In this document: positions 1-16,393 of the stretch, in pieces | Layout: each line of letters opens with the position of its first letter | How positions within the stretch are numbered: the stretch's first letter is position 1 | Origin: a virus | Taxonomy: Duplodnaviria; Heunggongvirae; Uroviricota; Caudoviricetes | Strand: one strand, 5' to 3' | DNA length: 16,393 bases | IMG/VR virus record: IMGVR_UViG_2778261657_000002 | Position numbers and translations under genes: made by a program | Notes under the pieces: model-generated | What the model saw: the letters and a program-made list of their open reading frames with translations, nothing else | Told to the model about the DNA's origin: nothing | Databases searched by the model: none

Positions 1-296
1 CTATTTATCGGAAGGTTTATCTTGCTGCGGTTTGTTGTTGACCATATCGCACAACATAGAGAGCAGCATTAACCGTACTTTAAAGGGAGAATGACTAAAC
101 ACGCGCATACACCTCTTGAACTCATTCATAAGACCTCCTGACTTGCTAATCCCGTCGATCCTTGAGGGATGATTGCATTACATACAGATATAGCACAGGC
201 TATATTATAAAGCATCAACTATCTACGAAAAACAATAACTTACAGTGTTATCAATAAGTTACGTTAGTTAATATCTGTGAGTATTCGGCAGTATTT

Positions 297-1337
297 CTAA
301 GCTGTCGCGACATTTTTGCGACATTTTAAGGGGTTAAGTCGCACGGCATCTTCAAGGTGGCTTGGGGCGAAATGGGCATAACGCATTGTCATAGTGATGT
401 CAGCGTGGCCGAGAATTTTTTGCAGAACCAGAATGTTCCCGCCGTTCATCATAAAGTGGCTGGCAAATGTATGGCGCAGTACATGGGTAAGCTGGCCGGA
501 GGGGAGTTCAATGCCTGCGCGTTCCAAAGCAGAGCGGAACGCGTTATAGCAGGGTTTGGGGAACAGAGCGCCTTTCGTTTCAGGCAATTCGGATAGAAGT
601 TCATCATCAAGGGGGATTGTTCTGTTGCGCTTCCCTTTGGTTTTGACGAACGTAACTTTATCGCCTGCGATCTGAGAGCTTTTCAGCGTTGCCGCTTCAT
701 TCCATCTTGCGCCGGTCGCAAGACAGATTTTTACGACTAGCTCCAAGTATTTTACTTTGCTTCGTTTGCATTCCAGCAAAAGCAGCTCAATTTCTTCAGC
801 AGTGAGGAAAGCCATTTCGGTTTCATCAGTACGATACTGTCTGACGTTTTCCAGTGGGTTGGGGGCTGACCATTCCCCGATTCGTTTCAGCTCGTTGAAC
901 ATAGCCAGGAAGTAAGCATGTTCAAGGTTCATTGTTTTCGGGGAAACCTTGGATACTCTGCTAGTGCGGGCATAATGCCCATCAAGCCTTTTTGCGCGGT
1001 AGGCCGTGAACAGCTGGGCATTAAACTCTGTAGCTAGCGGGAATCCCATGCACTCTGCCGCCCAGGTCATAGCGTCTTTGCGCTTTTGACCATTGCGCAA
1101 AGCTACTCCGTGGCGTTCATACCACATTGTGATCAGGTCTATTAAAGTTCGTTTGTCCTTCCCTTCACCCAGCCAGGGCGCACTGTCTACTTTCTGAAGC
1201 GTATGGTTCTCAAATGCCAGGGCTTCCCCCTTCGTGGCAAATTTTTTACGTATGCGCTTCCCGTTCTTACCATTACTACGGTTGACGGTGTAGAAGTCGG
1301 CGATCCATTCGCCTGTCGGAAGTTTACGAACACTCAT
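297..1337 (-). CDS. int: Phage tyrosine integrase (site-specific recombinase)
   Basis: The C-terminal catalytic region carries the tyrosine-recombinase signature LTHVLRHTFASHF...ILGHADITMTMRYAH (R, H-x-x-R and the nucleophile Y). It lies immediately downstream of the cI-like gene, with the cI stop and int ATG arranged as TGAaATG, as in 186. The ORF track starts at a TTG at 1346; I prefer the in-frame ATG at 1337. Confidence 0.93.
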   Translation of the reverse strand: MSVRKLPTGEWIADFYTVNRSNGKNGKRIRKKFATKGEALAFENHTLQKVDSAPWLGEGKDKRTLIDLITMWYERHGVALRNGQKRKDAMTWAAECMGFPLATEFNAQLFTAYRAKRLDGHYARTSRVSKVSPKTMNLEHAYFLAMFNELKRIGEWSAPNPLENVRQYRTDETEMAFLTAEEIELLLLECKRSKVKYLELVVKICLATGARWNEAATLKSSQIAGDKVTFVKTKGKRNRTIPLDDELLSELPETKGALFPKPCYNAFRSALERAGIELPSGQLTHVLRHTFASHFMMNGGNILVLQKILGHADITMTMRYAHFAPSHLEDAVRLNPLKCRKNVATA

Positions 1338-1338
1338 T

Positions 1339-1917
1339 TCATTCAATCGTCAGAACAATGCGGCCGATGATTTTTATATCGTCAATACCGCAGTCAAAAG
1401 CCATACCTACGCCGCTTACTCTAACTTTTCCCACAGGGATGCGTGTTAGTGTTCTAACGCTGGTTTTACCTTCAACTTCGACAAGCCAAACATCGTCATA
1501 AACTTCAGTAAAGTGTTGATCAACAATGTATTGCATTGTGTTATCAATCACACAGATAGGATTCTGCGGTAAAGGTTTGCCAGGTAAAAAAGTAACCTTA
1601 TCGAGCATTAGGAAACCAGACTCATAGAGTTTTCCGTCCACAATCTTCTTGCGTGGCAATTTCATGATGTCTAATTCGTCATCGTTAAACTTTCTACCTT
1701 GTCCAGTCGCAAGCCATTCCAGAGTAGCTCCTGTTTCAGCCATACATCTAACAACGATATCAGCTGGAAAAAAATCCCTCTTATACCGGTTAGCCAGACT
1801 GCTGCTTGCTATATCAAGATGTTCGGCTAGGGCTAGTTTTGTGTTGAATCCATACGCTTGGATAACTCTATCTAGTACCTCAGCTCCGCCATGAGAAAAC
1901 TCAATTTGTAGATTCAC
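1339..1917 (-). CDS. cI: 186-type CI immunity repressor
   Basis: 192 aa, the length I recall for phage 186 CI. N-terminal HTH-like segment (VLDRVIQAYGFNTKLALAEHLDIASSSLANRY). It is transcribed divergently from the apl/cII operon and sits directly upstream of int. The start is a GTG with an AAGG ribosome-binding site about 10 nt upstream. Confidence 0.85.
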   Translation of the reverse strand: MNLQIEFSHGGAEVLDRVIQAYGFNTKLALAEHLDIASSSLANRYKRDFFPADIVVRCMAETGATLEWLATGQGRKFNDDELDIMKLPRKKIVDGKLYESGFLMLDKVTFLPGKPLPQNPICVIDNTMQYIVDQHFTEVYDDVWLVEVEGKTSVRTLTRIPVGKVRVSGVGMAFDCGIDDIKIIGRIVLTIE

Positions 1918-2036
1918 GAAAGTTTTACCTTGAAATCTTGCGCGGAGTGAGTTTAAACTCCGCTTTGTAGGTTTAAGTGAATATTGACAGTTACAGCCCT
2001 GTATTGCCGTACAGGTTAACTTATGGAGTTTGCCTC
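1918..2036. promoter_or_regulatory. Lysis/lysogeny switch region between cI and apl (candidate face-to-face pR/pL promoters and operators)
   Basis: Intergenic region between divergent cI and apl. It contains a consensus -35 hexamer TTGACA (1984..1989, plus strand), an inverted repeat GCGGAG-N10-CTCCGC (1942..1963) enclosing the perfect palindrome GAGTTTAAACTC (1949..1960), and a CTGT-N8-ACAG palindrome (1999..2014). Promoter assignment is inference from 186 biology. Confidence 0.5.
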
Positions 2037-2258
2037 ATGCGTCCGAACATTACAATCATCATCCCAGAGCCATACCTGCCTTTAGACGAGTATTGCCGCC
2101 GTACTGGTACCAACAAAGAAACCGCCAGGAACCTGATCGAATACGGGAAATTACCTATTAAGCCGAAGGGTAAGCAGAAGAAAGGCCTGGTCGAAGTCAA
2201 CATGGCCGCGCTCACTATTCAGGCTTTAAGCGAATGTGACATTTCGCTTAACGCGTAA
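2037..2258 (+). CDS. apl: Apl/Cox-like excisionase and transcriptional regulator
   Basis: Small basic protein (73 aa from the ATG at 2037, with a GGAG ribosome-binding site 8 nt upstream) and first gene of the rightward operon opposite cI, the position of apl in 186 and cox in P2. The ORF track's longer 93-aa version begins at a GTG inside the switch region. Confidence 0.7.
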   Translation: MRPNITIIIPEPYLPLDEYCRRTGTNKETARNLIEYGKLPIKPKGKQKKGLVEVNMAALTIQALSECDISLNA

Positions 2259-2288
2259 TCCATCCTACGGATTAGGGAGAGGCAAACA

Positions 2289-2792
2289 ATGTTTGATTAC
2301 CAGACCTCTAAACATGCGCACTTTGATGCGGCTTGCCGAGCATTTGCAATTGAGCACAATCTTGAAGATGTGGCCGCTGCCGTTGGTATGAGGCCACAGA
2401 TCCTGCGTAATAAACTGAACCCAGCGCAACCGCACCGCCTGACCTGTGATGAACTTTTGGCTATCACGGATTACACCGAAGATGCGCGTTTACTGGATGG
2501 GATGCTGGGGCAGATTAACTGCCTTCCATCCGTACCGGTGAACAATGCAACAGAAGGCAACATGCAACTGTGTGCACTGAGCGCCACAGCCAGTGTGGGC
2601 GCGATTGCTGGGGAAGCCGTATCAGCTGGTCATATGACCGCCGCCCGCCGTACTCAAATTCTGGATCGTGCCCGAGATGCAATCCGTAGCTTATCCGTGC
2701 TGGCTTATACCGTTGAAAGCCGTATTCACTCTGCGCCGGTTTTGGCCGCTGCGGTGGATCTGGTCACAACCAACGCCACCGGCCTGATGTGA
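2289..2792 (+). CDS. cII: CII-like lysogeny establishment activator
   Basis: 167 aa, directly after apl. The N-terminus (MFDYQTSKH...ACRAFA...LRNKLNP.QPH) resembles what I recall of 186 CII (169 aa). A GGGAGAGG ribosome-binding site precedes the ATG. Confidence 0.75.
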   Translation: MFDYQTSKHAHFDAACRAFAIEHNLEDVAAAVGMRPQILRNKLNPAQPHRLTCDELLAITDYTEDARLLDGMLGQINCLPSVPVNNATEGNMQLCALSATASVGAIAGEAVSAGHMTAARRTQILDRARDAIRSLSVLAYTVESRIHSAPVLAAAVDLVTTNATGLM

Positions 2793-2801
2793 GGGAGAAC
2801 C

Positions 2802-2975
2802 ATGAAAGCGTTTGTCACTTACCTGAAAAACGAATCACCGGCCATGCAATTGCCCAGTGGTTCAACGGGCTGGATTGAACTGCCGAACGGTCAGCGCTGG
2901 AACCCTGGCCACATGTACAAATTCAATGGCCAGCAGCCGCGTCGCCCGTGGTGGCGTCGTCTGATGGGGCTATAG
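2802..2975 (+). CDS. Hypothetical small early protein (57 aa), not in the ORF track
   Basis: ATG at 2802 preceded by GAGGGAGA. It translates to MKAFVTYLKNESPAMQLPSGSTGWIELPNGQRWNPGHMYKFNGQQPRRPWWRRLMGL and stops with TAG at 2973..2975. It fills the gap between cII and the next ORF in the same orientation. Confidence 0.45.
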   Translation: MKAFVTYLKNESPAMQLPSGSTGWIELPNGQRWNPGHMYKFNGQQPRRPWWRRLMGL

Positions 2976-2984
2976 GGGGACGCT

Positions 2985-3413
2985 ATGGCGATTAGCCAGG
3001 AACAGCAAAAGCGCGGGCTGGAGCATTTAAAACAGATCCGCCGCAAATACTTCAGCGAAAGCAGCGAGGCCGCTGAATGGTGGGACAACTTGACACCGGA
3101 GTGGCGCGGCGTAGTACTTCATGCTGCTGCGGTTACTTCTGGTACCGGGGCATTTAAAGCCCATTTAAGCAAGTGCTGCTGGCGTGAGCTTTATGAACGC
3201 CTGGGCTATCGGGACATGATTCAACTGCGCCAGGGCATTTCACGGGCGCGGTTAACGTTTGAAGGTTTCGGCAGTTTACGTGACAGCGATTTTTCGAAAC
3301 GTACCGCGAACCGCCCAATCAAGAAGGTTCATCCAATTTATAGCAGCAGCGGGGTGCAGATGGTGGTTGCACCTCATATTGTCCAGAAGTTACAGCAACA
3401 GGGGAATCACTGA
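2985..3413 (+). CDS. Hypothetical early protein (142 aa)
   Basis: ORF with a GGGGGA ribosome-binding site, in the early rightward operon; no recognisable motif. Confidence 0.6.
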   Translation: MAISQEQQKRGLEHLKQIRRKYFSESSEAAEWWDNLTPEWRGVVLHAAAVTSGTGAFKAHLSKCCWRELYERLGYRDMIQLRQGISRARLTFEGFGSLRDSDFSKRTANRPIKKVHPIYSSSGVQMVVAPHIVQKLQQQGNH

Positions 3414-3814
3414 TGTCCATTATTTCGGTTGAAGGTAAATCACTAGGGGCAGAGCTGGCTGTGTGGGGCGTCCCGCATAACTACGCATTAGCGTTTGCAG
3501 AGAAAAGCACCAGTAAAAATGGGCGTATCGCTTTGCATCCGTTCTTCTTCAACGACACTGAACACATGACAAATCCGCGTCACTGGCTGGCGATCAATGC
3601 TGCTTTCTGGTGCTGCGTATATCGCGAAGCGAAAAGCAAAGAAGCCCAGATAGAAGCGCTGGCGGGGATTCGTGCAATTTTCTATACAGCCGGGGCGTTG
3701 GGCGTTGGCGAGATAAAAGCGCTGATCCAGGAGTGGTGGCGGATAACCTATGAGCTGCACCTGATTCCGGCACCGAACTACTCAGCCGCCACAGTACAAC
3801 CCACTTTTCACTAA
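3413..3814 (+). CDS. Hypothetical early protein (133 aa)
   Basis: Its start overlaps the previous stop (TGATG), indicating translational coupling; no recognisable motif. Confidence 0.6.
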   Translation: MSIISVEGKSLGAELAVWGVPHNYALAFAEKSTSKNGRIALHPFFFNDTEHMTNPRHWLAINAAFWCCVYREAKSKEAQIEALAGIRAIFYTAGALGVGEIKALIQEWWRITYELHLIPAPNYSAATVQPTFH

Positions 3815-3881
3815 TTAACAGCCTGAATTTTTTGGCCACGGTTCAAGTGGCCGGGGATTCTTTTGCCTTAAGGAAACCAAA

Positions 3882-4115
3882 ATGCACATGACACGTCAGG
3901 ATTTACCCGCAACAAAATCAGGCACCGACCTGCTGGCCATGCTCACCAAAGCCACGCAGGAAGGTAAAGCCGCAGCAGCTGATCTGTGTTCCACCCGTCT
4001 GGATAAGCTGGCCACTCATGCGGCCAATGAAGGTTTAAGCGCAACGGAAATCGTTGAGTTAATCCGCGAAGAAGCCGCAGCGATTTGCAGCAAAGGCGGT
4101 GCGGCATGGAATTGA
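3882..4115 (+). CDS. Hypothetical small protein (77 aa)
   Basis: AAGGAAA ribosome-binding site 7 nt upstream of the ATG; Ala-rich, probably helical; its 3' end overlaps the exonuclease start. Confidence 0.5.
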   Translation: MHMTRQDLPATKSGTDLLAMLTKATQEGKAAAADLCSTRLDKLATHAANEGLSATEIVELIREEAAAICSKGGAAWN

Positions 4116-4810
4116 GCACTCGCAATCAACTTTTTTCGGCCATTTTGGGTGGGGTGGTTTCTGGTGCCAGAGCTAAAGAAGGGGCTTCGTTGCGCGATGT
4201 GATTCGCCAGTGTTGGAGGATCACCGATCAGTCTCTGTATTTTTCCGACCGTCTGGAAACCGAACAACAGATAGCAAAGCGCTGGATTGATAAGGGCTTT
4301 GTCATTCTTGATACAGAAACCACAGGACTAGGATTTGATGATGAAATTGTAGAAATTTCGATCATCGACTGTGCTGGTTACGTTTTGCTTAATACGCTGG
4401 TCAAGCCATCGAAATCTATTCCAGAAGCGGCAACTGCAATTCACGGTATTACGGATGAAATGGTTGCTAATGCACCATCATGGTTGGAAATTCTGCCGAA
4501 AGTATTGGAGTTAACAAGTAAAGGCTGGGTCGCATATAACGCAAAATTTGATGCGCGTATGTTGCGCCAGTCTGGTGGGGATTATGAACAGCATGAGGAT
4601 ATATGCACCCCTGAGTGCGTAATGCAGCTGTACGCAGATTATAACGGTGAATGGGATGTTGTACGCCGTAAAACCCGCTGGAAACGACTTGTGGATGCAG
4701 CGGCGGCGCTTAAGGTTGATGCCGGAGAAGGTGCACCACATAGAGCGTTGTATGACTGCAATCTGACGCTTGGTGTGATCCTTGCTATTGCAGAAGGCGG
4801 TGCAAAATGA
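4106..4810 (+). CDS. DnaQ-like 3'-5' exonuclease (DEDDh family)
   Basis: Exo I motif ILDTETTGL, Exo II motif YNAKFD and Exo III motif H-x4-D (HRALYD) are all present in the correct order. The ATG at 4106 is preferred over the TTG at 4085 used by the ORF track. Confidence 0.85.
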
Positions 4811-5136
4811 CAATCAAAATCCACACGATAAAGATTGCGCCGAAATACCTTGATGCAGTAGTGGCTGGCCAGAAAAAGGCCGAACTGCGAAAAAACGATC
4901 GCGGGTACAAAACCGGTAATGTTCTTTCACTTTGTGAGTGGAAGCACGGGAAATACACCGGGCGTGAGTGGGCGGCGGTTATCACCCATGTTTTTCCTGT
5001 AAATGAAATTATCGCTGATACCGAAAACTGGGCGGTTTTGTCCATCTGTTCACTGTCGCCGCTTGAAGTGCTGGAATACATCATTTCAAACGGTGTCACT
5101 GAGGCGTTAGCTGGCGGAGGTCAATATGGCCGTTAA
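4807..5136 (+). CDS. ASCH/PUA-like (DUF3850-type) domain protein
   Basis: 109 aa. The N-terminal region ([40 protein letters not shown]) resembles the small beta-barrel ASCH/DUF3850 proteins common in phages. Its start overlaps the exonuclease stop (ATGA). Confidence 0.55.
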
Positions 5137-5986
5137 AACTCCGCTTAAATGGGTGGGCAGCAAAGCCCGCCTTATGCCTAAGCTGCGTCCGCACCTTCCA
5201 GAAGGTAAACGCCTGGTTGAACCGTTCGCAGGTTCCTGCGCCGTCATGATGAATACGGATTATGACGAGTATCTGATCGCAGATGTGAATCCTGATCTGG
5301 TTAATCTTTATAAGGCGATGGCGTATCACACTGATGCGCTGCTGAATGAGCTGGAGATCCTGTTTACTGCCAGTTCGTTAGGTGATGAAGAAAGCCGTGC
5401 CGTTTTCTATTACGCCGTGCGTGATGCTTTCAATCTTTCTGGTGGTAAGGCTGGTTCTGAATCTGTTGAAAATGCTGCGCGTTTCCTGTACCTGAATCGC
5501 CACTGCTTCAATGGCCTGTGCCGGTATAACCGCCGAGGACAGTTCAACGTCCCGTTCGGTAAGTACAAAAAGCCTTATTTCCCCGCTGATGAAATCCGCG
5601 CCTTTGCTGAAAAAGCGAAACGCGCAACGTTCATTACTGCCCACTATTCAGAAACACTCGATTTGGTTCGGGACGGGAATGACGTTGTTTACTGTGATCC
5701 GCCTTATCTGACTGAAAGCGACAATTTCACCGCTTACCATGAGCGCGGTTTTACGCATATGGATCAGGGGAGGCTGGCGCGTAAGTTGCGCCGTCTGGCC
5801 AGAAAAGGTGTGCCGGTTGTGGCCTCTAACGCCGATCTGGAAATGGTTCATTACCTGTACGCCGGATTTGAAGCCGTTCGCGTTAATGCCCCGCGAAGTA
5901 TTGGTGCCGCAGCTACATGCCAAAAGACGGCCGCTGAGTTGATTCTGAAGTCTCCGCTTGATTCCATTGTGGTGGCTTGTGCATGA
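5126..5986 (+). CDS. dam: Dam-family DNA N6-adenine methyltransferase
   Basis: Catalytic DPPY motif (VVYCDPPYL), N-terminal AdoMet-binding region (KWVGSKARL...EPFAGSCAV) and overall length typical of GATC-type Dam methylases. GGAGG ribosome-binding site. The target specificity is not shown by the sequence. Confidence 0.9.
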
Positions 5987-8004
5987 CGCTGGCAATAAAC
6001 GAACAATGCTATGCCGTTGATGCCTGGAGGCGGGAAACATTCGCGCCAGGCACTCCGGCAGACGCGACAATCACAGAACGCCGCCTGTGGGCTGTAAACC
6101 CGCAGGATTATGAATGGCGATCCCGGTACCTGCATGAGATACCCGACTGGTTAGCCGGGTATTTTGGCCGTCGTTACGAAAAGCTTTTTTCTGGCCGTGA
6201 CGGGCGTCGCCGTGCCAATACATTCCTGCGCAAAACAATCGGTGAGAATGTATTGCCACGTCTGCGCAAAGTGGCTGCGCGTTACTCGCTGGCCGCTGAT
6301 GCTGCTGATCTTCCTTTTGGTAAGTCGCTGGAGCGCTTGCCGTCACTAGACCGTCCTGATCTTAAAAAACTGGCTGGCCAGATATCTGGCTGGATTTCCC
6401 AGTCACTTTATGACTTCACCGAACAGTTTGATTCCGGCGCTGACGACGCCAGAGAGCTGCATCGCCGCACCCTGGAATCATACCGCCATCTTTGTGCCTG
6501 TTGCCTGATGCTGAATAACCAGCCGCCGTACTGGGCTGAACATGAGGCCAATGAAGGTCAACTGGAAATGCGTAAGGCGGAATCCGGGATACTGCGCATG
6601 ATGGCGCCGGAATGGTGGTACCTGCGTTTTAAACGTGCTCGTGATACGCAGCGCGAGCACATGGCCATTACGGTGGGACAGGTGCAAAAAGCGGCCAGCG
6701 CTTATGTATCTCGCAAAACACTGGGCGAATGGATAGACCAGAAAAAGCGGAATCTGGAGTTCTTTAAAAAGTTTGATCTGCTGAATGATGAGGGGCTGCG
6801 CATTGCACTGGACAGCATGGTGCACCGCAGCGTTGCAAATCCGGCGATCCGTCGATGTGAACTAATGGTAAGAATGCGAGGGTTCGAAGATATGGCCAAT
6901 GAAGAAGGGCTGGCCGGTGAGTTTTACACTATCACCGCGCCATCACGTTTCCATGCGGTTCACAGCAAAGGGGGCTTTGTATCGCAATGGGATGGAAGTA
7001 CACCGCAGGATACCCAGCGCTATTTATGCGGCGTATGGGCAAAAGCACGCGCAGCGATCTCGCGTGCGGGTATTCATGTATTTGGGTTTCGGGTTGTTGA
7101 GCCTCACCATGACGGGACACCGCACTGGCATATGTTGCTTTTTATGCGTCCGCAGGACGTGGACACGGTGCGCGATATTCTTTGCTATCACGCCAGAATT
7201 ACCGATTCTGAAGAACTGCAATCTGAAAAGGCGCTGAAGGCACGTTTTCATGTTGAAGCTATCGATCCCGCCAAAGGTTCGGCCACGGGCTACATCGCGA
7301 AATACATTTCAAAAAATATTGATGGTTTTGCGCTTGATGGTGAGCAGGACGAAGAAACCGGCGAAAACCTGCGTGATATGGCTAAGTCCGTTTCCGCGTG
7401 GGCTTCACGCTGGCGTATTCGCCAGTTTCAGCAGATTGGTGGTGCGCCGGTAACCGTCTGGCGTGAGCTGCGTCGGTTGCGGGATCAGGTACTGACAGAT
7501 CGCAGAATGGATGCGGTTCTGGCCGCTGCTGATGTCGGGGACTGGGCTGCATATACCCAGGCGCAGGGAGGGGCACTGGTTGCCCGCCGTGATCTGGTTG
7601 TTCGTCTGGCCTATGAAATTACGGAACAGGGCAACGAATACGCGGAGGACGTGCAGCGCGTACAGGGTGTTTATTCTCCTTTGGTTCCTGATTCAGAAGT
7701 TTGCACCCGTCTGGTTAAGTGGCAAAAGGTTGCGAAGTTGGCCGAAGCGCCAGCGGAGGCGGGTTTTTCTGGCGGCAACGCCGCCCCTTGGAGTTCTGTC
7801 AATAACTGTACGGAAGGGGGAACCCGCAGACGGTTAAAACTGGAATTATGCAGTCGGGGTTTTGATGGTTCTGATGAAGAAATAGCGATTCTCCTGCGGG
7901 GTAGTGGTTTGAGATTTGGTCAGGGCGCTCTGATTTACCGCAACGGACGGCTTAAAGAGACTCAAAACGAGCCATTACAGGAGCTGTGGCCGGGGTGGTT
8001 ATAG
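5983..8004 (+). CDS. A: Replication initiation protein gpA (rolling-circle nickase)
   Basis: About 674 aa, with the metal-binding HUH-type motif (TPHWHMLLF) and the paired active-site tyrosines (GYIAKYISK) characteristic of the P2/186 A protein. The start overlaps the dam stop (ATGA). The origin should lie inside this gene but I could not locate it. Confidence 0.9.
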   Translation: MTLAINEQCYAVDAWRRETFAPGTPADATITERRLWAVNPQDYEWRSRYLHEIPDWLAGYFGRRYEKLFSGRDGRRRANTFLRKTIGENVLPRLRKVAARYSLAADAADLPFGKSLERLPSLDRPDLKKLAGQISGWISQSLYDFTEQFDSGADDARELHRRTLESYRHLCACCLMLNNQPPYWAEHEANEGQLEMRKAESGILRMMAPEWWYLRFKRARDTQREHMAITVGQVQKAASAYVSRKTLGEWIDQKKRNLEFFKKFDLLNDEGLRIALDSMVHRSVANPAIRRCELMVRMRGFEDMANEEGLAGEFYTITAPSRFHAVHSKGGFVSQWDGSTPQDTQRYLCGVWAKARAAISRAGIHVFGFRVVEPHHDGTPHWHMLLFMRPQDVDTVRDILCYHARITDSEELQSEKALKARFHVEAIDPAKGSATGYIAKYISKNIDGFALDGEQDEETGENLRDMAKSVSAWASRWRIRQFQQIGGAPVTVWRELRRLRDQVLTDRRMDAVLAAADVGDWAAYTQAQGGALVARRDLVVRLAYEITEQGNEYAEDVQRVQGVYSPLVPDSEVCTRLVKWQKVAKLAEAPAEAGFSGGNAAPWSSVNNCTEGGTRRRLKLELCSRGFDGSDEEIAILLRGSGLRFGQGALIYRNGRLKETQNEPLQELWPGWL

Positions 8005-8081
8005 CGGTGTAAGTATGTGAAAGGCATTCATTTGTCAGTAGATGGCAGGAAATTAAATTTCACAATTCGTGCTTTAAGGTG

Positions 8082-8101
8082 TACTGTATGTATATCCAGT
8101 T
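8082..8101 (+). promoter_or_regulatory. Candidate LexA (SOS) box
   Basis: TACTGTATGTATATCCAGTT matches the E. coli LexA consensus TACTGTATATATATACAGTA at 17 of 20 positions, with CTG-N10-CAG retained. It lies 22 bp upstream of the ATG at 8124. Confidence 0.5.
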
Positions 8102-8123
8102 ATTTATTGCTTGTGGGGGCTAA

Positions 8124-8330
8124 ATGGATCTTTTGGAGGCGTCGGCACAGCTGGAACGCATTGAGTTATTGGCCAAAATTGCCCATATTTACGAAAGTAA
8201 CCAGAGAGAGAAAACAATCGCTTTGGCCTGGATTGGAGAGCTTGCGGGAGAGGTTCGCGAAATGGTAAAAAAGGAAGGGCAACGCCCCCAGAATGGGGGC
8301 ATTTTAGGCGGCGGGGGGCATTTTCAGTAG
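8124..8330 (+). CDS. Small ORF downstream of the LexA box; candidate Tum-like SOS-inducible antirepressor
   Basis: 68-aa ORF (MDLLEASAQLERIELLAKIAHIYESNQREKTIALAWIGELAGEVREMVKK...) with a balanced, helical-looking composition and a GGGGG stretch 5 nt upstream of the ATG. Position after gene A and behind a LexA box parallels tum of phage 186. The function is inferred from context only. Confidence 0.4.
   Translation: MDLLEASAQLERIELLAKIAHIYESNQREKTIALAWIGELAGEVREMVKKEGQRPQNGGILGGGGHFQ
8262..8300 (-). terminator. Candidate intrinsic terminator for the minus-strand late operon
   Basis: On the minus strand, immediately after the ogr stop: GCCCCC-attct-GGGGGC hairpin, then gttGCCCttcc and a TTTTTT run. 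The T-run is not directly adjacent to the main stem, so this is tentative. Confidence 0.35.
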
Positions 8331-8627
8331 GTCTAATGCCATCTGGCGCTGATCGGGTGAAAGTGCATTCAGTATTTTTTGCACCATCGCATCACCCGTT
8401 TTAGCGCTGGGGCTGAGAGTGTGGGAGAACGTCAGATTCATAACAAACGTGTGGCCACACTCAACATCTGAACAGGCGCAGTAAATATCCGCAATCTGCC
8501 GGTGCTTCCGGTTCGTTTTACGAATAACAGCCTTTGAGCCGCATTCCGGGCATTCGATTTTCAGAACTCGCATATTCCATGCTCCAGCTGTTAAATGATG
8601 CCTGGATTTTAGCCTGTTTCGCCTCAT
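8304..8627 (-). CDS. ogr: Ogr/Delta-family zinc-finger late-gene transcription activator
   Basis: Contains C-P-x-C ... Y-C-x-C-x4-C-x2-T-F (ECPECGSKAV...IYCACSDVECGHTF), matching the Cys pattern I recall for P2 Ogr and 186 B. The ATG overlaps the portal stop (ATGA). An internal Met (MRVLKIECPEC, start at 8573) is an alternative start. Confidence 0.8.
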   Translation of the reverse strand: MRRNRLKSRHHLTAGAWNMRVLKIECPECGSKAVIRKTNRKHRQIADIYCACSDVECGHTFVMNLTFSHTLSPSAKTGDAMVQKILNALSPDQRQMALDLLKMPPAA

Positions 8628-9685
8628 GCCGCACCCTTATCCGTTGATTCTGTGTAACTTAAATCAAAGTTAAGGTGTAGCCTTTTCGGTATTTCGGGAT
8701 CGCCGTTAACGGCCAGCATGAAACGGCGCTGGATGGGGGCTATTTCGCTTTTCTTGTAAATGCGTTCAGCCTTTTCAACATCCCCCAGTCCGGCAGTGTT
8801 CTGCGGGACAATACCGGCGAGGCCAGCAGGGAAACGGTGCGCGTTCAGAATGTCCTGGGCGCTGATGTTTTTGATATTGGCAAATTCATCTTTTGCAGAA
8901 ATATCCCCCATTTCGATGAACTTGATTGCATCCCCATCCCCGCCTGGTATGTTCACCAGAATAGTGGAGAAGTTACCGATACCTTTGCTGTCACGCAGCT
9001 GCTGTTCAATTTCTTCTTCCATTTCATCCGTCATACTGGGATCGCGGGTATAAAGAATACCGCCTGTGTGCGCACCGTTGTGGTAATAGCGGCGTCGGAA
9101 AATGACCGCTTCACTGTTAAGTAACGCGGAATGCACACCGCCGATGTAGTCTGGCAGTCCGTAGATATGCTGTTGCGGGTCATACATTTTGATAAAGATA
9201 ATATCTTCTTCTGGCCATACCTGCGGTTCCCCTTCCTGTAACACCACGTAGTCACCGGGTTTATCCTGGGCGTTATCTCTGACTTTGCGGCGGCGAATAT
9301 ACAGACCGGGCAAGGGTTCAAGTGCGATCACGTCGCCCCAGCCGTTACGAATTTTGGCAATCGCAATATCCCCAAAGGTTATATAGTCAAACGCTGCCGC
9401 TTCCAGCTGGTCGTGAATAAGCCCGCCCCCCTGATAGTCTGAAACAATCATGTTTTTACGGGCGTGAATGATGCCGCCGTGCTGACCGTTAAGATTAATC
9501 AGTTGTGCGAGTGCCAGCCGGTCAATCGGCTGGGTGAAGTGATCGGCGGCATTGTCGTACCAGATATCACGGTAATCTGTGCCGGTAGTCAGAACCGGTT
9601 CAGGTTTGCCGAATGTGATAATGCTCATCTTTTTTGATTTGTCGCCGCGCTGGTCGCGCTTAACAAAGCGTTTCTTTTTACTCAT
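8624..9685 (-). CDS. Q: Portal protein (gpQ-like)
   Basis: 353 aa (P2 gpQ is about 344 aa). It lies immediately downstream of, and overlaps by ATGA, the terminase large subunit gene, and is divergent from the scaffold and capsid genes, as in P2. Confidence 0.85.
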   Translation of the reverse strand: MSKKKRFVKRDQRGDKSKKMSIITFGKPEPVLTTGTDYRDIWYDNAADHFTQPIDRLALAQLINLNGQHGGIIHARKNMIVSDYQGGGLIHDQLEAAAFDYITFGDIAIAKIRNGWGDVIALEPLPGLYIRRRKVRDNAQDKPGDYVVLQEGEPQVWPEEDIIFIKMYDPQQHIYGLPDYIGGVHSALLNSEAVIFRRRYYHNGAHTGGILYTRDPSMTDEMEEEIEQQLRDSKGIGNFSTILVNIPGGDGDAIKFIEMGDISAKDEFANIKNISAQDILNAHRFPAGLAGIVPQNTAGLGDVEKAERIYKKSEIAPIQRRFMLAVNGDPEIPKRLHLNFDLSYTESTDKGAA

Positions 9686-11457
9686 GCTGCCTCTTTCCTT
9701 ACACCCCAGCGGGATTTCGGTTTGTTTTCATAGTTAAGGGGTTCGTTATGCAGACCGTGGGTAATCGCCCAGAATGCCTCTGCGTGGCCGGTATCCTGGC
9801 TGCGGTCAGCGACAAACGTCATGGTGTTGCCGCTTTGTGTGGTGGTTCGGCGCACAGACATAAAGCTGGCGGCGATCTCTTTCATATTTTTATCCCACTC
9901 AATACGCTGGCTTTCCACCACGTCCACCGCTTTCAGTACCAGCTTATTTTTTGTGTTCAGGTCGTAACGAATGGGGACGGCCACGCGCATGGCAAAATGC
10001 TGAATGTTGTCAAAAACACCCTGGCCAATGCCGGTAACGTCCACCCCCAGATAAGTGAAGTTGTATTTTTTGAACAACTGCTCGATCTGTTTTGCCTGGT
10101 ACCGGAAGTTCATGCCTTTCCAGTAAATCACCTTCAGAACGCGGAACTTCTCCACGGCGAGCATCGGTGGGGCGATGATGACAAAACAGGACAAATCCCC
10201 GCTGCGAGCCGGGTCAAAGCCACCCCACACTGGCCTGTCACCGAATGGCCGCGCTGCATCAGGGTTGTGATCCTGCCAGGTGTCGATTTCAACTCCGCAG
10301 GCTTCCAGGTCGGAAAAGCTGAAAACGGAGTCTTTGCTGTCAACGAACACGCACATATAGAGCATGTTAAAAGTGGCGTCGTTGTAGCGGTTGCGAAGTT
10401 TCTCGATGTTCGCCAGGTTGAAACCGCCCGTAATGGCATCTTCCATCGTAATGACGTAGCGCCATTGCCCATCCGGGCAGAGTCGCCCGCCGTCACGCAT
10501 TTCGTTAAAAGACGGAAACTTAATGGCCGCACGTTTTTTACTGCCCTGTTTCCACTCATCGCCCGTCCAGAACGGGTAAGCCTGGTGCGTTTTTGCTGAT
10601 GGCGTTGAAAAATAGGTGGTACGCCACTTGTCATGTGTGGCCATTGCGCTGGCCACTTCGTTAAGTTTTGCAAAGTTTGGCACCCAGAAATATTCGTCAC
10701 AGTACAGGTGGCCACTGTAGGACTGGGCGGTGTTTTTGTTGGTGGAGAGAAAACGCAGTTCTGCGCCGTTGCTTAAGCGGATCGGGTTGCCGGTCAGCGT
10801 AATACCGAAATACTGCTCTGCAATATTCACGATGTAAGACCGGAACACTTCAGCCTGAGCCTTTGACGCTGACAGAAAGATTTGCGGAGCGCCGGTCATC
10901 ACCGCGTTTTCAAACGCTTCAAACGCAAAATACCAGGTCGCACCGATCTGGCGGCTTTTCAGGATGTTCCTGACAAGCTGGCCAATGTTATTGCGCAGGT
11001 GTTTCTGATATTCAAAAAGATGTTCCTCAGCCCATGCGTCAAAGTCCTCCTGCGTCAGCGAGGTAATATCGTTTTTCTTGTATTTCCGTTTACTGCGCGG
11101 TTCGTCGTCATTGTTGTCTCGTGCAGCTGCTTGCCCGGAACTCTGACCGCTGGCCATTTTCTCTTTGTGTTTATTACTCTGCGCACGCAGTTTCGTGGCA
11201 TGAGCAATGAGCATGTCCATTTCTTTCAGGTCTAGATCGGTTTTGTTATCGCGGCTGGCCAGCAGCTGGTAACGGCGTTCAATTGCTTCCTCTGTGCTTT
11301 CAAAACTGAGCAAATCCGCCCAGCTGTATTTCTCCGCCCAGTAGTAAACGATCCGCGCATTCGGCAGATTTAATTCAGATGCGATTTCCTTTGGCGTATA
11401 GCGGCGCAGATAAAGTGCGCGAACAACGCCTTTTAATTCTTCAGAGTATTTAGCCAT
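9682..11457 (-). CDS. P: Terminase large (ATPase) subunit (gpP-like)
   Basis: 591 aa (P2 gpP is about 590 aa). Terminase-type deviant Walker A (KSRQIGAT, compare T4 gp17 SRQLGKT). First gene of the leftward late operon. Confidence 0.9.
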   Translation of the reverse strand: MAKYSEELKGVVRALYLRRYTPKEIASELNLPNARIVYYWAEKYSWADLLSFESTEEAIERRYQLLASRDNKTDLDLKEMDMLIAHATKLRAQSNKHKEKMASGQSSGQAAARDNNDDEPRSKRKYKKNDITSLTQEDFDAWAEEHLFEYQKHLRNNIGQLVRNILKSRQIGATWYFAFEAFENAVMTGAPQIFLSASKAQAEVFRSYIVNIAEQYFGITLTGNPIRLSNGAELRFLSTNKNTAQSYSGHLYCDEYFWVPNFAKLNEVASAMATHDKWRTTYFSTPSAKTHQAYPFWTGDEWKQGSKKRAAIKFPSFNEMRDGGRLCPDGQWRYVITMEDAITGGFNLANIEKLRNRYNDATFNMLYMCVFVDSKDSVFSFSDLEACGVEIDTWQDHNPDAARPFGDRPVWGGFDPARSGDLSCFVIIAPPMLAVEKFRVLKVIYWKGMNFRYQAKQIEQLFKKYNFTYLGVDVTGIGQGVFDNIQHFAMRVAVPIRYDLNTKNKLVLKAVDVVESQRIEWDKNMKEIAASFMSVRRTTTQSGNTMTFVADRSQDTGHAEAFWAITHGLHNEPLNYENKPKSRWGVRKEAA

Positions 11458-11619
11458 ACGGATAATTATGCCGTGGTTGTGATGAAAAAACGGTGGTGTT
11501 AATTCGTGTCTGTTCGGTAAAGCGTTATAACCGAACTGTTCAGAATAAAGCGTAATGCAGTGGCGGTTTTATTTGGCAATAATTGAGTTCGCAGGGTCAG
11601 TGAATAAATCAGGGGGGAT
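11458..11619. promoter_or_regulatory. Divergent late promoter region between P and O
   Basis: Intergenic region between divergently transcribed terminase and scaffold genes, where P2 has its Ogr-dependent late promoters. Contains the inverted repeat GTTCGGT-N11-ACCGAAC (11512..11536). I could not find the exact TGT-N12-ACA spacing I recall for P2 late promoters. Confidence 0.4.
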
Positions 11620-12420
11620 ATGTCGCATTTAAAAACTGACTGGCTGTGTGTTGCCACAGAAGGCGATACGGTTGATGGCAGGGTCATGGAACGGCAATGG
11701 ATTATTGACATGGGGGAAACCTATGATGTCACCAATTATGCCGCACTAATCTGGCCTGAACATGAACGATATGCCGGTAATTTTGGCGAAGTGCTAAAGG
11801 CGATGTGGCAGGACGGGGAAGATGGGCTGGCACGATTATATGTGAGCCTGTGTCCTAACAAGCGCCTGTTGTATGCCAATGATGAAGGGCAATTGCTTTA
11901 TTTCTCTGTTGAGCCAGAACTTAACTGGCGCGGAGGTGAGCGAACGTATCTGGGCGGACTGGCCGTAACGGACAATCCCGCCAGTGTGGGCACTACACGG
12001 TTGCGCTTTAGTCGGCGCAGACTATCAAAACAGGGATATTACAGTTGCGTAATTTCCCGTGACGGAAAAATTAAGCAGGAAGAACTGATGAAAAAAACCT
12101 GGCACCATTTATTTGGCATTAAGCCAAAGTTTGAAAGCGAAGGTCAGCAGGATGATACGCAGCAGGGTGATGATAAATTGCAGGCGCTTGCGAATGCTGT
12201 TAACGATCTGGAAGCGCGAGTGGGGGCAATTGAAACACAACTGAGCACTGTTCAGGAAGATGTGGATACTATTGTTGAAGTTGTGGACACGGAAGAGTTT
12301 GCGGCCATTCGTGATAATGCGAAAGAAATCGTAACCCGTTTTAACGATCTGGATAATAAGAATACCCGCTCACCGGGGCGTAAAATTTCAGAAAAAGCCG
12401 GGAAATATAATTTTCTGTAA
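11620..12420 (+). CDS. O: Capsid scaffolding protein (gpO-like)
   Basis: 266 aa. The segments TEGDTVDGRVM and YLGGLAVTDNPASVGTT match what I recall of P2 gpO (GDTCDGRVI, YLVGLAVTDDPASLGT). AGGGGGG ribosome-binding site. Confidence 0.85.
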   Translation: MSHLKTDWLCVATEGDTVDGRVMERQWIIDMGETYDVTNYAALIWPEHERYAGNFGEVLKAMWQDGEDGLARLYVSLCPNKRLLYANDEGQLLYFSVEPELNWRGGERTYLGGLAVTDNPASVGTTRLRFSRRRLSKQGYYSCVISRDGKIKQEELMKKTWHHLFGIKPKFESEGQQDDTQQGDDKLQALANAVNDLEARVGAIETQLSTVQEDVDTIVEVVDTEEFAAIRDNAKEIVTRFNDLDNKNTRSPGRKISEKAGKYNFL

Positions 12421-12483
12421 TTCGCTTTAACGCTGATTAGCCCAGAATAAATTTTATATATCGCTTAATTGCGAGGGAGTTTT

Positions 12484-14532
12484 ATGCACCTTAATAATCG
12501 TGCGCGGGATTTACTGGATAAATATTCGGCGGGGATGGCGCAGCATTTTGGCGCACGTGATACCAGTCGTTATTTTTCCCTGAATGACCCGCAGGAAAAT
12601 GCGCTGCGTCTTGCGTTGCTGGAGTCCGTCGAGTTCCTGAACATGATCACCTGTCTGGATGTTGACCAGCTGAGTGGTCAGGTGATTTCTGTCGGTTCTT
12701 CCGTGCTGCATACCGGCCGCAGTGAGAATGGCCGTTTTATTCGTCGTGTGGGTGTTGACGGTAATGACTATTCGCTGGTTGAGACAGACAGCTGCGCCGC
12801 GTTGCGCTGGGATCTGCTTTCGGTTTGGGCAAATGCGGGTAAGGATGAAAACGAGTTTTTCAATCTTGTCCAGGCATTCACCACACAGGCTTTTGCACTG
12901 GATATGCTGCGTATTGGTTTTAATGGTAAAAGCCGCGCAAAAACCACTGACCCGGAAGCCAACCCGAACGGCGAGGATGTGAACGTTGGCTGGCATGAGC
13001 GTATGAAAACGCTGCTGGGCGGCAATCAGATTATGACCGATCCCGTGGTGCTCGATGAGGCCGGGGATTACAAGTCACTGGATGCAATGGCGTCCGATCT
13101 GATTAACGCCAAAATCCCGGCGCAGTTCCGCAATGACCCGCGTCTGGTTGTCCTTGTCGGTGCCGATCTGGTCGCTGCTGAACAGTACCGACTGTATCAG
13201 GCAGCTGACCGTCCGACTGAAAAAATTGCTGCGCAGATGCTGGGGAGCACCATTGCTGGCCGTCAGGCCATTATCCAGGATTACATCTGGTACCAGTTAC
13301 CTGATGGTTCGCTTTACGTCGGCGGCGTAGAAAAGTCATTGTTTGCCGGTCGTCCAGTAGAAATCCCGTCAGAGTTCAGCCAGGGGGCTGCTGGCGGTAA
13401 CTCTGTGACATTACCAGTGATCCAGACTATACGGCCAGGGGTGGAGATGAACGGTGAACGCGTGACTAAAGTTCACCTGACTAATGACACGATGGCGATC
13501 ACATGGACGCCGAGAAACCGCGCAACGGGTAAACCTTTGCAGAAAACACCAGCGCAACGGCAGATTGAAAGCCATTACCCGGAACTGGCATCCGGGCTTC
13601 ATTTGCCAAAGATGGCCAGAGTCGTGGCGCATTCAGAGCCGGTAAAAAGCGGTAACTTTGCCGATCCCTTCCGGCCACGTTACGCCGTGGACGTGCAGCT
13701 GCTTGACGCAGACGGAAATCCGGACAATCAGACGCCTGTTTATTCAGCGGTGCCGCTGCCGGTACCAATGGCCGGGAATGATTCAGGTATGTTTCAGTTC
13801 CCGCCAGAAGGGACGCTGGTTGAGGTCGCATTCACAGGAGGCAGACCGGATAAACCTTTTATCAGGCAGACGCTGCCGAATGGTACCAGTCTGCCGGACG
13901 TTAAACCCGGTGAGCAATTGCAGCAGCAGCGGGAAGAAGTATCCCAGAGGGTGACTCTGGCGGGTGACTGGGTAAGGCAGACCGATCAGACCATCAGTGA
14001 AACATCGATGGTGCGAACGGTAAAAGCAGATACAGAACAACGTGATCTGGTCAGTCGCGAAACCACGGTTAAAGCCACGGATAAAACCATTGTGGTGGGG
14101 ACCGCCACCCTGCTAGCCGGAGCCTTTCAGCAGGTCAGTGCCGGGGATTTTAGCCAGGCCGTGAAAGGTAACAGGCTGGCCAGCATTGAAGGAAACGAAG
14201 AAACGGACATAGCAGGACAGCAGTCCATTAAAGTGGGCGGTGCTGTAGCCGTGGAGGTTGGCGAAAGCCTGACAGAGAAGATTGCCGCGCTGCGTAAATC
14301 AGTGGCCGCTGGCGGTCAGCAGGTCATGGGGGAAACAGTCCATATTGGCAGTGAGAATATCAACGCCCTGACCATGATGCTGGACACTATTGATTTACTG
14401 GCAGAACTGGCGCTGCAATGCGCGAACCATTCACACCCCACCGTTGGGACTCCAACCAATGCCGCCGCGTTCACACAGACGGCGACGAAAGCCGGGCAGA
14501 CCCGGAGCAAGTACCAGAACATCATTGCCTGA
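12484..14532 (+). CDS. Chimeric ORF: N-terminal gpN-like major capsid region fused in frame to a C-terminal gpV-like baseplate spike region
   Basis: About 682 aa from the ATG at 12484 (GAGGGAG ribosome-binding site), roughly twice the size of P2 gpN (about 357 aa). The N-terminal third to half has capsid-like segments (GFNGKSRAKTTDPEANP...VGW, GDYKSLDAM, DPRLVVLVGADL). The C-terminal part has an OB-fold-like segment (FPPEGTLVEVAFTGGRPDKPF) and a terminal HxH motif (CANHSHPTVG) like the iron-binding spike tip of gpV-type proteins. No stop codon or frameshift separates the two parts. Confidence 0.6.
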   Translation: MHLNNRARDLLDKYSAGMAQHFGARDTSRYFSLNDPQENALRLALLESVEFLNMITCLDVDQLSGQVISVGSSVLHTGRSENGRFIRRVGVDGNDYSLVETDSCAALRWDLLSVWANAGKDENEFFNLVQAFTTQAFALDMLRIGFNGKSRAKTTDPEANPNGEDVNVGWHERMKTLLGGNQIMTDPVVLDEAGDYKSLDAMASDLINAKIPAQFRNDPRLVVLVGADLVAAEQYRLYQAADRPTEKIAAQMLGSTIAGRQAIIQDYIWYQLPDGSLYVGGVEKSLFAGRPVEIPSEFSQGAAGGNSVTLPVIQTIRPGVEMNGERVTKVHLTNDTMAITWTPRNRATGKPLQKTPAQRQIESHYPELASGLHLPKMARVVAHSEPVKSGNFADPFRPRYAVDVQLLDADGNPDNQTPVYSAVPLPVPMAGNDSGMFQFPPEGTLVEVAFTGGRPDKPFIRQTLPNGTSLPDVKPGEQLQQQREEVSQRVTLAGDWVRQTDQTISETSMVRTVKADTEQRDLVSRETTVKATDKTIVVGTATLLAGAFQQVSAGDFSQAVKGNRLASIEGNEETDIAGQQSIKVGGAVAVEVGESLTEKIAALRKSVAAGGQQVMGETVHIGSENINALTMMLDTIDLLAELALQCANHSHPTVGTPTNAAAFTQTATKAGQTRSKYQNIIA

Positions 14533-14622
14533 CCATTCCAGACAGCCCACAAAACGCGGGGTTTGTCGTTTTCTCAGTTCCTTGATAGGATTATTGCATA
14601 CTCAAATGATAGGAATAGGGAT

Positions 14623-14955
14623 ATGAAAAATTTCATTATATTAGCTGTAGGAGCAGCAGTTTCATTCAATGTGTTTGCGGCTGAGGTTGTTTATGTGCCA
14701 ACAGATACGAAGGCTAGTTACACGATTTTAGATAAGACTCGCGACGGCAGCATGGCTACTATAACAACCGAAAGAAAGGGGCCGTCTGGAACATCATATT
14801 CAAAGCGGCTGTACGACTGTACTGCCGGGACAGTTAAATATCTTGGAGACGGTGAGACCATCGAGCAGATGAATAACTCGGCACCAGATCCAAATATGGC
14901 CCCTATAGTTGACCGCTCAATTGCATACTACATTGGACAAAAAGCCTGTCAGTAA
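14623..14955 (+). CDS. Small exported protein of unknown function (110 aa with a signal peptide)
   Basis: N-terminal MKNFIILAVGAAVSFNVFA-AEV is a typical Sec signal peptide with an AXA-like cleavage site. Two cysteines in the mature part, AGGAA-type ribosome-binding site, followed by a strong intrinsic terminator. GC content is lower than in the phage genes. The ORF track's longer form starts at 14563, but the signal peptide begins at M21. Confidence 0.6.
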   Translation: MKNFIILAVGAAVSFNVFAAEVVYVPTDTKASYTILDKTRDGSMATITTERKGPSGTSYSKRLYDCTAGTVKYLGDGETIEQMNNSAPDPNMAPIVDRSIAYYIGQKACQ

Positions 14956-14995
14956 CTACGTTCTTATATCGGTTGATATGAATTGAACACACCTT

Positions 14996-15020
14996 AACCC
15001 GCATTGTGCGGGTTTTTTTG
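14996..15020 (+). terminator. Rho-independent terminator
   Basis: AACCCGCA-ttg-TGCGGGTT hairpin followed directly by TTTTTTT, 40 nt after the stop of the exported-protein ORF. Confidence 0.75.
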
Positions 15021-15532
15021 TACCCACCACCAGACCGCACAGAACGCTCTCAGCAGGCGGGACAACACTAGGGTAACCACTGCGACACCGCAATAAGATC
15101 AAATTCACAGCGACGCTCTGAGGTAGCCACATGCAGACAAAATAAATCTTTCGCAGACAAAAACGGCACTACACCGCACCCGCCTGCGGTTTCTGGATCG
15201 ATAAATTTTTTCAGTTTTATTTTTCTACAAACCAGACTGTCATCTCGCGCCAGCACTGGTGGCTTTGCGGAAAACCCAAACTGAAAAGATTGAAAAGAAT
15301 TTCAGTGTTTATCAGTTTTTCGTGGGGATAAGGTTGTTGTGAGTATTCTATCTTTATGATTTATATATATTATTTTTATTTTCTTTGATGTTATATCGAA
15401 GTCGTGTTTCAGCCTGATTTATTGAACTGATTGATTTTATGGCAATTTACCATATAGATGGCTTGGATTTTATTGCAATAAATCATAAAATAGATCATTC
15501 AAAAATCAATCATTCTTTATGCTAGGTATCTT

Positions 15533-16393
15533 ATGGATAGCAAGTTGAATCTTGATGAGGCAGGTAGAATCGCTTGGCAGCATGCAGCACTTGTTTTGAG
15601 CAAGAAAATTGGTATCGGTTCTAAAAAATTTAATGAAGACCTGAAGGTTTTAATTAATCAATTTGGGAATATTGAAAACATTTATCAATATCACTTTGGC
15701 ATGGTTCCAATCGATCCTGATTTGATTCGCGTACTCGATAAAAAATTTTCCAACCTAAATTTTAAGTTTGAAGTATTACAATTTAATGATGAACTATATC
15801 CCAACGCATTGAGACAAATTTATGGGATTCCCCCAATCTATTATTATAGAGGCGATGTCAGTTTGTTGGGGATTGAGGATAGTATCTCTTTTGTTGGGAC
15901 GCGAAATCTTGATGAAAAAGCGTATATTGAACATGGTGTTGATGTTATAAAAAGATTATTTTCTGCGGGCTATAAGGTCATCGTAAGTGGATTGGCTAAA
16001 GGTTCGGATACCCTCGGACATAAAACAGCAATAGAATTAGGGGGGCGAACCATTGCTGTATTAGGAACACCTCTTGATGTATCTTATCCAGCGGAAAATA
16101 AAGTGTTGCAAAATCAAATAGCAACTGAGCATTTAGTAATTACTGAATATCCTATCGGGATTGGTAGTTTTGGAACATACTTCGCAAATAGAAACCTCAC
16201 TACCGTAAGTTTATCGCACAAAGGAATAGTAGTTGCACGTGCTGGTGATAAAAGCGGTACTCAATATGCGATCAAAACTTGTATTGAGCAAGGTAAGCCG
16301 GTTTACGTTTTGGAAAATAATATCTATGAGCCTGATTTTAAATGGGTAGAAAAATATAAAGATAAAATAAAAGTAATTAGAATGACAAAATAA
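15533..16393 (+). CDS. DprA/Smf-family (SLOG-fold) DNA-processing protein homologue
   Basis: 286 aa. The Rossmann-like core matches DprA signatures: PPIYYYRGDVSLL...ISFVGTRNL...VIVSGLAKGSDTLGHKTAIELGGRTIAVLGTPLDVSYPAENKVLQNQIA...LVITEYPIG...FANRNLTTVSLSHKGIVVARAGDKSGTQ (compare E. coli Smf VVSGLARGID..AH..AL..GG.TIAVLG.GLD.IYP..N..L). The gene is very AT-rich and stops at the last base of the window. Confidence 0.8.
   Translation: MDSKLNLDEAGRIAWQHAALVLSKKIGIGSKKFNEDLKVLINQFGNIENIYQYHFGMVPIDPDLIRVLDKKFSNLNFKFEVLQFNDELYPNALRQIYGIPPIYYYRGDVSLLGIEDSISFVGTRNLDEKAYIEHGVDVIKRLFSAGYKVIVSGLAKGSDTLGHKTAIELGGRTIAVLGTPLDVSYPAENKVLQNQIATEHLVITEYPIGIGSFGTYFANRNLTTVSLSHKGIVVARAGDKSGTQYAIKTCIEQGKPVYVLENNIYEPDFKWVEKYKDKIKVIRMTK

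Follow-up and report, generated by a model that had tools for sequence, protein, structure and literature searches.

A LexA-like palindrome in a 186-type phage switch is probably a stem-loop maintained by compensatory change around a Cox/Apl-type box

Does a perfect CTGT-N8-ACAG palindrome between the repressor gene and the apl gene of a phage place the lytic switch under LexA, serve the phage's own regulators as an operator, or act in some other way? The locus lies in the 16,393-nt stretch of viral DNA analyzed here (the window), where a sequence-only reading had noted operator-like palindromes just upstream of cI. The gene order int-cI / apl-cII-fil is that of phage 186. The cI gene (1339-1917, minus strand, GTG start) encodes a 192-aa 186-type immunity repressor with both CI domains (Pfam Phage_CI_repr, 2.5e-25; Phage_CI_C, 6e-31), of the same family as 186 CI and 41% identical to it across 178 aa. 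At the apl position (2037-2258, plus strand) a gene encodes a 73-aa protein that matches PHROG 575 (Cox-like excisionase/repressor, E = 1.5e-27); no similarity to 186 Apl was detectable, and in this unrelated protein the phage differs from 186. The sequence thus supports an assignment of the region as the cI/apl lysis/lysogeny switch of a 186-type phage, with face-to-face promoters. The 119-bp spacer between cI and apl contains four different inverted repeats whose arms, 6 bp or longer, match perfectly, compared with ~0.36 in shuffled sequences (P ~0.003); the script itself counted five, as the repeat at 1942-1963 was entered twice. No terminator-like site was found in 1700-2400.

Both promoters and both start sites given here are predictions made from homology of position with the annotated 186 layout, in which pR and pL lie at matching distances from the start of cI and from the apl ATG. 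The promoter scan placed the lytic promoter pR at TTGAAA (-35, 1930-1935) and TAAACT (-10, 1954-1959) on the plus strand, separated by an 18-bp spacer, and this was the sole sigma-70-like match within 1700-2400. Its -35 lies 13 bp beyond the cI start (15 bp for the 186 counterpart), relatives keep the pattern TTGnnn-17/18-TAnnnT at the matching position, and transcription is predicted to start near 1966-1967. The opposing promoter pL is predicted on the minus strand, with a -10 (CAAACT, 2027-2032) and a -35 (TTGTAA, 2050-2055, within apl codons 5-7) whose distances from the apl ATG (-10 to -5 and +14 to +19) equal those of their annotated 186 counterparts; the pL start would be near 2020. The element GGAGTTTGC at the pL -10 region shows almost no variation among relatives, and apl codons 5-6 (ATT ACA) are invariant in all 81 distinct sequences, the neighboring synonymous sites being free to vary.

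This layout changes the reading of the elements around the CTGT-N8-ACAG site. The hexamer TTGACA is present at 1984-1989 as claimed, but the suggestion that it is the -35 of a rightward promoter does not hold, as pR lies 50 bp further left, over another set of palindromes. Nor is the CTGT/ACAG element found where the -10 of a rightward promoter would be, that promoter being TTGAAA-18-TAAACT. The full hexamer is not kept in relatives, which have TTGCCT, TTGCCC, TTGACT, or TTAACT instead, and judged from this alignment TTGACA is part of a putative Cox/Apl-type direct-repeat box (aATATTGAC).

The palindromes over pR were described as GCGGAG-N10-CTCCGC enclosing a perfect 12-bp palindrome. Both are present. 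Reading of the sequence and a repeat search showed that the true outer arm is 7 bp, giving GCGGAGT-N8-ACTCCGC at 1942-1963 (unstranded), and GAGTTTAAACTC is indeed a perfect palindrome at 1949-1960. Their proposed role as operators is credible, as they are located at the lytic promoter: the inverted repeat spans the pR spacer and -10, as for a 186-type CI operator, and the central, main CI operator of 186 pR occupies the equivalent position. Because of this match in position, the left palindromes are probably the operator at which CI represses pR. Heteroimmune relatives have different palindromes at this place. 186 CI has several operators spaced by two helical turns, together with distal FL/FR or pB copies of the motif. 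No further copy of GAGTTTAAACTC with up to two mismatches occurs anywhere in the window, and a search for a motif common to the left palindrome and the promoter region of the late activator, upstream of ogr/B (cf. 186 pB), gave 2 matches against 2.5 expected. A TTTAA-centered element lies at 1974.5, 20 bp away from the center at 1954.5. The A-type CI site of 186 (ATTCAC-N5-GTGAAT) is missing here, a further difference from that phage, and only an isolated GTGAAT (1977) and ATTCAC (1912) are seen.

It is unlikely that the 1942-1963 repeat acts mainly as an RNA hairpin in the cI leader, formed on the minus strand in pL and pE transcripts, rather than as a CI operator. The hairpin appears in the minimum-energy and centroid folds of the predicted pL leader (leader z = -1.79). 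The outer arm is polymorphic (GCGGAG, GCAGAG, GCGAAG, GCAAAG) among phages whose CI DNA-binding domains are 100% identical, and these variants at 1944/1945 (GG, AG, GA, AA) all keep minus-strand G.U pairing; other immunity groups have different complementary arms flanking the -10, namely CCGAATC/GATTCGG and GAAGT/ACTTC. Palindromic operators in general fold as RNA too, however, and the relatives L073, L087, and L065 have plus-strand wobbles or outright mismatches in this repeat. The core overlaps the -10 hexamer, so its conservation may have several causes, and the place of the main 186 CI operator speaks against an RNA-only function.

The right palindrome differs from the left in that it has no overlap with pR. 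The CTGT-N8-ACAG element was confirmed at 1999-2014 and extends to CCTGTA-N6-TACAGG at 1998-2015, an unstranded 6-bp stem around ttgccg for which covariation, RNAalifold, and presence in relatives provide the evidence. The stem is kept in 103 of the 115 distinct related switch regions with ~20 different arm sequences, and ~10% of the relatives are without the hairpin. The alternative arms, CCGATA/TATCGG, CTGACA/TGTCAG, TGGATA/TATCCA, TGAATG/CATTCA, and others, are always complementary, and the 6-nt center (ATTGCC-like) is conserved while the arms vary. In the 47 distinct sequences the inner five pairs are intact throughout, with up to four pair types per position; the pair 28-41, for example, is GC in 21, UA in 17, AU in six, and CG in three. 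Stem covariation reached 0.688 compared with 0.248 in shuffles, none of 500 of which attained the observed value, and did not exceed 0.116 when partners were slid. RNAalifold recovered the 1998-2015 stem independently. Arm changes are thus compensatory with pairing kept, and therefore the symmetry itself is under selection.

Pairing is 96% Watson-Crick: the 618 cells of the 103 stems comprise 593 Watson-Crick pairs, 6 G.T, 8 A.C, and 11 others. With G.T and A.C cells at 6 and 8 in the 115 sequences, wobble gives no strand preference in this phage's family, which leaves some room for a DNA-level cause of the symmetry, and an apparent plus-strand bias in 47 sequences (5:0) disappeared at 115. 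At -7 to -8 kcal/mol this is a small hairpin, its stability is not significantly above that of shuffled sequence (z = -1.0 to -1.5), and the leader z-scores are likewise not significant. A cmscan of 1850-2150 against Rfam 15 at permissive thresholds returned a chance snoRNA match only. An intrinsic terminator was considered and rejected, as neither the GTTAAC after the stem on the plus strand nor the GCTGTAAC after it on the minus strand is a U tract.

The conserved center belongs to a wider pattern. Hexamers resembling ATTGCC occupy alignment columns 11-16, 21-26, and 31-36, a 10-bp phasing between the face-to-face promoters. The first box, ATTGAC (1982-1987, plus strand), is ATTGCC, ATTGAC, ATTAAC, or GTTGCC in the aligned column and lies 20-21 bp upstream of the loop box; an additional weaker box is found 10 bp upstream of the latter. 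The loop box itself, ATTGCC (2003-2008, plus strand), is the most conserved hexamer of the region, with ATTGCC in 28 of the 47 sequences and ATTGGC, ATTGAC, or ATTACC in the remainder. A similar TTTGCC (2029-2034) lies between the apl Shine-Dalgarno and ATG. The int-proximal att arm (197-293) has five weak box-like matches (3.5-8.2 bits), all on the minus strand, over a one-strand background of ~1 per 100 bp. In a distant Klebsiella phage, with an Apl of 41% identity, another box, AATAGTG, occupies these three positions, and its middle copy is in the loop of an 8-bp hairpin. From these patterns we infer that the Cox/Apl-like protein recognizes ATTGCC-type boxes. The operators of 186 Apl are 6-bp direct repeats spaced 10-11 bp, between pR and pL (PMC7498355). 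The two phages are alike in having direct-repeat boxes between the promoters (186 has seven Apl operators, with CI operators at pR) and differ in that the boxes here are ATTGCC-like rather than TGGCAA-like, with only ~3 clear ones.

The idea that CTGT/ACAG might be a CI or Apl operator can now be divided: the center does look like a Cox/Apl-type box, but the arms do not behave as half-sites of CI, Apl, or LexA. We consider it quite unlikely that the right palindrome is a DNA operator bound by some helix-turn-helix dimer, for instance a weak site for CI on the pL side or a site for another phage regulator, with arms that co-evolve as half-sites. The 6-6-6 bp dyad has a typical operator geometry, the Watson-Crick symmetry is equal for both strands as duplex DNA would predict, and over pL, 186 CI is known to protect an ill-defined stretch of ~60-70 bp (PMC3675496). 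The arms, however, are unlinked to the CI DNA-binding domain, Apl, and CII. Four arm classes occur with CI DNA-binding domains that are 94-96% identical and have an identical helix-turn-helix, one arm sequence is found with domains that are merely 54% identical, and arms differ despite Apl being 98.6% and CII 100% identical. A dependence of the arms on the CI N-terminal domain, on Apl, or on CII was rejected on these near-identical proteins with different arms, as was a link to Apl recognition-helix residues 26-27 (NK vs KL), identical helices occurring with several arms. Prophages that share arms and apl module differ in the modules of cI and the pR operator, and homology between immunity modules breaks off at window position 1997, one base ahead of the stem. 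A host protein is unlikely given ~20 arm sequences without any common base, and the dyad center is 54 bp from the left palindrome, off the two-turn register of the 186 CI wheel.

That the dyad works as a DNA structure, a cruciform or a hairpin of the non-template strand affecting promoter function or Apl binding, seems to us very improbable. Complementarity is kept Watson-Crick on both strands and the box is exactly in the loop in two distant families, as such a structure would have it. Cruciforms are, however, not stably extruded with arms of 5-8 bp, the length seen here, and convergent transcription would generate positive supercoiling between the promoters, opposing extrusion.

Direct LexA (SOS) control of the switch through the right palindrome can practically be dismissed: CTGT (1999-2002) and ACAG (2011-2014) are perfect in sequence and spacing, the site ranks third among the LexA matches of the window, and among the arm alleles CTGTA is the most frequent (63 of 100 loci; 30 of 47 distinct sequences), but with a matrix built from 28 E. 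coli boxes the 20-mer scores 10.4 bits, below all of those boxes (13.1-26.8), its heterology index of 13.6 exceeds their highest value of 11.9, and chance alone would give ~0.5 equally strong matches per window. At the orthologous sites of relatives the scores are -16 to -31 bits with the dyad kept nonetheless, and the site is downstream of both predicted start sites. The doubt expressed in the sequence-only reading about LexA control of the lytic promoter was thus sound, the spacing being right and the score sub-threshold. The element resembles an SOS box in its exact half-sites and spacing and in flanking TA/TA as in the consensus CTGTAT...ATACAG; it differs in its GC-rich center, its score, its lack of conservation at orthologous sites, and its position off the promoters. 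A canonical box, TACTGTATGTATATCCAGTT (26.4 bits), is found elsewhere, at 8082-8101, and the ORF downstream of it resembles the N-terminus of 186 Tum; a LexA-controlled Tum-like module after gene A is thus a feature in common with 186. The SOS input would then enter by the 186 route, through the 8082-8101 box ahead of the Tum-like ORF, LexA having no part at the right palindrome.

Taken with the covariation, the weighing of these alternatives makes it probable that the right palindrome is a stem-loop maintained by compensatory change around a Cox/Apl-type box, and not a LexA or repressor operator. At the DNA level, the ATTGCC center could be one of a direct-repeat array for the Cox/Apl-like protein (ATTGAC at 1982, ATTGCC at 2003, and TTTGCC at 2029, the last over the pL -10), an array that recalls the Apl operators between 186 pR and pL. 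At the RNA level, the covariation suggests that the arms occupy the spacers on either side of the middle box and would pair in transcripts crossing the pR-pL overlap. The hairpin would begin ~5 nt from the predicted 5' end of the pL (cI-int) RNA, and in the pR (apl) leader it would span about +32 to +49, 9 nt ahead of the Shine-Dalgarno. We think that both convergent transcripts must fold, because Watson-Crick pairing is near-exclusive and G.T and A.C are equally rare. As to its role, we tentatively propose structured, overlapping, mutually complementary 5' leaders, whose folding would govern how stable they are and how sense and antisense RNA pair in the zone of collision; the 6-nt loops of the two leaders, UUGCCG and CGGCAA, would be complementary. 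A hairpin acting as a pause or anti-termination signal for polymerases leaving pR is less likely.

Known systems offer partial parallels. P22 sar/ant and R1 CopA/CopT are sense/antisense stem-loops of convergently transcribed control regions, and the element resembles them in that opposite RNAs from the same DNA would share the same stem, with complementary 6-nt G+C-rich loops and Watson-Crick pairs on both strands; here, a discrete antisense RNA or an effect in trans would be hypothetical. Interference between 186 pR and pL has been attributed to polymerase traffic in cis and not to antisense RNA. Stem-loops of the ompA type at the 5' terminus stabilize bacterial mRNAs. The hairpin lies similarly close to the predicted pL start, as does the P2 repeat, which begins at the Pc start; the likeness is limited by the 186 overhang of ~12 nt, by start sites that are predicted here, and by a position in the pR RNA that is not 5'-terminal. 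A short covarying stem with a conserved loop in a promoter-proximal early lytic leader before the first gene also recalls lambda nut boxB and HK022 put, as a resemblance only. The early operon holds a tR1-like terminator at 3829-3857, and such terminators are anti-terminated in the 186 record. Unlike nut and put, however, the element comes without an N-like protein or boxA, has one hairpin where put has two, has a loop that is a DNA box, and has no Rfam match.

Similar elements are present in 186 and P2. The pR-pL interval of 186 contains a 9-bp inverted repeat (P = 0.005), and relatives show compensatory changes in it, as counted on a stem that the analyst had named. The 186 stem is longer (9-12 bp), and its loop of 18-25 nt contains two boxes, compared with 6 bp, a 6-nt loop, and one box here. 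RNAalifold did not recover this long-loop stem in the 186 family. The wobble cells show a plus-strand bias in that family (33 G.T vs 7 A.C cells), and the stems of the two families may not be alike in action. In P2, an 8-bp inverted repeat lies between Pe and Pc (P = 0.002), and the relatives fetched were too similar to show covariation. Searches of the literature and of Rfam turned up no account of an inverted repeat or hairpin between the opposing promoters of 186 or P2.

We would venture, as a rather speculative generalization, that Peduoviridae (P2/186-like) switches share an undescribed cis stem-loop in the promoter overlap, built around Cox/Apl boxes, that decides the outcome of convergent transcription. 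Such an element might act through loop-loop pairing between the two 5' leaders, as a hairpin that makes the lytic polymerase pause over pL, by rendering pR transcription resistant to terminators, which would account for the anti-termination in the 186 record, or as an RNA operator for the Cox/Apl protein.

The practical lesson is that a perfect CTGT-N8-ACAG in a prophage switch is no proof of LexA control. The 186 and P2 switches are textbook cases of transcriptional interference between face-to-face promoters and also models of dual-function excisionase/repressors, and existing 186 reporter systems make tests by arm and compensatory mutations direct. A covarying stem-loop found in more than 100 prophages sits exactly at the transcript overlap, with comparable repeats in 186 and P2. 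If the proposed reading is true, a switch hitherto explained by proteins and polymerase traffic alone would gain an RNA (or structural) layer.

The window carries a P2/186-like prophage (Peduoviridae) inserted adjoining mntS in E. coli, and near-identical prophages were found in 7 complete E. coli genomes. On the minus strand lie int (297-1346) and cI (1339-1917), whose product has both 186-CI Pfam domains and 41% identity to 186 CI. The gene at the apl position (2037-2258, called apl here) encodes a 73-aa protein matching PHROG 575, "Cox-like excisionase and repressor" (E = 1.5e-27), with no similarity to 186 Apl detectable by sequence comparison. It is followed by cII (2289-2792), a fil-like gene and, further on, replication gene A (5977-8004), then genes for an ogr/B-like protein, the portal and the terminase. 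The palindrome TAATCC-atcctac-GGATTA (2256-2274) begins at the apl stop codon; the corresponding place in 186 is occupied by CI site FR and promoter pE. The palindrome is unchanged between prophages differing in CI, and its fifth arm position shows compensatory change in relatives (TAATT/AATTA, TAATA/TATTA, TAATC/GATTA, AATCA/TGATT). The 119-bp spacer between cI and apl holds 4 distinct perfect inverted repeats whose arms reach 6 bp or more, versus ~0.36 in shuffles (P ~0.003; the script itself counts 5).

The sequence-only reading had proposed a lytic switch with operators in this spacer and a rightward -35 at TTGACA (1984-1989). Sequence and repeat searches recovered every element it reported, and the switch region stands, with an operator likely at the rightward lytic promoter pR, but both the promoter placement and the nature given to the CTGT/ACAG arms had to be revised. 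No usable -10 lies 16-18 bp from TTGACA, which in relatives is replaced by TTGCCT, TTGCCC, TTGACT or TTAACT. The sole sigma-70-like match in a promoter scan of 1700-2400 was TTGAAA(1930-1935)-18-TAAACT(1954-1959), which occupies the pR position of the 186 record (-35 at 15 bp and -10 at 38 bp past the cI start); its hexamers (TTGnnn-17/18-TAnnnT) are kept in relatives while the intervening sequence varies. For the leftward cI-int promoter pL, that record has the -10 preceding the apl ATG by 5-10 bp and the -35 within apl at +14 to +19. At these offsets the window has TTGTAA (2055 to 2050) and CAAACT (2032 to 2027), 17 bp apart. Codons 5-6 of apl, under the predicted pL -35, read ATT ACA in 81/81 distinct sequences while nearby codons take all synonymous alternatives, which is good evidence for a promoter-like DNA signal there. 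Because of these hexamers at the 186 offsets, the conservation of pR and the invariant codons, pR is predicted to start at ~1966-67 and pL at ~2020. Directly 3' of the pR -10 (1964-1970 region), where the pR RNA is predicted to begin, most relatives keep TTGTAG irrespective of CI type, and in some it enters CTACAAA-N8-TTTGTAG around the -35.

The left palindromes, better described as GCGGAGT-N8-ACTCCGC (1942-1963) around a perfect 12-bp palindrome, cover the pR spacer and -10, a place equivalent to that of the central CI operator of 186 (TATCTCTCAA/TTGGGAGATA). Heteroimmune relatives carry other palindromes there, such as CCGAATC-N9-GATTCGG, GAAGT-N8-ACTTC, TCTCGA-t-TCGAGA and, in phage ESSI2_ev015, TCGATTAAATCGA. 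This fits an immunity-specific operator, and by position the left palindromes are likely to be one at pR. No second copy was found in the window, nor any motif shared beyond chance with the late-activator promoter region. The outer arm reads GCGGAG, GCAGAG, GCGAAG or GCAAAG among phages sharing 100% identity across the CI DNA-binding domain; all four G/A combinations at 1944-1945 (GG, AG, GA, AA) occur in nearly identical spacers, which suggests that the site mutates repeatedly or that operator or hairpin strength is under selection. Only the core AGTGAGTTTAAACT, containing the -10 hexamer, is stable among phages. An alternative of lesser weight reads the left palindrome as an RNA hairpin of the cI leader.

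The right palindrome is better described as CCTGTA-N6-TACAGG (1998-2015), and its behavior was followed in switch regions of relatives from viral contigs (80 loci), one genome per species (35 loci) and metagenomes (80 loci). When 47 distinct sequences were aligned without gaps, the inner five stem pairs were paired in 47/47, with two to four pair types per position (pair 28-41: GC:21, UA:17, AU:6, CG:3). Covariation was 0.688 versus 0.248 in column shuffles (0/500 as high), slid partners gave at most 0.116, and RNAalifold independently predicted the identical 6-bp stem. With all sources pooled, the stem was present in 103/115 distinct sequences, those bearing it having Watson-Crick pairs in 593/618 cells. 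About 20 distinct arm sequences were seen (including CCTGTA, CCGATA, TGGATA, CTGACA, CGTGTA, CCTATA, TGAACT, TGAATG and TGAGTG) around a 6-nt centre that remains ATTGCC-like. The right palindrome is thus a dyad maintained by compensatory change, with a conserved hexamer in its loop.

The region would be transcribed from both sides, and therefore both RNAs would carry the stem. In this family, mismatches are equally rare in the two wobble classes (G.T 6 cells, A.C 8 cells); a plus-strand wobble bias apparent in the first 47 sequences was gone with the larger set. Such near-exclusive Watson-Crick pairing is expected if both strands fold or if duplex DNA matters. A stable cruciform would need arms longer than these 5-8 bp, and for that reason we favor hairpins in both convergent transcripts. 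Their energy is modest (-7 to -8 kcal/mol) and by energy alone indistinguishable from shuffles. As an alternative to the leader role proposed below, the stem could act as an anti-termination signal. The early lytic operon has a strong intrinsic-terminator-like hairpin (3829-3857; 11 pairs then TTCTTTTG) just ahead of the DUF2732 gene, at the site of tR1 in 186, a terminator described in the 186 record as anti-terminated. Other alternatives are a 5'-proximal stabilizer of the cI-int mRNA, or a hairpin pause holding pR polymerases over the pL -10.

Readings in which a protein recognizes the arms fared less well. Half-sites should follow a protein, and the arms do not: four arm classes occur alongside CI DNA-binding domains 94-96% identical with an identical helix-turn-helix, the CTGTA arm is also found with CI DNA-binding domains just 54% identical, and arms also differ where Apl is 98.6% identical and where CII is 100% identical. 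The arms are therefore independent of these three neighboring regulators, and are not half-sites of an operator. In E. coli genomes homology breaks sharply at 1997, many prophages being 95-99.7% identical rightward (stem-loop, apl, cII) with unrelated cI and pR leftward; the stem therefore travels with apl, combining with unrelated cI and pR modules, and position 1997 marks a recombination joint between immunity and apl modules. A host protein recognizing the arms is argued against by the lack of any conserved base in them. A LexA box, already doubted in the sequence-only reading, is rejected: on a matrix built with 28 E. coli boxes, 1997-2016 scored 10.4 bits versus 13.1-26.8 for known boxes (leave-one-out minimum 7.8), a strength expected by chance ~0.5 times per window, its heterology index was 13.6 (known boxes' maximum 11.9), and other arm alleles scored -16 to -31 bits. 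The window's real SOS box is the canonical TACTGTATGTATATCCAGTT at 8082-8101 (26.4 bits), resembling the 186 p95 box. An ORF of 68 aa (8124-8330; PHROG 698, annotated function unknown) starts 23 bp downstream; a 38-aa stretch has 32% identity to the N-terminal part of Tum, the 186 antirepressor, but the ORF is much shorter and without the DinI-like C-terminal part. Box and ORF are probably an SOS-induction module, and therefore induction would follow the 186 route.

The proposal that the right element might be an Apl operator holds for its centre, which is Apl-type. ATTGCC-like hexamers recur upstream of and in the loop with 10-bp phasing (alignment columns 11-16, 21-26, 31-36), in the window as ATTGAC (1982), a degenerate ACAGCC (1993) and ATTGCC (2003). 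In 186, the region between pR and pL holds the Apl operators, direct repeats of 6 bp spaced 10-11 bp apart, and binding requires at least 3 adjacent sites (PMC7498355). The 186 record likewise locates them between these promoters. We infer that the Cox/Apl protein would bind the ATTGCC-like boxes. Another such box, TTTGCC (2029-2034), lies between the apl Shine-Dalgarno and ATG, over the predicted pL -10, and accounts for the near-invariant spacer bases there. In Klebsiella phage ST13-OXA48phi12.1, whose Apl is 41% identical, these three positions carry another box, AATAGTG, with spacings of 20 and 27 bp; the middle copy forms part of a hairpin loop closed by 8 bp (GTGCCTAA-tagtgag-TTAGGCAC), 22 nt ahead of the likely apl start. 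Five weak box-like octamers on the minus strand at 197-293 (TATAGCCT, TATTGTTT, TATTGATA, TATTAACT, TACTGCCG), 17-33 bp apart in the int-proximal att arm (att junction to int), may be excisionase sites. The loop octamer TATTGCCG has an exact second copy, a perfect box match, at 2091-2098 within apl (codons E-Y-C-R-R), probably kept through coding.

Comparable repeats occur in phages 186 and P2. The 186 repeat lies between pR and pL, a perfect inverted repeat with 9-bp arms, GCAATTGAT/ATCAATTGC (L001, its locus in our set, 3070-3112; 186 coordinates 23069-23111) enclosing two Apl operators (shuffle probability 0.005), with no annotation in the 186 record. Its relatives have compensatory arms: CAATTAAT/ATTAATTG, CAATCAGT/ATTGATTG, CAGTGAG/CTCACTG and, including one T.G wobble, TTCATTGAT/ATCAATGGA. 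One pair is GC:14 and AU:10, covariation is 0.321 versus 0.185 in shuffles (0/500), and mismatches are mostly plus-strand G.T wobbles (33 cells versus 7 A.C). This case is weaker because RNAalifold did not recover the long-loop stem in the 186 family. P2 has a perfect 8-bp repeat TTTAGTGC-N10-GCACTAAA in the Pe-Pc overlap (L204, the P2 locus, 1133-1158; P2 coordinates 25932-25957; P = 0.002), terminating approximately at the Pc start; in a group whose Cox is 84% identical its place is taken by GTGCTTCT-N42-AGAAGCAC, around that group's own repeats. Searchable papers on 186/P2-type switches made no mention of a hairpin or inverted repeat between these promoters.

If hairpins form in both transcripts, it is possible, and we propose it tentatively, that they would hold the pR and pL RNAs structured over their 5' leaders, which overlap and are complementary. 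The leader loops, UUGCCG and CGGCAA, are complementary, and the structure would set how stable the leaders are and how they pair in the collision zone. Of the findings here, the covarying stem-loop is the one of interest and merits experimental follow-up.

Follow-up and report, generated by a model that had tools for sequence, protein, structure and literature searches.

When a phage adenine methylase is encoded next to a small ASCH/PUA-like protein, directly upstream of the replication gene, do the two proteins form a methylation writer/reader pair, or do the genes of such a block act separately? We addressed this question in an IMG/VR record of a tailed phage (IMGVR_UViG_2778261657_000002; Caudoviricetes), the whole 16,393-nt stretch of which is called the window here.

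Gene content and junctions of the packed block

Five tightly packed genes, for a DUF2732 protein, a DEDDh exonuclease, a DUF3850/ASCH protein, a Dam methylase, and gpA, occupy positions 3882-8004:

3829..3857, + strand: putative terminator-like GC-rich hairpin, 11-pair stem, then a T-rich tail (consensus scan)
3882..4115, + strand: DUF2732 protein gene, 77 aa (Pfam DUF2732, 2.8e-12; PHROG 128; annotated in EC101 and ev040)
4106..4810, + strand: predicted DEDDh 3'-5' exonuclease, DnaQ/ExoX/PolC-exo-like, 234 aa (Pfam RNase_T, 3.3e-20)
4807..4810, + strand: ATGA junction of exonuclease stop and ASCH start (read from sequence)
4807..5136, + strand: DUF3850/ASCH (PUA-like beta-barrel) protein, 109 aa (Pfam DUF3850, 3.8e-21; ASCH, 1e-4)
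5126..5136, + strand: ASCH/Dam overlap of 11 nt, ATGGCCGTTAA, with GGAGG upstream (read from sequence)
5126..5986, + strand: predicted orphan Dam-family (D12 class) N6-adenine DNA methyltransferase, 286 aa (Pfam MethyltransfD12, 9.6e-67)
5983..8004, + strand: predicted gpA rolling-circle replication initiator (HUH nickase), 673 aa (Pfam Phage_GPA, 4.4e-104)

An earlier note on this DNA had described the exonuclease, ASCH, Dam, and gpA genes as tightly packed through overlaps at 4807..4810, 5126..5136, and 5983..5986, and reading of the sequence bore out both the packing and each coordinate: the exonuclease starts with the ATG at 4106, dam begins with an ATG at 5126 before the ASCH stop codon (TAA at 5134-5136) is reached, and the ATGA at 5983-5986 holds the Dam stop and the start of gpA, which ends at 8004. 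All four genes had also been identified correctly (Pfam RNase_T, DUF3850 plus ASCH, MethyltransfD12, and Phage_GPA). The linkage of four genes therein was accurate as to the overlaps but missed a fifth member, the DUF2732 gene; since the 3' end of this gene overlaps the exonuclease start by 10 nt (4106-4115), the packed run begins at 3882, with the terminator-like hairpin lying in the 67-nt gap immediately 5' of it. Likewise, the description of the block as fused to the replication gene holds for the 4-nt dam/gpA overlap but not for the proteins, which are separate, and in relatives dam and gpA are parted by a dcm gene (ev129) or a ~250-nt spacer. Gene boundaries are identical in the NCBI PGAP annotation of an E. 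coli EC101 prophage (NZ_CP196707) that is 100% identical to the window over 4106-5986. A Shine-Dalgarno-like GGAGG is found 6 nt 5' of the dam start, with weaker GG-rich sites at the other starts, and such a site within the upstream gene, together with the stop/start overlaps, is consistent with translational coupling. Stop/start overlaps are the usual packing in phage operons; they also occur in the relatives and in the neighboring gene pair (2985-3413 and 3413-3814), and those described here are real and unremarkable.

The methylase scored 269.9 bits against NCBIfam TIGR00571 (cut-off 114.85) and matched E. coli Dam (2G1P) with an E-value of 1.2e-60 and DPPY conserved, the EPFAGS (SAM) and CDPPY (catalytic) motifs being legible in its translation and alignment. 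K9, N120, L122, R124, P134, and Y138 of E. coli Dam, which we take to be its GATC contacts in 2G1P, are conserved in the phage protein, and Y119 is replaced by F. This alignment supports the note's reading of a Dam-like adenine methylase that is probably GATC-specific. GATC is not depleted in the window, with 65 sites vs. 51.6 ± 6.5 expected. An anti-restriction role has been described for phage Dam, and host Dam was reported to be limiting for high-copy DNA (bioRxiv 10.1101/2020.06.22.160242).

The exonuclease reached 73.7 bits against RNase_T (PF00929; cut-off 24), carries D-T-E in LDTETTG, NAKFD, and H-x4-D in HRALYD, and matched the PolC exonuclease (2P1J) and ExoX (4FZX) in the PDB. Its scores fell below the NCBIfam equivalog cut-offs for ExoX (72 bits vs. 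202) and dnaQ_proteo (55.8 vs. 222.7), which rules it out as an orthologue of either, although it is related to both; a role in proofreading or end processing is possible. gpA matched Phage_GPA (PF05840) at 348 bits and PHROG 91 ('nicking at origin of replication'), and its H381-W-H383, Y437, and Y441 (HWH and YxxxY) are invariant in alignment A4.

The ASCH/PUA-like fold that had been attributed to the 109-aa protein was confirmed by Pfam (DUF3850, PF12961, 75.5 bits vs. a gathering score of 22.9; ASCH, 23.3 vs. 21.2), by an AF2 model (pLDDT 84.5; pTM 0.77), and by Foldseek, in which the best match of the model was PDB 3IUW (E 3e-9; target-normalized TM 0.92; rmsd 1.4 Å), also the best sequence match (5e-8). 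Further Foldseek matches were YqfB, PH0355, ZmASCH, TthASCH, TRIP4-ASCH, and, weakly, YTHDF2 (E 0.03; TM 0.42). The translation contains a GxKxxExR octapeptide (G21-Q-K23-K-A-E26-L-R28), whose K, E, and R, together with the DR of an NDR motif, are invariant among distant homologues (alignment A3); the close alignment A1 shows no variation at E26 and R28 and almost none at K23. The Lys and Glu matching K23 and E26 are essential for catalysis in TthASCH, EOLA1, and TRIP4-ASCH, according to a preprint (bioRxiv 10.64898/2026.02.27.708502). Residues 85-109 add a C-terminal helix and a disordered tail. Since dN/dS between two ASCH alleles is 0.18, the gene is under purifying selection.

Cassette exchange between DUF2732 and gpA

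The block is a commonplace early operon, of a kind already annotated, in an E. coli prophage of the P2/186-like type. As a standard P2-like arrangement the locus itself matters little, but it illustrates cleanly how cassettes are exchanged at conserved junctions where genes overlap. DUF2732 forms the conserved left border of a variable slot. Among 80 Dam-anchored loci, the slot held Dam only in 55, ASCH and Dam in 13, exonuclease, ASCH, and Dam in eight, exonuclease and Dam in two, and dcm and Dam in two. In a sister prophage, which occupies the same mntS-side site, the genes read DUF2732-Dam-gpA, with neither exonuclease nor ASCH, and in one locus (L008) an unrelated gene of 189 aa stands where the exonuclease would be. 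The order is permuted in other P2-like lineages (Dam-ASCH-gpA; ASCH-exonuclease-Dam-dcm-gpA). The exonuclease was present in only 9/80 ASCH-anchored loci, as two alleles that are ~50% identical.

A junction alignment (A2) revealed a module, GGCGG..ATGGC.GT.AAA, common to the DUF2732/Dam, DUF2732/ASCH, and ASCH/Dam borders. When the window was compared with locus L018, the sequences flanking the ASCH gene were ~100% identical and all ~100 mismatches of the stretch fell in 4819-5122, i.e., wholly inside the ASCH ORF and between its two junctions; 4807..4810 and 5126..5136 are thus the left and right recombination boundaries of the ASCH cassette. ASCH alleles were swapped while dam remained 99-100% identical, and all four combinations of exonuclease and ASCH alleles occurred alongside near-identical dam genes. 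Exonuclease and ASCH alleles therefore reassort exactly at gene junctions.

ASCH-Dam co-occurrence and rival explanations

The proposal that the methylase and the ASCH protein form a writer/reader pair is not new; it restates that of Iyer, Zhang and Aravind 2016 (PMC4738411), who suggested that ASCH domains associated with N6A methylases discriminate m6A. We surveyed 80 ASCH-anchored IMG/VR loci, 80 Dam-anchored loci, and, at the species level, 80 gpA-anchored loci of P2-like prophages in a collection with one genome per species. The co-occurrence that the note had suggested checking was found in one direction: Dam followed the ASCH gene in 78/80 ASCH-anchored loci, whereas only 21/80 Dam-anchored loci had an ASCH gene. 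In the species-level sample, no association between ASCH and Dam was found (2x2 counts 6/5/28/41; Fisher p=0.51), in a test of low power, since only 11 loci were ASCH-positive; in three of these prophages DUF3850 overlaps the gpA start with no Dam. Outside P2-like phages DUF3850 sits among SSB, RecT, DnaB, and YopX genes, and a DNA methylase lay within 2.5 kb of it in ~12/50 loci (~24%), a proportion that by a rough estimate exceeds random placement; these methylases are of six families, C5 included. Consistent linkage of ASCH to an N6-adenine methylase was thus not found among the Dam-anchored, species-level, or non-P2 loci, and the co-occurrence is asymmetric and lineage-bound; the comparison with related phages thus gives no support to a dedicated writer/reader pair. 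Nevertheless, ASCH adjoins dam both in the window's clade and in a second P2-like clade, and since this adjacency outlasts changes in gene order, some functional link may exist.

For a writer/reader pair, Dam would methylate GATC and the ASCH protein would read N6-methyladenine, coupling methylation to gpA replication, packaging, or protection from restriction. The fold and its weak structural similarity to YTH m6A readers, the adjacency to Dam in ASCH-anchored loci even under permuted order, the D12 methylases lying directly and independently beside DUF3850 in two unrelated non-P2 phages (L135 and L160), and the published claim of ASCH fusions to, or operon linkage with, N6A methylases (PMC4738411) all fit this reading. 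On the other hand, 59/80 close dam loci are without ASCH, DUF3850 can precede gpA without Dam, about three quarters of the non-P2 loci have no nearby methylase and C5 types are among those present, ASCH alleles exchange independently of dam, and the reader role of ASCH was still unconfirmed by experiment in a 2024 paper (PMC11037411). We consider the pairing quite unlikely, and the DUF3850 protein is probably not a dedicated reader of Dam methylation. A related idea, improbable in our judgment, is that DUF3850, as a phage-specific minimal ASCH domain, recognizes or processes a modified base, e.g., the m6A of hemimethylated GATC, close to or at the site nicked by gpA. Such a role could account for its constant placement just upstream of replication genes and for its frequently lying next to methylases. 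If so, the methylation state of new phage DNA would be linked to rolling-circle re-initiation, and DUF3850 in Dam-less phages would read host methylation.

An unlikely but somewhat better-placed alternative is a host-directed RNA enzyme, in which ASCH would remove N4-acetylcytidine from host tRNA or salvage acylated cytidine and in this way reprogram translation or the nucleotide pools while the phage grows lytically, with the neighboring DNA genes unrelated. The octapeptide with its conserved K23, E26, and R28 and the presence of YqfB and TthASCH among the structural matches are consistent with this, and, as the preprint reports, all 19 ASCH proteins assayed deacetylate tRNA ac4C and depend on the Lys and Glu (bioRxiv 10.64898/2026.02.27.708502). 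However, none of the assayed proteins that we noted there is a DUF3850 member, and the DUF3850 domain is shorter than those enzymes, its context is consistently DNA replication or recombination, and its fusion partners are ParB-CTPase, DUF1642, and DUF551 rather than RNA modules. By analogy, the ASCH gene could instead serve anti-defense: since Dam and exonucleases of phages are known to trigger retron toxin/antitoxin defense, the ASCH gene, lying between the two, would encode a linked blocker of such a system. Dam and RecE trigger retron-Sen2 and racC-recE is a linked blocker/trigger pair (bioRxiv 10.1101/2020.06.22.160242), which offers a parallel, as does the fast turnover of ASCH alleles between fixed flanks. 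The dN/dS of the ASCH alleles gives no sign of diversifying selection, though, and DUF3850 is widespread in phages with neither Dam nor exonuclease nearby, so that we regard this role as very improbable.

Proposed organization and comparison with known systems

The account that we favor as rather probable is that the block forms the distal portion of the lytic (early) operon in an E. coli prophage of the 186/P2-like Peduoviridae, built of recombining cassettes. DUF2732 on the left and gpA on the right would be the fixed genes bracketing a slot filled with varying small DNA-metabolism cassettes (none, Dam, ASCH+Dam, exonuclease+ASCH+Dam, exonuclease+Dam, or Dam+Dcm), which homologous recombination would swap precisely at the short stop/start overlaps sharing the sequence module. 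We infer expression from an early promoter, presumably with translational coupling, and each cassette most likely acts independently. The orphan Dam probably holds the fast-replicating phage DNA fully methylated at GATC and would thereby shield it from GATC-cutting restriction enzymes, and the exonuclease would be a DnaQ/ExoX-like 3'-5' DNase for replication or end processing. The DUF3850 protein is a minimal ASCH domain that retains the Lys/Glu/Arg octapeptide, which is catalytic in other ASCH proteins, these being N4-acylcytosine amidohydrolases; its most likely activity is to bind a base, flipped or free, and perhaps to hydrolyze it, in a replication context. With 13,552 cluster representatives at E<=0.001, the phage-associated DUF3850 family is very large; since it sits reliably in replication modules, and the protein is small and easily expressed, it is a reasonable biochemical target.

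The closest known relatives are the EC101 prophage and the Escherichia phages ESSI2_ev040, ev015, and ev129 (Peduoviridae, Quadragintavirus), in all of which the same order of DUF2732, exonuclease, DUF3850, Dam, and gpA is already annotated; the ESSI2 phages are ~94-95% identical over the aligned part (84-97%) of window positions 3800-8100. Differences are an additional dcm gene that separates dam from gpA in ev129, the alternative exonuclease allele in ev040 and ev015, and a deletion inside the late region of the window's prophage. The window also follows the 186/P2 layout of the early operon (integrase, CI repressor, Cox/Apl-like regulator, cII, fil, small ORFs, and gpA), with ogr, portal, and terminase downstream of gpA on the opposite strand, and its gpA shares the HUH and YxxxY motifs with replication gene A of 186/P2; P2 and 186 themselves are not known to carry the exonuclease, ASCH, and Dam cassettes. 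The methylase has DPPY and the presumed GATC contacts in common with E. coli Dam and phage orphan Dams, and differs from E. coli Dam in being phage-borne and orphan, with F in place of Y119 and a specificity that is predicted.

The ~80-residue minimal ASCH barrel of 3IUW ('activating signal cointegrator', Enterococcus faecalis) resembles that of the window protein at 30-32% identity, the C-terminal helix and tail being extra in the latter. The GKER-type ASCH amidohydrolases (TthASCH 2DP9, EOLA1, TRIP4-ASCH) and YqfB share with it the PUA-like barrel, the GxKxxExR octapeptide, and equivalent Lys and Glu positions. All of these are larger domains, however (~110-150 aa), while DUF3850 is a separate Pfam family with a domain of ~80 aa that lacks the C-terminal elements of the characterized amidohydrolases, and its genes are found in the setting of DNA replication, not of tRNA metabolism. 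Finally, where Iyer, Zhang and Aravind 2016 set ASCH beside an adenine methylase as an m6A discriminator, the link observed here is absent from most other phage contexts and, among P2-like prophages, is not significant overall but holds within some clades.

Layout and packing of the early genes

The window covers the left portion of a P2/186-like prophage, with genes in this order:

297-1346, minus strand: integrase
1339-1917, minus strand: CI repressor
between CI and cII: Cox/Apl-like regulator
2289-2792: cII
between cII and DUF2732: fil and two unknown genes
3882-4115: DUF2732
4106-4810: DEDDh exonuclease
4807-5136: DUF3850/ASCH protein (109 aa)
5126-5986: Dam methylase
5983-8004: gpA
after gpA, other strand: ogr, portal, terminase

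Reading of the sequence located, at the coordinates given, every stop/start overlap that the earlier note had claimed from the exonuclease to gpA. Since DUF2732 also overlaps the exonuclease gene, by an additional 10 nt, the packed head-to-tail run comprises five genes. These overlaps are the usual packing of a phage operon; a gene pair at 3413 likewise overlaps, and the overlaps were found again in relatives. GGAGG lies 6 nt upstream of the dam start, and weaker GG-rich sites precede the remaining starts. The block had also been described as fused to the replication gene, of which the 4-nt dam/gpA overlap stands but nothing beyond it; in relatives, dam and gpA can be parted by a dcm gene or a ~250-nt spacer.

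The early operon's only sizeable intergenic gap, just ahead of DUF2732, holds a terminator-like hairpin (3829-3857; 11-pair stem and T-rich tail) that may serve as an attenuation point before the replication genes. An Rfam scan of the whole window returned no family at gathering score, and a repeat search of 3800-8300 found short chance-level repeats only, with no iterons or GATC clusters.

The ASCH protein and its neighbors

The 109-aa protein is clearly a DUF3850/ASCH member. The ASCH/PUA-like fold anticipated for it was borne out, since the Pfam match (DUF3850, 3.8e-21), the sequence match to PDB 3IUW (5e-8), the AlphaFold model (pLDDT 84.5), and the Foldseek ranking all point to ASCH/DUF3850. 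Foldseek placed 3IUW first (target-normalised TM 0.92), followed by YqfB, PH0355, ZmASCH, TthASCH, and TRIP4-ASCH; YTHDF2 was matched weakly. The GxKxxExR octapeptide is kept, and its K, E, and R, together with the DR of NDR and one serine, are invariant across distant homologues. In a preprint (bioRxiv 10.64898/2026.02.27.708502), TthASCH, EOLA1, and TRIP4-ASCH are reported to depend on the equivalent Lys and Glu to deacetylate N4-acetylcytidine. Because K, E, and R are invariant and this Lys and Glu are catalytic in relatives, an enzymatic or base-pocket function is at least as likely for this protein as passive reading of N6-methyladenine (m6A).

At codon 38 (4918-4920), the window allele encodes Asn, giving GN; in at least 90% of DUF3850 homologues, the 97%-identical Salmonella cluster among them, the residue is Asp (GD). 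The window allele also has Phe63 in place of Leu. Among ten long homologues no DUF3850-methylase fusion was found, the only partner there being DUF551 (in protein P0158). Fusions to DUF1642 occur in loci L091 (3557-4240) and L134 (3485-4246); like DUF551, DUF1642 is a phage domain of unknown function. Prophage DUF3850 is also fused to ParB-CTPase domains (PMC12704722).

The exonuclease carries the DEDDh motifs and resembles ExoX, DnaQ, and the PolC exonuclease domain, although it scores far under all equivalog cut-offs. gpA has its HUH and paired-tyrosine motifs. For the methylase, the alignment to E. coli Dam (2G1P) has an E value of 1.2e-60 and shows DPPY retained. Those residues of E. coli Dam that we take to contact GATC are also kept, the sole change being Y119 to F. 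The window shows no avoidance of GATC, with 65 sites vs 51.6 +/- 6.5 expected. In a host with its own Dam, a phage Dam plausibly serves to methylate fast-replicating DNA fully and to shield it from enzymes that cut GATC; reportedly, host Dam is limiting for high-copy DNA (bioRxiv 10.1101/2020.06.22.160242).

Co-occurrence of ASCH and Dam

The earlier note suggested that Dam and the ASCH protein could act as writer and reader of methylation, with co-occurrence of the two genes in related phages as a check. Co-occurrence held when IMG/VR loci were anchored on ASCH, where dam directly follows in 78/80, including a second P2-like clade with gpA only 34-38% identical; it did not hold in the reverse direction. 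ASCH was present in only 21/80 Dam-anchored loci, while 55/80 were DUF2732-Dam(-gpA) with nothing between, two had the exonuclease alone, and two had dcm upstream. In a gpA-anchored sample of 80 loci from a one-genome-per-species collection, both genes were present in 6, ASCH alone in 5, Dam alone in 28, and neither in 41 (odds ratio 1.76, Fisher p=0.51).

The two exceptions to adjacency, L072 and L077, were rejected as examples of ASCH without Dam; they are deletion derivatives with baseplate genes straight after the ASCH gene. In both (L072 7309-10170), the deletion joins ASCH to an HP1_ORF34-family gene and the window's spike-like gene, and L072 carries an HTH-Dcm-like methylase further downstream. 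In three loci of the gpA-anchored sample (L258, L293, and L312), the start of gpA is overlapped by a DUF3850 gene and no methylase is seen nearby; in the L258 copy of DUF3850, the motif glutamate has been lost. In L247, an Erwinia P2-like prophage, the match is positioned downstream of gpA and resembles a canonical ASCH protein, not DUF3850; two such genes occur there (8241-8624 and 9230-9607). Gilliamella prophages L280, L281, L283, and L285 have two tandem Dam-family genes upstream of gpA (~2200-4850). When distant DUF3850 sequences served as queries, more P2-like lineages turned up, with permuted orders (Dam-ASCH-gpA; ASCH-exo-Dam-dcm-gpA).

Across 50 non-P2 phage loci, DUF3850 neighbors were YopX (17 loci), SSB (10), RecT, DnaB, primase, DUF1064, and sigma-like regulators. 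About 12/50 had a DNA methylase within 2.5 kb (MT-A70, C5, N6_N4, PF05869, MTS/DUF4942, or D12), two D12 genes directly adjoining DUF3850; we estimate this to be an enrichment over an assumed, rather than computed, background frequency. The family-wide constant is a replication/recombination neighborhood, not a methylase.

Probable variable slot ahead of gpA and closest relatives

Comparison of the window with prophage locus L018 showed ~100% identity either side of the ASCH gene, all ~100 mismatches of the stretch falling within it at 4819-5122. The two ASCH alleles share 69% protein identity with a dN/dS of 0.18, on which, along with the conserved motifs, a pseudogene or a non-functional ASCH was rejected. 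Both exonuclease alleles pair with both ASCH alleles while dam is near-identical throughout; in locus L008, the place of the exonuclease is taken by an unrelated gene of 189 aa. Gene borders share the module GGCGG..ATGGC.GT.AAA, and Dam and many ASCH proteins begin MAVK, which provides short stretches of homology through which border exchange could occur.

Most simply, the region ahead of gpA reads as an accessory slot of variable content, filled with independent DNA-metabolism cassettes. On this reading, position accounts for the near-perfect ASCH-to-Dam adjacency in close relatives: in those clades dam lies near a core gene, with the insertion point just upstream of dam. As a hypothesis, the writer/reader pairing is not new: the m6A-reader role of ASCH was published in 2016 (PMC4738411) and described as still unconfirmed in 2024 (PMC11037411). 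The present comparisons weaken the pairing.

At 12469-14532, a P2-type major capsid gene is cut off and continues in frame (breakpoint about 13270-13276) into the 3' portion of a gene that resembles a baseplate spike and has Phage_base_V/gp5 repeats. Since capsid and gpM are intact in the E. coli EC101 prophage and Peduoviridae phage ESSI2_ev040, the window prophage has lost a large internal segment and is probably defective. To judge by L072 and L077 as well, deletions with an end among these tail genes seem recurrent. In the low-GC stretch that closes the window (14500-16393; 0.37-0.42) there are an ORF of 130 aa that matched no family and a DprA/Smf-like protein (DNA_processg_A, 1.8e-44, under the DprA equivalog cut-off), which may be cargo or a defense-type gene where the deletion ends.

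Neither the locus nor its annotation is new. Over 4106-5986 the window and the EC101 chromosome share 100% identity; the NCBI annotation of EC101 has exactly the same gene boundaries, and the prophage there adjoins mntS. A sister prophage occupying that chromosomal site is without exonuclease and ASCH. The window also corresponds to the beginning of IMG/VR contig UViG_2778261166_000009. ESSI2_ev040, ev015, and ev129 (Peduoviridae, Quadragintavirus) share the window's gene order, with ~94-95% nucleotide identity over the aligned part.

Follow-up and report, generated by a model that had tools for sequence, protein, structure and literature searches.

Organization of the locus

The window, by which we mean the whole 16,393-nt stretch of DNA analyzed here, belongs to an E. 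coli prophage that is ESSI-2-like and of the 186 type within the P2 family (Peduoviridae). Over positions 1–13276, it matches a prophage of E. coli EC101 sited between mntS and mntR at 99.98% identity, and a 30-kb IMG/VR contig matches the same positions equally well (99.98%). The genes for lysogeny are those of a 186-type phage (integrase, 192-aa CI, Apl-like regulator, CII, and Fil), and the replication endonuclease gene A is followed by a 68-aa ORF, beyond which the minus strand carries ogr-like, portal, and large terminase genes. This agrees with the initial annotation, which had placed the ORF between gene A and the late genes. The features on which we draw below are as follows.

1339–1917, minus strand: 186-type CI repressor, 192 aa (Pfam Phage_CI_repr, E = 2.5e-25; Phage_CI_C, E = 6e-31), the presumed target of the antirepressor
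5977–8004, plus strand: replication endonuclease gene A (from the ORF list and the PGAP annotation of a near-identical prophage), the upstream neighbor of the 68-aa ORF, as in 186
8059–8064, plus strand: −35 hexamer TTCACA, the same as the annotated −35 of 186 p95, with a 17-nt spacer to TACTGT (8082–8087)
8082–8101, no strand assigned: predicted LexA operator (SOS box) TACTGTATGTATATCCAGTT, which opens with TACTGT, six bases that also serve as the −10 hexamer
8114–8119, plus strand: Shine–Dalgarno-like G-run TGGGGG, read from the sequence, 4 nt upstream of the ATG; a G-rich run is kept at the same spot in relatives
8124–8330, plus strand: 68-aa TumA-type ORF (from the ORF list), predicted to encode an SOS-induced antirepressor
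8124–8258, plus strand: conserved core of that ORF (codons 1–45), a predicted helical hairpin homologous to the Tum N-terminus
8259–8330, plus strand: tail of the ORF (codons 46–68), weakly constrained and predicted to be largely disordered
8281–8303, minus strand: terminator-like stem–loop directly past the stop codon of the ogr-like gene and within the ORF tail, with a T-run at 8267–8272
8304–8573, minus strand: gene for an Ogr/Delta-like zinc-finger late activator (Pfam Ogr_Delta, E = 9.3e-20)
13269–13276, no strand assigned: junction, with 8 nt of microhomology, left by the internal loss of about 13.8 kb, a deletion that renders the prophage defective

The ogr-like gene converges on the 68-aa ORF and overlaps its last 27 nt. 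An alternative upstream ATG would extend the ogr-like gene to 8627, and its product is given as 89 aa in the ESSI2_ev040 annotation versus 107 aa by PGAP. The stem–loop at 8281–8303 has a folding energy of −17.1 kcal/mol (z = −3.3), and equal stability was reached in none of 200 shuffles. On the plus strand, a terminator scan and folding revealed no clear terminator after the 68-aa ORF; a terminator-like hairpin on that strand lies at 8498–8512, inside the ogr-like gene. An SOS-driven transcript from the ORF would consequently continue antisense into the late activator gene. A search of positions 7900–8800 against Rfam gave no match.

The region is found in 24 of 5,426 complete E. coli genomes, and roughly one in two of the E. 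coli carriers has the 68-aa ORF called by PGAP. An overlapping 83-aa ORF (8017–8268) was considered as the gene and rejected, as it lies in another frame and spans both the promoter and the LexA box.

The initial annotation took the element for a remnant, and comparison with its closest intact prophages bears this out. In E. coli EC101, the match to window positions 13269–16393 is displaced by 13,775 bp relative to that of positions 1–13276, and the deletion begins within the P2-family major capsid gene and ends within a distal hypothetical gene, removing the 3′ part of the major capsid gene along with the small terminase, head-completion, tail, holin, M15 endolysin, tape measure, baseplate, and fiber genes. 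The junction creates a chimeric ORF of 687 aa (12469–14532), and it occurs in none of the 5,426 complete E. coli genomes.

We note in passing that positions 15533–16393, together with the matching stretch of locus L094, carry a gene named "DNA-processing protein DprA" by PGAP and several hypothetical genes, followed by mntR; a DprA-named gene at the cargo end of the prophage is unusual for a P2-like phage.

The LexA operator and its conservation

A near-consensus LexA box (17 of 20 positions) 22 bp upstream of the ORF had been claimed at the outset, and both figures hold: TACTGTATGTATATCCAGTT carries 3 mismatches in 20 positions relative to the consensus TACTGTATATATATACAGTA, and 22 nt separate its end from the ATG at 8124. 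On both strands of the window, positions 8082–8101 form the sole site with at most 3 mismatches to the consensus, and such a site arose in none of 200 dinucleotide-preserving shuffles. We also scored the site with a symmetrised position weight matrix of 23 E. coli operators, which serves as a proxy for one drawn from the published compilations; on this scale, the box reaches 26.3 bits, compared with 12.8–26.8 bits for the training operators and 26.9 bits for the box at p95 of phage 186. The second-best site in the window scores 13.6 bits, and the best site per shuffle averages 10.3 bits (n = 200; maximum, 23.0 bits). The box thus scores on a par with the best E. coli operators, and the matrix check envisaged in the initial annotation comes out in its favor.

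One further palindrome in the window drew our attention, a near-perfect repeat, CCCTGTATTGCCGTACAGGT, at 1997–2016 in the cI–apl intergenic region. Its CTGT-N8-ACAG core (1999–2014) was considered as a second LexA site and rejected, as it scores just 11 bits and has a G+C-rich center; at the switch promoters, the palindrome more probably serves as an operator for CI or Apl.

The arrangement of the operator within its promoter closely follows that of 186, for which the GenBank record gives a p95 −35 hexamer of TTCACA and a −10 hexamer, TACTGT, that forms the first six bases of the annotated LexA site. Of the 20 box positions, 17 are shared between the window and 186. In most ESSI-2-like relatives, the −35 region reads TTTCAC. 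A generic sigma-70 scan did not call the TTCACA/TACTGT pair, calling instead a weaker site at 8032–8059, so that our assignment of a p95-like promoter is made by analogy with p95 of 186 and from conservation.

To assess that conservation, we collected loci encoding relatives of the ORF (80 from IMG/VR and 8 from genomes); with the window and other fetched loci included, upstream sequence was available for 88. A CTG-N10-CAG box lies 14–32 nt upstream of the start codon in 87 of these 88 loci, most commonly at a spacing of 21–22 nt, and the 87 boxes score between 18.9 and 28.5 bits (median, 25.3). They comprise 35 distinct sequences, across which positions 1, 3–5, 14, and 16–19 are invariant and the center varies. 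Because the arms remain invariant around a variable center in so many different sequences, the pattern indicates selection for LexA binding, as opposed to recent common descent. When 22 diverse upstream regions are aligned, the fully invariant columns are those of the box arms and the start codon alone; the −35 region and the G-run are mostly kept, and the remaining intergenic sequence drifts.

The lone exception among the 88 loci, L020, has an insertion sequence inside its LexA box. The inserted element is a 1.3-kb member of the ISL3 family (L020 8022–9337, corresponding to window 8088–8095) that encodes a 406-aa DDE_Tnp_ISL3 transposase and is flanked by an 8-bp target duplication, ATGTATAT, within a prophage otherwise near-identical to that of the window. 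As the insertion parts the promoter from the tum-like gene, it has probably left this prophage non-inducible or misregulated.

The 68-aa product and its relation to Tum

The initial annotation had noted that in 186 the LexA-controlled p95 occupies the same position and that Tum is 146 aa long, and the 186 record states both. BLASTP aligns residues 4–41 of the window ORF with residues 5–42 of 186 Tum (32% identity over a short stretch of 38 aa, E = 2e-5). Given that the Pfam DinI domain of the 146-aa Tum spans residues 87–145, the match is to the non-DinI part of the protein. The ORF and the first 46 residues of Tum share matches to phrog_698 (the best PHROG of the ORF, E = 3e-22), phrog_8554, and phrog_1993, all three of which are labeled "unknown function".

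A profile of the family recovers P0130, a short 186-type protein. We rebuilt the profile without P0130 and scanned it against 932 six-frame ORFs from 186 and from parts of PSP3, a Yersinia phage, and ESSI2_ev040. Among these ORFs, it matches the tum ORFs only: that of ESSI2_ev040 (1e-25), the Yersinia "tum protein" (6e-18), 186 Tum (9.6e-15, a score slightly inflated by mis-called N-terminal extensions that translate the conserved LexA box), and PSP3 TumA (3e-4). The aligned core, LERIEL..K....AL.WI.EL, is unambiguous. A pairwise BLASTP of the ORF against PSP3 TumA detects no similarity. At the level of sequence, then, the ORF product is a homologue of the Tum N-terminus of 186, outside the DinI domain, with a weaker relationship to PSP3 TumA.

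Curated families do not cover this part of Tum. Neither Pfam nor NCBIfam has a family for the ORF or a model for the Tum N-terminal/TumA region, and at E values up to 1, the sole Pfam match of the ORF is to DUF2989 (12.1 bits against a cut-off of 23.8), with no antirepressor domain family among the matches. Both databases likewise find no DinI domain in the ORF, whereas 186 Tum matches DinI in each. Extending the search to all loci collected (23,310 six-frame ORFs), a small DinI profile matches in 186 and PSP3 only, and tblastn with the Tum C-terminus finds 186 only. We can therefore rule out two assignments: a DinI-family modulator of RecA filaments, as there is no DinI match and the structural model is a two-helix hairpin, and a full-length Tum of the 186 type (an antirepressor–DinI fusion), as there is neither a DinI domain nor an adjacent dinI-like tumB.

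The shortness of the ORF follows from the makeup of Tum itself, which is an antirepressor fused to a DinI-like half, the two halves being separate genes in PSP3 and Fels-2 (Lemire et al., PMC3121763); the window lineage keeps the first half only. In PSP3, the upstream half is the one that carries antirepressor activity, according to a personal communication cited via Bunny et al. 2002 (PMC3121763).

Coding constraint marks the ORF as a genuine gene: codons 1–45 are under strong purifying selection, with a pooled pN/pS of 0.20 at a pS of 0.66 (synonymous sites near saturation) and 17 invariant residues, compared with a pN/pS of 0.81 and a pS of just 0.36 in codons 46–68. The DNA of the tail is conserved because the opposite strand carries the last 27 nt of the ogr-like gene and its hairpin. 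An AlphaFold2 model places helices at residues 3–21 and 27–53, with pLDDT values of 86–95 over residues 1–50 that fall to 59 for residues 51–60 and 44 for residues 61–68. Constraint and model together suggest that the functional unit would be the N-terminal core of about 45–53 aa. A Foldseek search of the model against the PDB returned nothing at E ≤ 0.001 and generic hairpins only, and sequence searches of the PDB found DinI alone, for the Tum C-terminus, and no solved structure of the Tum N-terminus.

Relatives of the ORF are widespread in the Enterobacteriaceae, and every one of them is unnamed or "hypothetical" in the word-indexed search, which yielded 65 homologues in Escherichia, Salmonella, Citrobacter, Raoultella, Pluralibacter, and Cronobacter. 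An exhaustive profile search of 1.8 billion representatives gave 76 clusters at 50% identity, nearly all of them 45–112 aa long. Similarity to a known antirepressor and conservation of the ORF, two of the points on which the initial annotation had let its proposal depend, are thus both found, in the match to Tum and in these 65 homologues.

The allele in Escherichia phage ESSI2_ev040 (L002 4171–4389, compared with window 8000–8345) illustrates how the region may vary. The promoter, the LexA box, and the last approximately 40 nt are conserved, and between them the ORF body has been exchanged for an allele that belongs to the same family but has diverged strongly, a pattern of mosaic exchange limited to the antirepressor core. 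The deposited gene start lies upstream of the LexA box, giving a product of 86 aa.

A predicted SOS induction switch

Induction through LexA, Tum, and CI is the textbook mechanism for 186-like phages. In silico, the window has in common with the Tum/TumA type a LexA operator over its promoter, a transcription unit of its own right after gene A, homology to the N-terminus of Tum, and a 186-type CI without a matched autocleavage domain (a Pfam search of the window CI, which is 41% identical to that of 186, found no peptidase S24 match). We consider it likely that the region is an SOS induction module in which a LexA-repressed, stand-alone antirepressor of the TumA type acts on the 186-type CI. 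In this capacity, the 68-aa gene with its strong LexA site is very probably the ordinary DNA damage induction switch of the prophage, in an unannotated short form. The proposal of the initial annotation, that the ORF is a minimal or divergent equivalent of p95–tum, is upheld as far as the p95 layout, the box identity to 186, the homology to Tum residues 5–42, and the type of CI can speak to it.

The switch would be expected to work as follows. In an undamaged cell, LexA would occupy the operator at 8082–8101, and since the operator overlaps the −10 of the p95-like promoter, the promoter would be shut. Upon DNA damage, active RecA would promote self-cleavage of LexA, the promoter at 8059–8087 would fire, and the 68-aa protein would be made. 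Its N-terminal helical hairpin (about 45–53 aa) would then bind the 186-type CI and keep it off its operators, so that the early lytic promoter would be derepressed and apl, cII, fil, and gene A expressed. On the strength of the homology to Tum, the promoter layout, and the type of CI, we infer LexA binding in vivo, SOS-dependent transcription, and both the binding and the inactivation of CI. The window CI having no matched autocleavage domain and the window no other LexA site, the tum-like module is the only visible SOS input.

Because the capsid, tail, and lysis genes are lost, induction of this particular element could lead at most to derepression, excision, and replication, without particles or lysis. 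It is nevertheless reasonable to suppose that the particle-defective element may still derepress, excise, or replicate after DNA damage, since the deletion has spared int, cI, apl, gene A, and the tum-like module; for the host strain, this would mean a defective prophage that still answers DNA damage in one of these ways. More generally, the analysis offers a predicted function for a widespread small prophage gene that is unnamed everywhere and often uncalled by PGAP, and it predicts SOS inducibility, via a minimal antirepressor with a constrained core of about 45 aa, for the ESSI-2-like prophages of E. coli, Salmonella, Citrobacter, and relatives. A core of this size would also be a handy minimal system for studying how Tum-type proteins inactivate 186-type CI.

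How the core recognizes its target bears on the main alternatives. Cores at least 94% identical to that of the window pair with CIs that are 54–68% identical to the window's in the N-terminal domain and 66–88% in the C-terminal domain, and conversely, a CI 94% identical to that of the window accompanies a core only 71% identical. Core identity tracks the neighboring gene A, not CI; the Spearman correlations between core and CI (0.50 for the N-terminal and 0.63 for the C-terminal domain) are both confounded by shared ancestry. The lack of co-variation implies either that the core recognizes a conserved feature of CI or that its target is not CI. When the CIs partnered with one core type are compared, residues ~151–177 of the C-terminal domain vary least. 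A further possibility, speculative and rather unlikely as it stands, is that the DinI-less core is a broad-specificity, trans-acting antirepressor recognizing a conserved CI surface, with the defective remnant cross-inducing co-resident 186- or ESSI-2-type prophages and the read-through transcript timing the late genes. Were the broad specificity real, the module could be an SOS sensor that cross-induces heteroimmune relatives, in the manner described for the Gifsy antirepressors, which are able to work in trans against several repressors (PMC3121763).

If the target is instead not CI, the gene would be SOS-induced but its product would act elsewhere (for example, on a host or phage process in the SOS response), with prophage induction proceeding by another route. 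The absence of co-variation with CI type would be weak evidence for such a reading, which would also fit a protein that no curated family names, that PHROGs labels "unknown function", and that is predicted to form a generic helical hairpin with no significant PDB match. The homology of the ORF is, however, specifically to the Tum N-terminus, outside the DinI domain, and the 186 record states that CI is inhibited only by the longest Tum product, the one that includes the first 9 residues. Moreover, CI has no matched autocleavage domain and the window no second LexA site, so that no alternative SOS input can be seen through which the prophage might be induced. Taken together, these observations make a target other than CI improbable.

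We regard as still less probable, indeed as having only a slim chance of being correct, the reading in which the promoter serves chiefly to make an antisense transcript that controls the ogr/Delta-like gene through transcriptional interference or RNA pairing, with the ORF being secondary. The two genes do converge, with a 27-nt overlap and no strong plus-strand terminator between them, and the DNA of the tail is conserved where its protein is not; yet the first 45 codons are under strong purifying selection, and the box and ORF persist both in distant relatives (L078–L091) lacking a nearby ogr-like gene and in 186, whose B gene is located elsewhere. An antisense effect could be present as an added layer instead of the main function. 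Finally, that a LexA-like sequence and a small ORF should be chance, functionless intergenic features is scarcely credible and is already contradicted by the conservation data: PGAP omits the ORF from roughly half of its E. coli carriers, but no shuffle yields such a site, the box with its invariant arms recurs in 87 of 88 loci, the core has a pN/pS of 0.20, and the profile ties the ORF to Tum.

Returning to the preferred reading, that of a stand-alone antirepressor acting on CI, the best-studied counterpart is p95–tum of 186, in which LexA represses p95, and SOS derepression produces Tum, which inactivates CI and thereby opens pR (PMC7708051). The two systems share a site just past gene A, a −35 hexamer of TTCACA, a LexA box beginning at the −10, a homologous N-terminus of 40–45 aa, and as partner a 192-aa CI of the 186 type, 41% identical between them. 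Unlike 186 Tum, the window ORF lacks a DinI-like C-terminal domain, shorter products nested in the same frame, and a downstream orf97, and it converges on and overlaps an ogr/Delta-like gene, whose homologue in 186, B, sits at the far end of the late genes. Induction of DuoHS, a P2-like prophage of E. coli HS, is abolished when tum is deleted or LexA is non-cleavable (PMC12055606). The tum gene of DuoHS was considered as a member of the same subfamily and set aside, HS being outside the 24 complete genomes that carry the region; the deletion experiment therefore supports the general mechanism only.

Closer in form are the split versions of tum. TumA of PSP3 is a short stand-alone protein (60 aa) equivalent to the Tum N-terminus, encoded behind a LexA box after gene A, and the GenBank record of PSP3 notes tumA with "UV induction of prophage", followed by a DinI-like tumB. 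PSP3 differs in having this dinI-like tumB directly downstream, which the window lineage lacks, and in a much longer cI (861 nt, about 286 codons by the record coordinates). Fels-2 of Salmonella also has a split tum, with the antirepressor part as a separate gene. The "tum protein" of Yersinia phage vB_YenM_06.16-2 (60 aa), another short stand-alone homologue of the Tum N-terminus, forms a bridge between the two ends of the family, being 41% identical over 44 aa to the window ORF and 46% identical to the 186 Tum N-terminus; that phage differs in having several small hypothetical genes ahead of the portal gene, and the name "tum" is an annotation only.

In logic, the module also resembles GfoA and GftA of the Gifsy/Fels-1 prophages and AntC of N15, in each of which a LexA-repressed small antirepressor binds a non-cleavable repressor (PMC3121763), although these proteins show no sequence relationship to the window ORF and belong with other repressor families. 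Considered as a whole, the module appears to be an unannotated, LexA-controlled antirepressor of the known Tum/TumA kind, set apart from its counterparts in that it has no DinI partner and in that it converges on, and overlaps, a late activator gene.

Follow-up and report, generated by a model that had tools for sequence, protein, structure and literature searches.

An Ogr/Delta-family activator gene behind the portal gene of an ESSI-2-type prophage, with an apparent promoter of its own and a possible translationally coupled late isoform

The window, by which we mean the whole 16,393-nucleotide stretch of the virus record IMGVR_UViG_2778261657_000002, forms part of a P2-like prophage that belongs to the ESSI-2 or Quadragintavirus type. 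It encodes homologues of gpA, gpQ, gpP, gpO and gpN, and its close relatives are classified in the Peduoviridae. When the map of its open reading frames was compared with those of K139, phiO18P, HP1, ev040 and Yen324, the window showed the HP1/K139-type gene order within that family: integrase, repressor, early operon and rep/gpA, then ogr, portal and terminase convergent with these, and then scaffold, capsid and the remaining genes in the divergent direction. The genes at the locus are:

9682..11457, minus strand: terminase large subunit, homologue of P2 gpP, first gene of the leftward late unit (after the ev040 annotation)
8624..9685, minus strand: portal protein, homologue of P2 gpQ (ORF table, ev040 annotation; Pfam Phage_portal, E = 3e-17)
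8304..8627, minus strand: longest Ogr/Delta ORF, 107 aa, its ATG overlapping the portal stop; a possible late coupled isoform
8304..8573, minus strand: conserved Ogr/Delta core, 89 aa, with the zinc finger CX2CX22CX4C; the RefSeq form in ESSI2_ev040
11620..12420, plus strand: capsid scaffold, gpO homologue (Pfam Phage_GPO, E = 6e-34), heading the divergent rightward late operon

The terminase matched Terminase_6N (E = 4e-53), Terminase_6C (E = 7e-28) and Terminase_5 (E = 2e-10). An initial annotation had placed terminase, portal and the Ogr-like ORF one after another on the minus strand, linked by ATGA overlaps at 9682..9685 and 8624..8627, and the ORF table and the sequence confirmed this: the ATGA at 9685-9682 joins the terminase stop to the portal start, and that at 8627-8624 joins the portal stop to the first ATG of the Ogr-like ORF. 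The second overlap exists only if the Ogr-like ORF starts at that first ATG.

By its profile matches and alignments, the ORF at 8304-8627 is a genuine Ogr/Delta-family gene, the late-gene activator of a P2-like prophage, as had been proposed. The 107-aa translation matched PF04606 (Ogr_Delta) with E = 9e-20 over the full 47 positions of the profile, scoring 70.7 bits where the cut-off is 26.3, and its core matched PHROG 603, transcriptional regulator (E = 4e-40). The zinc-finger cysteines C26, C29, C52 and C57 (107-aa numbering), spaced CX2CX22CX4C, were invariant in an alignment with P2 Ogr, 186 B, P4 Delta, K139 Orf13 and the phiO18P homologue. This spacing is the motif of the Ogr/Delta family (PMC3931495), whose members bind an inverted repeat located upstream of the late promoters and activate transcription by way of RNA polymerase's alpha subunit (PMC3152322). 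Core identity was 98% with ev040, 93% with Cronobacter phage ESSI-2 and 68% with Yen324; K139 orf13, phiO18P gp19 and the HP1/HP2 proteins belong to the same subfamily at 54%, 47% and about 40%, and P2 Ogr and 186 B, each of 72 aa, are only about 21% identical to the window protein. The longer C-terminal tail relative to P2 Ogr that had been pointed out is real, the core alone having 89 aa against 72, and it is common to K139 Orf13, the phiO18P homologue and the HP1/HP2 proteins.

The position of the gene had been singled out for notice; judged by the comparison of gene orders, the terminase-portal-ogr placement is not unusual but standard in HP1/K139-type P2 relatives, with the activator in the same position in K139, phiO18P, HP1/HP2 and ESSI2_ev040. 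The last of these (gp26; also ev015 and ev129; Quadragintavirus) is annotated with exactly this order and its gene as a transcriptional regulator, and ESSI2_ev040 and related phages are 96-97% identical in DNA to the window over 7900-11800. Ev040, ESSI-2 and Yen324 all have terminase, portal and ogr convergent with the gpA operon; the window differs from them in its immunity/integrase module, in lacking approximately 14 kb of structural genes, and in a degraded T run in the ogr terminator. In K139, phiO18P and HP1/HP2 ogr likewise comes after terminase and portal in the same orientation, with a terminator and convergent early genes beyond it, although K139, unlike the window, has an extra orf14 between portal and orf13. 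The Smhb1 paper has already remarked on the activator position behind the portal, including that in K139 (PMC8537503).

The initial annotation had also described ogr and B as separate units in P2 and 186, which is too simple a picture according to their records. Both genes encode CX2CX22CX4C zinc-finger activators and have their own promoters, but each directly follows the last gene of a late operon and shares its terminator, annotated as 'terminator for ogr transcript and F operon' in one case and 'tB; termination of transcription from pB and late promoter' in the other. The upstream operon there is the F/J tail operon (after gene D, beside attP/int) and not terminase-portal; 186 pB is repressed by CI, and in P2 the D stop carries no in-frame start. 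In P4, delta belongs to the sid-delta-psu late operon and shares a 4-nt ATGA overlap with sid (sid 9583-10317, delta 10314-10814), although Delta is a satellite-encoded, 166-aa tandem duplication of the Ogr fold and its gene is mid-operon rather than last. The P4 sid promoter is activated by Delta and Ogr, making this an established self-activating arrangement. Feedback by late read-through is already known from the annotations of P2, 186 and P4, and an activator that appears to have its own promoter and probably also receives late read-through is an ordinary finding, the arrangement being known from the same three systems.

Where the window protein begins is annotated inconsistently among relatives. 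The RefSeq start of the ESSI2_ev040 homologue, 98% identical, is the internal ATG at window position 8573, giving 89 aa, and the GenBank records of ESSI-2 and Yersinia phage vB_YenM_324 disagree with it in having the long form. The Pfam Ogr_Delta domain starts at residue 25 of the 107-aa ORF. Across 41 distinct relatives the core has codon-position entropies of 0.35/0.13/1.20 at positions 1/2/3, a coding periodicity, whereas the 18-codon extension has 0.90/0.86/1.11 and no such periodicity; these entropies gave no sign of protein-level constraint in extension codons 2-18. What is conserved in the extension forms contiguous DNA motifs, which, numbered from the core ATG, are TG at -60/-59, TAAAAT at -38..-33, GG at -12/-11 and AA at -3/-2. 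From this pattern ogr appears to have its own conserved sigma-70 promoter within its supposed first 18 codons, with these elements:

8629..8634, minus strand: candidate -35, GTGCGG, with a 17-nt spacer to TAAAAT (from column entropies)
8606..8611, minus strand: candidate -10, TAAAAT, at -38..-33 from the core ATG (from conservation)
8582..8585, minus strand: Shine-Dalgarno GGAG, 8 nt before the ATG at 8573 (read from the sequence)

Of 41 distinct sequences from genomes and phages, 40 kept the hexamer TAAAAT, the single exception being TAAACT, and all 37 further viral-contig sequences kept it too. The codons across it encode L/V/I-K-S/Y/F/L, and their third positions are invariant though the residues vary. 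The TG of the candidate -35 (8633-8632) was retained in 98% of the 41 relatives; its T is conserved although it occupies the third position of a portal Gly codon. The GG of the Shine-Dalgarno was kept in 98% as well, and some lineages have an extended -10, TGnTAAAAT. The candidate geometry of TG, 17-nt spacer and TAAAAT agrees with that of the P2 ogr promoter as annotated (TTG, 17 nt, TAAAAT), whose -10 begins with the same hexamer at -40..-35, and the -10 of 186 pB is at -37..-32 with the same geometry. The candidate -35 is poor, with 2/6 consensus matches, and a consensus promoter scan made no call at this site. The region is identical in the window and ev040 despite their differing immunity regions. 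Neither a LexA box nor a dyad was found at the window's candidate promoter, whereas the ogr promoter of K139 and that of phiO18P each carry a perfect LexA-type box, CTGT-N8-ACAG.

Downstream of ogr, the transcription unit closes with one feature:

8284..8300, no strand assigned: GC-rich hairpin GCCCCC-ATTCT-GGGGGC, 4 nt past the ogr stop (sequence and terminator scan)

This hairpin is the predicted intrinsic terminator of the terminase-portal-ogr unit, and it probably works in both directions, since ATTTTA follows it on the plus strand. A hairpin and T run within about 15 nt of the ogr stop were found in 22 of 28 relatives scanned, with stems that differ in sequence and co-vary. In the window the minus-strand T run is displaced by approximately 10 nt, so that termination after ogr may be weak here. 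A scan of the gene strand detected no terminator-like site in the 50-nt gap between portal and core, and the layout is thus that of P2 and 186, with no terminator between the late gene and the activator and one right after the activator. Because the sole terminator lies after ogr (8300-8284), leftward transcripts would include ogr, and late read-through into the gene is probable on this layout.

The promoters from which such transcripts might come would lie in the 162-bp divergent region between terminase and scaffold, where we found:

11512..11536, no strand assigned: perfect dyad GTTCGGT-N11-ACCGAAC, candidate site for the Ogr subfamily at both late promoters
11465..11470, minus strand: -10-like CATAAT of a putative late promoter for terminase, with the dyad 41 nt away and the terminase ATG 7 nt downstream

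The window, ev040 and Yen324 each contain a single perfect copy of the dyad, against 0.06-0.09 in shuffles, and in every case it lies in the gap between terminase and scaffold. The form TTCGG-N13/14-CCGAA is present in the same intergenic region of ESSI-2, ev239, K139 and phiO18P (N14 in the last two) and, imperfectly, in HP1. Its position, conserved from enterobacterial phages to K139 and phiO18P, resembles that of the P2 activator site, and the P2 and 186 records each have one activator site, between pP and pO. CATAAT is the putative -10 of the terminase late promoter, where no -35 match was found; vB_YenM_324 has the same ATTATG at the same 41-nt spacing from the dyad. A late promoter of P2 type, with TGT-N12-ACA centred near -55, was sought and rejected: this motif occurs 0 times in 11458-11619 and 4 times in the whole window against 3.9 in shuffles, and the region holds GTTCGGT-N11-ACCGAAC instead. 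Taking CATAAT and AATAAT as the -10 boxes would put the centre of the dyad about 66 nt from the start sites, compared with 55 nt. The P2 site is experimentally defined and the window dyad differs from it; that a subfamily dyad TTCGG-N13/14-CCGAA replaces TGT-N12-ACA may be a new point.

At the other end of the portal gene, 38 distinct extension sequences were compared from genomes and phage records, and 37 from viral contigs; only one, among the former, lacks a start codon that coincides with the portal stop or directly adjoins it. The codon is mostly ATG, with GTG or TTG alone in a few relatives, and in Siccibacter prophages the upstream ATG is retained where the core start is GTG. The extension frame is open in 38/38 and 37/37 of these sequences (a control frame in 26/38), and the last portal codon is GCA, GAA, TTA, AAA or GTA, always ending in A. 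Among these relatives the ATG that overlaps the portal stop is retained more than chance would explain, which makes a late-only 107-aa isoform possible, and perhaps a new point. Translational coupling of portal and ogr, which the initial annotation had read from the overlap, is possible given the conserved start, but the extension shows no protein-level constraint.

Taken together, the locus is probably best explained as an activator cassette of promoter, gene and terminator behind the portal, expressed from its own promoter and, by feedback, from late read-through, with a possible coupled isoform. In outline, a weak sigma-70 promoter over the last portal codons (GTGCGG at 8634-8629, a 17-nt spacer, TAAAAT at 8611-8606), suggested by conservation, would give an early transcript with a predicted start near 8599 and a leader of approximately 26 nt with GGAG, from which the ATG at 8573 would yield the 89-aa zinc-finger protein. 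By analogy with P2 and 186, this protein would bind the sole dyad at 11512-11536 and switch on both divergent late promoters. The leftward late transcripts would then run through terminase, portal and ogr, feeding back more activator, and ribosomes finishing at the portal stop may restart at the ATG at 8627 to make the N-terminally extended 107-aa form. A genuine ogr gene, the lack of a terminator between portal and ogr, the terminator after ogr and the conserved dyad at the terminase promoter together make the co-transcription and self-amplification that had been proposed plausible, though not new. The initial annotation had named two findings that would speak against that proposal, an independent promoter and terminator, or failure to align with the Ogr/Delta proteins; comparative signs of the former were found, but the ORF does align with the family.

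A fully independent ogr, expressed as 89 aa from its own promoter only, with the ATG and open frame as by-products of gene packing and late transcripts adding nothing, seems unlikely to us. The conserved promoter motifs and Shine-Dalgarno, the 89-aa form in RefSeq, the lack of conservation of the extension as protein and the often open control frame all agree with it, as do relatives with TTG, GTG or no start at the portal stop. Against it, the absence of a terminator or long gap between portal and ogr means that read-through RNA is expected unless actively blocked, and such read-through is used by P2 and 186 according to their annotations. Packing also fits poorly with an A that precedes TGA whether a lineage's portal ends in A, E, L, K or V, with an ATG that stays when the portal stop is shifted by 3 nt (TAATG, TGATG), and with gap lengths of 50, 53 and 56 nt, which change in multiples of 3.

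Less probable again, and quite improbable in our view, is an ogr that lacks a separate promoter and simply closes the terminase-portal operon as its final cistron, made only as 107 aa via ATGA coupling, primed by leaky expression and then self-amplified. The ATGA overlaps at both junctions, the conserved start with its open frame, the long form in the ESSI-2 and vB_YenM_324 records and the uninterrupted passage from portal to ogr would suit this model, but the extension has no coding-type conservation and holds TAAAAT, a TG 17 nt upstream of it and GGAG before the internal ATG. Moreover, an activator made solely from an activator-dependent promoter has no obvious way to begin; P2 and 186 each carry a separate activator promoter, K139 has the predicted P13, and K139, phiO18P and HP1, unlike the window, have no in-frame ATG at the portal stop for coupling. 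Very improbable is a role of the TAAAAT block as another cis element (a site for packaging or regulation, or an RNA structure that controls translation of ogr), because, although the -35 is weak, the scan made no promoter call and further conserved columns (AA at -45/-44, G at -40, AGG at -30..-28) are unaccounted for, the HP1-type cos adjoins attP and is not behind the portal (PMC2771037), the window holds no P2-like cos sequence, folding energies predicted at -5 to -20 kcal/mol among relatives suggest no conserved structure, and the block agrees with 186 pB and the annotated P2 ogr promoter in hexamer, in spacer and in its distance to the ATG.

Within the preferred reading of a cassette with its own promoter and late read-through, we tentatively entertain, at somewhat less than an even chance, a joint proposal for the ESSI-2-like enterobacterial clade, in which two activator forms act with a distinct operator of the Ogr subfamily: 89 aa from the own promoter, and 107 aa only on read-through RNA via termination-reinitiation. 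If this were true, the longer form would have a basic, sequence-tolerant N-terminal extension, the own promoter would be embedded within the coding sequence of the late isoform, and the operator would be TTCGG-N13/14-CCGAA, unlike the classical TGT-N12-ACA. In the window copy itself the activator circuit is probably vestigial, since this copy lacks approximately 14 kb of genes for head, tail and lysis.

Convergent with ogr, we observed a small ORF and an associated motif:

8124..8330, plus strand: small convergent ORF, 68 aa, Tum-like (PHROG 698, E = 3e-22), with a LexA-type box upstream
8084..8099, plus strand: LexA-box-like CTGTATGTATATCCAG (CTG-N10-CAG), approximately 25 nt upstream of the 68-aa ORF

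The 3' end of this ORF overlaps both the 3' end of ogr and the hairpin, and it is annotated as a hypothetical protein in ev040. Its product and the N-terminus of 186 Tum share 32% identity across 38 aa (E = 2e-5 in a pairwise comparison), and ev040 and Yen324 have perfect CTGT-N8-ACAG boxes at the place equivalent to 8084..8099.

The window comes from a P2-like prophage, of which it covers a part. Over positions 7900-11800 it shares 96-97% identity with ESSI2_ev040, ev015 and ev129, Escherichia phages of Quadragintavirus (Peduoviridae), and 80-88% with Salmonella and Cronobacter relatives. Its gene map is as follows.

Predicted genes of the window
297-1346, minus strand, integrase
1339-1917, minus strand, repressor-like ORF
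5977-8004, plus strand, gpA replicase, last gene of the rightward early operon
8124-8330, plus strand, Tum-like small ORF
8304-8627, minus strand, Ogr-like ORF, convergent to the early operon and the Tum-like ORF
8624-9685, minus strand, portal
9682-11457, minus strand, terminase
11620-12420, plus strand, scaffold, divergent from the terminase and followed by the capsid gene

Similarity to ev040 is absent or weak across the integrase, repressor and cox region (1-2286), and the remainder is 91-95% identical, so the two are probably heteroimmune mosaics. The ogr and portal genes are also 98% and 100% identical, respectively, to those on a 20-kb contig (L013, JAEWTL010000126.1) from a metagenome-assembled genome labelled Bacillota; the presence of an enterobacterial P2-like prophage in this bin points to mis-binning of the contig, from which the window itself may derive.

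The 107-aa Ogr-like ORF matched the Pfam Ogr_Delta model at 70.7 bits (cut-off 26.3; E = 9e-20), and the kinship proposed in the initial annotation was borne out by alignment with P2 Ogr, 186 B and P4 Delta, in which the zinc-finger cysteines (CX2CX22CX4C) are invariant. P2 Ogr and 186 B are each about 21% identical to the window's protein, and in the same alignment K139 Orf13 and the phiO18P homologue reach 54% and 45%. The C-terminal tail, which had been described as longer than that of P2 Ogr, is indeed so; K139 Orf13 and the phiO18P homologue have it too, so it is a trait of the subfamily and not a quirk of this gene. NCBIfam has no specific model for the protein, and a PDB search found no relative among solved structures.

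The ATGA overlaps said to join terminase to portal (9682..9685) and portal to ogr (8624..8627) are both present, but the idea that this placement of ogr is unusual did not hold against the gene order of other phages. In P2 and 186 the activator gene does lie elsewhere, following gene D beside attP, but it is not simply a separate unit: the P2 record annotates a "rho-independent terminator for ogr transcript and F operon", and the 186 record "tB; termination of transcription from pB and late promoter". In both phages the activator gene closes a late operon and has its own promoter too. Late in infection, P2 ogr is transcribed together with FETUD, and work by Birkeland and colleagues from 1991 reportedly agrees that it ends the late operon and has a promoter of its own. 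The P4 delta gene lies inside the sid-delta-psu operon with a four-base overlap with sid, K139 has its activator behind the portal (orf16-orf15-orf14-orf13, with a predicted P13 promoter), and phiO18P and HP1/HP2 share this position, which has been remarked on for K139 and Smhb1 (PMC8537503). Given these annotations and the shared position, ogr behind the portal is a new example of a known arrangement, ordinary for its phage group: HP1/K139-type P2 relatives normally have the layout terminase-portal-ogr, and activator feedback via late read-through already belongs to the picture of P2, 186 and P4. The finding matters little beyond annotation; modestly new, and testable, are a possible late-only extended isoform and a subfamily-specific dyad.

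HP1c1 carries an unannotated ogr homologue behind its portal gene (locus L005, 4460-4715; NC_001697 about 10420-10680) that is split across two reading frames, with the first CX2C in one and YYCACKNPLCGHRFVMN... in another. Query residues 2 to 76 were matched in one piece in HP2, and residues 14 to 76 in HP1; the split reflects a sequencing error or else a genuine frameshift.

Records disagree on the ogr start codon, some giving 89 aa and others 106-107 aa. The RefSeq homologues of ev040 and ev239 have 89 aa, beginning at an ATG that corresponds to window position 8573, and the GenBank records of Cronobacter phage ESSI-2 and Yersinia phage vB_YenM_324 have the long form. The Ogr_Delta domain starts at residue 25 of the 107-aa ORF. 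We collected 53 prophage loci (one-genome-per-species contigs) and 80 viral contigs, and, in 41 distinct sequences, compared the columns from 75 nt before the core ATG to 150 nt after it. Mean entropies at codon positions 1, 2 and 3 of the 89-aa core (8304-8573, minus strand) were 0.35, 0.13 and 1.20, which is the signature of a protein under selection. The 18-codon extension upstream (0.90, 0.86 and 1.11) lacks this signature and is not conserved as protein; its conserved columns are instead contiguous DNA motifs, namely TG at -60/-59, ATG at -54..-52, TAAAAT at -38..-33, GG at -12/-11 and AA at -3/-2.

We infer an ogr-specific promoter at 8634-8606 from the conservation of these motifs and from a build matching that of the P2 ogr promoter and 186 pB. 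TAAAAT (8611-8606) occurs in 40 of the 41 distinct sequences, the single exception being TAAACT, and is retained in all 37 further distinct viral-contig variants. The codons beneath it specify, in order, L/V/I, K and S/Y/F/L, with invariant third positions, and some lineages have the extended -10 form TGnTAAAAT. A 17-nt spacer places the conserved TG at positions 2-3 of the -35 hexamer (GTGCGG, 8634-8629, in the window), whose T occupies the third position of a portal glycine codon yet is 98% conserved among the 41 sequences. The annotated P2 ogr promoter likewise has TTG, a 17-nt spacer and a -10 beginning TAAAAT at -40..-35 from the ogr ATG, and the -10 of 186 pB lies at -37..-32. Transcription would start near 8599, ahead of GGAG (8585-8582) and the ATG at 8573. 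The site escaped a simple promoter scan owing to its weak -35. TAAAAT provides a testable promoter.

Conserved RNA structure in the portal-ogr gap was rejected, as predicted folding energies are unremarkable and vary among relatives. A cos site was dropped as an explanation of the conserved block: in HP1-type phages cos adjoins attP (PMC2771037), leaving the slot behind portal free, and the P2/186 cos sequence GGCGAGGCGGGGAAAGCAC had no match with up to 3 mismatches. Immunity-specific repression of the promoter, as at 186 pB, is unlikely, since the window and ev040 share an identical promoter region despite their unrelated immunity modules. A second activator dyad near the promoter, which would have pointed to self-activation of that promoter, was looked for with up to 1 mismatch and not found.

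The promoter in the window also has no LexA box. A perfect LexA-type palindrome, CTGTAyAwAAACACAG, coincides with the promoter of the ogr homologue, about 50-65 nt before the ATG, in K139, phiO18P and Aliivibrio prophages, against an expectation from shuffles of about 0.1 per locus, and the late activator of these phages may be under direct SOS control. K139 has a second such palindrome at the convergent orf12 promoter.

LexA-type palindromes at ogr homologues
L002, 4438-4453, K139
L003, 4431-4446, phiO18P
L061, 2947-2962, Aliivibrio prophage
L062, 77-92, Aliivibrio prophage

Among 38 distinct sequences from genomes, 37 have a start codon at or directly beside the portal stop (ATGA, TAATG or TGATG), as do all 37 viral-contig variants; most have ATG, and a few only GTG or TTG. 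The frame that leads from this codon into the core stays open in 38/38 and 37/37, respectively (control frame, 26/38), the length of the portal-ogr gap varies by multiples of three (50, 53 or 56 nt), and the last portal codon is GCA, GAA, TTA, AAA or GTA, so that the residue varies and the third base is always A. In Siccibacter prophages the core start is GTG, yet the upstream ATG is retained. The ATG overlapping the portal stop is probably not meaningless. Given these features, ribosomes ending portal on polycistronic RNA may well restart there to give the 107-aa form, a possibility to which we assign roughly even odds. The comparison of relatives points to the place where the conserved protein starts and to the reason why the upstream ATG has still been retained.

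A GC-rich hairpin (8300-8284) lies no more than 4 nt past the ogr stop, and a hairpin with a T run occupies that place in 22 of 28 relatives scanned. Good support for an intrinsic terminator comes from their stems, which are unrelated in sequence (GCCCCC/GGGGGC, AGGCACC/GGTGCCT, GAAGCCCGC/GCGGGCTTT and others). The window's own T run is shifted by about 10 nt; on the plus strand ATTTTA follows the hairpin, which therefore probably ends the convergent transcript as well. The portal-ogr gap has no terminator-like site on the gene strand, so late transcripts from the terminase promoter should run on into ogr. The proposed activator feedback loop is thus partly supported: late read-through is expected, but ogr also seems to have a promoter of its own.

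The P2 late-promoter consensus TGT-N12-ACA has four matches in the window, which is chance level, and none in the 162-bp terminase/scaffold gap. This gap contains a perfect dyad, GTTCGGT-N11-ACCGAAC (11512-11536), and TTCGG-N13/14-CCGAA recurs in the same gap of ev040, vB_YenM_324, ESSI-2, ev239, K139 and phiO18P, imperfectly in HP1. There is exactly one copy per genome (0.06-0.09 in shuffled sequence), and P2 and 186 likewise have one annotated activator site between divergent pP and pO. The dyad makes a good candidate operator of this Ogr subfamily. Its distance to the likely -10 boxes would put the centre near -66 and not -55. It offers a testable late-gene operator for enterobacterial, Vibrio and Aeromonas prophages, which form a widespread group. 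At 11455-11470 on the minus strand, the sole -10-like hexamer before terminase, CATAAT (11465-11470), ends 7 nt from the ATG, which has no Shine-Dalgarno sequence in the window, so the terminase message may be leaderless or nearly so. The geometry is the same in vB_YenM_324; ev239 differs, with AGGAAG before the ATG.

At 13269-13276 homology to ev040 breaks off in the capsid gene (ev040 15216) and resumes in the last baseplate gene (ev040 1278); the two sides have 8 nt in common, and about 13.9 kb, comprising head-completion, tail and lysis genes, is absent. The result is an in-frame fusion ORF (12469-14532, plus strand) of capsid (aa 8-272) and baseplate (aa 263-687). The junction is absent from all 5,426 complete E. 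coli genomes, which makes it either a deletion private to this copy or an artefact of assembly; unless it is the latter, the late circuit here has almost nothing left to control.

A LexA-box-like sequence, CTGTATGTATATCCAG (8084-8099, plus strand), precedes by about 25 nt the 68-aa ORF at 8124-8330, which is convergent with ogr and shares its hairpin. This ORF matches PHROG 698, of unknown function, and shares 32% identity over 38 aa with the N-terminus of Tum, the 186 antirepressor. Perfect CTGT-N8-ACAG boxes stand at the equivalent place in ev040 and vB_YenM_324, and the 8084-8330 region resembles a 186-type SOS-inducible antirepressor module located after gene A.

Follow-up and report, generated by a model that had tools for sequence, protein, structure and literature searches.

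An in-frame capsid-spike fusion gene in a P2-like prophage of Escherichia coli as the probable scar of a single recent deletion

The window (the whole stretch of viral DNA analyzed here, 16,393 nucleotides) contains an ATG-to-stop frame of 682 codons plus stop that runs without interruption and joins capsid-like to spike-like sequence. The question is whether this ORF is the scar of a large internal deletion or encodes a genuine novel fusion protein; both possibilities were raised by the initial annotation. That a single unbroken 2049-nt ORF carries a capsid/spike chimera is borne out by the ORF list and by matches to Pfam and PHROGs. Its parts are as follows.

12484..14532, plus strand: fusion ORF, 682 aa, capsid residues 1–264 joined in frame to spike residues 149–567
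12484..13276, plus strand: P2-family major capsid gene, 5' 793 nt (the last 76 of 340 codons absent)
13272..14532, plus strand: gene of the 567-aa central hub-spike protein, 3' part, codons 149–567 (the first 148 codons absent)
13272..13276: junction of the deletion on a 5-nt microhomology, TATCC (window and the two reference breakpoints compared in a three-way alignment)

The N-terminal 264 residues strongly match the P2 gpN capsid family (PF05125, PHROG 70). The Pfam Phage_cap_P2 profile (PF05125) matches fusion residues 11–267 with an E value of 1e-72 and 245.5 bits versus a cut-off of 27, and phrog_70 (“major head protein”) matches residues 3–267. In contrast to members of the gpN family, the fusion is devoid of the last fifth of the capsid domain: it covers positions 2–267 of the 327-position profile, whereas the gene of the intact relative covers positions 2–326. 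A full-length PF05125 domain is thus not found in the fusion, from which the 76 C-terminal capsid residues are absent. Judging from the profile coverage, the capsid part would be unable to form a complete HK97-type subunit.

Residues 258–682 match phrog_2258 (“baseplate protein”, E 1e-188) and align to its final 401 positions (144–544 of 544). Residues 264–682 are colinear throughout with one 567-aa spike protein, and the stretch of about 115 residues that had been thought to fit neither family is simply native residues ~150–265 of that protein. The nucleotide sequence of the fusion is identical to that of its two parent genes. Annotators should be aware that NCBI files the product as “phage major capsid protein, P2 family”, though 62% of it is spike.

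The spike half had been described as gpV-like. Its assignment to central spikes of the gp5/VgrG type stands, but the parent is a VgrG-like hub-plus-spike protein of 567 aa and not a gpV, which is much shorter (211 aa in P2). The segment PPEGTLVEVAFTGGRPDKPF falls within a weak match to the OB domain Phage_base_V (PF04717) on fusion residues 424–460, corresponding to residues 309–345 of the intact spike; with 22.5–22.9 bits this match is slightly below the cut-off of 23.8. In the intact spike the OB-fold-like segment is followed by a gp5-type triple-stranded β-helix: residues 413–507 match the C-terminal β-helix of T4 gp5 (search of PDB, phmmer E 3e-6, profile search E 2e-7). The profile search of PDB also gives weak matches to VgrG. 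The terminal HxH motif is present as HSH, with His534 and His536 invariant in 21 homologues; in P2 gpV and phi92 gp138 the HxH histidines of the C-terminal apex bind a metal ion. The same order of OB-fold-like segment, gp5-type β-helix and HxH apex is characteristic of VgrG, T4 gp5, P2 gpV, the eCIS spikes and Mu gp44/gp45. It differs from the central hub-spike families in that both Pfam Phage_base_V and Gp5_C remain below their gathering scores in the spike. The AlphaFold2 model of the intact spike, calculated with 21 homologues of 76–92% identity, is of poor confidence (pLDDT 47.5). The best 17 Foldseek matches of this model in PDB are all VgrG proteins, eCIS spikes and phage baseplate hub or central-spike proteins, including Mu gp44 and the E217 baseplate; with E values of 7e-9 to 3e-4 and TM of only ~0.15 they may weakly support the assignment. 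In size, as well as in these matches, the intact spike agrees with VgrG of T6SS. The position of its gene differs from that of gpV: it is located after the tail-fibre genes and adjoins a baseplate gene of the HP1_ORF34 family. Unlike complete hub-spike proteins, the window copy starts only after the first 148 residues, and the break falls within the putative N-terminal hub part.

The nearest intact relative is a prophage of E. coli 20KM0223N (NZ_CP151045.1, ~1,501,870–1,534,010), which also occurs in EC101 and MEI148-20EC. It occupies the same mntS/mntR site, has the same gene order and cargo and is 99.95% identical over the window outside the gap. It differs by an extra 13,730 bp that provide the complete capsid gene, 20 late genes and the complete 567-aa spike gene. 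Window positions 6999–13276 correspond to positions 1–6278 of the intact reference (99.95% identity) and positions 13269–16393 to its positions 20001–23125 (99.97% identity). The alignment thus contains a single 13,730-bp gap, and its flanking blocks overlap on TATCC. This pentanucleotide (7 of 8 positions over CAnTATCC) is present in one copy in the window and in one copy at each breakpoint of the intact prophage. The break falls at phase 2 in either gene. The endpoints are placed to the nucleotide by this alignment, and the junction, expected earlier between about 13280 and 13610, lies 4 nt to the left of that range. Apart from the gap, only seven SNPs, all in the left 13.3 kb, distinguish the window from the 20KM0223N prophage; there are none in the right 3.1 kb. 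The proposal that a large internal deletion created the chimera is upheld by this colinearity, and the fusion ORF is very probably what a single, recent deletion of 13,730 bp left behind in a P2-like prophage of ~32 kb. Illegitimate, microhomology-associated joining at TATCC would have brought capsid codon 264 next to spike codon 149, presumably through slippage or end-joining. One long ORF resulted because both genes chanced to share the codon phase.

The junction is known from assemblies, several of them independent, and one may ask whether it is an assembly or sequencing artefact of a prophage that is in fact intact. The junction occurs in none of 5,426 complete RefSeq E. coli genomes, as would be expected of an artefact. 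Against this, the identical 682-aa protein is found on 8 contigs from at least three independent samples, with context and junction unchanged each time, which makes a one-off misassembly very unlikely. The contigs, one of them 471 kb long, come from independent projects and assemblers; the carriers include NCBI GCA_016114235.1 and the Logan runs ERR11506692 and SRR30494797. Moreover, the two sides share 5 nt only, far too short for a k-mer or overlap assembler to be led astray, and analogous deletions exist in finished genomes (PK5, CUPF12, EcPF15, 300709 and PSJ-16). An artefact is therefore extremely improbable. In every carrier the shortened prophage occupies one and the same chromosomal site, and the fusion is restricted to near-identical carriers.

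The prophage belongs to the P2-like Peduoviridae and is of the ESSI-2/ev040 type. ESSI2_ev040 (Quadragintavirus ev040, Peduoviridae) and ESSI2_ev239 (Evevirus) have the same module order; the scaffold-capsid region (O–N) is 98% identical to that of ESSI2_ev040 and the spike is 92% identical to that of ESSI2_ev239. Both are complete virion-forming genomes of 29–31 kb with other cargo at the int-proximal end, and in both, the late genes finish with the “baseplate protein”, where the linear record ends. These temperate coliphages were recovered as virions (PMC6969025). The gap reaches from capsid nt 793 to spike nt 441; it takes out 20 whole genes and truncates both end genes. According to the gene names of the virion-producing relative ESSI2_ev040, the lost genes encode the small terminase, head completion, tail completion, sheath, tube, holin, endolysin and spanin, as well as the tape measure, baseplate, fibres and fibre chaperone, so that the entire tail is gone. 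The loss of the small terminase, head completion, tail completion and lysis genes had been predicted from the P2 gene order and is confirmed, but the deletion extends much farther than predicted because the spike is the last late gene here, after the tail fibres.

The genes upstream of the fusion are retained.

297..1337, minus strand: tyrosine integrase, intact (ORF list; annotated in NZ_CP151045.1, no SNP versus that prophage)
307..325: attL core, a 19-nt direct repeat, GCGACATTTTTGCGACATT, in its left copy (blastn-short; coordinates taken from the window/reference alignment)
1339..1917, minus strand: CI-type repressor, intact, 192 aa (Pfam Phage_CI_repr and Phage_CI_C in the counterpart L006)
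5983..8004, plus strand: gpA-type replication endonuclease, intact, 673 aa (PF05840 Phage_GPA)
8304..8627, minus strand: Ogr/Delta late-gene activator, 107 aa (ORF list and relatives)
8624..9685, minus strand: portal protein (Q), intact (ORF list and relatives)
9682..11457, minus strand: large terminase (P), intact (ORF list and relatives)
11620..12420, plus strand: GPO capsid scaffold (O), intact (ORF list and relatives)

The lengths of these genes equal those in the intact relative, in agreement with the earlier view that int, cI, replication, ogr, P, Q and O are intact. The right att copy is outside the window, immediately upstream of mntR, with one 19/19 match at the right end of the intact prophage (blastn-short). 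The remaining element of ~18.4 kb is integrated between mntS and mntR. Judging by the absent morphogenesis and lysis genes, it should be able neither to form heads or tails nor to lyse the cell, which supports the earlier claim that it cannot make virions. If the fusion product is made at all, its expression would depend on the late promoter that Ogr activates ahead of O, and it presumably has no function. The P2-type Ogr site TGT-N12-ACA gives 4 matches versus 3.9 expected, none of them in the P/O intergenic region; this region contains a 7-bp inverted repeat. Carriers may benefit, as the lysis genes are gone and immunity and cargo are kept. The overall event is ordinary prophage decay. Cryptic prophages that arose by deletional decay show the same large internal loss of lysis and morphogenesis genes and the same retention of immunity, integration and cargo; likewise, only one gap separates the present prophage from its intact relative, with att, int and immunity kept. 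There is no essential difference from other cryptic prophages, except that the present case is very young and its breakpoints are exact to the nucleotide.

The right end of the window carries cargo genes and a conserved non-coding segment.

14623..14955, plus strand: small cargo gene (RefSeq annotates 110 aa; a TTG start farther upstream gives 130 aa)
14998..15316: conserved non-coding segment (blastn of L007, L008 and L011 versus the reference)
15533..16393, plus strand: DprA-like ShosA gene, first gene of the DprA + PRTase cargo (PADLOC ShosA E 2e-52)

The small cargo protein is of the small secreted type, with a hydrophobic N-terminus and no family match. The segment 14998..15316 is conserved between prophage lineages with differing cargo, and the start of the linear ESSI-2 record falls into it (record nt 1–66 correspond to window 15118–15183). 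It is possible that this segment is the cos region; the P2 cos 19-mer gave no match with up to 3 mismatches allowed. Since the element retains int, replication, Ogr, portal, terminase and scaffold together with this probable cos, and the conserved segment coincides with the end of the linear ESSI-2 record, the shortened prophage could be regarded as a helper-dependent, satellite-like element packaged by a co-infecting full-length relative. Its gene content, however, is that of the parental prophage minus the deleted block, with a truncated capsid gene, in contrast to P4-like, PICI and cfPICI satellites, which have a conserved reduced architecture and dedicated genes for hijacking, such as those for capsid-size redirection, for a small terminase or packaging specificity of their own and for a helper-sensing activator. 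The element has no capsid-size redirector, dedicated activator, primase or small terminase of its own, it is a one-step derivative only 7 SNPs apart from an intact phage, and all carriers share one chromosomal site. Its 18.4 kb, ~57% of the parental genome, would also fit poorly into a ~32-kb head. We consider a satellite-like role highly improbable.

The ShosT partner lies beyond the window; it is the next gene of the intact prophage (PADLOC ShosT E 5e-10), where ShosA-like and ShosT-like genes are adjacent, and only ShosA is within the window. On these profile matches the two genes are assigned to a putative Shosta-type anti-phage defence system (DprA + PRTase). A DprA + PRTase system from a P2-like hotspot was tested by Rousset et al. 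2022 (PMC9122126), and their DprA + phosphoribosyltransferase/ShosTA is likewise located in the variable region of a P2-like prophage. The present ShosT-like protein differs from ShosTA by its length of 437 aa, with an extra N-terminal region that has weak matches to NIF and HAD-family phosphatase-like Pfam profiles below the cut-offs. The cargo genes form no part of the fusion.

Alternatively, selection might have favoured the fusion as a functional protein, e.g. a shortened capsid subunit fixed to a trimeric spike. Produced from the late promoter with Ogr provided by a related phage, such a protein could poison head or baseplate assembly and thus interfere with that phage. Retention of Ogr, the scaffold gene and the region upstream of O would be consistent with this, as would the absence of secondary damage in the fusion ORF. 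Many further independent deletions occur in related prophages (finished genomes include PK5, CUPF12, EcPF15, 300709 and PSJ-16). In-frame capsid-spike fusions arose independently five times (the window, P0002, P0003, P0005 and PK5), which, viewed in isolation, could point to a selected product. The five junctions are nevertheless all different, with capsid parts of 77–264 aa and spike parts starting at residues 53–347, so that no architecture is shared, and neither half of the fusion is a complete fold. At least one out-of-frame capsid-spike join exists as well (P0158).

The searches detect in-frame fusions far more readily than out-of-frame ones. All placeable deletion junctions were tallied. 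In the two frame-blind sets 4 of 10 and 3 of 9 joins are in frame (6 out of frame in each), i.e. 7 of 19 coding-to-coding joins combined versus the chance expectation of one third. With a frame-blind proportion of in-frame joins close to that expected by chance, there is no sign of a selected fusion protein, and selection for in-frame fusions was rejected. The undecayed state of the ORF is explained by its recent origin (7 SNPs in 16.4 kb versus the intact prophage). With nucleotide-identical parents, near-identical carriers and an in-frame rate equal to chance, the alternative of a genuine novel fusion protein is unsupported, and a selected function is given very little credence.

Among the deletion endpoints in the family, two sharp hot spots stand out, capsid nt 189 (3 independent lineages) and spike nt ~154–163 (~159; 4 independent lineages). 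The junction in the window coincides with neither. The octamer CTGGATGT is found a short way 5' of each hot spot, and their geometry fits a 4-nt 5'-staggered double-strand cut. One could suppose that the decay is non-random, i.e. that a sequence-directed break by a type IIS-like nuclease or a type II topoisomerase inactivates these prophages again and again and yields the recurrent capsid-spike fusions; this appears rather unlikely. Of 32 endpoints, 8 lie within 4 nt of the zone predicted for a GGATG-linked cut versus ~0.75 expected, but 7 of these belong to the two hot spots from which the idea arose. In addition, CTGGATG is a common Leu-Asp codon string that occurs 17 times on the prophage coding strand, in L008 the element itself carries a mutated left site, and no relevant GGATG restriction system for enterics was found in the literature. 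A GGATG-linked cut is suggestive only. At the spike hot spot, folding of single-stranded DNA is unremarkable (z = -1.3), there is no similarity to the att core and Chi is absent in the required orientation (by eye). A GTATAC palindrome or restriction site as its cause was rejected, as it is absent in the PK5 lineage.

Thus the fusion provides a clean and datable example of the conversion of a temperate phage into a defective prophage in one step, with little significance for the window itself. If confirmed, the endpoint hot spots would be a more interesting lead to what initiates prophage-inactivating deletions. With the exact breakpoints, an intact sister prophage and virion-forming relatives at hand, it should be possible to test directly what follows when lysis and morphogenesis are lost but immunity and a Shosta-type defence are retained.

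The fusion ORF runs uninterrupted on the + strand from an ATG at window position 12484 to a stop at 14532 in the ORF list of the window and encodes 682 amino acids. Pfam assigns residues 11–267 to the P2-family capsid domain (E 1e-72), with only positions 2–267 of the 327-position profile covered, and PHROGs assigns residues 3–267 to "major head protein" and residues 258–682 to phrog_2258 "baseplate protein" (E 1e-188, profile positions 144–544 of 544). The intact capsid gene of the reference (the ~32 kb prophage at the mntS/mntR site of E. coli 20KM0223N, NZ_CP151045.1) gives a full-length Pfam match (2–326 of 327). Because the matches of the fusion cover parts only, the ORF is, as judged from its domain assignments, a chimera in which two incomplete proteins are joined head to tail. 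It is composed of capsid residues 1–264 and spike residues 149–567 with one isoleucine common to both, and its capsid part is without the last 76 residues. The separate matches of the two halves bear out the capsid/spike chimera proposed in the initial annotation; the central stretch which it could not assign to either family is part of the baseplate family.

The intact 567-aa spike has a near-threshold Pfam match to the Phage_base_V OB domain, a gp5-type β-helix (against T4 gp5 residues 482–576, E 3e-6 with the single sequence and 2e-7 with a profile) and weak matches to VgrG that follow the expected order. The HxH motif recognized earlier is present close to the C-terminus and is invariant in 21 homologues. 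The AlphaFold2 model of the intact spike is poor (pLDDT 47.5), and the best 17 Foldseek PDB matches of this low-confidence model are all VgrG, eCIS central spikes or phage baseplate hub/central-spike proteins, Mu gp44 among the last. The protein can be read as a VgrG-like hub-plus-spike, in which case the deletion interrupts the hub part and leaves the fusion with the OB fold, helix and apex.

No single record with both halves adjacent was found by megablast against complete E. coli genomes; in three of these genomes each half is ~100% identical and the halves lie far apart. Window 1–13276 aligns to the reference with 99.95% identity (7 SNPs) and window 13269–16393 with zero true mismatches, and 13,730 bp separate the two blocks in the reference. 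The blocks overlap by CAnTATCC, the exact part of which, TATCC, occurs at both reference breakpoints. The break lies at capsid nt 789–793 and spike nt 444–448 (window 13272–13276), and not between about 13280 and 13610 as was proposed. The two genes are in identical codon phase here, therefore translation would continue across the junction. The alignment shows one deletion with 5 nt of microhomology, which is very recent, since the fusion ORF has no SNPs relative to its parent genes. The initial reading of a deletion scar was thus correct in kind, the alignment to the intact prophage being two blocks and one gap. Replication slippage or microhomology-assisted end joining may have made the join.

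Eight contigs encode an identical 682-aa protein; among them are a 471-kb contig from NCBI assembly GCA_016114235.1 and contigs assembled from two unrelated sequencing runs, and neighbours and junction coordinates are the same in all 8. These independent assemblies confirm, as far as assemblies can, that the junction is real. An assembler misled by the overlap was considered and rejected, as 5 shared nucleotides cannot mislead it.

The deletion reduced the prophage from ~32.1 kb to ~18.4 kb and removed 20 genes annotated in NZ_CP151045.1, listed here with names taken from the virion-forming relative ESSI2_ev040:

Small terminase, a small ORF, head-tail adaptor, tail terminator, tail completion, sheath, tube
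Holin, endolysin, spanin, chaperone, tape measure, three baseplate proteins
Fibre, fibre assembly, two further baseplate-associated proteins, one HP1_ORF34 family

The loss had earlier been deduced from P2 gene order, which badly underestimates it because the spike is the last late gene in the family of this prophage. The int-cI-replication-ogr-P-Q-O set is kept, as had been stated: Int, CI, Cox-like, CII, Fil, exonuclease, Dam, gpA, Ogr, portal, large terminase and scaffold are equal in length to those of the intact prophage. The att sites and the features downstream of the fusion are as follows.

Window 307–325: attL, a 19-nt direct repeat within the int 3' end
Outside the window, just before mntR: attR, the second copy of the 19-nt repeat
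Window 14563–14955: small low-GC cargo gene
Window 14998–15316: conserved non-coding segment downstream of the spike gene
Window 15533–16393: DprA-like gene with a ShosA match (PADLOC, 2e-52)

The small cargo gene, for which no family was found in Pfam or PADLOC, encodes a protein of 110 aa as annotated, or of 130 aa if an upstream TTG is the start, whose N-terminus is hydrophobic and signal-like; the gene is kept in PSJ-16 and the intact prophage. The non-coding segment is 77–89% conserved between lineages with different flanking cargo, and the linear GenBank record of Cronobacter phage ESSI-2 begins inside it (record nt 1–66 = window 15183–15118). This segment may be the cos region, although no match to the P2 cos 19-mer was found with up to 3 mismatches. 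Next to the ShosA gene, outside the window, lie a ShosT-like PRTase (437 aa, with an extra N-terminal region giving weak phosphatase-like NIF, HAD-family Pfam matches) and then a DUF6680 gene (cargo region 22265–24450 of L001, the reference stretch). The GC content of the cargo region is 38% vs ~54% in phage genes, and other lineages hold different genes at the same position. A DprA+PRTase pair of a P2-like hotspot protects against T7 and lambda (PMC9122126).

The protein search found three more capsid::spike fusions, all with junctions different from that of the window (P0002, 670 aa; P0003, 487 aa, in three samples; P0005, 454 aa). It also found the spike fused to the baseplate-region gene that precedes it (P0004). 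Searches at the DNA level gave a fifth capsid::spike fusion, in the finished PK5 genome; the prophage concerned is a related one at pheL, intact in 17 other genomes. They gave other deletions in EcPF15, 300709 and PSJ-16 as well. By annotation only, CUPF12 has a capsid annotation over a spike match, as PK5 does. Truncated spikes and capsids are also joined to cII, Dam, tail-completion, tube, endolysin, tape measure, baseplate J, fibre and ORF34 genes. The decay states in finished and draft genomes (loci L002 in EcPF15, L014 in 300709, L018 in PSJ-16, L013 and L012) include a remnant of gpM whose join lies near the ORF34 gene, remnants that carry three separate deletions, and an in-frame gpM::fibre-assembly fusion with the spike 3' end truncated too.

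Such recurrence, taken alone, could suggest selection for a fusion protein; the initial annotation had named a genuine novel fusion protein as one possibility. Counting only events found regardless of frame, as queries otherwise favour in-frame products, 4 joins are in-frame vs 6 out-of-frame in a first set and 3 vs 6 in a second. In-frame joins thus occur at the chance rate, and P0158 is an out-of-frame capsid::spike join; together these argue against selection for the fusion protein. For the same reasons the recurring fusions reflect heavy deletional decay plus ascertainment.

The deletion endpoints are unevenly distributed across related prophages. Four independent deletions (L007, L015, L019, L020) stop at spike nt ~154–163 (L001 19714–19723; GGGGTA^TACCGATC), a portion of the gene deleted from the window; their left partners are cII, Dam and two capsid positions, their chromosomal sites differ, and two further endpoints lie ≤70 nt away. 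Three other independent deletions (L024, L025, L026), in lineages with 94%, 90% and 76% identity to the reference, begin at capsid nt 189, directly after CTGGATGTTGACCAGCTG (window 12655–12672, capsid nt 172–189); their right-hand ends are in the tape measure, tube and baseplate J genes. At the joins of both groups, most microhomologies span 1–2 nt. Just downstream of the capsid hot spot, P0143, P0146 and P0149 (capsid codons 65–67) carry 1–2-nt frameshifts at nt ~196–202; they lie in three large contigs (4.5–5.5 Mb) and may be pseudogenes or sequencing errors.

The octamer CTGGATGT lies just 5' of both hot spots at a matching offset. Counting the nucleotides that follow GGATG, the capsid gene keeps its sequence up to and including the 11th and the spike gene from the 8th onward, the pattern that a 4-nt 5'-staggered cut with fill-in would leave. 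Such a geometry is compatible with a type IIS-like nuclease or with a type II topoisomerase; the staggers made by gyrase are 4 bp long (PMC6379681). As the octamer is a common Leu-Asp-Val codon string, with 4 copies in the prophage, its link to the hot spots is only suggestive. The window junction is 72–183 nt from any such site.

Transcription of the fusion would depend solely on the late promoter that precedes O. In the intergenic region between the divergent terminase and scaffold genes, no P2-type Ogr site (TGT-N12-ACA) was found; the region does contain a perfect inverted repeat of 7 bp, GTTCGGT-N11-ACCGAAC (window 11512–11536), a candidate site for the activator of the late promoter. No evidence points to a function of the fusion product. 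The host may benefit from the deletion, the lysis genes being lost and immunity and the defence cargo kept, as is usual when a prophage becomes defective. The fusion is a young, precisely mapped example of this well-known process, and of all the findings only the endpoint hot spots may merit more study.

Follow-up and report, generated by a model that had tools for sequence, protein, structure and literature searches.

The 16,393-bp stretch of DNA analysed here (the window) holds the chromosomal gene mntS, followed by an attL site and then by a defective Quadragintavirus-like prophage (Peduoviridae, ESSI-2 group) which, judged by alignment with sequenced genomes, sits between mntS and mntR of E. 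coli. We are highly confident of the explanation as a whole, namely that this prophage bears a large internal deletion, that positions 14533-14622 read as the native end of its late operon, and that the DNA beyond them is accessory cargo. A sequence-only reading of the same stretch had instead described 14533-14622 as the right-hand breakpoint of a prophage remnant; its remnant without tail and lysis modules stands, and its breakpoint does not, as the interval is identical in an intact sister prophage.

Window position 1 corresponds to the end of the mntS coding sequence in the reference NZ_CP151045, and mntS (1..129, minus strand) forms the chromosomal left flank of the integration site. With a composite empty-site query, the interval between mntS and mntR was found uninterrupted in almost all E. 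coli genomes. Alignment of the empty mntS-mntR site of AH01 with the lysogen produced two blocks with an 18-bp overlap, which is the att overlap; it spans ~196-213 of the window and the attL core is GCTATATTATA (199..209, plus strand). The core occurs in only two copies in the 57.7-kb reference, one at attL and one at attR, so that the element is flanked by both att sites and its single attB is seen unoccupied in AH01. On a contig carrying the same deletion as the window (L008), the attR core lies at window-equivalent position 18817 and mntR is next to it. The true right end of the prophage (attR core GCTATATTATA, then mntR) is thus ~2.4 kb to the right of the window, and with cores at 199-209 and 18817 the window from 214 to its end falls entirely within the prophage.

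The tyrosine integrase of the prophage (297..1337, minus strand) was identified by Pfam matches to Phage_integrase and Int_N and by the RefSeq annotation of the sister prophage. A motif search found a tandem pair of the 8-mer GCGACATT in the 3' end of int (307..325, plus strand), ~108 bp right of the attL core; every sampled E. coli prophage at this site also has one or two copies at a distance of 67-118 bp to the left of its attR core, and elsewhere on that strand of the 57.7-kb reference there are none. These motifs are probably arm-type sites that Int would bind, and, with such putative sites beside both cores, the AT-rich cargo described below would fall inside the attP arms. A 19-bp direct repeat, GCGACATTTTTGCGACATT (307-325, and again 115 bp left of attR), was considered as the att core and discarded: by the composite empty-site query it was ~226 bp off, the real empty-site alignment gave GCTATATTATA, and the 19-mer probably represents Int arm sites.

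Genes in the window were taken from an ORF listing and Pfam scans, with PHROG assignments added, and they make up the left arm of a P2-family temperate phage. Rightward of int lie a CI-type repressor (1339-1917, minus strand; ORF listing and Pfam), then early genes and a Dam methylase (same evidence), the replication protein gpA (5977-8004; Pfam Phage_GPA), Ogr (8304-8627, minus strand; Ogr/Delta annotation in the sister prophage), the portal gpQ (8624-9685, minus strand; Pfam Phage_portal), the large terminase gpP (9682-11457, minus strand; Pfam Terminase_6N/6C/5) and the scaffold gpO (11620-12420; Pfam Phage_GPO). Counting the capsid protein gpN, treated below, the P2-family set for head, replication and regulation (gpN, gpO, gpP, gpQ, gpA and Ogr) is represented. 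The prophage part of the window shares ~92% nucleotide identity over 78% with NC_049394 (ESSI2_ev129, Quadragintavirus ev129), and for the prophage of 20KM0223N the identity to ESSI2_ev129 is 95% over 79% of a 20-kb segment that extends from the capsid gene across the right-end cargo; on this similarity we classify the prophage as Peduoviridae, Quadragintavirus-like (ESSI-2-like). By ORF list and Pfam, the entire window contains no tail, lysis or small-terminase genes, which confirms the absence of tail and lysis genes reported from the sequence alone; no tail genes follow beyond the window end on the contigs described below that carry the same deletion. The particular P2 genes that had been expected (J, W, I, H, G, FI, FII, E, T, U and D) were the wrong template, however, even though there are indeed no tail genes in the window: gene tables of relatives show that the tail module of this phage group is of the HP1/ESSI-2 type, with the spike as its last late gene.

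A 13.7-kb deletion 1.26 kb upstream of 14533-14622 accounts for the missing tail and lysis genes. When 12400-16393 was compared by megablast with 5,426 complete E. coli genomes, neither the whole stretch nor the exact deletion was found in any of them, and three genomes were ~100% identical to the query from query position 870-873 onward. In 20KM0223N this position falls inside a 567-aa gene that ends a complete 32.3-kb prophage. Direct alignment placed window positions 1-13276 on reference positions 7565-20840 of 20KM0223N (99.95% identical) and 13269-16393 on 34563-37687 (99.97% identical), 13,730 bp further on, and one deletion of 13,730 bp is the sole break between the window and that prophage. 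Relative to this intact prophage, the window is thus collinear apart from a single gap, which removes essential virion and lysis genes. The same break appears against ESSI2_ev129, in which window position 13276 corresponds to 15477 and window position 13273 to 1491. A BLAST comparison with the intact prophage, together with a reading of the junction sequence, showed that the two parental sequences have TATCC in common at 13272..13276 (plus strand) and agree at 7 of 8 bases over 13269-13276. Short shared sequence at a junction is typical of illegitimate, microhomology-mediated deletion, and a single illegitimate-recombination event at these five bases would have removed the 13,730 bp and left the capsid gene joined in frame to the spike gene. 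Such a fusion has a one-in-three chance of being in frame, and we regard the in-frame product as a curiosity.

The deleted span runs from capsid codon 265 to spike codon 149 and includes 20 complete genes. The order in 20KM0223N is capsid, then these 20 genes, then the 567-aa spike, and the lost functions are small terminase, head completion, tail terminator, neck, sheath, tube, holin, endolysin, spanin, chaperone, tape measure, DUF2590, baseplate J, tail protein, fibre and fibre assembly, with a hypothetical protein and an HP1-ORF34-like baseplate protein last before the spike. What is left is a fusion ORF of 682 aa (12484..14532, plus strand) composed of gpN residues 1-264 and central spike/baseplate residues 150-567; the ORF as listed spans 12469-14532 (687 codons), and the start annotated in relatives is the ATG at 12484. 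That this ORF is chimeric had been recognized from the sequence alone, and domain matches agree. Residues 16-272 match Pfam Phage_cap_P2 (the P2 major capsid family), the C-terminal part has weak matches to Phage_base_V and to the gp5 C-terminal repeat, and PHROG assigned a major head protein at 8-272 of the 687-codon ORF and the baseplate protein phrog_2258 at 263-687 (E = 1.4e-188). Its segment at 13277..14532 (plus strand) is the native 3' part of the last tail gene, a central spike with a T4 gp5-like beta-helix; from 13272 on, the sequence is 100% identical to 20KM0223N, and residues 414-509 of the 567-aa spike match the C-terminal beta-helix of T4 gp5 in solved structures (PDB). Phage gene order had been said to end behind the chimeric ORF, but the break lies within that ORF, at 13272-13276, and the 3' 1.26 kb and everything rightward are collinear with the intact prophage. 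Having lost the capsid C-terminus, the small terminase and the tail and lysis genes, the deletion prophage is presumably virion-defective.

The exact 682-aa fusion protein was found on eight public contigs, among them NCBI GCA_016114235.1, Logan ERR11506692 and Logan SRR30494797, and these three listed places are three separate samples. In all three the fusion has the same neighbours (the small ORF, a DprA-like gene, a 437-aa gene and a DUF6680 gene), and on the two contigs of sufficient length mntR, ybiR and ldtB follow. The assemblies that carry the deletion allele are draft and Logan assemblies. A 37-mer across the junction had no match among the GTDB species representatives, which is uninformative as that set holds one genome per species. 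The recurrence of the fusion protein on eight contigs establishes that the deletion is real. A collapsed or misjoined contig might be suspected as the source of both the capsid-spike fusion and the missing tail genes, given that the junction is absent from complete RefSeq E. coli genomes and that the shared sequence is only 5 bp long. We consider the probability of such an assembly artefact negligible: the exact fusion, with the same neighbours, comes from independent projects and assemblers, a 5-bp overlap cannot produce an assembler misjoin, and one of the fusion contigs has a further, private deletion of 1,013 bp that joins Dam and gpA, which indicates vertical inheritance in a lineage rather than assembly error.

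The interval 14533..14622 (plus strand) is native intergenic sequence that separates the spike stop codon from the small ORF. It is base-for-base identical in the intact 20KM0223N prophage and 92-98% conserved in related intact prophages, and by this comparison it is the native end of the late tail operon and not the breakpoint of a remnant. Comparison with the syntenic locus in related strains had been proposed as a check on the breakpoint, and the outcome went against it, with 20KM0223N collinear across the interval and the AH01 site empty. The competing interpretation, in which the phage remnant ends here and the AT-rich DNA is an unrelated genomic island abutting it, does account for several facts: the drop in GC begins in 14533-14622, no tail genes follow either within or past the window, and there is a real module boundary at ~14565, the left edge of a polymorphic insert. 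We nevertheless regard it as extremely improbable, because an intact prophage has the identical sequence in the interval and on both sides of it, the true deletion junction lies elsewhere, conserved phage backbone restarts to the right (14998-15316), attR is 4.2 kb further right without any extra att core or integrase in between, and the genome of an infectious phage has the same slot between spike and int.

As the native end of the late operon, the interval contains the spike stop codon, a mutated and weakened hairpin of a putative terminator, and the region upstream of the small insert. In ESSI2_ev129, Combat13F7 and mip270_05 the spike stop codon is directly followed by a GCCCGC-loop-GCGGGC-T6 terminator (-13.0 to -13.5 kcal/mol), and the CUWW10 counterpart is CCCGC-AAAAC-GCGGG (-11.4 kcal/mol). 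Alignment with these relatives identifies the window's copy as GCCCAC-AAAAC-GCGGGG followed by TTTGTCGTTTT (14545..14575, plus strand), in which two substitutions bring the hairpin to -4.8 kcal/mol; a terminator scan did not call it. The hairpin at 14545-14575 is thus a putative tail-operon intrinsic terminator, homologous to clear terminators of relatives. The inverted repeat that had drawn attention to this interval, AAAACG-N10-CGTTTT, is present at 14551-14572 but is of the kind expected by chance. The window contains 68 perfect 6-bp inverted repeats with loops of 6-14 nt (~0.37 per 90 bp), and 14533-14622 folded no better than its shuffles (z = -0.05). The repeat appears to be made up of the loop and T-tract of the decayed terminator. 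We also considered it as a recombination site or a transposon end and rejected both, given its chance-level occurrence, its identity in the intact prophage and its explanation as part of a degenerate terminator. Rfam returned no families for the whole window at the gathering threshold; an E-value scan of 14500-15560 returned sub-threshold terminator-like parts of Trp_leader, isrK and IsrM, which were rejected as hairpin look-alikes. Small repeats in 14500-15560 consist of short two-copy families only.

The module that begins in the interval is a polymorphic insert of ~430 bp (14565..14997, plus strand), delimited by homology breaks against relatives: homology to insert-less genomes ends at window-equivalent 14548-14564 and restarts at 14998-15136. 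The insert is present in 20KM0223N, CUWW10, AHB29 and PSJ-16 and absent from ESSI2_ev129, Combat13F7 and mip270_05, and EC42405 has another small ORF in its place, which is the presence/absence pattern of a moron. It encodes a small ORF of 110 aa (14623..14955, plus strand) with a signal-peptide-like N-terminal segment and a match to phrog_13843 (E = 1.9e-47); the protein had no matches in Pfam, NCBIfam or PADLOC, and we predict that it is secreted. Unrelated temperate phages also carry homologues, namely Klebsiella phages (Kp4856-1) and the P1-like D6. At the right edge is a strong intrinsic terminator with an 8-bp stem and T7 (14996..15021, plus strand), which corresponds to the single terminator of insert-less relatives. 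Upstream of the small ORF, a promoter-like site at 14582-14610 matches the consensus at 9 of 12 positions, such sites being no commoner in this region than in shuffles, and we treat it as a putative promoter; alternatively, late-operon transcription may continue past the weakened terminator into the small ORF. On its presence/absence polymorphism, lower GC and flanking terminator, the insert appears to be a moron-like cassette.

The GC fraction is 0.553 at 13277-14532, 0.433 at 14533-14622, 0.441 at 14623-14955, 0.457 at 14956-15316, 0.269 at 15317-15532 and 0.353 at 15533-16393. Composition is therefore not uniform, and the shift to AT-rich DNA noted from the sequence alone (0.55 to 0.44 to 0.27-0.35) is upheld on calculation. 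By the homology breaks, the drop starts at a genuine module boundary (~14565) inside the phage genome, and its stepwise form reflects two accessory modules within that genome, the insert (GC 0.44) and a cargo slot (GC 0.35). The two are separated by backbone whose conservation in all relatives resumes at 14998 and runs to 15316. Most of this is a conserved non-coding stretch (15022..15316, plus strand) that forms the left anchor of the slot; it is kept to exactly 15316-15319 in CUWW10, AHB29, EC42405, mip270_05, Combat13F7, PSJ-16 and ESSI2_ev129, and Rfam had no match within it even at E <= 1.

The slot itself is attP-proximal and variable. It occupies 15317..16393 (plus strand) of the window and continues ~2.4 kb past it to attR, homology to other family members ending at 15316 and restarting at the attR core (the continuation was read in L008). 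Six different cargo sets were found in seven sampled genomes between the same anchor and attR: the DprA-like gene with the 437-aa gene and DUF6680 (the window, 20KM0223N and PSS-07), a serine acetyltransferase (CUWW10 and PSJ-16), an acetyltransferase with an OLD/HEC-04-like AAA ATPase (AHB29), a 411-aa hypothetical protein (EC42405), a hypothetical protein with a PIN-domain protein (mip270_05), and six other genes (Combat13F7). In ESSI2_ev129, which was isolated from infant faecal viromes as an infectious temperate coliphage (PMC6969025), the spike gene is followed on the circular map by the anchor, a serine acetyltransferase gene and the integrase gene. Because the slot lies between spike and int in an infectious phage, it is phage cargo and not an island beside the prophage. 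ESSI2_ev129 has a different integration module without the att core described here, and it supports the position of the slot rather than this particular attP. The lower-GC DNA right of the spike is thus the phage's own accessory cargo inside the prophage. An unrelated island had been proposed for it, and the DNA is indeed compositionally foreign, but attL and attR enclose it and it contains no second att core, no second integrase and no tRNA; the attR-proximal genes that were said to be missing are the genes right of the interval.

A related possibility treats the block (15317 to attR) not as phage cargo but as an independent mobile element, such as a satellite or a tandem island using the same attB. 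Its GC (0.35 vs 0.50) and its sharp boundaries, common to several strains, would fit such an origin, and defence genes often travel on satellites (PMC9122126). We find this highly unlikely all the same, as the block is only 3.5 kb long and contains no integrase, internal att core or replication and packaging genes, the equivalent slot is packaged in ESSI2_ev129 virions, and the putative Int arm motifs to the right of the block, beside the attR core, would place it inside attP-P...attP-P'.

Within the phage cargo of the window, the first gene encodes a ShosA-type DprA-like protein of 286 aa (15533..16393, plus strand; Pfam DNA_processg_A, 1.8e-44). Its best match was PADLOC ShosA PDLC03961 (E = 2e-52), it matched the solved ShosA structure 9vzo (PDB) at 7.6e-12, and it scored below the NCBIfam cut-off for the housekeeping dprA equivalog (122 vs 191 bits), so that it has the DprA-like Rossmann fold and is distinct from housekeeping DprA. 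The 437-aa protein downstream is encoded outside the window (L001 23137-24450, and also on L008). Residues 276-418 match PADLOC ShosT at 4.7e-10, and Pfam matches to N-terminal HAD/NIF and C-terminal Pribosyltran domains were all sub-threshold; there was no sequence match to solved structures in the PDB, including ShosT. This arrangement agrees with the two-domain layout of the ShosT toxin, an N-terminal hydrolase and a C-terminal PRTase (PMC11961720), and protection of E. coli against T7 and lambda has been shown for a DprA+PRTase pair located in a P2-like hotspot (PMC9122126). No function was assigned to the DUF6680 gene by Pfam, NCBIfam or PADLOC. We infer that the cargo includes a divergent ShosTA-like (DprA + PRTase) toxin-antitoxin defence pair with putative activity, in which the DprA-like protein would be the antitoxin or sensor partner of an anti-phage system. 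A DprA annotation here should be read as a phage-borne, ShosA-type defence component and not as a competence gene.

Other degraded prophages occupy the same site. PSS-07 has a 23.9-kb deletion with a 5-bp overlap, Combat13F7 has an almost complete spike gene joined to its early region, and PSJ-16 has several deletions and a partial integrase; the three have degraded independently, and all of them keep the right-end cargo. Because these remnants were found with the right arm as the query, their retention of cargo is no evidence of selection. As a tentative proposal, which we think somewhat doubtful, the spike-attP stretch at mntS/mntR may be an undescribed hotspot of anti-phage and host-modifying cargo, apart from the cos-adjacent one of P2, and the remnants may persist through host selection for the immunity module and cargo. 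If so, the window's lineage, PSS-07, Combat13F7 and PSJ-16 would be cases in which a defence locus has been domesticated, and not cases of neutral decay. As a whole, what we describe is ordinary prophage decay and mosaicism and will not surprise a specialist. It has practical consequences for annotation, in that the prophage boundary belongs at attR next to mntR and not at 14533, and the 682-aa ORF should be annotated as a deletion-derived capsid-spike fusion pseudogene. It also provides a well-controlled case of microhomology-mediated prophage decay, as it can be compared with an intact sister, an empty site and several independent remnants, and the variable cargo slot of ESSI-2-like coliphages could be mined for defence systems.

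The closest described phages are ESSI2_ev129, ev015 and ev040 (Quadragintavirus, relatives of Cronobacter phage ESSI-2), to which the ~92% identity over 78% given above attaches the prophage. ESSI2_ev129 shows the same order, with gpA, ogr, Q, P, O, N, M, tail, lysis, baseplate and spike followed by a cargo slot beside int. The window prophage differs from it in having a different integrase/repressor module and att core, a ShosA-like instead of a serine acetyltransferase cargo, and an extra small-ORF insert after the spike, and in lacking 13.7 kb of morphogenesis and lysis genes. The intact 32.3-kb prophage of 20KM0223N (NZ_CP151045) is far closer, with 99.95-99.97% identity over all of the window content, the same att site and the same cargo, and it differs in keeping the 13,730 bp. 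The insert resembles phage morons in its presence or absence between collinear phages, its lower GC, its flanking terminator and its homologues in unrelated temperate phages; it is unlike them in that its own promoter is only the putative 9/12 site.

With the P2-like anti-phage hotspots (Rousset et al. 2022, PMC9122126), the slot shares the character of a 1-5 kb locus of high turnover between conserved anchors; the P2 hotspot, however, adjoins cos, whereas the slot of the window lies between the last tail gene and attP. As in ShosTA and DprA+PRTase systems (PMC11961720, PMC12961424), the DprA-like protein adjoins a putative hydrolase+PRTase protein, but the ShosT-like partner is divergent (PADLOC 4.7e-10) and the DprA-like gene comes before the PRTase gene. 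Finally, like the cryptic prophages formed by internal deletion that the literature on prophage domestication describes, the prophage has lost its virion and lysis genes but still has its att sites at both ends, its integrase/immunity module and its accessory genes, and it differs from them in nothing essential.

Deletion at the mntS/mntR site is not confined to the window. PSS-07, Combat13F7 and PSJ-16 each have there a remnant of a prophage of this family, and in all three the deletions arose independently. In PSS-07 (L006, NZ_AP027673, 7905-8005), 23.9 kb has been lost between a DUF3850 gene and window-equivalent position 15071, with a 5-bp overlap at the junction; in Combat13F7 (L013, NZ_CP019245, 4522-6261), a nearly complete spike gene is joined to an early gene, and PSJ-16 (L014, NZ_AP027632, 6153-8122) combines a truncated integrase with several deletions. 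All three retain the right-end cargo, an observation subject to ascertainment bias because the right arm was the query by which these remnants were found. Decay has also proceeded stepwise within the window's own deletion lineage, since one contig bearing the 13,730-bp deletion (L010, Logan SRR30494797) carries a private second deletion of 1,013 bp with a 7-bp overlap (L010 3662-5521; window 5305-6317), by which the gene for the Dam methylase has become fused to that for the replication protein gpA.

The ORF at window 14623-14955, encoding a small secreted protein, has homologues of 50-64% identity in Klebsiella phages Kp4856-1 and Kp4862-1 and in the P1-like Escherichia phage D6. Because these temperate phages are unrelated, comparison of the sequences suggests a horizontally mobile accessory gene. 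To its right, the conserved non-coding anchor contains two copies of the direct repeat GCAGACAAAA at 20-bp spacing (window 15133-15162). The block CAGACAAAATAAATCTTTCGCAGACAAAAACGGC is identical in ESSI2_ev129; read on the minus strand, it supplies the T-tract for a hairpin resembling a terminator (15177-15163), which could halt leftward transcription out of minus-strand cargo genes. The public record of that phage (L007, NC_049394 / LR597640) has a palindromic stretch at both ends (∼1-43 and 30879-30927), containing the sequence of the Illumina Nextera adapter, CTGTCTCTTATACACATCTGACGCTGCCGACGA, and its complement; this looks like adapter contamination where a circular assembly was opened.

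The two attachment sites are flanked by copies of the 8-mer GCGACATT. To the right of the attL core, at a distance of ∼108 bp and within the 3' end of int, it forms a tandem pair (window 307-325). To the left of the attR core, one or two copies lie 67-118 bp away in every E. coli prophage sampled at mntS/mntR (39993-40011 in the reference, with counterparts in L004, L005, L011, L013 and L014). The same strand of the reference, 57.7 kb long, has no further copies. They are probably arm-type binding sites for the integrase.

The slot that separates the conserved anchor (window 15181-15316) from the attP arm is filled by six differing gene sets among the seven genomes sampled (window 15317 to attR; L001 21905-25560; L007 29678-30742; also L004, L005, L011, L012 and L013): a ShosTA-like pair with a DUF6680 gene; a serine acetyltransferase; an acetyltransferase with an OLD/HEC-04-like ATPase; a 411-aa hypothetical protein; a PIN-domain protein with a hypothetical protein; and six genes, DUF6338 among them. 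The DUF6680 gene, which lies past the window's end (L001 24602-25309; L008 15387-16094), accompanied the DprA-like/PRTase pair wherever the pair was seen, which was in 20KM0223N, in PSS-07 and in the deletion lineage, and matched nothing in PADLOC, PHROG or NCBIfam; it could be a third component or a separate cargo gene. The slot as a whole looks like a cargo/defence hotspot, placed elsewhere than the cos-adjacent hotspot of P2.

Follow-up and report, generated by a model that had tools for sequence, protein, structure and literature searches.

A DprA-like cargo gene of a P2-like E. coli prophage is probably the antitoxin gene of a ShosTA-like anti-phage module

Results

An AT-rich cargo gene in a decayed P2-like prophage

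The window, by which we mean the whole stretch of 16,393 nucleotides analyzed here, is E. coli DNA that begins in mntS and, as previously described, ends on the stop codon of a DprA-like gene. Its features are collected in Table 1. When compared by blastn to the matching element of strain EC101 (NZ_CP196707.1), which is an intact P2-like prophage situated between mntS and mntR, the window resolves into two blocks of 99.9% identity: positions 1-13276 correspond to 1857-15132 of the EC101 locus (L005), and positions 13269-16393 correspond to L005 28900-32024. The prophage scar noticed in the preliminary description is thus confirmed as an internal deletion. Through it, the 5′ portion of the major capsid gene is joined in frame to the 3′ portion of a spike-like gene (567 aa), which creates a fusion ORF at 12469-14532.

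Table 1. Positions of the features in the window and the evidence for each.
Feature	Position	Strand	Evidence
attL core GCTATATTATA-A-AGC in the mntS-mntR spacer	199..213		Three-way alignment of K-12 attB, EC101 attL and EC101 attR
19-bp repeat GCGACATT-TTT-GCGACATT	307..325		Perfect repeat at L005 2163 and 34330
Junction of the internal prophage deletion (13.8 kb)	13269..13276		blastn against the intact EC101 prophage
Terminator-like hairpin at the end of the preceding late-gene block, upstream of the cargo	14996..15014	+	Consensus match only
AT-rich cargo leader, presumed shosA-shosT promoter region	15317..15532	+	Homology break; GC ~0.32
shosA-like gene, predicted antitoxin/ssDNA-binding component	15533..16393	+	ORF, Pfam, AF2, Foldseek

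The attachment core was defined by alignment with the empty K-12 site, in which GCTATATTATA itself falls at 199-209 of the window and recurs in EC101 105 bp upstream of mntR. The attR copy of the core (L005 34448-34462) lies downstream of the cargo, beyond the window. A 19-bp repeat found ~100 bp inside each prophage end is probably an arm-type integrase site; this repeat (GCGACATTTTTGCGACATT) was also considered as the att core but was dropped when the K-12 alignment gave GCTATATTATA instead. Because an identical copy of the repeat lies ~100 bp inside attR, the cargo is part of the phage genome, and the DprA-like gene falls within the prophage, after the last conserved late gene and before attR.

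The late-gene block that precedes the cargo ends in a terminator-like hairpin with an 8-pair stem, 5 GC pairs and a T-run. Homology with related prophages bearing other cargo ends shortly downstream, at L005 30946/30947 (window ~15315-15317), and it is in the leader beyond this break that we presume the promoter of the cargo genes to lie; a scan for sigma-70 consensus sites upstream of the gene returned none on the + strand and total counts below the shuffled expectation. At the same position, one related prophage carries a serine acetyltransferase gene and another carries two hypothetical genes. In this prophage family, the locus serves as a slot for variable cargo. The prophage of strain PSS-07 has been cut down to the int-to-exonuclease segment, yet its three cargo genes are intact. 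The module has outlasted its phage in two independently decayed prophages, namely that of the window and that of PSS-07. In the phage collection, megablast gave only short matches to the prophage backbone, with the allele itself in no phage record, and tblastn gave only distant phage DprA genes (≤36% identity over long alignments), while all PHROGs matches were to families of unknown function.

The DprA-like gene had been described as much more AT-rich than the neighboring phage genes, and its base composition bears this out: sliding GC is 0.32-0.37 over the gene versus 0.50-0.56 over the phage genes, and the GC and GC3 of the gene (0.353 and 0.28, respectively) compare with a GC of 0.515 for the prophage backbone and a GC3 of 0.58 for the capsid gene.

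A minimal DprA-family protein distinct from canonical DprA

The gene consists of 286 codons, from ATG to TAA. Its start codon at 15533 is supported because the N-terminus that it yields, MDSKLNLDEA, is shared with a Dickeya homologue of 80% identity; other relatives, with lengths of 280-292 aa, are found in Yersinia, Raoultella, Pectobacterium, Serratia, Pseudomonas, Vibrio, Shewanella and Aeromonas. The product matches Pfam PF02481 (DNA_processg_A; E 1.8e-44, residues 78-276) and comprises a SAM-like helical N-terminal domain (~9-73) and a Rossmann/SLOG domain (~78-282). In an alignment of 31 family members, the motifs S152-G-L-A-K-G-S-D159, GTR124 and R220-N221 are invariant or nearly so. 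An AF2 model built on this alignment (mean pLDDT 93.3, pTM 0.91) shows four N-terminal helices followed by the Rossmann domain, with the chain ending 4 residues past the last strand (E279-282). When this model was searched against the PDB with Foldseek, the best match was S. pneumoniae DprA (3UQZ; E 3e-18, TM 0.71), followed by R. palustris DprA, ShosA (8ZVA; full-length, E 1e-13, TM 0.71) and H. pylori DprA. Much weaker matches were to molybdenum-cofactor carrier (MCP) and LOG proteins of the SLOG superfamily (E 1e-4 to 1e-3, TM ~0.4). The DprA Rossmann core reported earlier, with its glycine-rich loop and its conserved R/N positions, is thus upheld by profile, alignment and structural comparisons, which place the protein within the DprA/SLOG superfamily.

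The protein shares with canonical DprA/Smf (E. coli smf, S. pneumoniae DprA 3UQZ) the PF02481 match, the SGLAxGxD, GTR and RN motifs, and the combination of SAM and Rossmann domains. However, it lacks the C-terminal DML1 domain of canonical DprA/Smf, which is a recombination mediator of natural transformation, and its gene is prophage cargo in an operon-like pair with a phosphoribosyltransferase (PRTase) gene. EC101 also retains a separate canonical dprA, which encodes 374 aa (707164-708288) in the core neighborhood smg-dprA|def-fmt, so that the prophage gene is not the sole dprA of that genome. As the two EC101 proteins are only 29% identical and the prophage-encoded one scores below the cut-offs of the NCBIfam equivalogs (122.4 versus 191.15 bits for TIGR00732, and 94.4 versus 495 for NF008007), we consider it a true extra paralogue, in agreement with the earlier proposal of an additional copy.

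The gene is paired with a HAD-PRTase gene

The allele is present in 4/5,426 complete E. coli genomes (EC101, 20KM0223N, MEI148-20EC and PSS-07). In 4/4 of these genomes, an ORF of 437 aa begins 11 bp after the DprA-like stop codon, at a junction, TAA-AAGGGGGGGTT-ATG, that includes a strong Shine-Dalgarno sequence. Because the carrier genomes are 99.9-100% identical to the window over the overlap, we infer that the strain from which the window derives carries the same partner gene past the window edge. The preliminary description had treated the DprA-like gene as standing alone, which does not hold, as in all four carrier genomes it opens a conserved, operon-like pair of genes. The accompanying suggestion of a conflict system with a partner past the window edge fares better: looking downstream in genomes with the same DNA does reveal a partner, although this is a HAD-PRTase protein rather than one of the proposed types (nuclease, TIR, SIR2, helicase or recombinase).

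The 437-aa partner consists of an HAD-type hydrolase followed by a PRTase, which is the architecture of ShosT. By Pfam, both parts are only weakly recognized (NIF, an HAD family, at 2e-4, and Pribosyltran at 7e-3). In an alignment of 33 sequences, however, the HAD motifs FD7-L-D9-x-T11, S68-DSP, K97-P and G116-D117-SPK-D121 are invariant, as is the PRPP-binding loop IIID379-D380-VVT383-S384-G385 (IIIDDVVTSG). When the AF2 model of the partner (pLDDT 93) was searched against the PDB with Foldseek, the best two matches were ShosT structures (8zvd and 8zvc), which align over the whole length with an E of 1.5e-6 and a probability of 1.0, followed by HAD phosphatases that include a B. thetaiotaomicron pyrophosphatase.

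A third AT-rich gene, which encodes a 235-aa DUF6680 protein, lies 152 bp further downstream. It was considered as a third component of the module and rejected, being missing from homologous modules elsewhere, one of which is a second allele of E. coli that occupies the same site.

To examine how widely the pair is conserved, we scanned a species-genome collection with one genome per species. In 22/22 loci with a DprA-like gene of at least 37% identity, a ShosT-like ORF in the same orientation follows directly (hmmsearch E 1e-30 to 1e-190), and the reading frames of the pair overlap or nearly abut. Eight of these loci are gammaproteobacterial, while the other 14 are from MAGs/SAGs of Nanoarchaeota, Woesearchaeota, Pacearchaeota and 'Methanosarcinales'. 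Contigs from V. parahaemolyticus, Pseudomonas and a second E. coli lineage have a gene for a 439-460-aa protein directly after the DprA-like gene; the allele of this other E. coli lineage, with 61% identity, occupies the same mntR site in the same prophage family. Elsewhere, the contexts of the pair vary and are often defense-island-like, such as in Pseudomonas, where it adjoins Multi_ubiq/ThiF/BubE genes.

This conservation bears on the alternative that the gene serves the phage as a recombination mediator, in which a minimal DprA would load RecA on, or protect, phage ssDNA while the phage replicates or is induced, and the HAD-PRTase would be an unrelated nucleotide-salvage moron. Such a role would suit a protein that keeps the ssDNA-binding arginines and that by sequence is closest, among solved structures, to S. 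pneumoniae DprA (E 1e-29), ahead of ShosA (7e-12), and DprA-family genes are indeed carried by many unrelated phages (Burkholderia, Listeria, Pseudomonas and Thermus phages). An unrelated moron, however, is difficult to reconcile with a pairing that is strict and tightly spaced at all 22 loci and that is also found outside phages, for example in the Pseudomonas island beside ubiquitin-like (Bub-type) defense genes and in Vibrio islands. Moreover, the gene sits in the variable cargo slot, outside the replication module, and is kept where the phage is deleted to a remnant. On this evidence, we regard a phage-serving mediator as distinctly improbable.

The composition of the module also differs among its hosts. 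In Enterobacterales and Pseudomonas, its GC is 0.34-0.47 versus 0.50-0.55 for the surroundings, whereas in Vibrio, Shewanella and the archaeal MAGs, its composition is that of the surroundings. Since the module is AT-rich relative to its surroundings in E. coli but matched to them in these other groups, its composition agrees with a recent horizontal acquisition in E. coli, as had been suggested for the DprA-like gene, which can now be described as AT-rich cargo.

Relationship to ShosTA

The arrangement described above resembles that of ShosTA. A pair of DprA-like and PRTase genes carried as P2-hotspot cargo beside cos was found to protect E. coli against both T7 and lambda (Rousset et al., PMC9122126). 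Such a pair was also validated as the defense system ShosTA, for which loss of shosA by itself was reported to be lethal or unobtainable without concurrent inactivation of the PRTase gene, as befits an antitoxin (Millman et al., 10.1101/2022.05.11.491447). In ShosT, residues 1-164 form an HAD-fold hydrolase that acts as a pyrophosphatase and residues 165-424 form a PRTase, and toxicity requires PRPP binding, involving D331/D332 and R285; ShosA is a dimer, in which a SAM domain (1-94) is followed by a Rossmann domain of the DprA type, and it binds ssDNA via R139 and R234 and RecA via K200 and R206, and it is rendered unstable by its C-terminal tail (PMC11961720, PMC12961424). ShosT and ShosA do not bind each other, making this a type IV TA, and ShosT is freed by T7 gp0.7-mediated transcription shut-off or by excess ssDNA (PMC11961720, PMC12961424).

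Characterized carriers of ShosTA include E. coli APEC O1, KTE181 and Peduovirus P24C9, with structures available for ShosA (8ZVA, 9VZO) and ShosT (8ZVB, 8ZVC, 8ZVD). In these systems, as in the prophage described here, two co-directional genes are arranged A then T as cargo of P2-like (pro)phages. This is the order in the characterized pair ABJ01487/ABJ01488 (PMC11961720) and in P24C9, in which shosA (gp42) and then shosT (gp41) directly follow gpA. The likeness extends to the proteins: in the antitoxin, a SAM-like domain precedes the DprA Rossmann domain and DML1 is absent, and the toxin joins an HAD-fold hydrolase at its N-terminus to a PRTase of ~260 aa at its C-terminus. The PRPP loop of the PRTase follows the pattern DD...T.G, and in it D379/D380 of the partner (IIIDDVVTSG) align with the ShosT sequence LVIDDFCTEG. 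The ssDNA-binding arginines are also kept, with R124 and R220 of the 286-aa protein, invariant in 31 sequences, aligning to R139 and R234 of ShosA; in addition, K248 is aligned with ShosA R261.

The differences are nevertheless considerable. The 286-aa protein is shorter than ShosA (328-331 aa) and is 30% identical to it over the Rossmann core only (E 2e-14). The C-terminal extension of ShosA, consisting of helix α14 and a disordered tail, was not found in this protein or in close members of its clade. Equivalents of the RecA-contact residues K200 and R206 are likewise absent: A187 and Q193 stand in their place, with Q193 being invariant in the clade and position 187, which is Ala here, being Lys in many members. 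On the toxin side, the partner has the canonical HAD motifs FDLDxT, SDSP, KP and GDSPKD, which the characterized ShosT clade lacks, the latter having lost the DxD nucleophile motif (consensus LKGVIFxxxDV). Finally, the module here, with 35% GC, occupies an attR-adjacent slot instead of the gpA-cos hotspot.

The same distance is evident in sequence comparisons of the toxins. BLASTP of the 437-aa partner against ShosT gave nothing significant, and phmmer against PDB sequences gave nothing relevant. With hhalign, the partner profile reaches a probability of 1.3% against a single ShosT sequence, and a profile-profile comparison of the two toxin clades aligns the HAD domain only (25% probability, E 7.6e-4). 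Among PADLOC models, the general ShosT model PDLC03962 matches the PRTase part only (4.7e-10), with no match by the specific ShosT model PDLC03012. For the 286-aa protein, the general ShosA model PDLC03961 gives a strong match (2e-52, 176 bits), while the specific model PDLC02997 reaches only 2e-14. We do not take the former as proof of ShosTA membership: canonical E. coli DprA, used as a control, scores higher (193 bits), and the match therefore proves only membership in the DprA family. The assignment to ShosTA rests instead on domain architecture, on gene order and synteny, on the Foldseek match of the toxin and on the mobile-element context. From these lines of evidence, we consider it likely that the DprA-like gene encodes the ShosA-type antitoxin of a ShosTA-like two-gene anti-phage module, carried as attR-proximal cargo of the P2-like mntS/mntR prophage. 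The pair would then belong to a distant, divergent clade of ShosTA and is possibly a variant of it.

The divergence could also be read as that of a separate system, in which a DprA-like sensor of phage ssDNA would activate or derepress an effector with a canonical HAD domain and a ComF-like PRTase. Rather than operating as a repair-based type IV TA, such a system would have effector chemistry unlike that of ShosT, for example the making of a nucleotide analogue that is then dephosphorylated. We view this as improbable given that the pair matches ShosTA in gene order and in the layout of four domains across two proteins, and nothing observed here directly indicates another product or trigger. 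Furthermore, ShosT depends for its toxicity on the same DD motif of the PRPP loop (PMC11961720).

Comparison with other SLOG and PRTase proteins

The Foldseek matches to LOG and MoCo-carrier proteins raise the question of whether the SLOG domain could itself be an enzyme. LOG proteins are phosphoribohydrolases with the catalytic motif PGGxGTxxE, which includes the catalytic Glu, and their chemistry is formally the reverse of the PRTase reaction, such that a LOG-like antitoxin might destroy a toxic nucleotide made by the PRTase. The 286-aa protein shares the superfamily fold, but its likeness to LOG goes no further than this level (TM ~0.4), and the stretch equivalent to the LOG motif reads A237-GDKSGTQY-A246, placing an Ala that is invariant in the 31-sequence alignment at the position of the catalytic Glu. 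In addition, neutralization by ShosA depends on its ssDNA-binding arginines and its RecA contact (PMC12961424). An enzymatic antitoxin is accordingly the reading to which we give the least credence, being extremely improbable. Similarly, the earlier idea of a nucleotide-sensing SLOG module is neither supported nor needed, with R124 and R220 kept and the invariant Ala at the LOG Glu position.

A DprA-like part is also joined with a PRTase in PsyrTA/RqlHI, a TA/defense pair. The PADLOC PsyrA model matches the 286-aa protein at 4.5e-19, far below the ShosA score, and the PsyrT models gave no match in the 437-aa partner or the DUF6680 protein. More generally, the only PADLOC match of the partner is to ShosT, and the DUF6680 protein has none. 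No helicase-type gene is present in the locus, and unlike in PsyrTA/RqlHI, the partner has the HAD-PRTase architecture. We also compared the competence protein ComF(C) and retron PRTase effectors. ComF has a zinc-finger N-terminal domain and, unlike the 437-aa partner, no HAD domain. ComF(C) is not known to act as a toxin or to be encoded beside dprA as a mobile two-gene module.

Discussion

By analogy with E. coli ShosTA (PMC11961720, PMC12961424), the two genes would be co-transcribed, and the PRTase would consume PRPP to form an aberrant phosphoribosyl product, with the HAD domain taking away PPi or a phosphate and thereby driving the reaction forward. The expected outcome would be a perturbed purine pool and damaged replication. 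The DprA-like dimer would act on ssDNA via R124 and R220 to promote RecA-type recombination repair, such that the toxin would be neutralized indirectly, without toxin-antitoxin contact, as in a type IV TA. Infection would then strip this protection, either through host transcription shut-off or through a flood of phage ssDNA and replication intermediates, and the freed toxin would halt both host and phage DNA replication, resulting in abortive infection. Because the antitoxin has neither the instability tail nor the RecA-contact residues, the trigger is the least certain step of this mechanism and may differ from that of ShosTA.

A stronger version of this difference would be a mechanistically distinct DprA/HAD-PRTase clade, found in Enterobacterales, Vibrio, Shewanella, Pseudomonas and as far as DPANN archaea and defined by a catalytically competent HAD domain, a ComF-like PRTase and a minimal DprA of the S. 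pneumoniae type that has neither the instability tail nor the RecA-contact residues. We consider this unlikely, yet such a clade could differ in product chemistry or in trigger; for example, the antitoxin could be titrated directly by phage ssDNA instead of decaying. Even as a ShosTA-like module, the divergent clade could be used to test how general the ShosTA mechanism is with respect to the catalytic residues of the HAD domain, the tail of the antitoxin and its contacts with RecA.

If the ShosTA-like assignment is correct, what appeared to be an orphan DprA paralogue is one of the two components of an abortive-infection module of a known, prophage-carried type, and no new biological principle is required. 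It would also follow that ShosTA-type modules use a second, attR-proximal cargo slot in a P2-like prophage family, and that they survive the decay of the phage. A microhomology deletion promoted by ShosA was considered as the cause of the prophage scars and rejected, as both junctions show only ~5 bp of microhomology, which is ordinary for illegitimate recombination.

The pair also illustrates a caution for annotation, in that the RefSeq names of the two products ('DNA-processing protein DprA' and 'hypothetical protein') hide it. Since the general PADLOC ShosA model cannot separate ShosA from housekeeping DprA, calls of this system must therefore rest on the partner gene.

Lastly, we observe that split PRTase/DprA/HAD gene triads occur in other phyla. 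Were the clade described here to prove mechanistically distinct, it could, together with these triads, show the recruitment of DprA and ComF into immunity.

Prophage decay and retention of the ShosTA-like cargo

A 13.8-kb stretch that begins in capsid gene N and ends in a spike-like gene is missing from the window prophage; the junction, at 13269-13276, displays about 5-8 bp of microhomology and is spanned by a fusion ORF. An independent deletion of 23.9 kb is observed in the prophage of the complete E. coli genome PSS-07 (L002 12001-12005). Both remnants retain the ShosTA-like cargo, consisting of the predicted DprA-like antitoxin and HAD-PRTase toxin genes, intact, and therefore, the module outlives the phage.

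The prophage ends share an att core, GCTATATTATA, which occurs as a single copy in the mntS-mntR spacer of K-12, where the integration site is empty. About 100 bp inward of each end lies a 19-bp perfect repeat built from two GCGACATT units, which looks like an arm-type integrase site. Between the last conserved late gene and attR, this prophage family carries a variable cargo slot (window 15317 onward), whose contents differ by prophage: a serine acetyltransferase gene, two short hypothetical genes, or else another allele of the ShosTA-like pair, with 61% identity. A further AT-rich cargo gene, the third, codes for a DUF6680 protein of 235 aa (Pfam 1.1e-47), for which neither PADLOC nor PHROG gave a match, and it is missing from the homologous two-gene ShosTA-like modules at other loci.

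Coordinates of compared features
Feature	Location	Remark
att core	window 199-213; L005 (intact EC101 prophage) 34448-34462
19-bp repeat	window 307-325; L005 34330-34348
Fusion ORF spanning deletion junction	window 12469-14532
Last conserved late gene bordering cargo slot		110-aa product; phrog_13843
Cargo-slot loci compared	L003 4419-5459; L004 about 4200-5300; L015 5761-8537
Third AT-rich cargo gene	L001 20971-21675	about 1.5 kb past window end
Canonical E. coli dprA run against PADLOC models	L006 7164-8285
Distant DprA-family loci	L058 5221-7624; L060 324-2428; L095 5139-7346; L063 5692-8457; L039 6913-9765

Related modules in other lineages

The general PADLOC ShosA model, PDLC03961, gives housekeeping DprA of E. 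coli and Firmicutes 193-243 bits, ranking it above or near true ShosA-type proteins, and by itself cannot separate defence ShosA from DprA. A DprA-like gene followed by a HAD-PRTase gene is found on 14 archaeal contigs (L025-L038; MAGs or SAGs) from Nanoarchaeota, Woesearchaeota, Pacearchaeota and 'Methanosarcinales'. Their DprA-like proteins are 37-49% identical to the E. coli antitoxin, and the modules match their flanks in GC. The occurrence of ShosTA-like modules in DPANN-type archaea is unexpected. Further out in the DprA family, genes from Cyanobacteria, Bacteroidota, Acholeplasmataceae and other groups have small PRTase-like genes and small HAD genes as separate neighbours, and these resemble split forms of the toxin. 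In one Bacteroidia MAG, the DprA-like gene is followed by one for a 951-aa protein in which 19 MORN repeats lie between an N-terminal HAD and a C-terminal PRTase domain.
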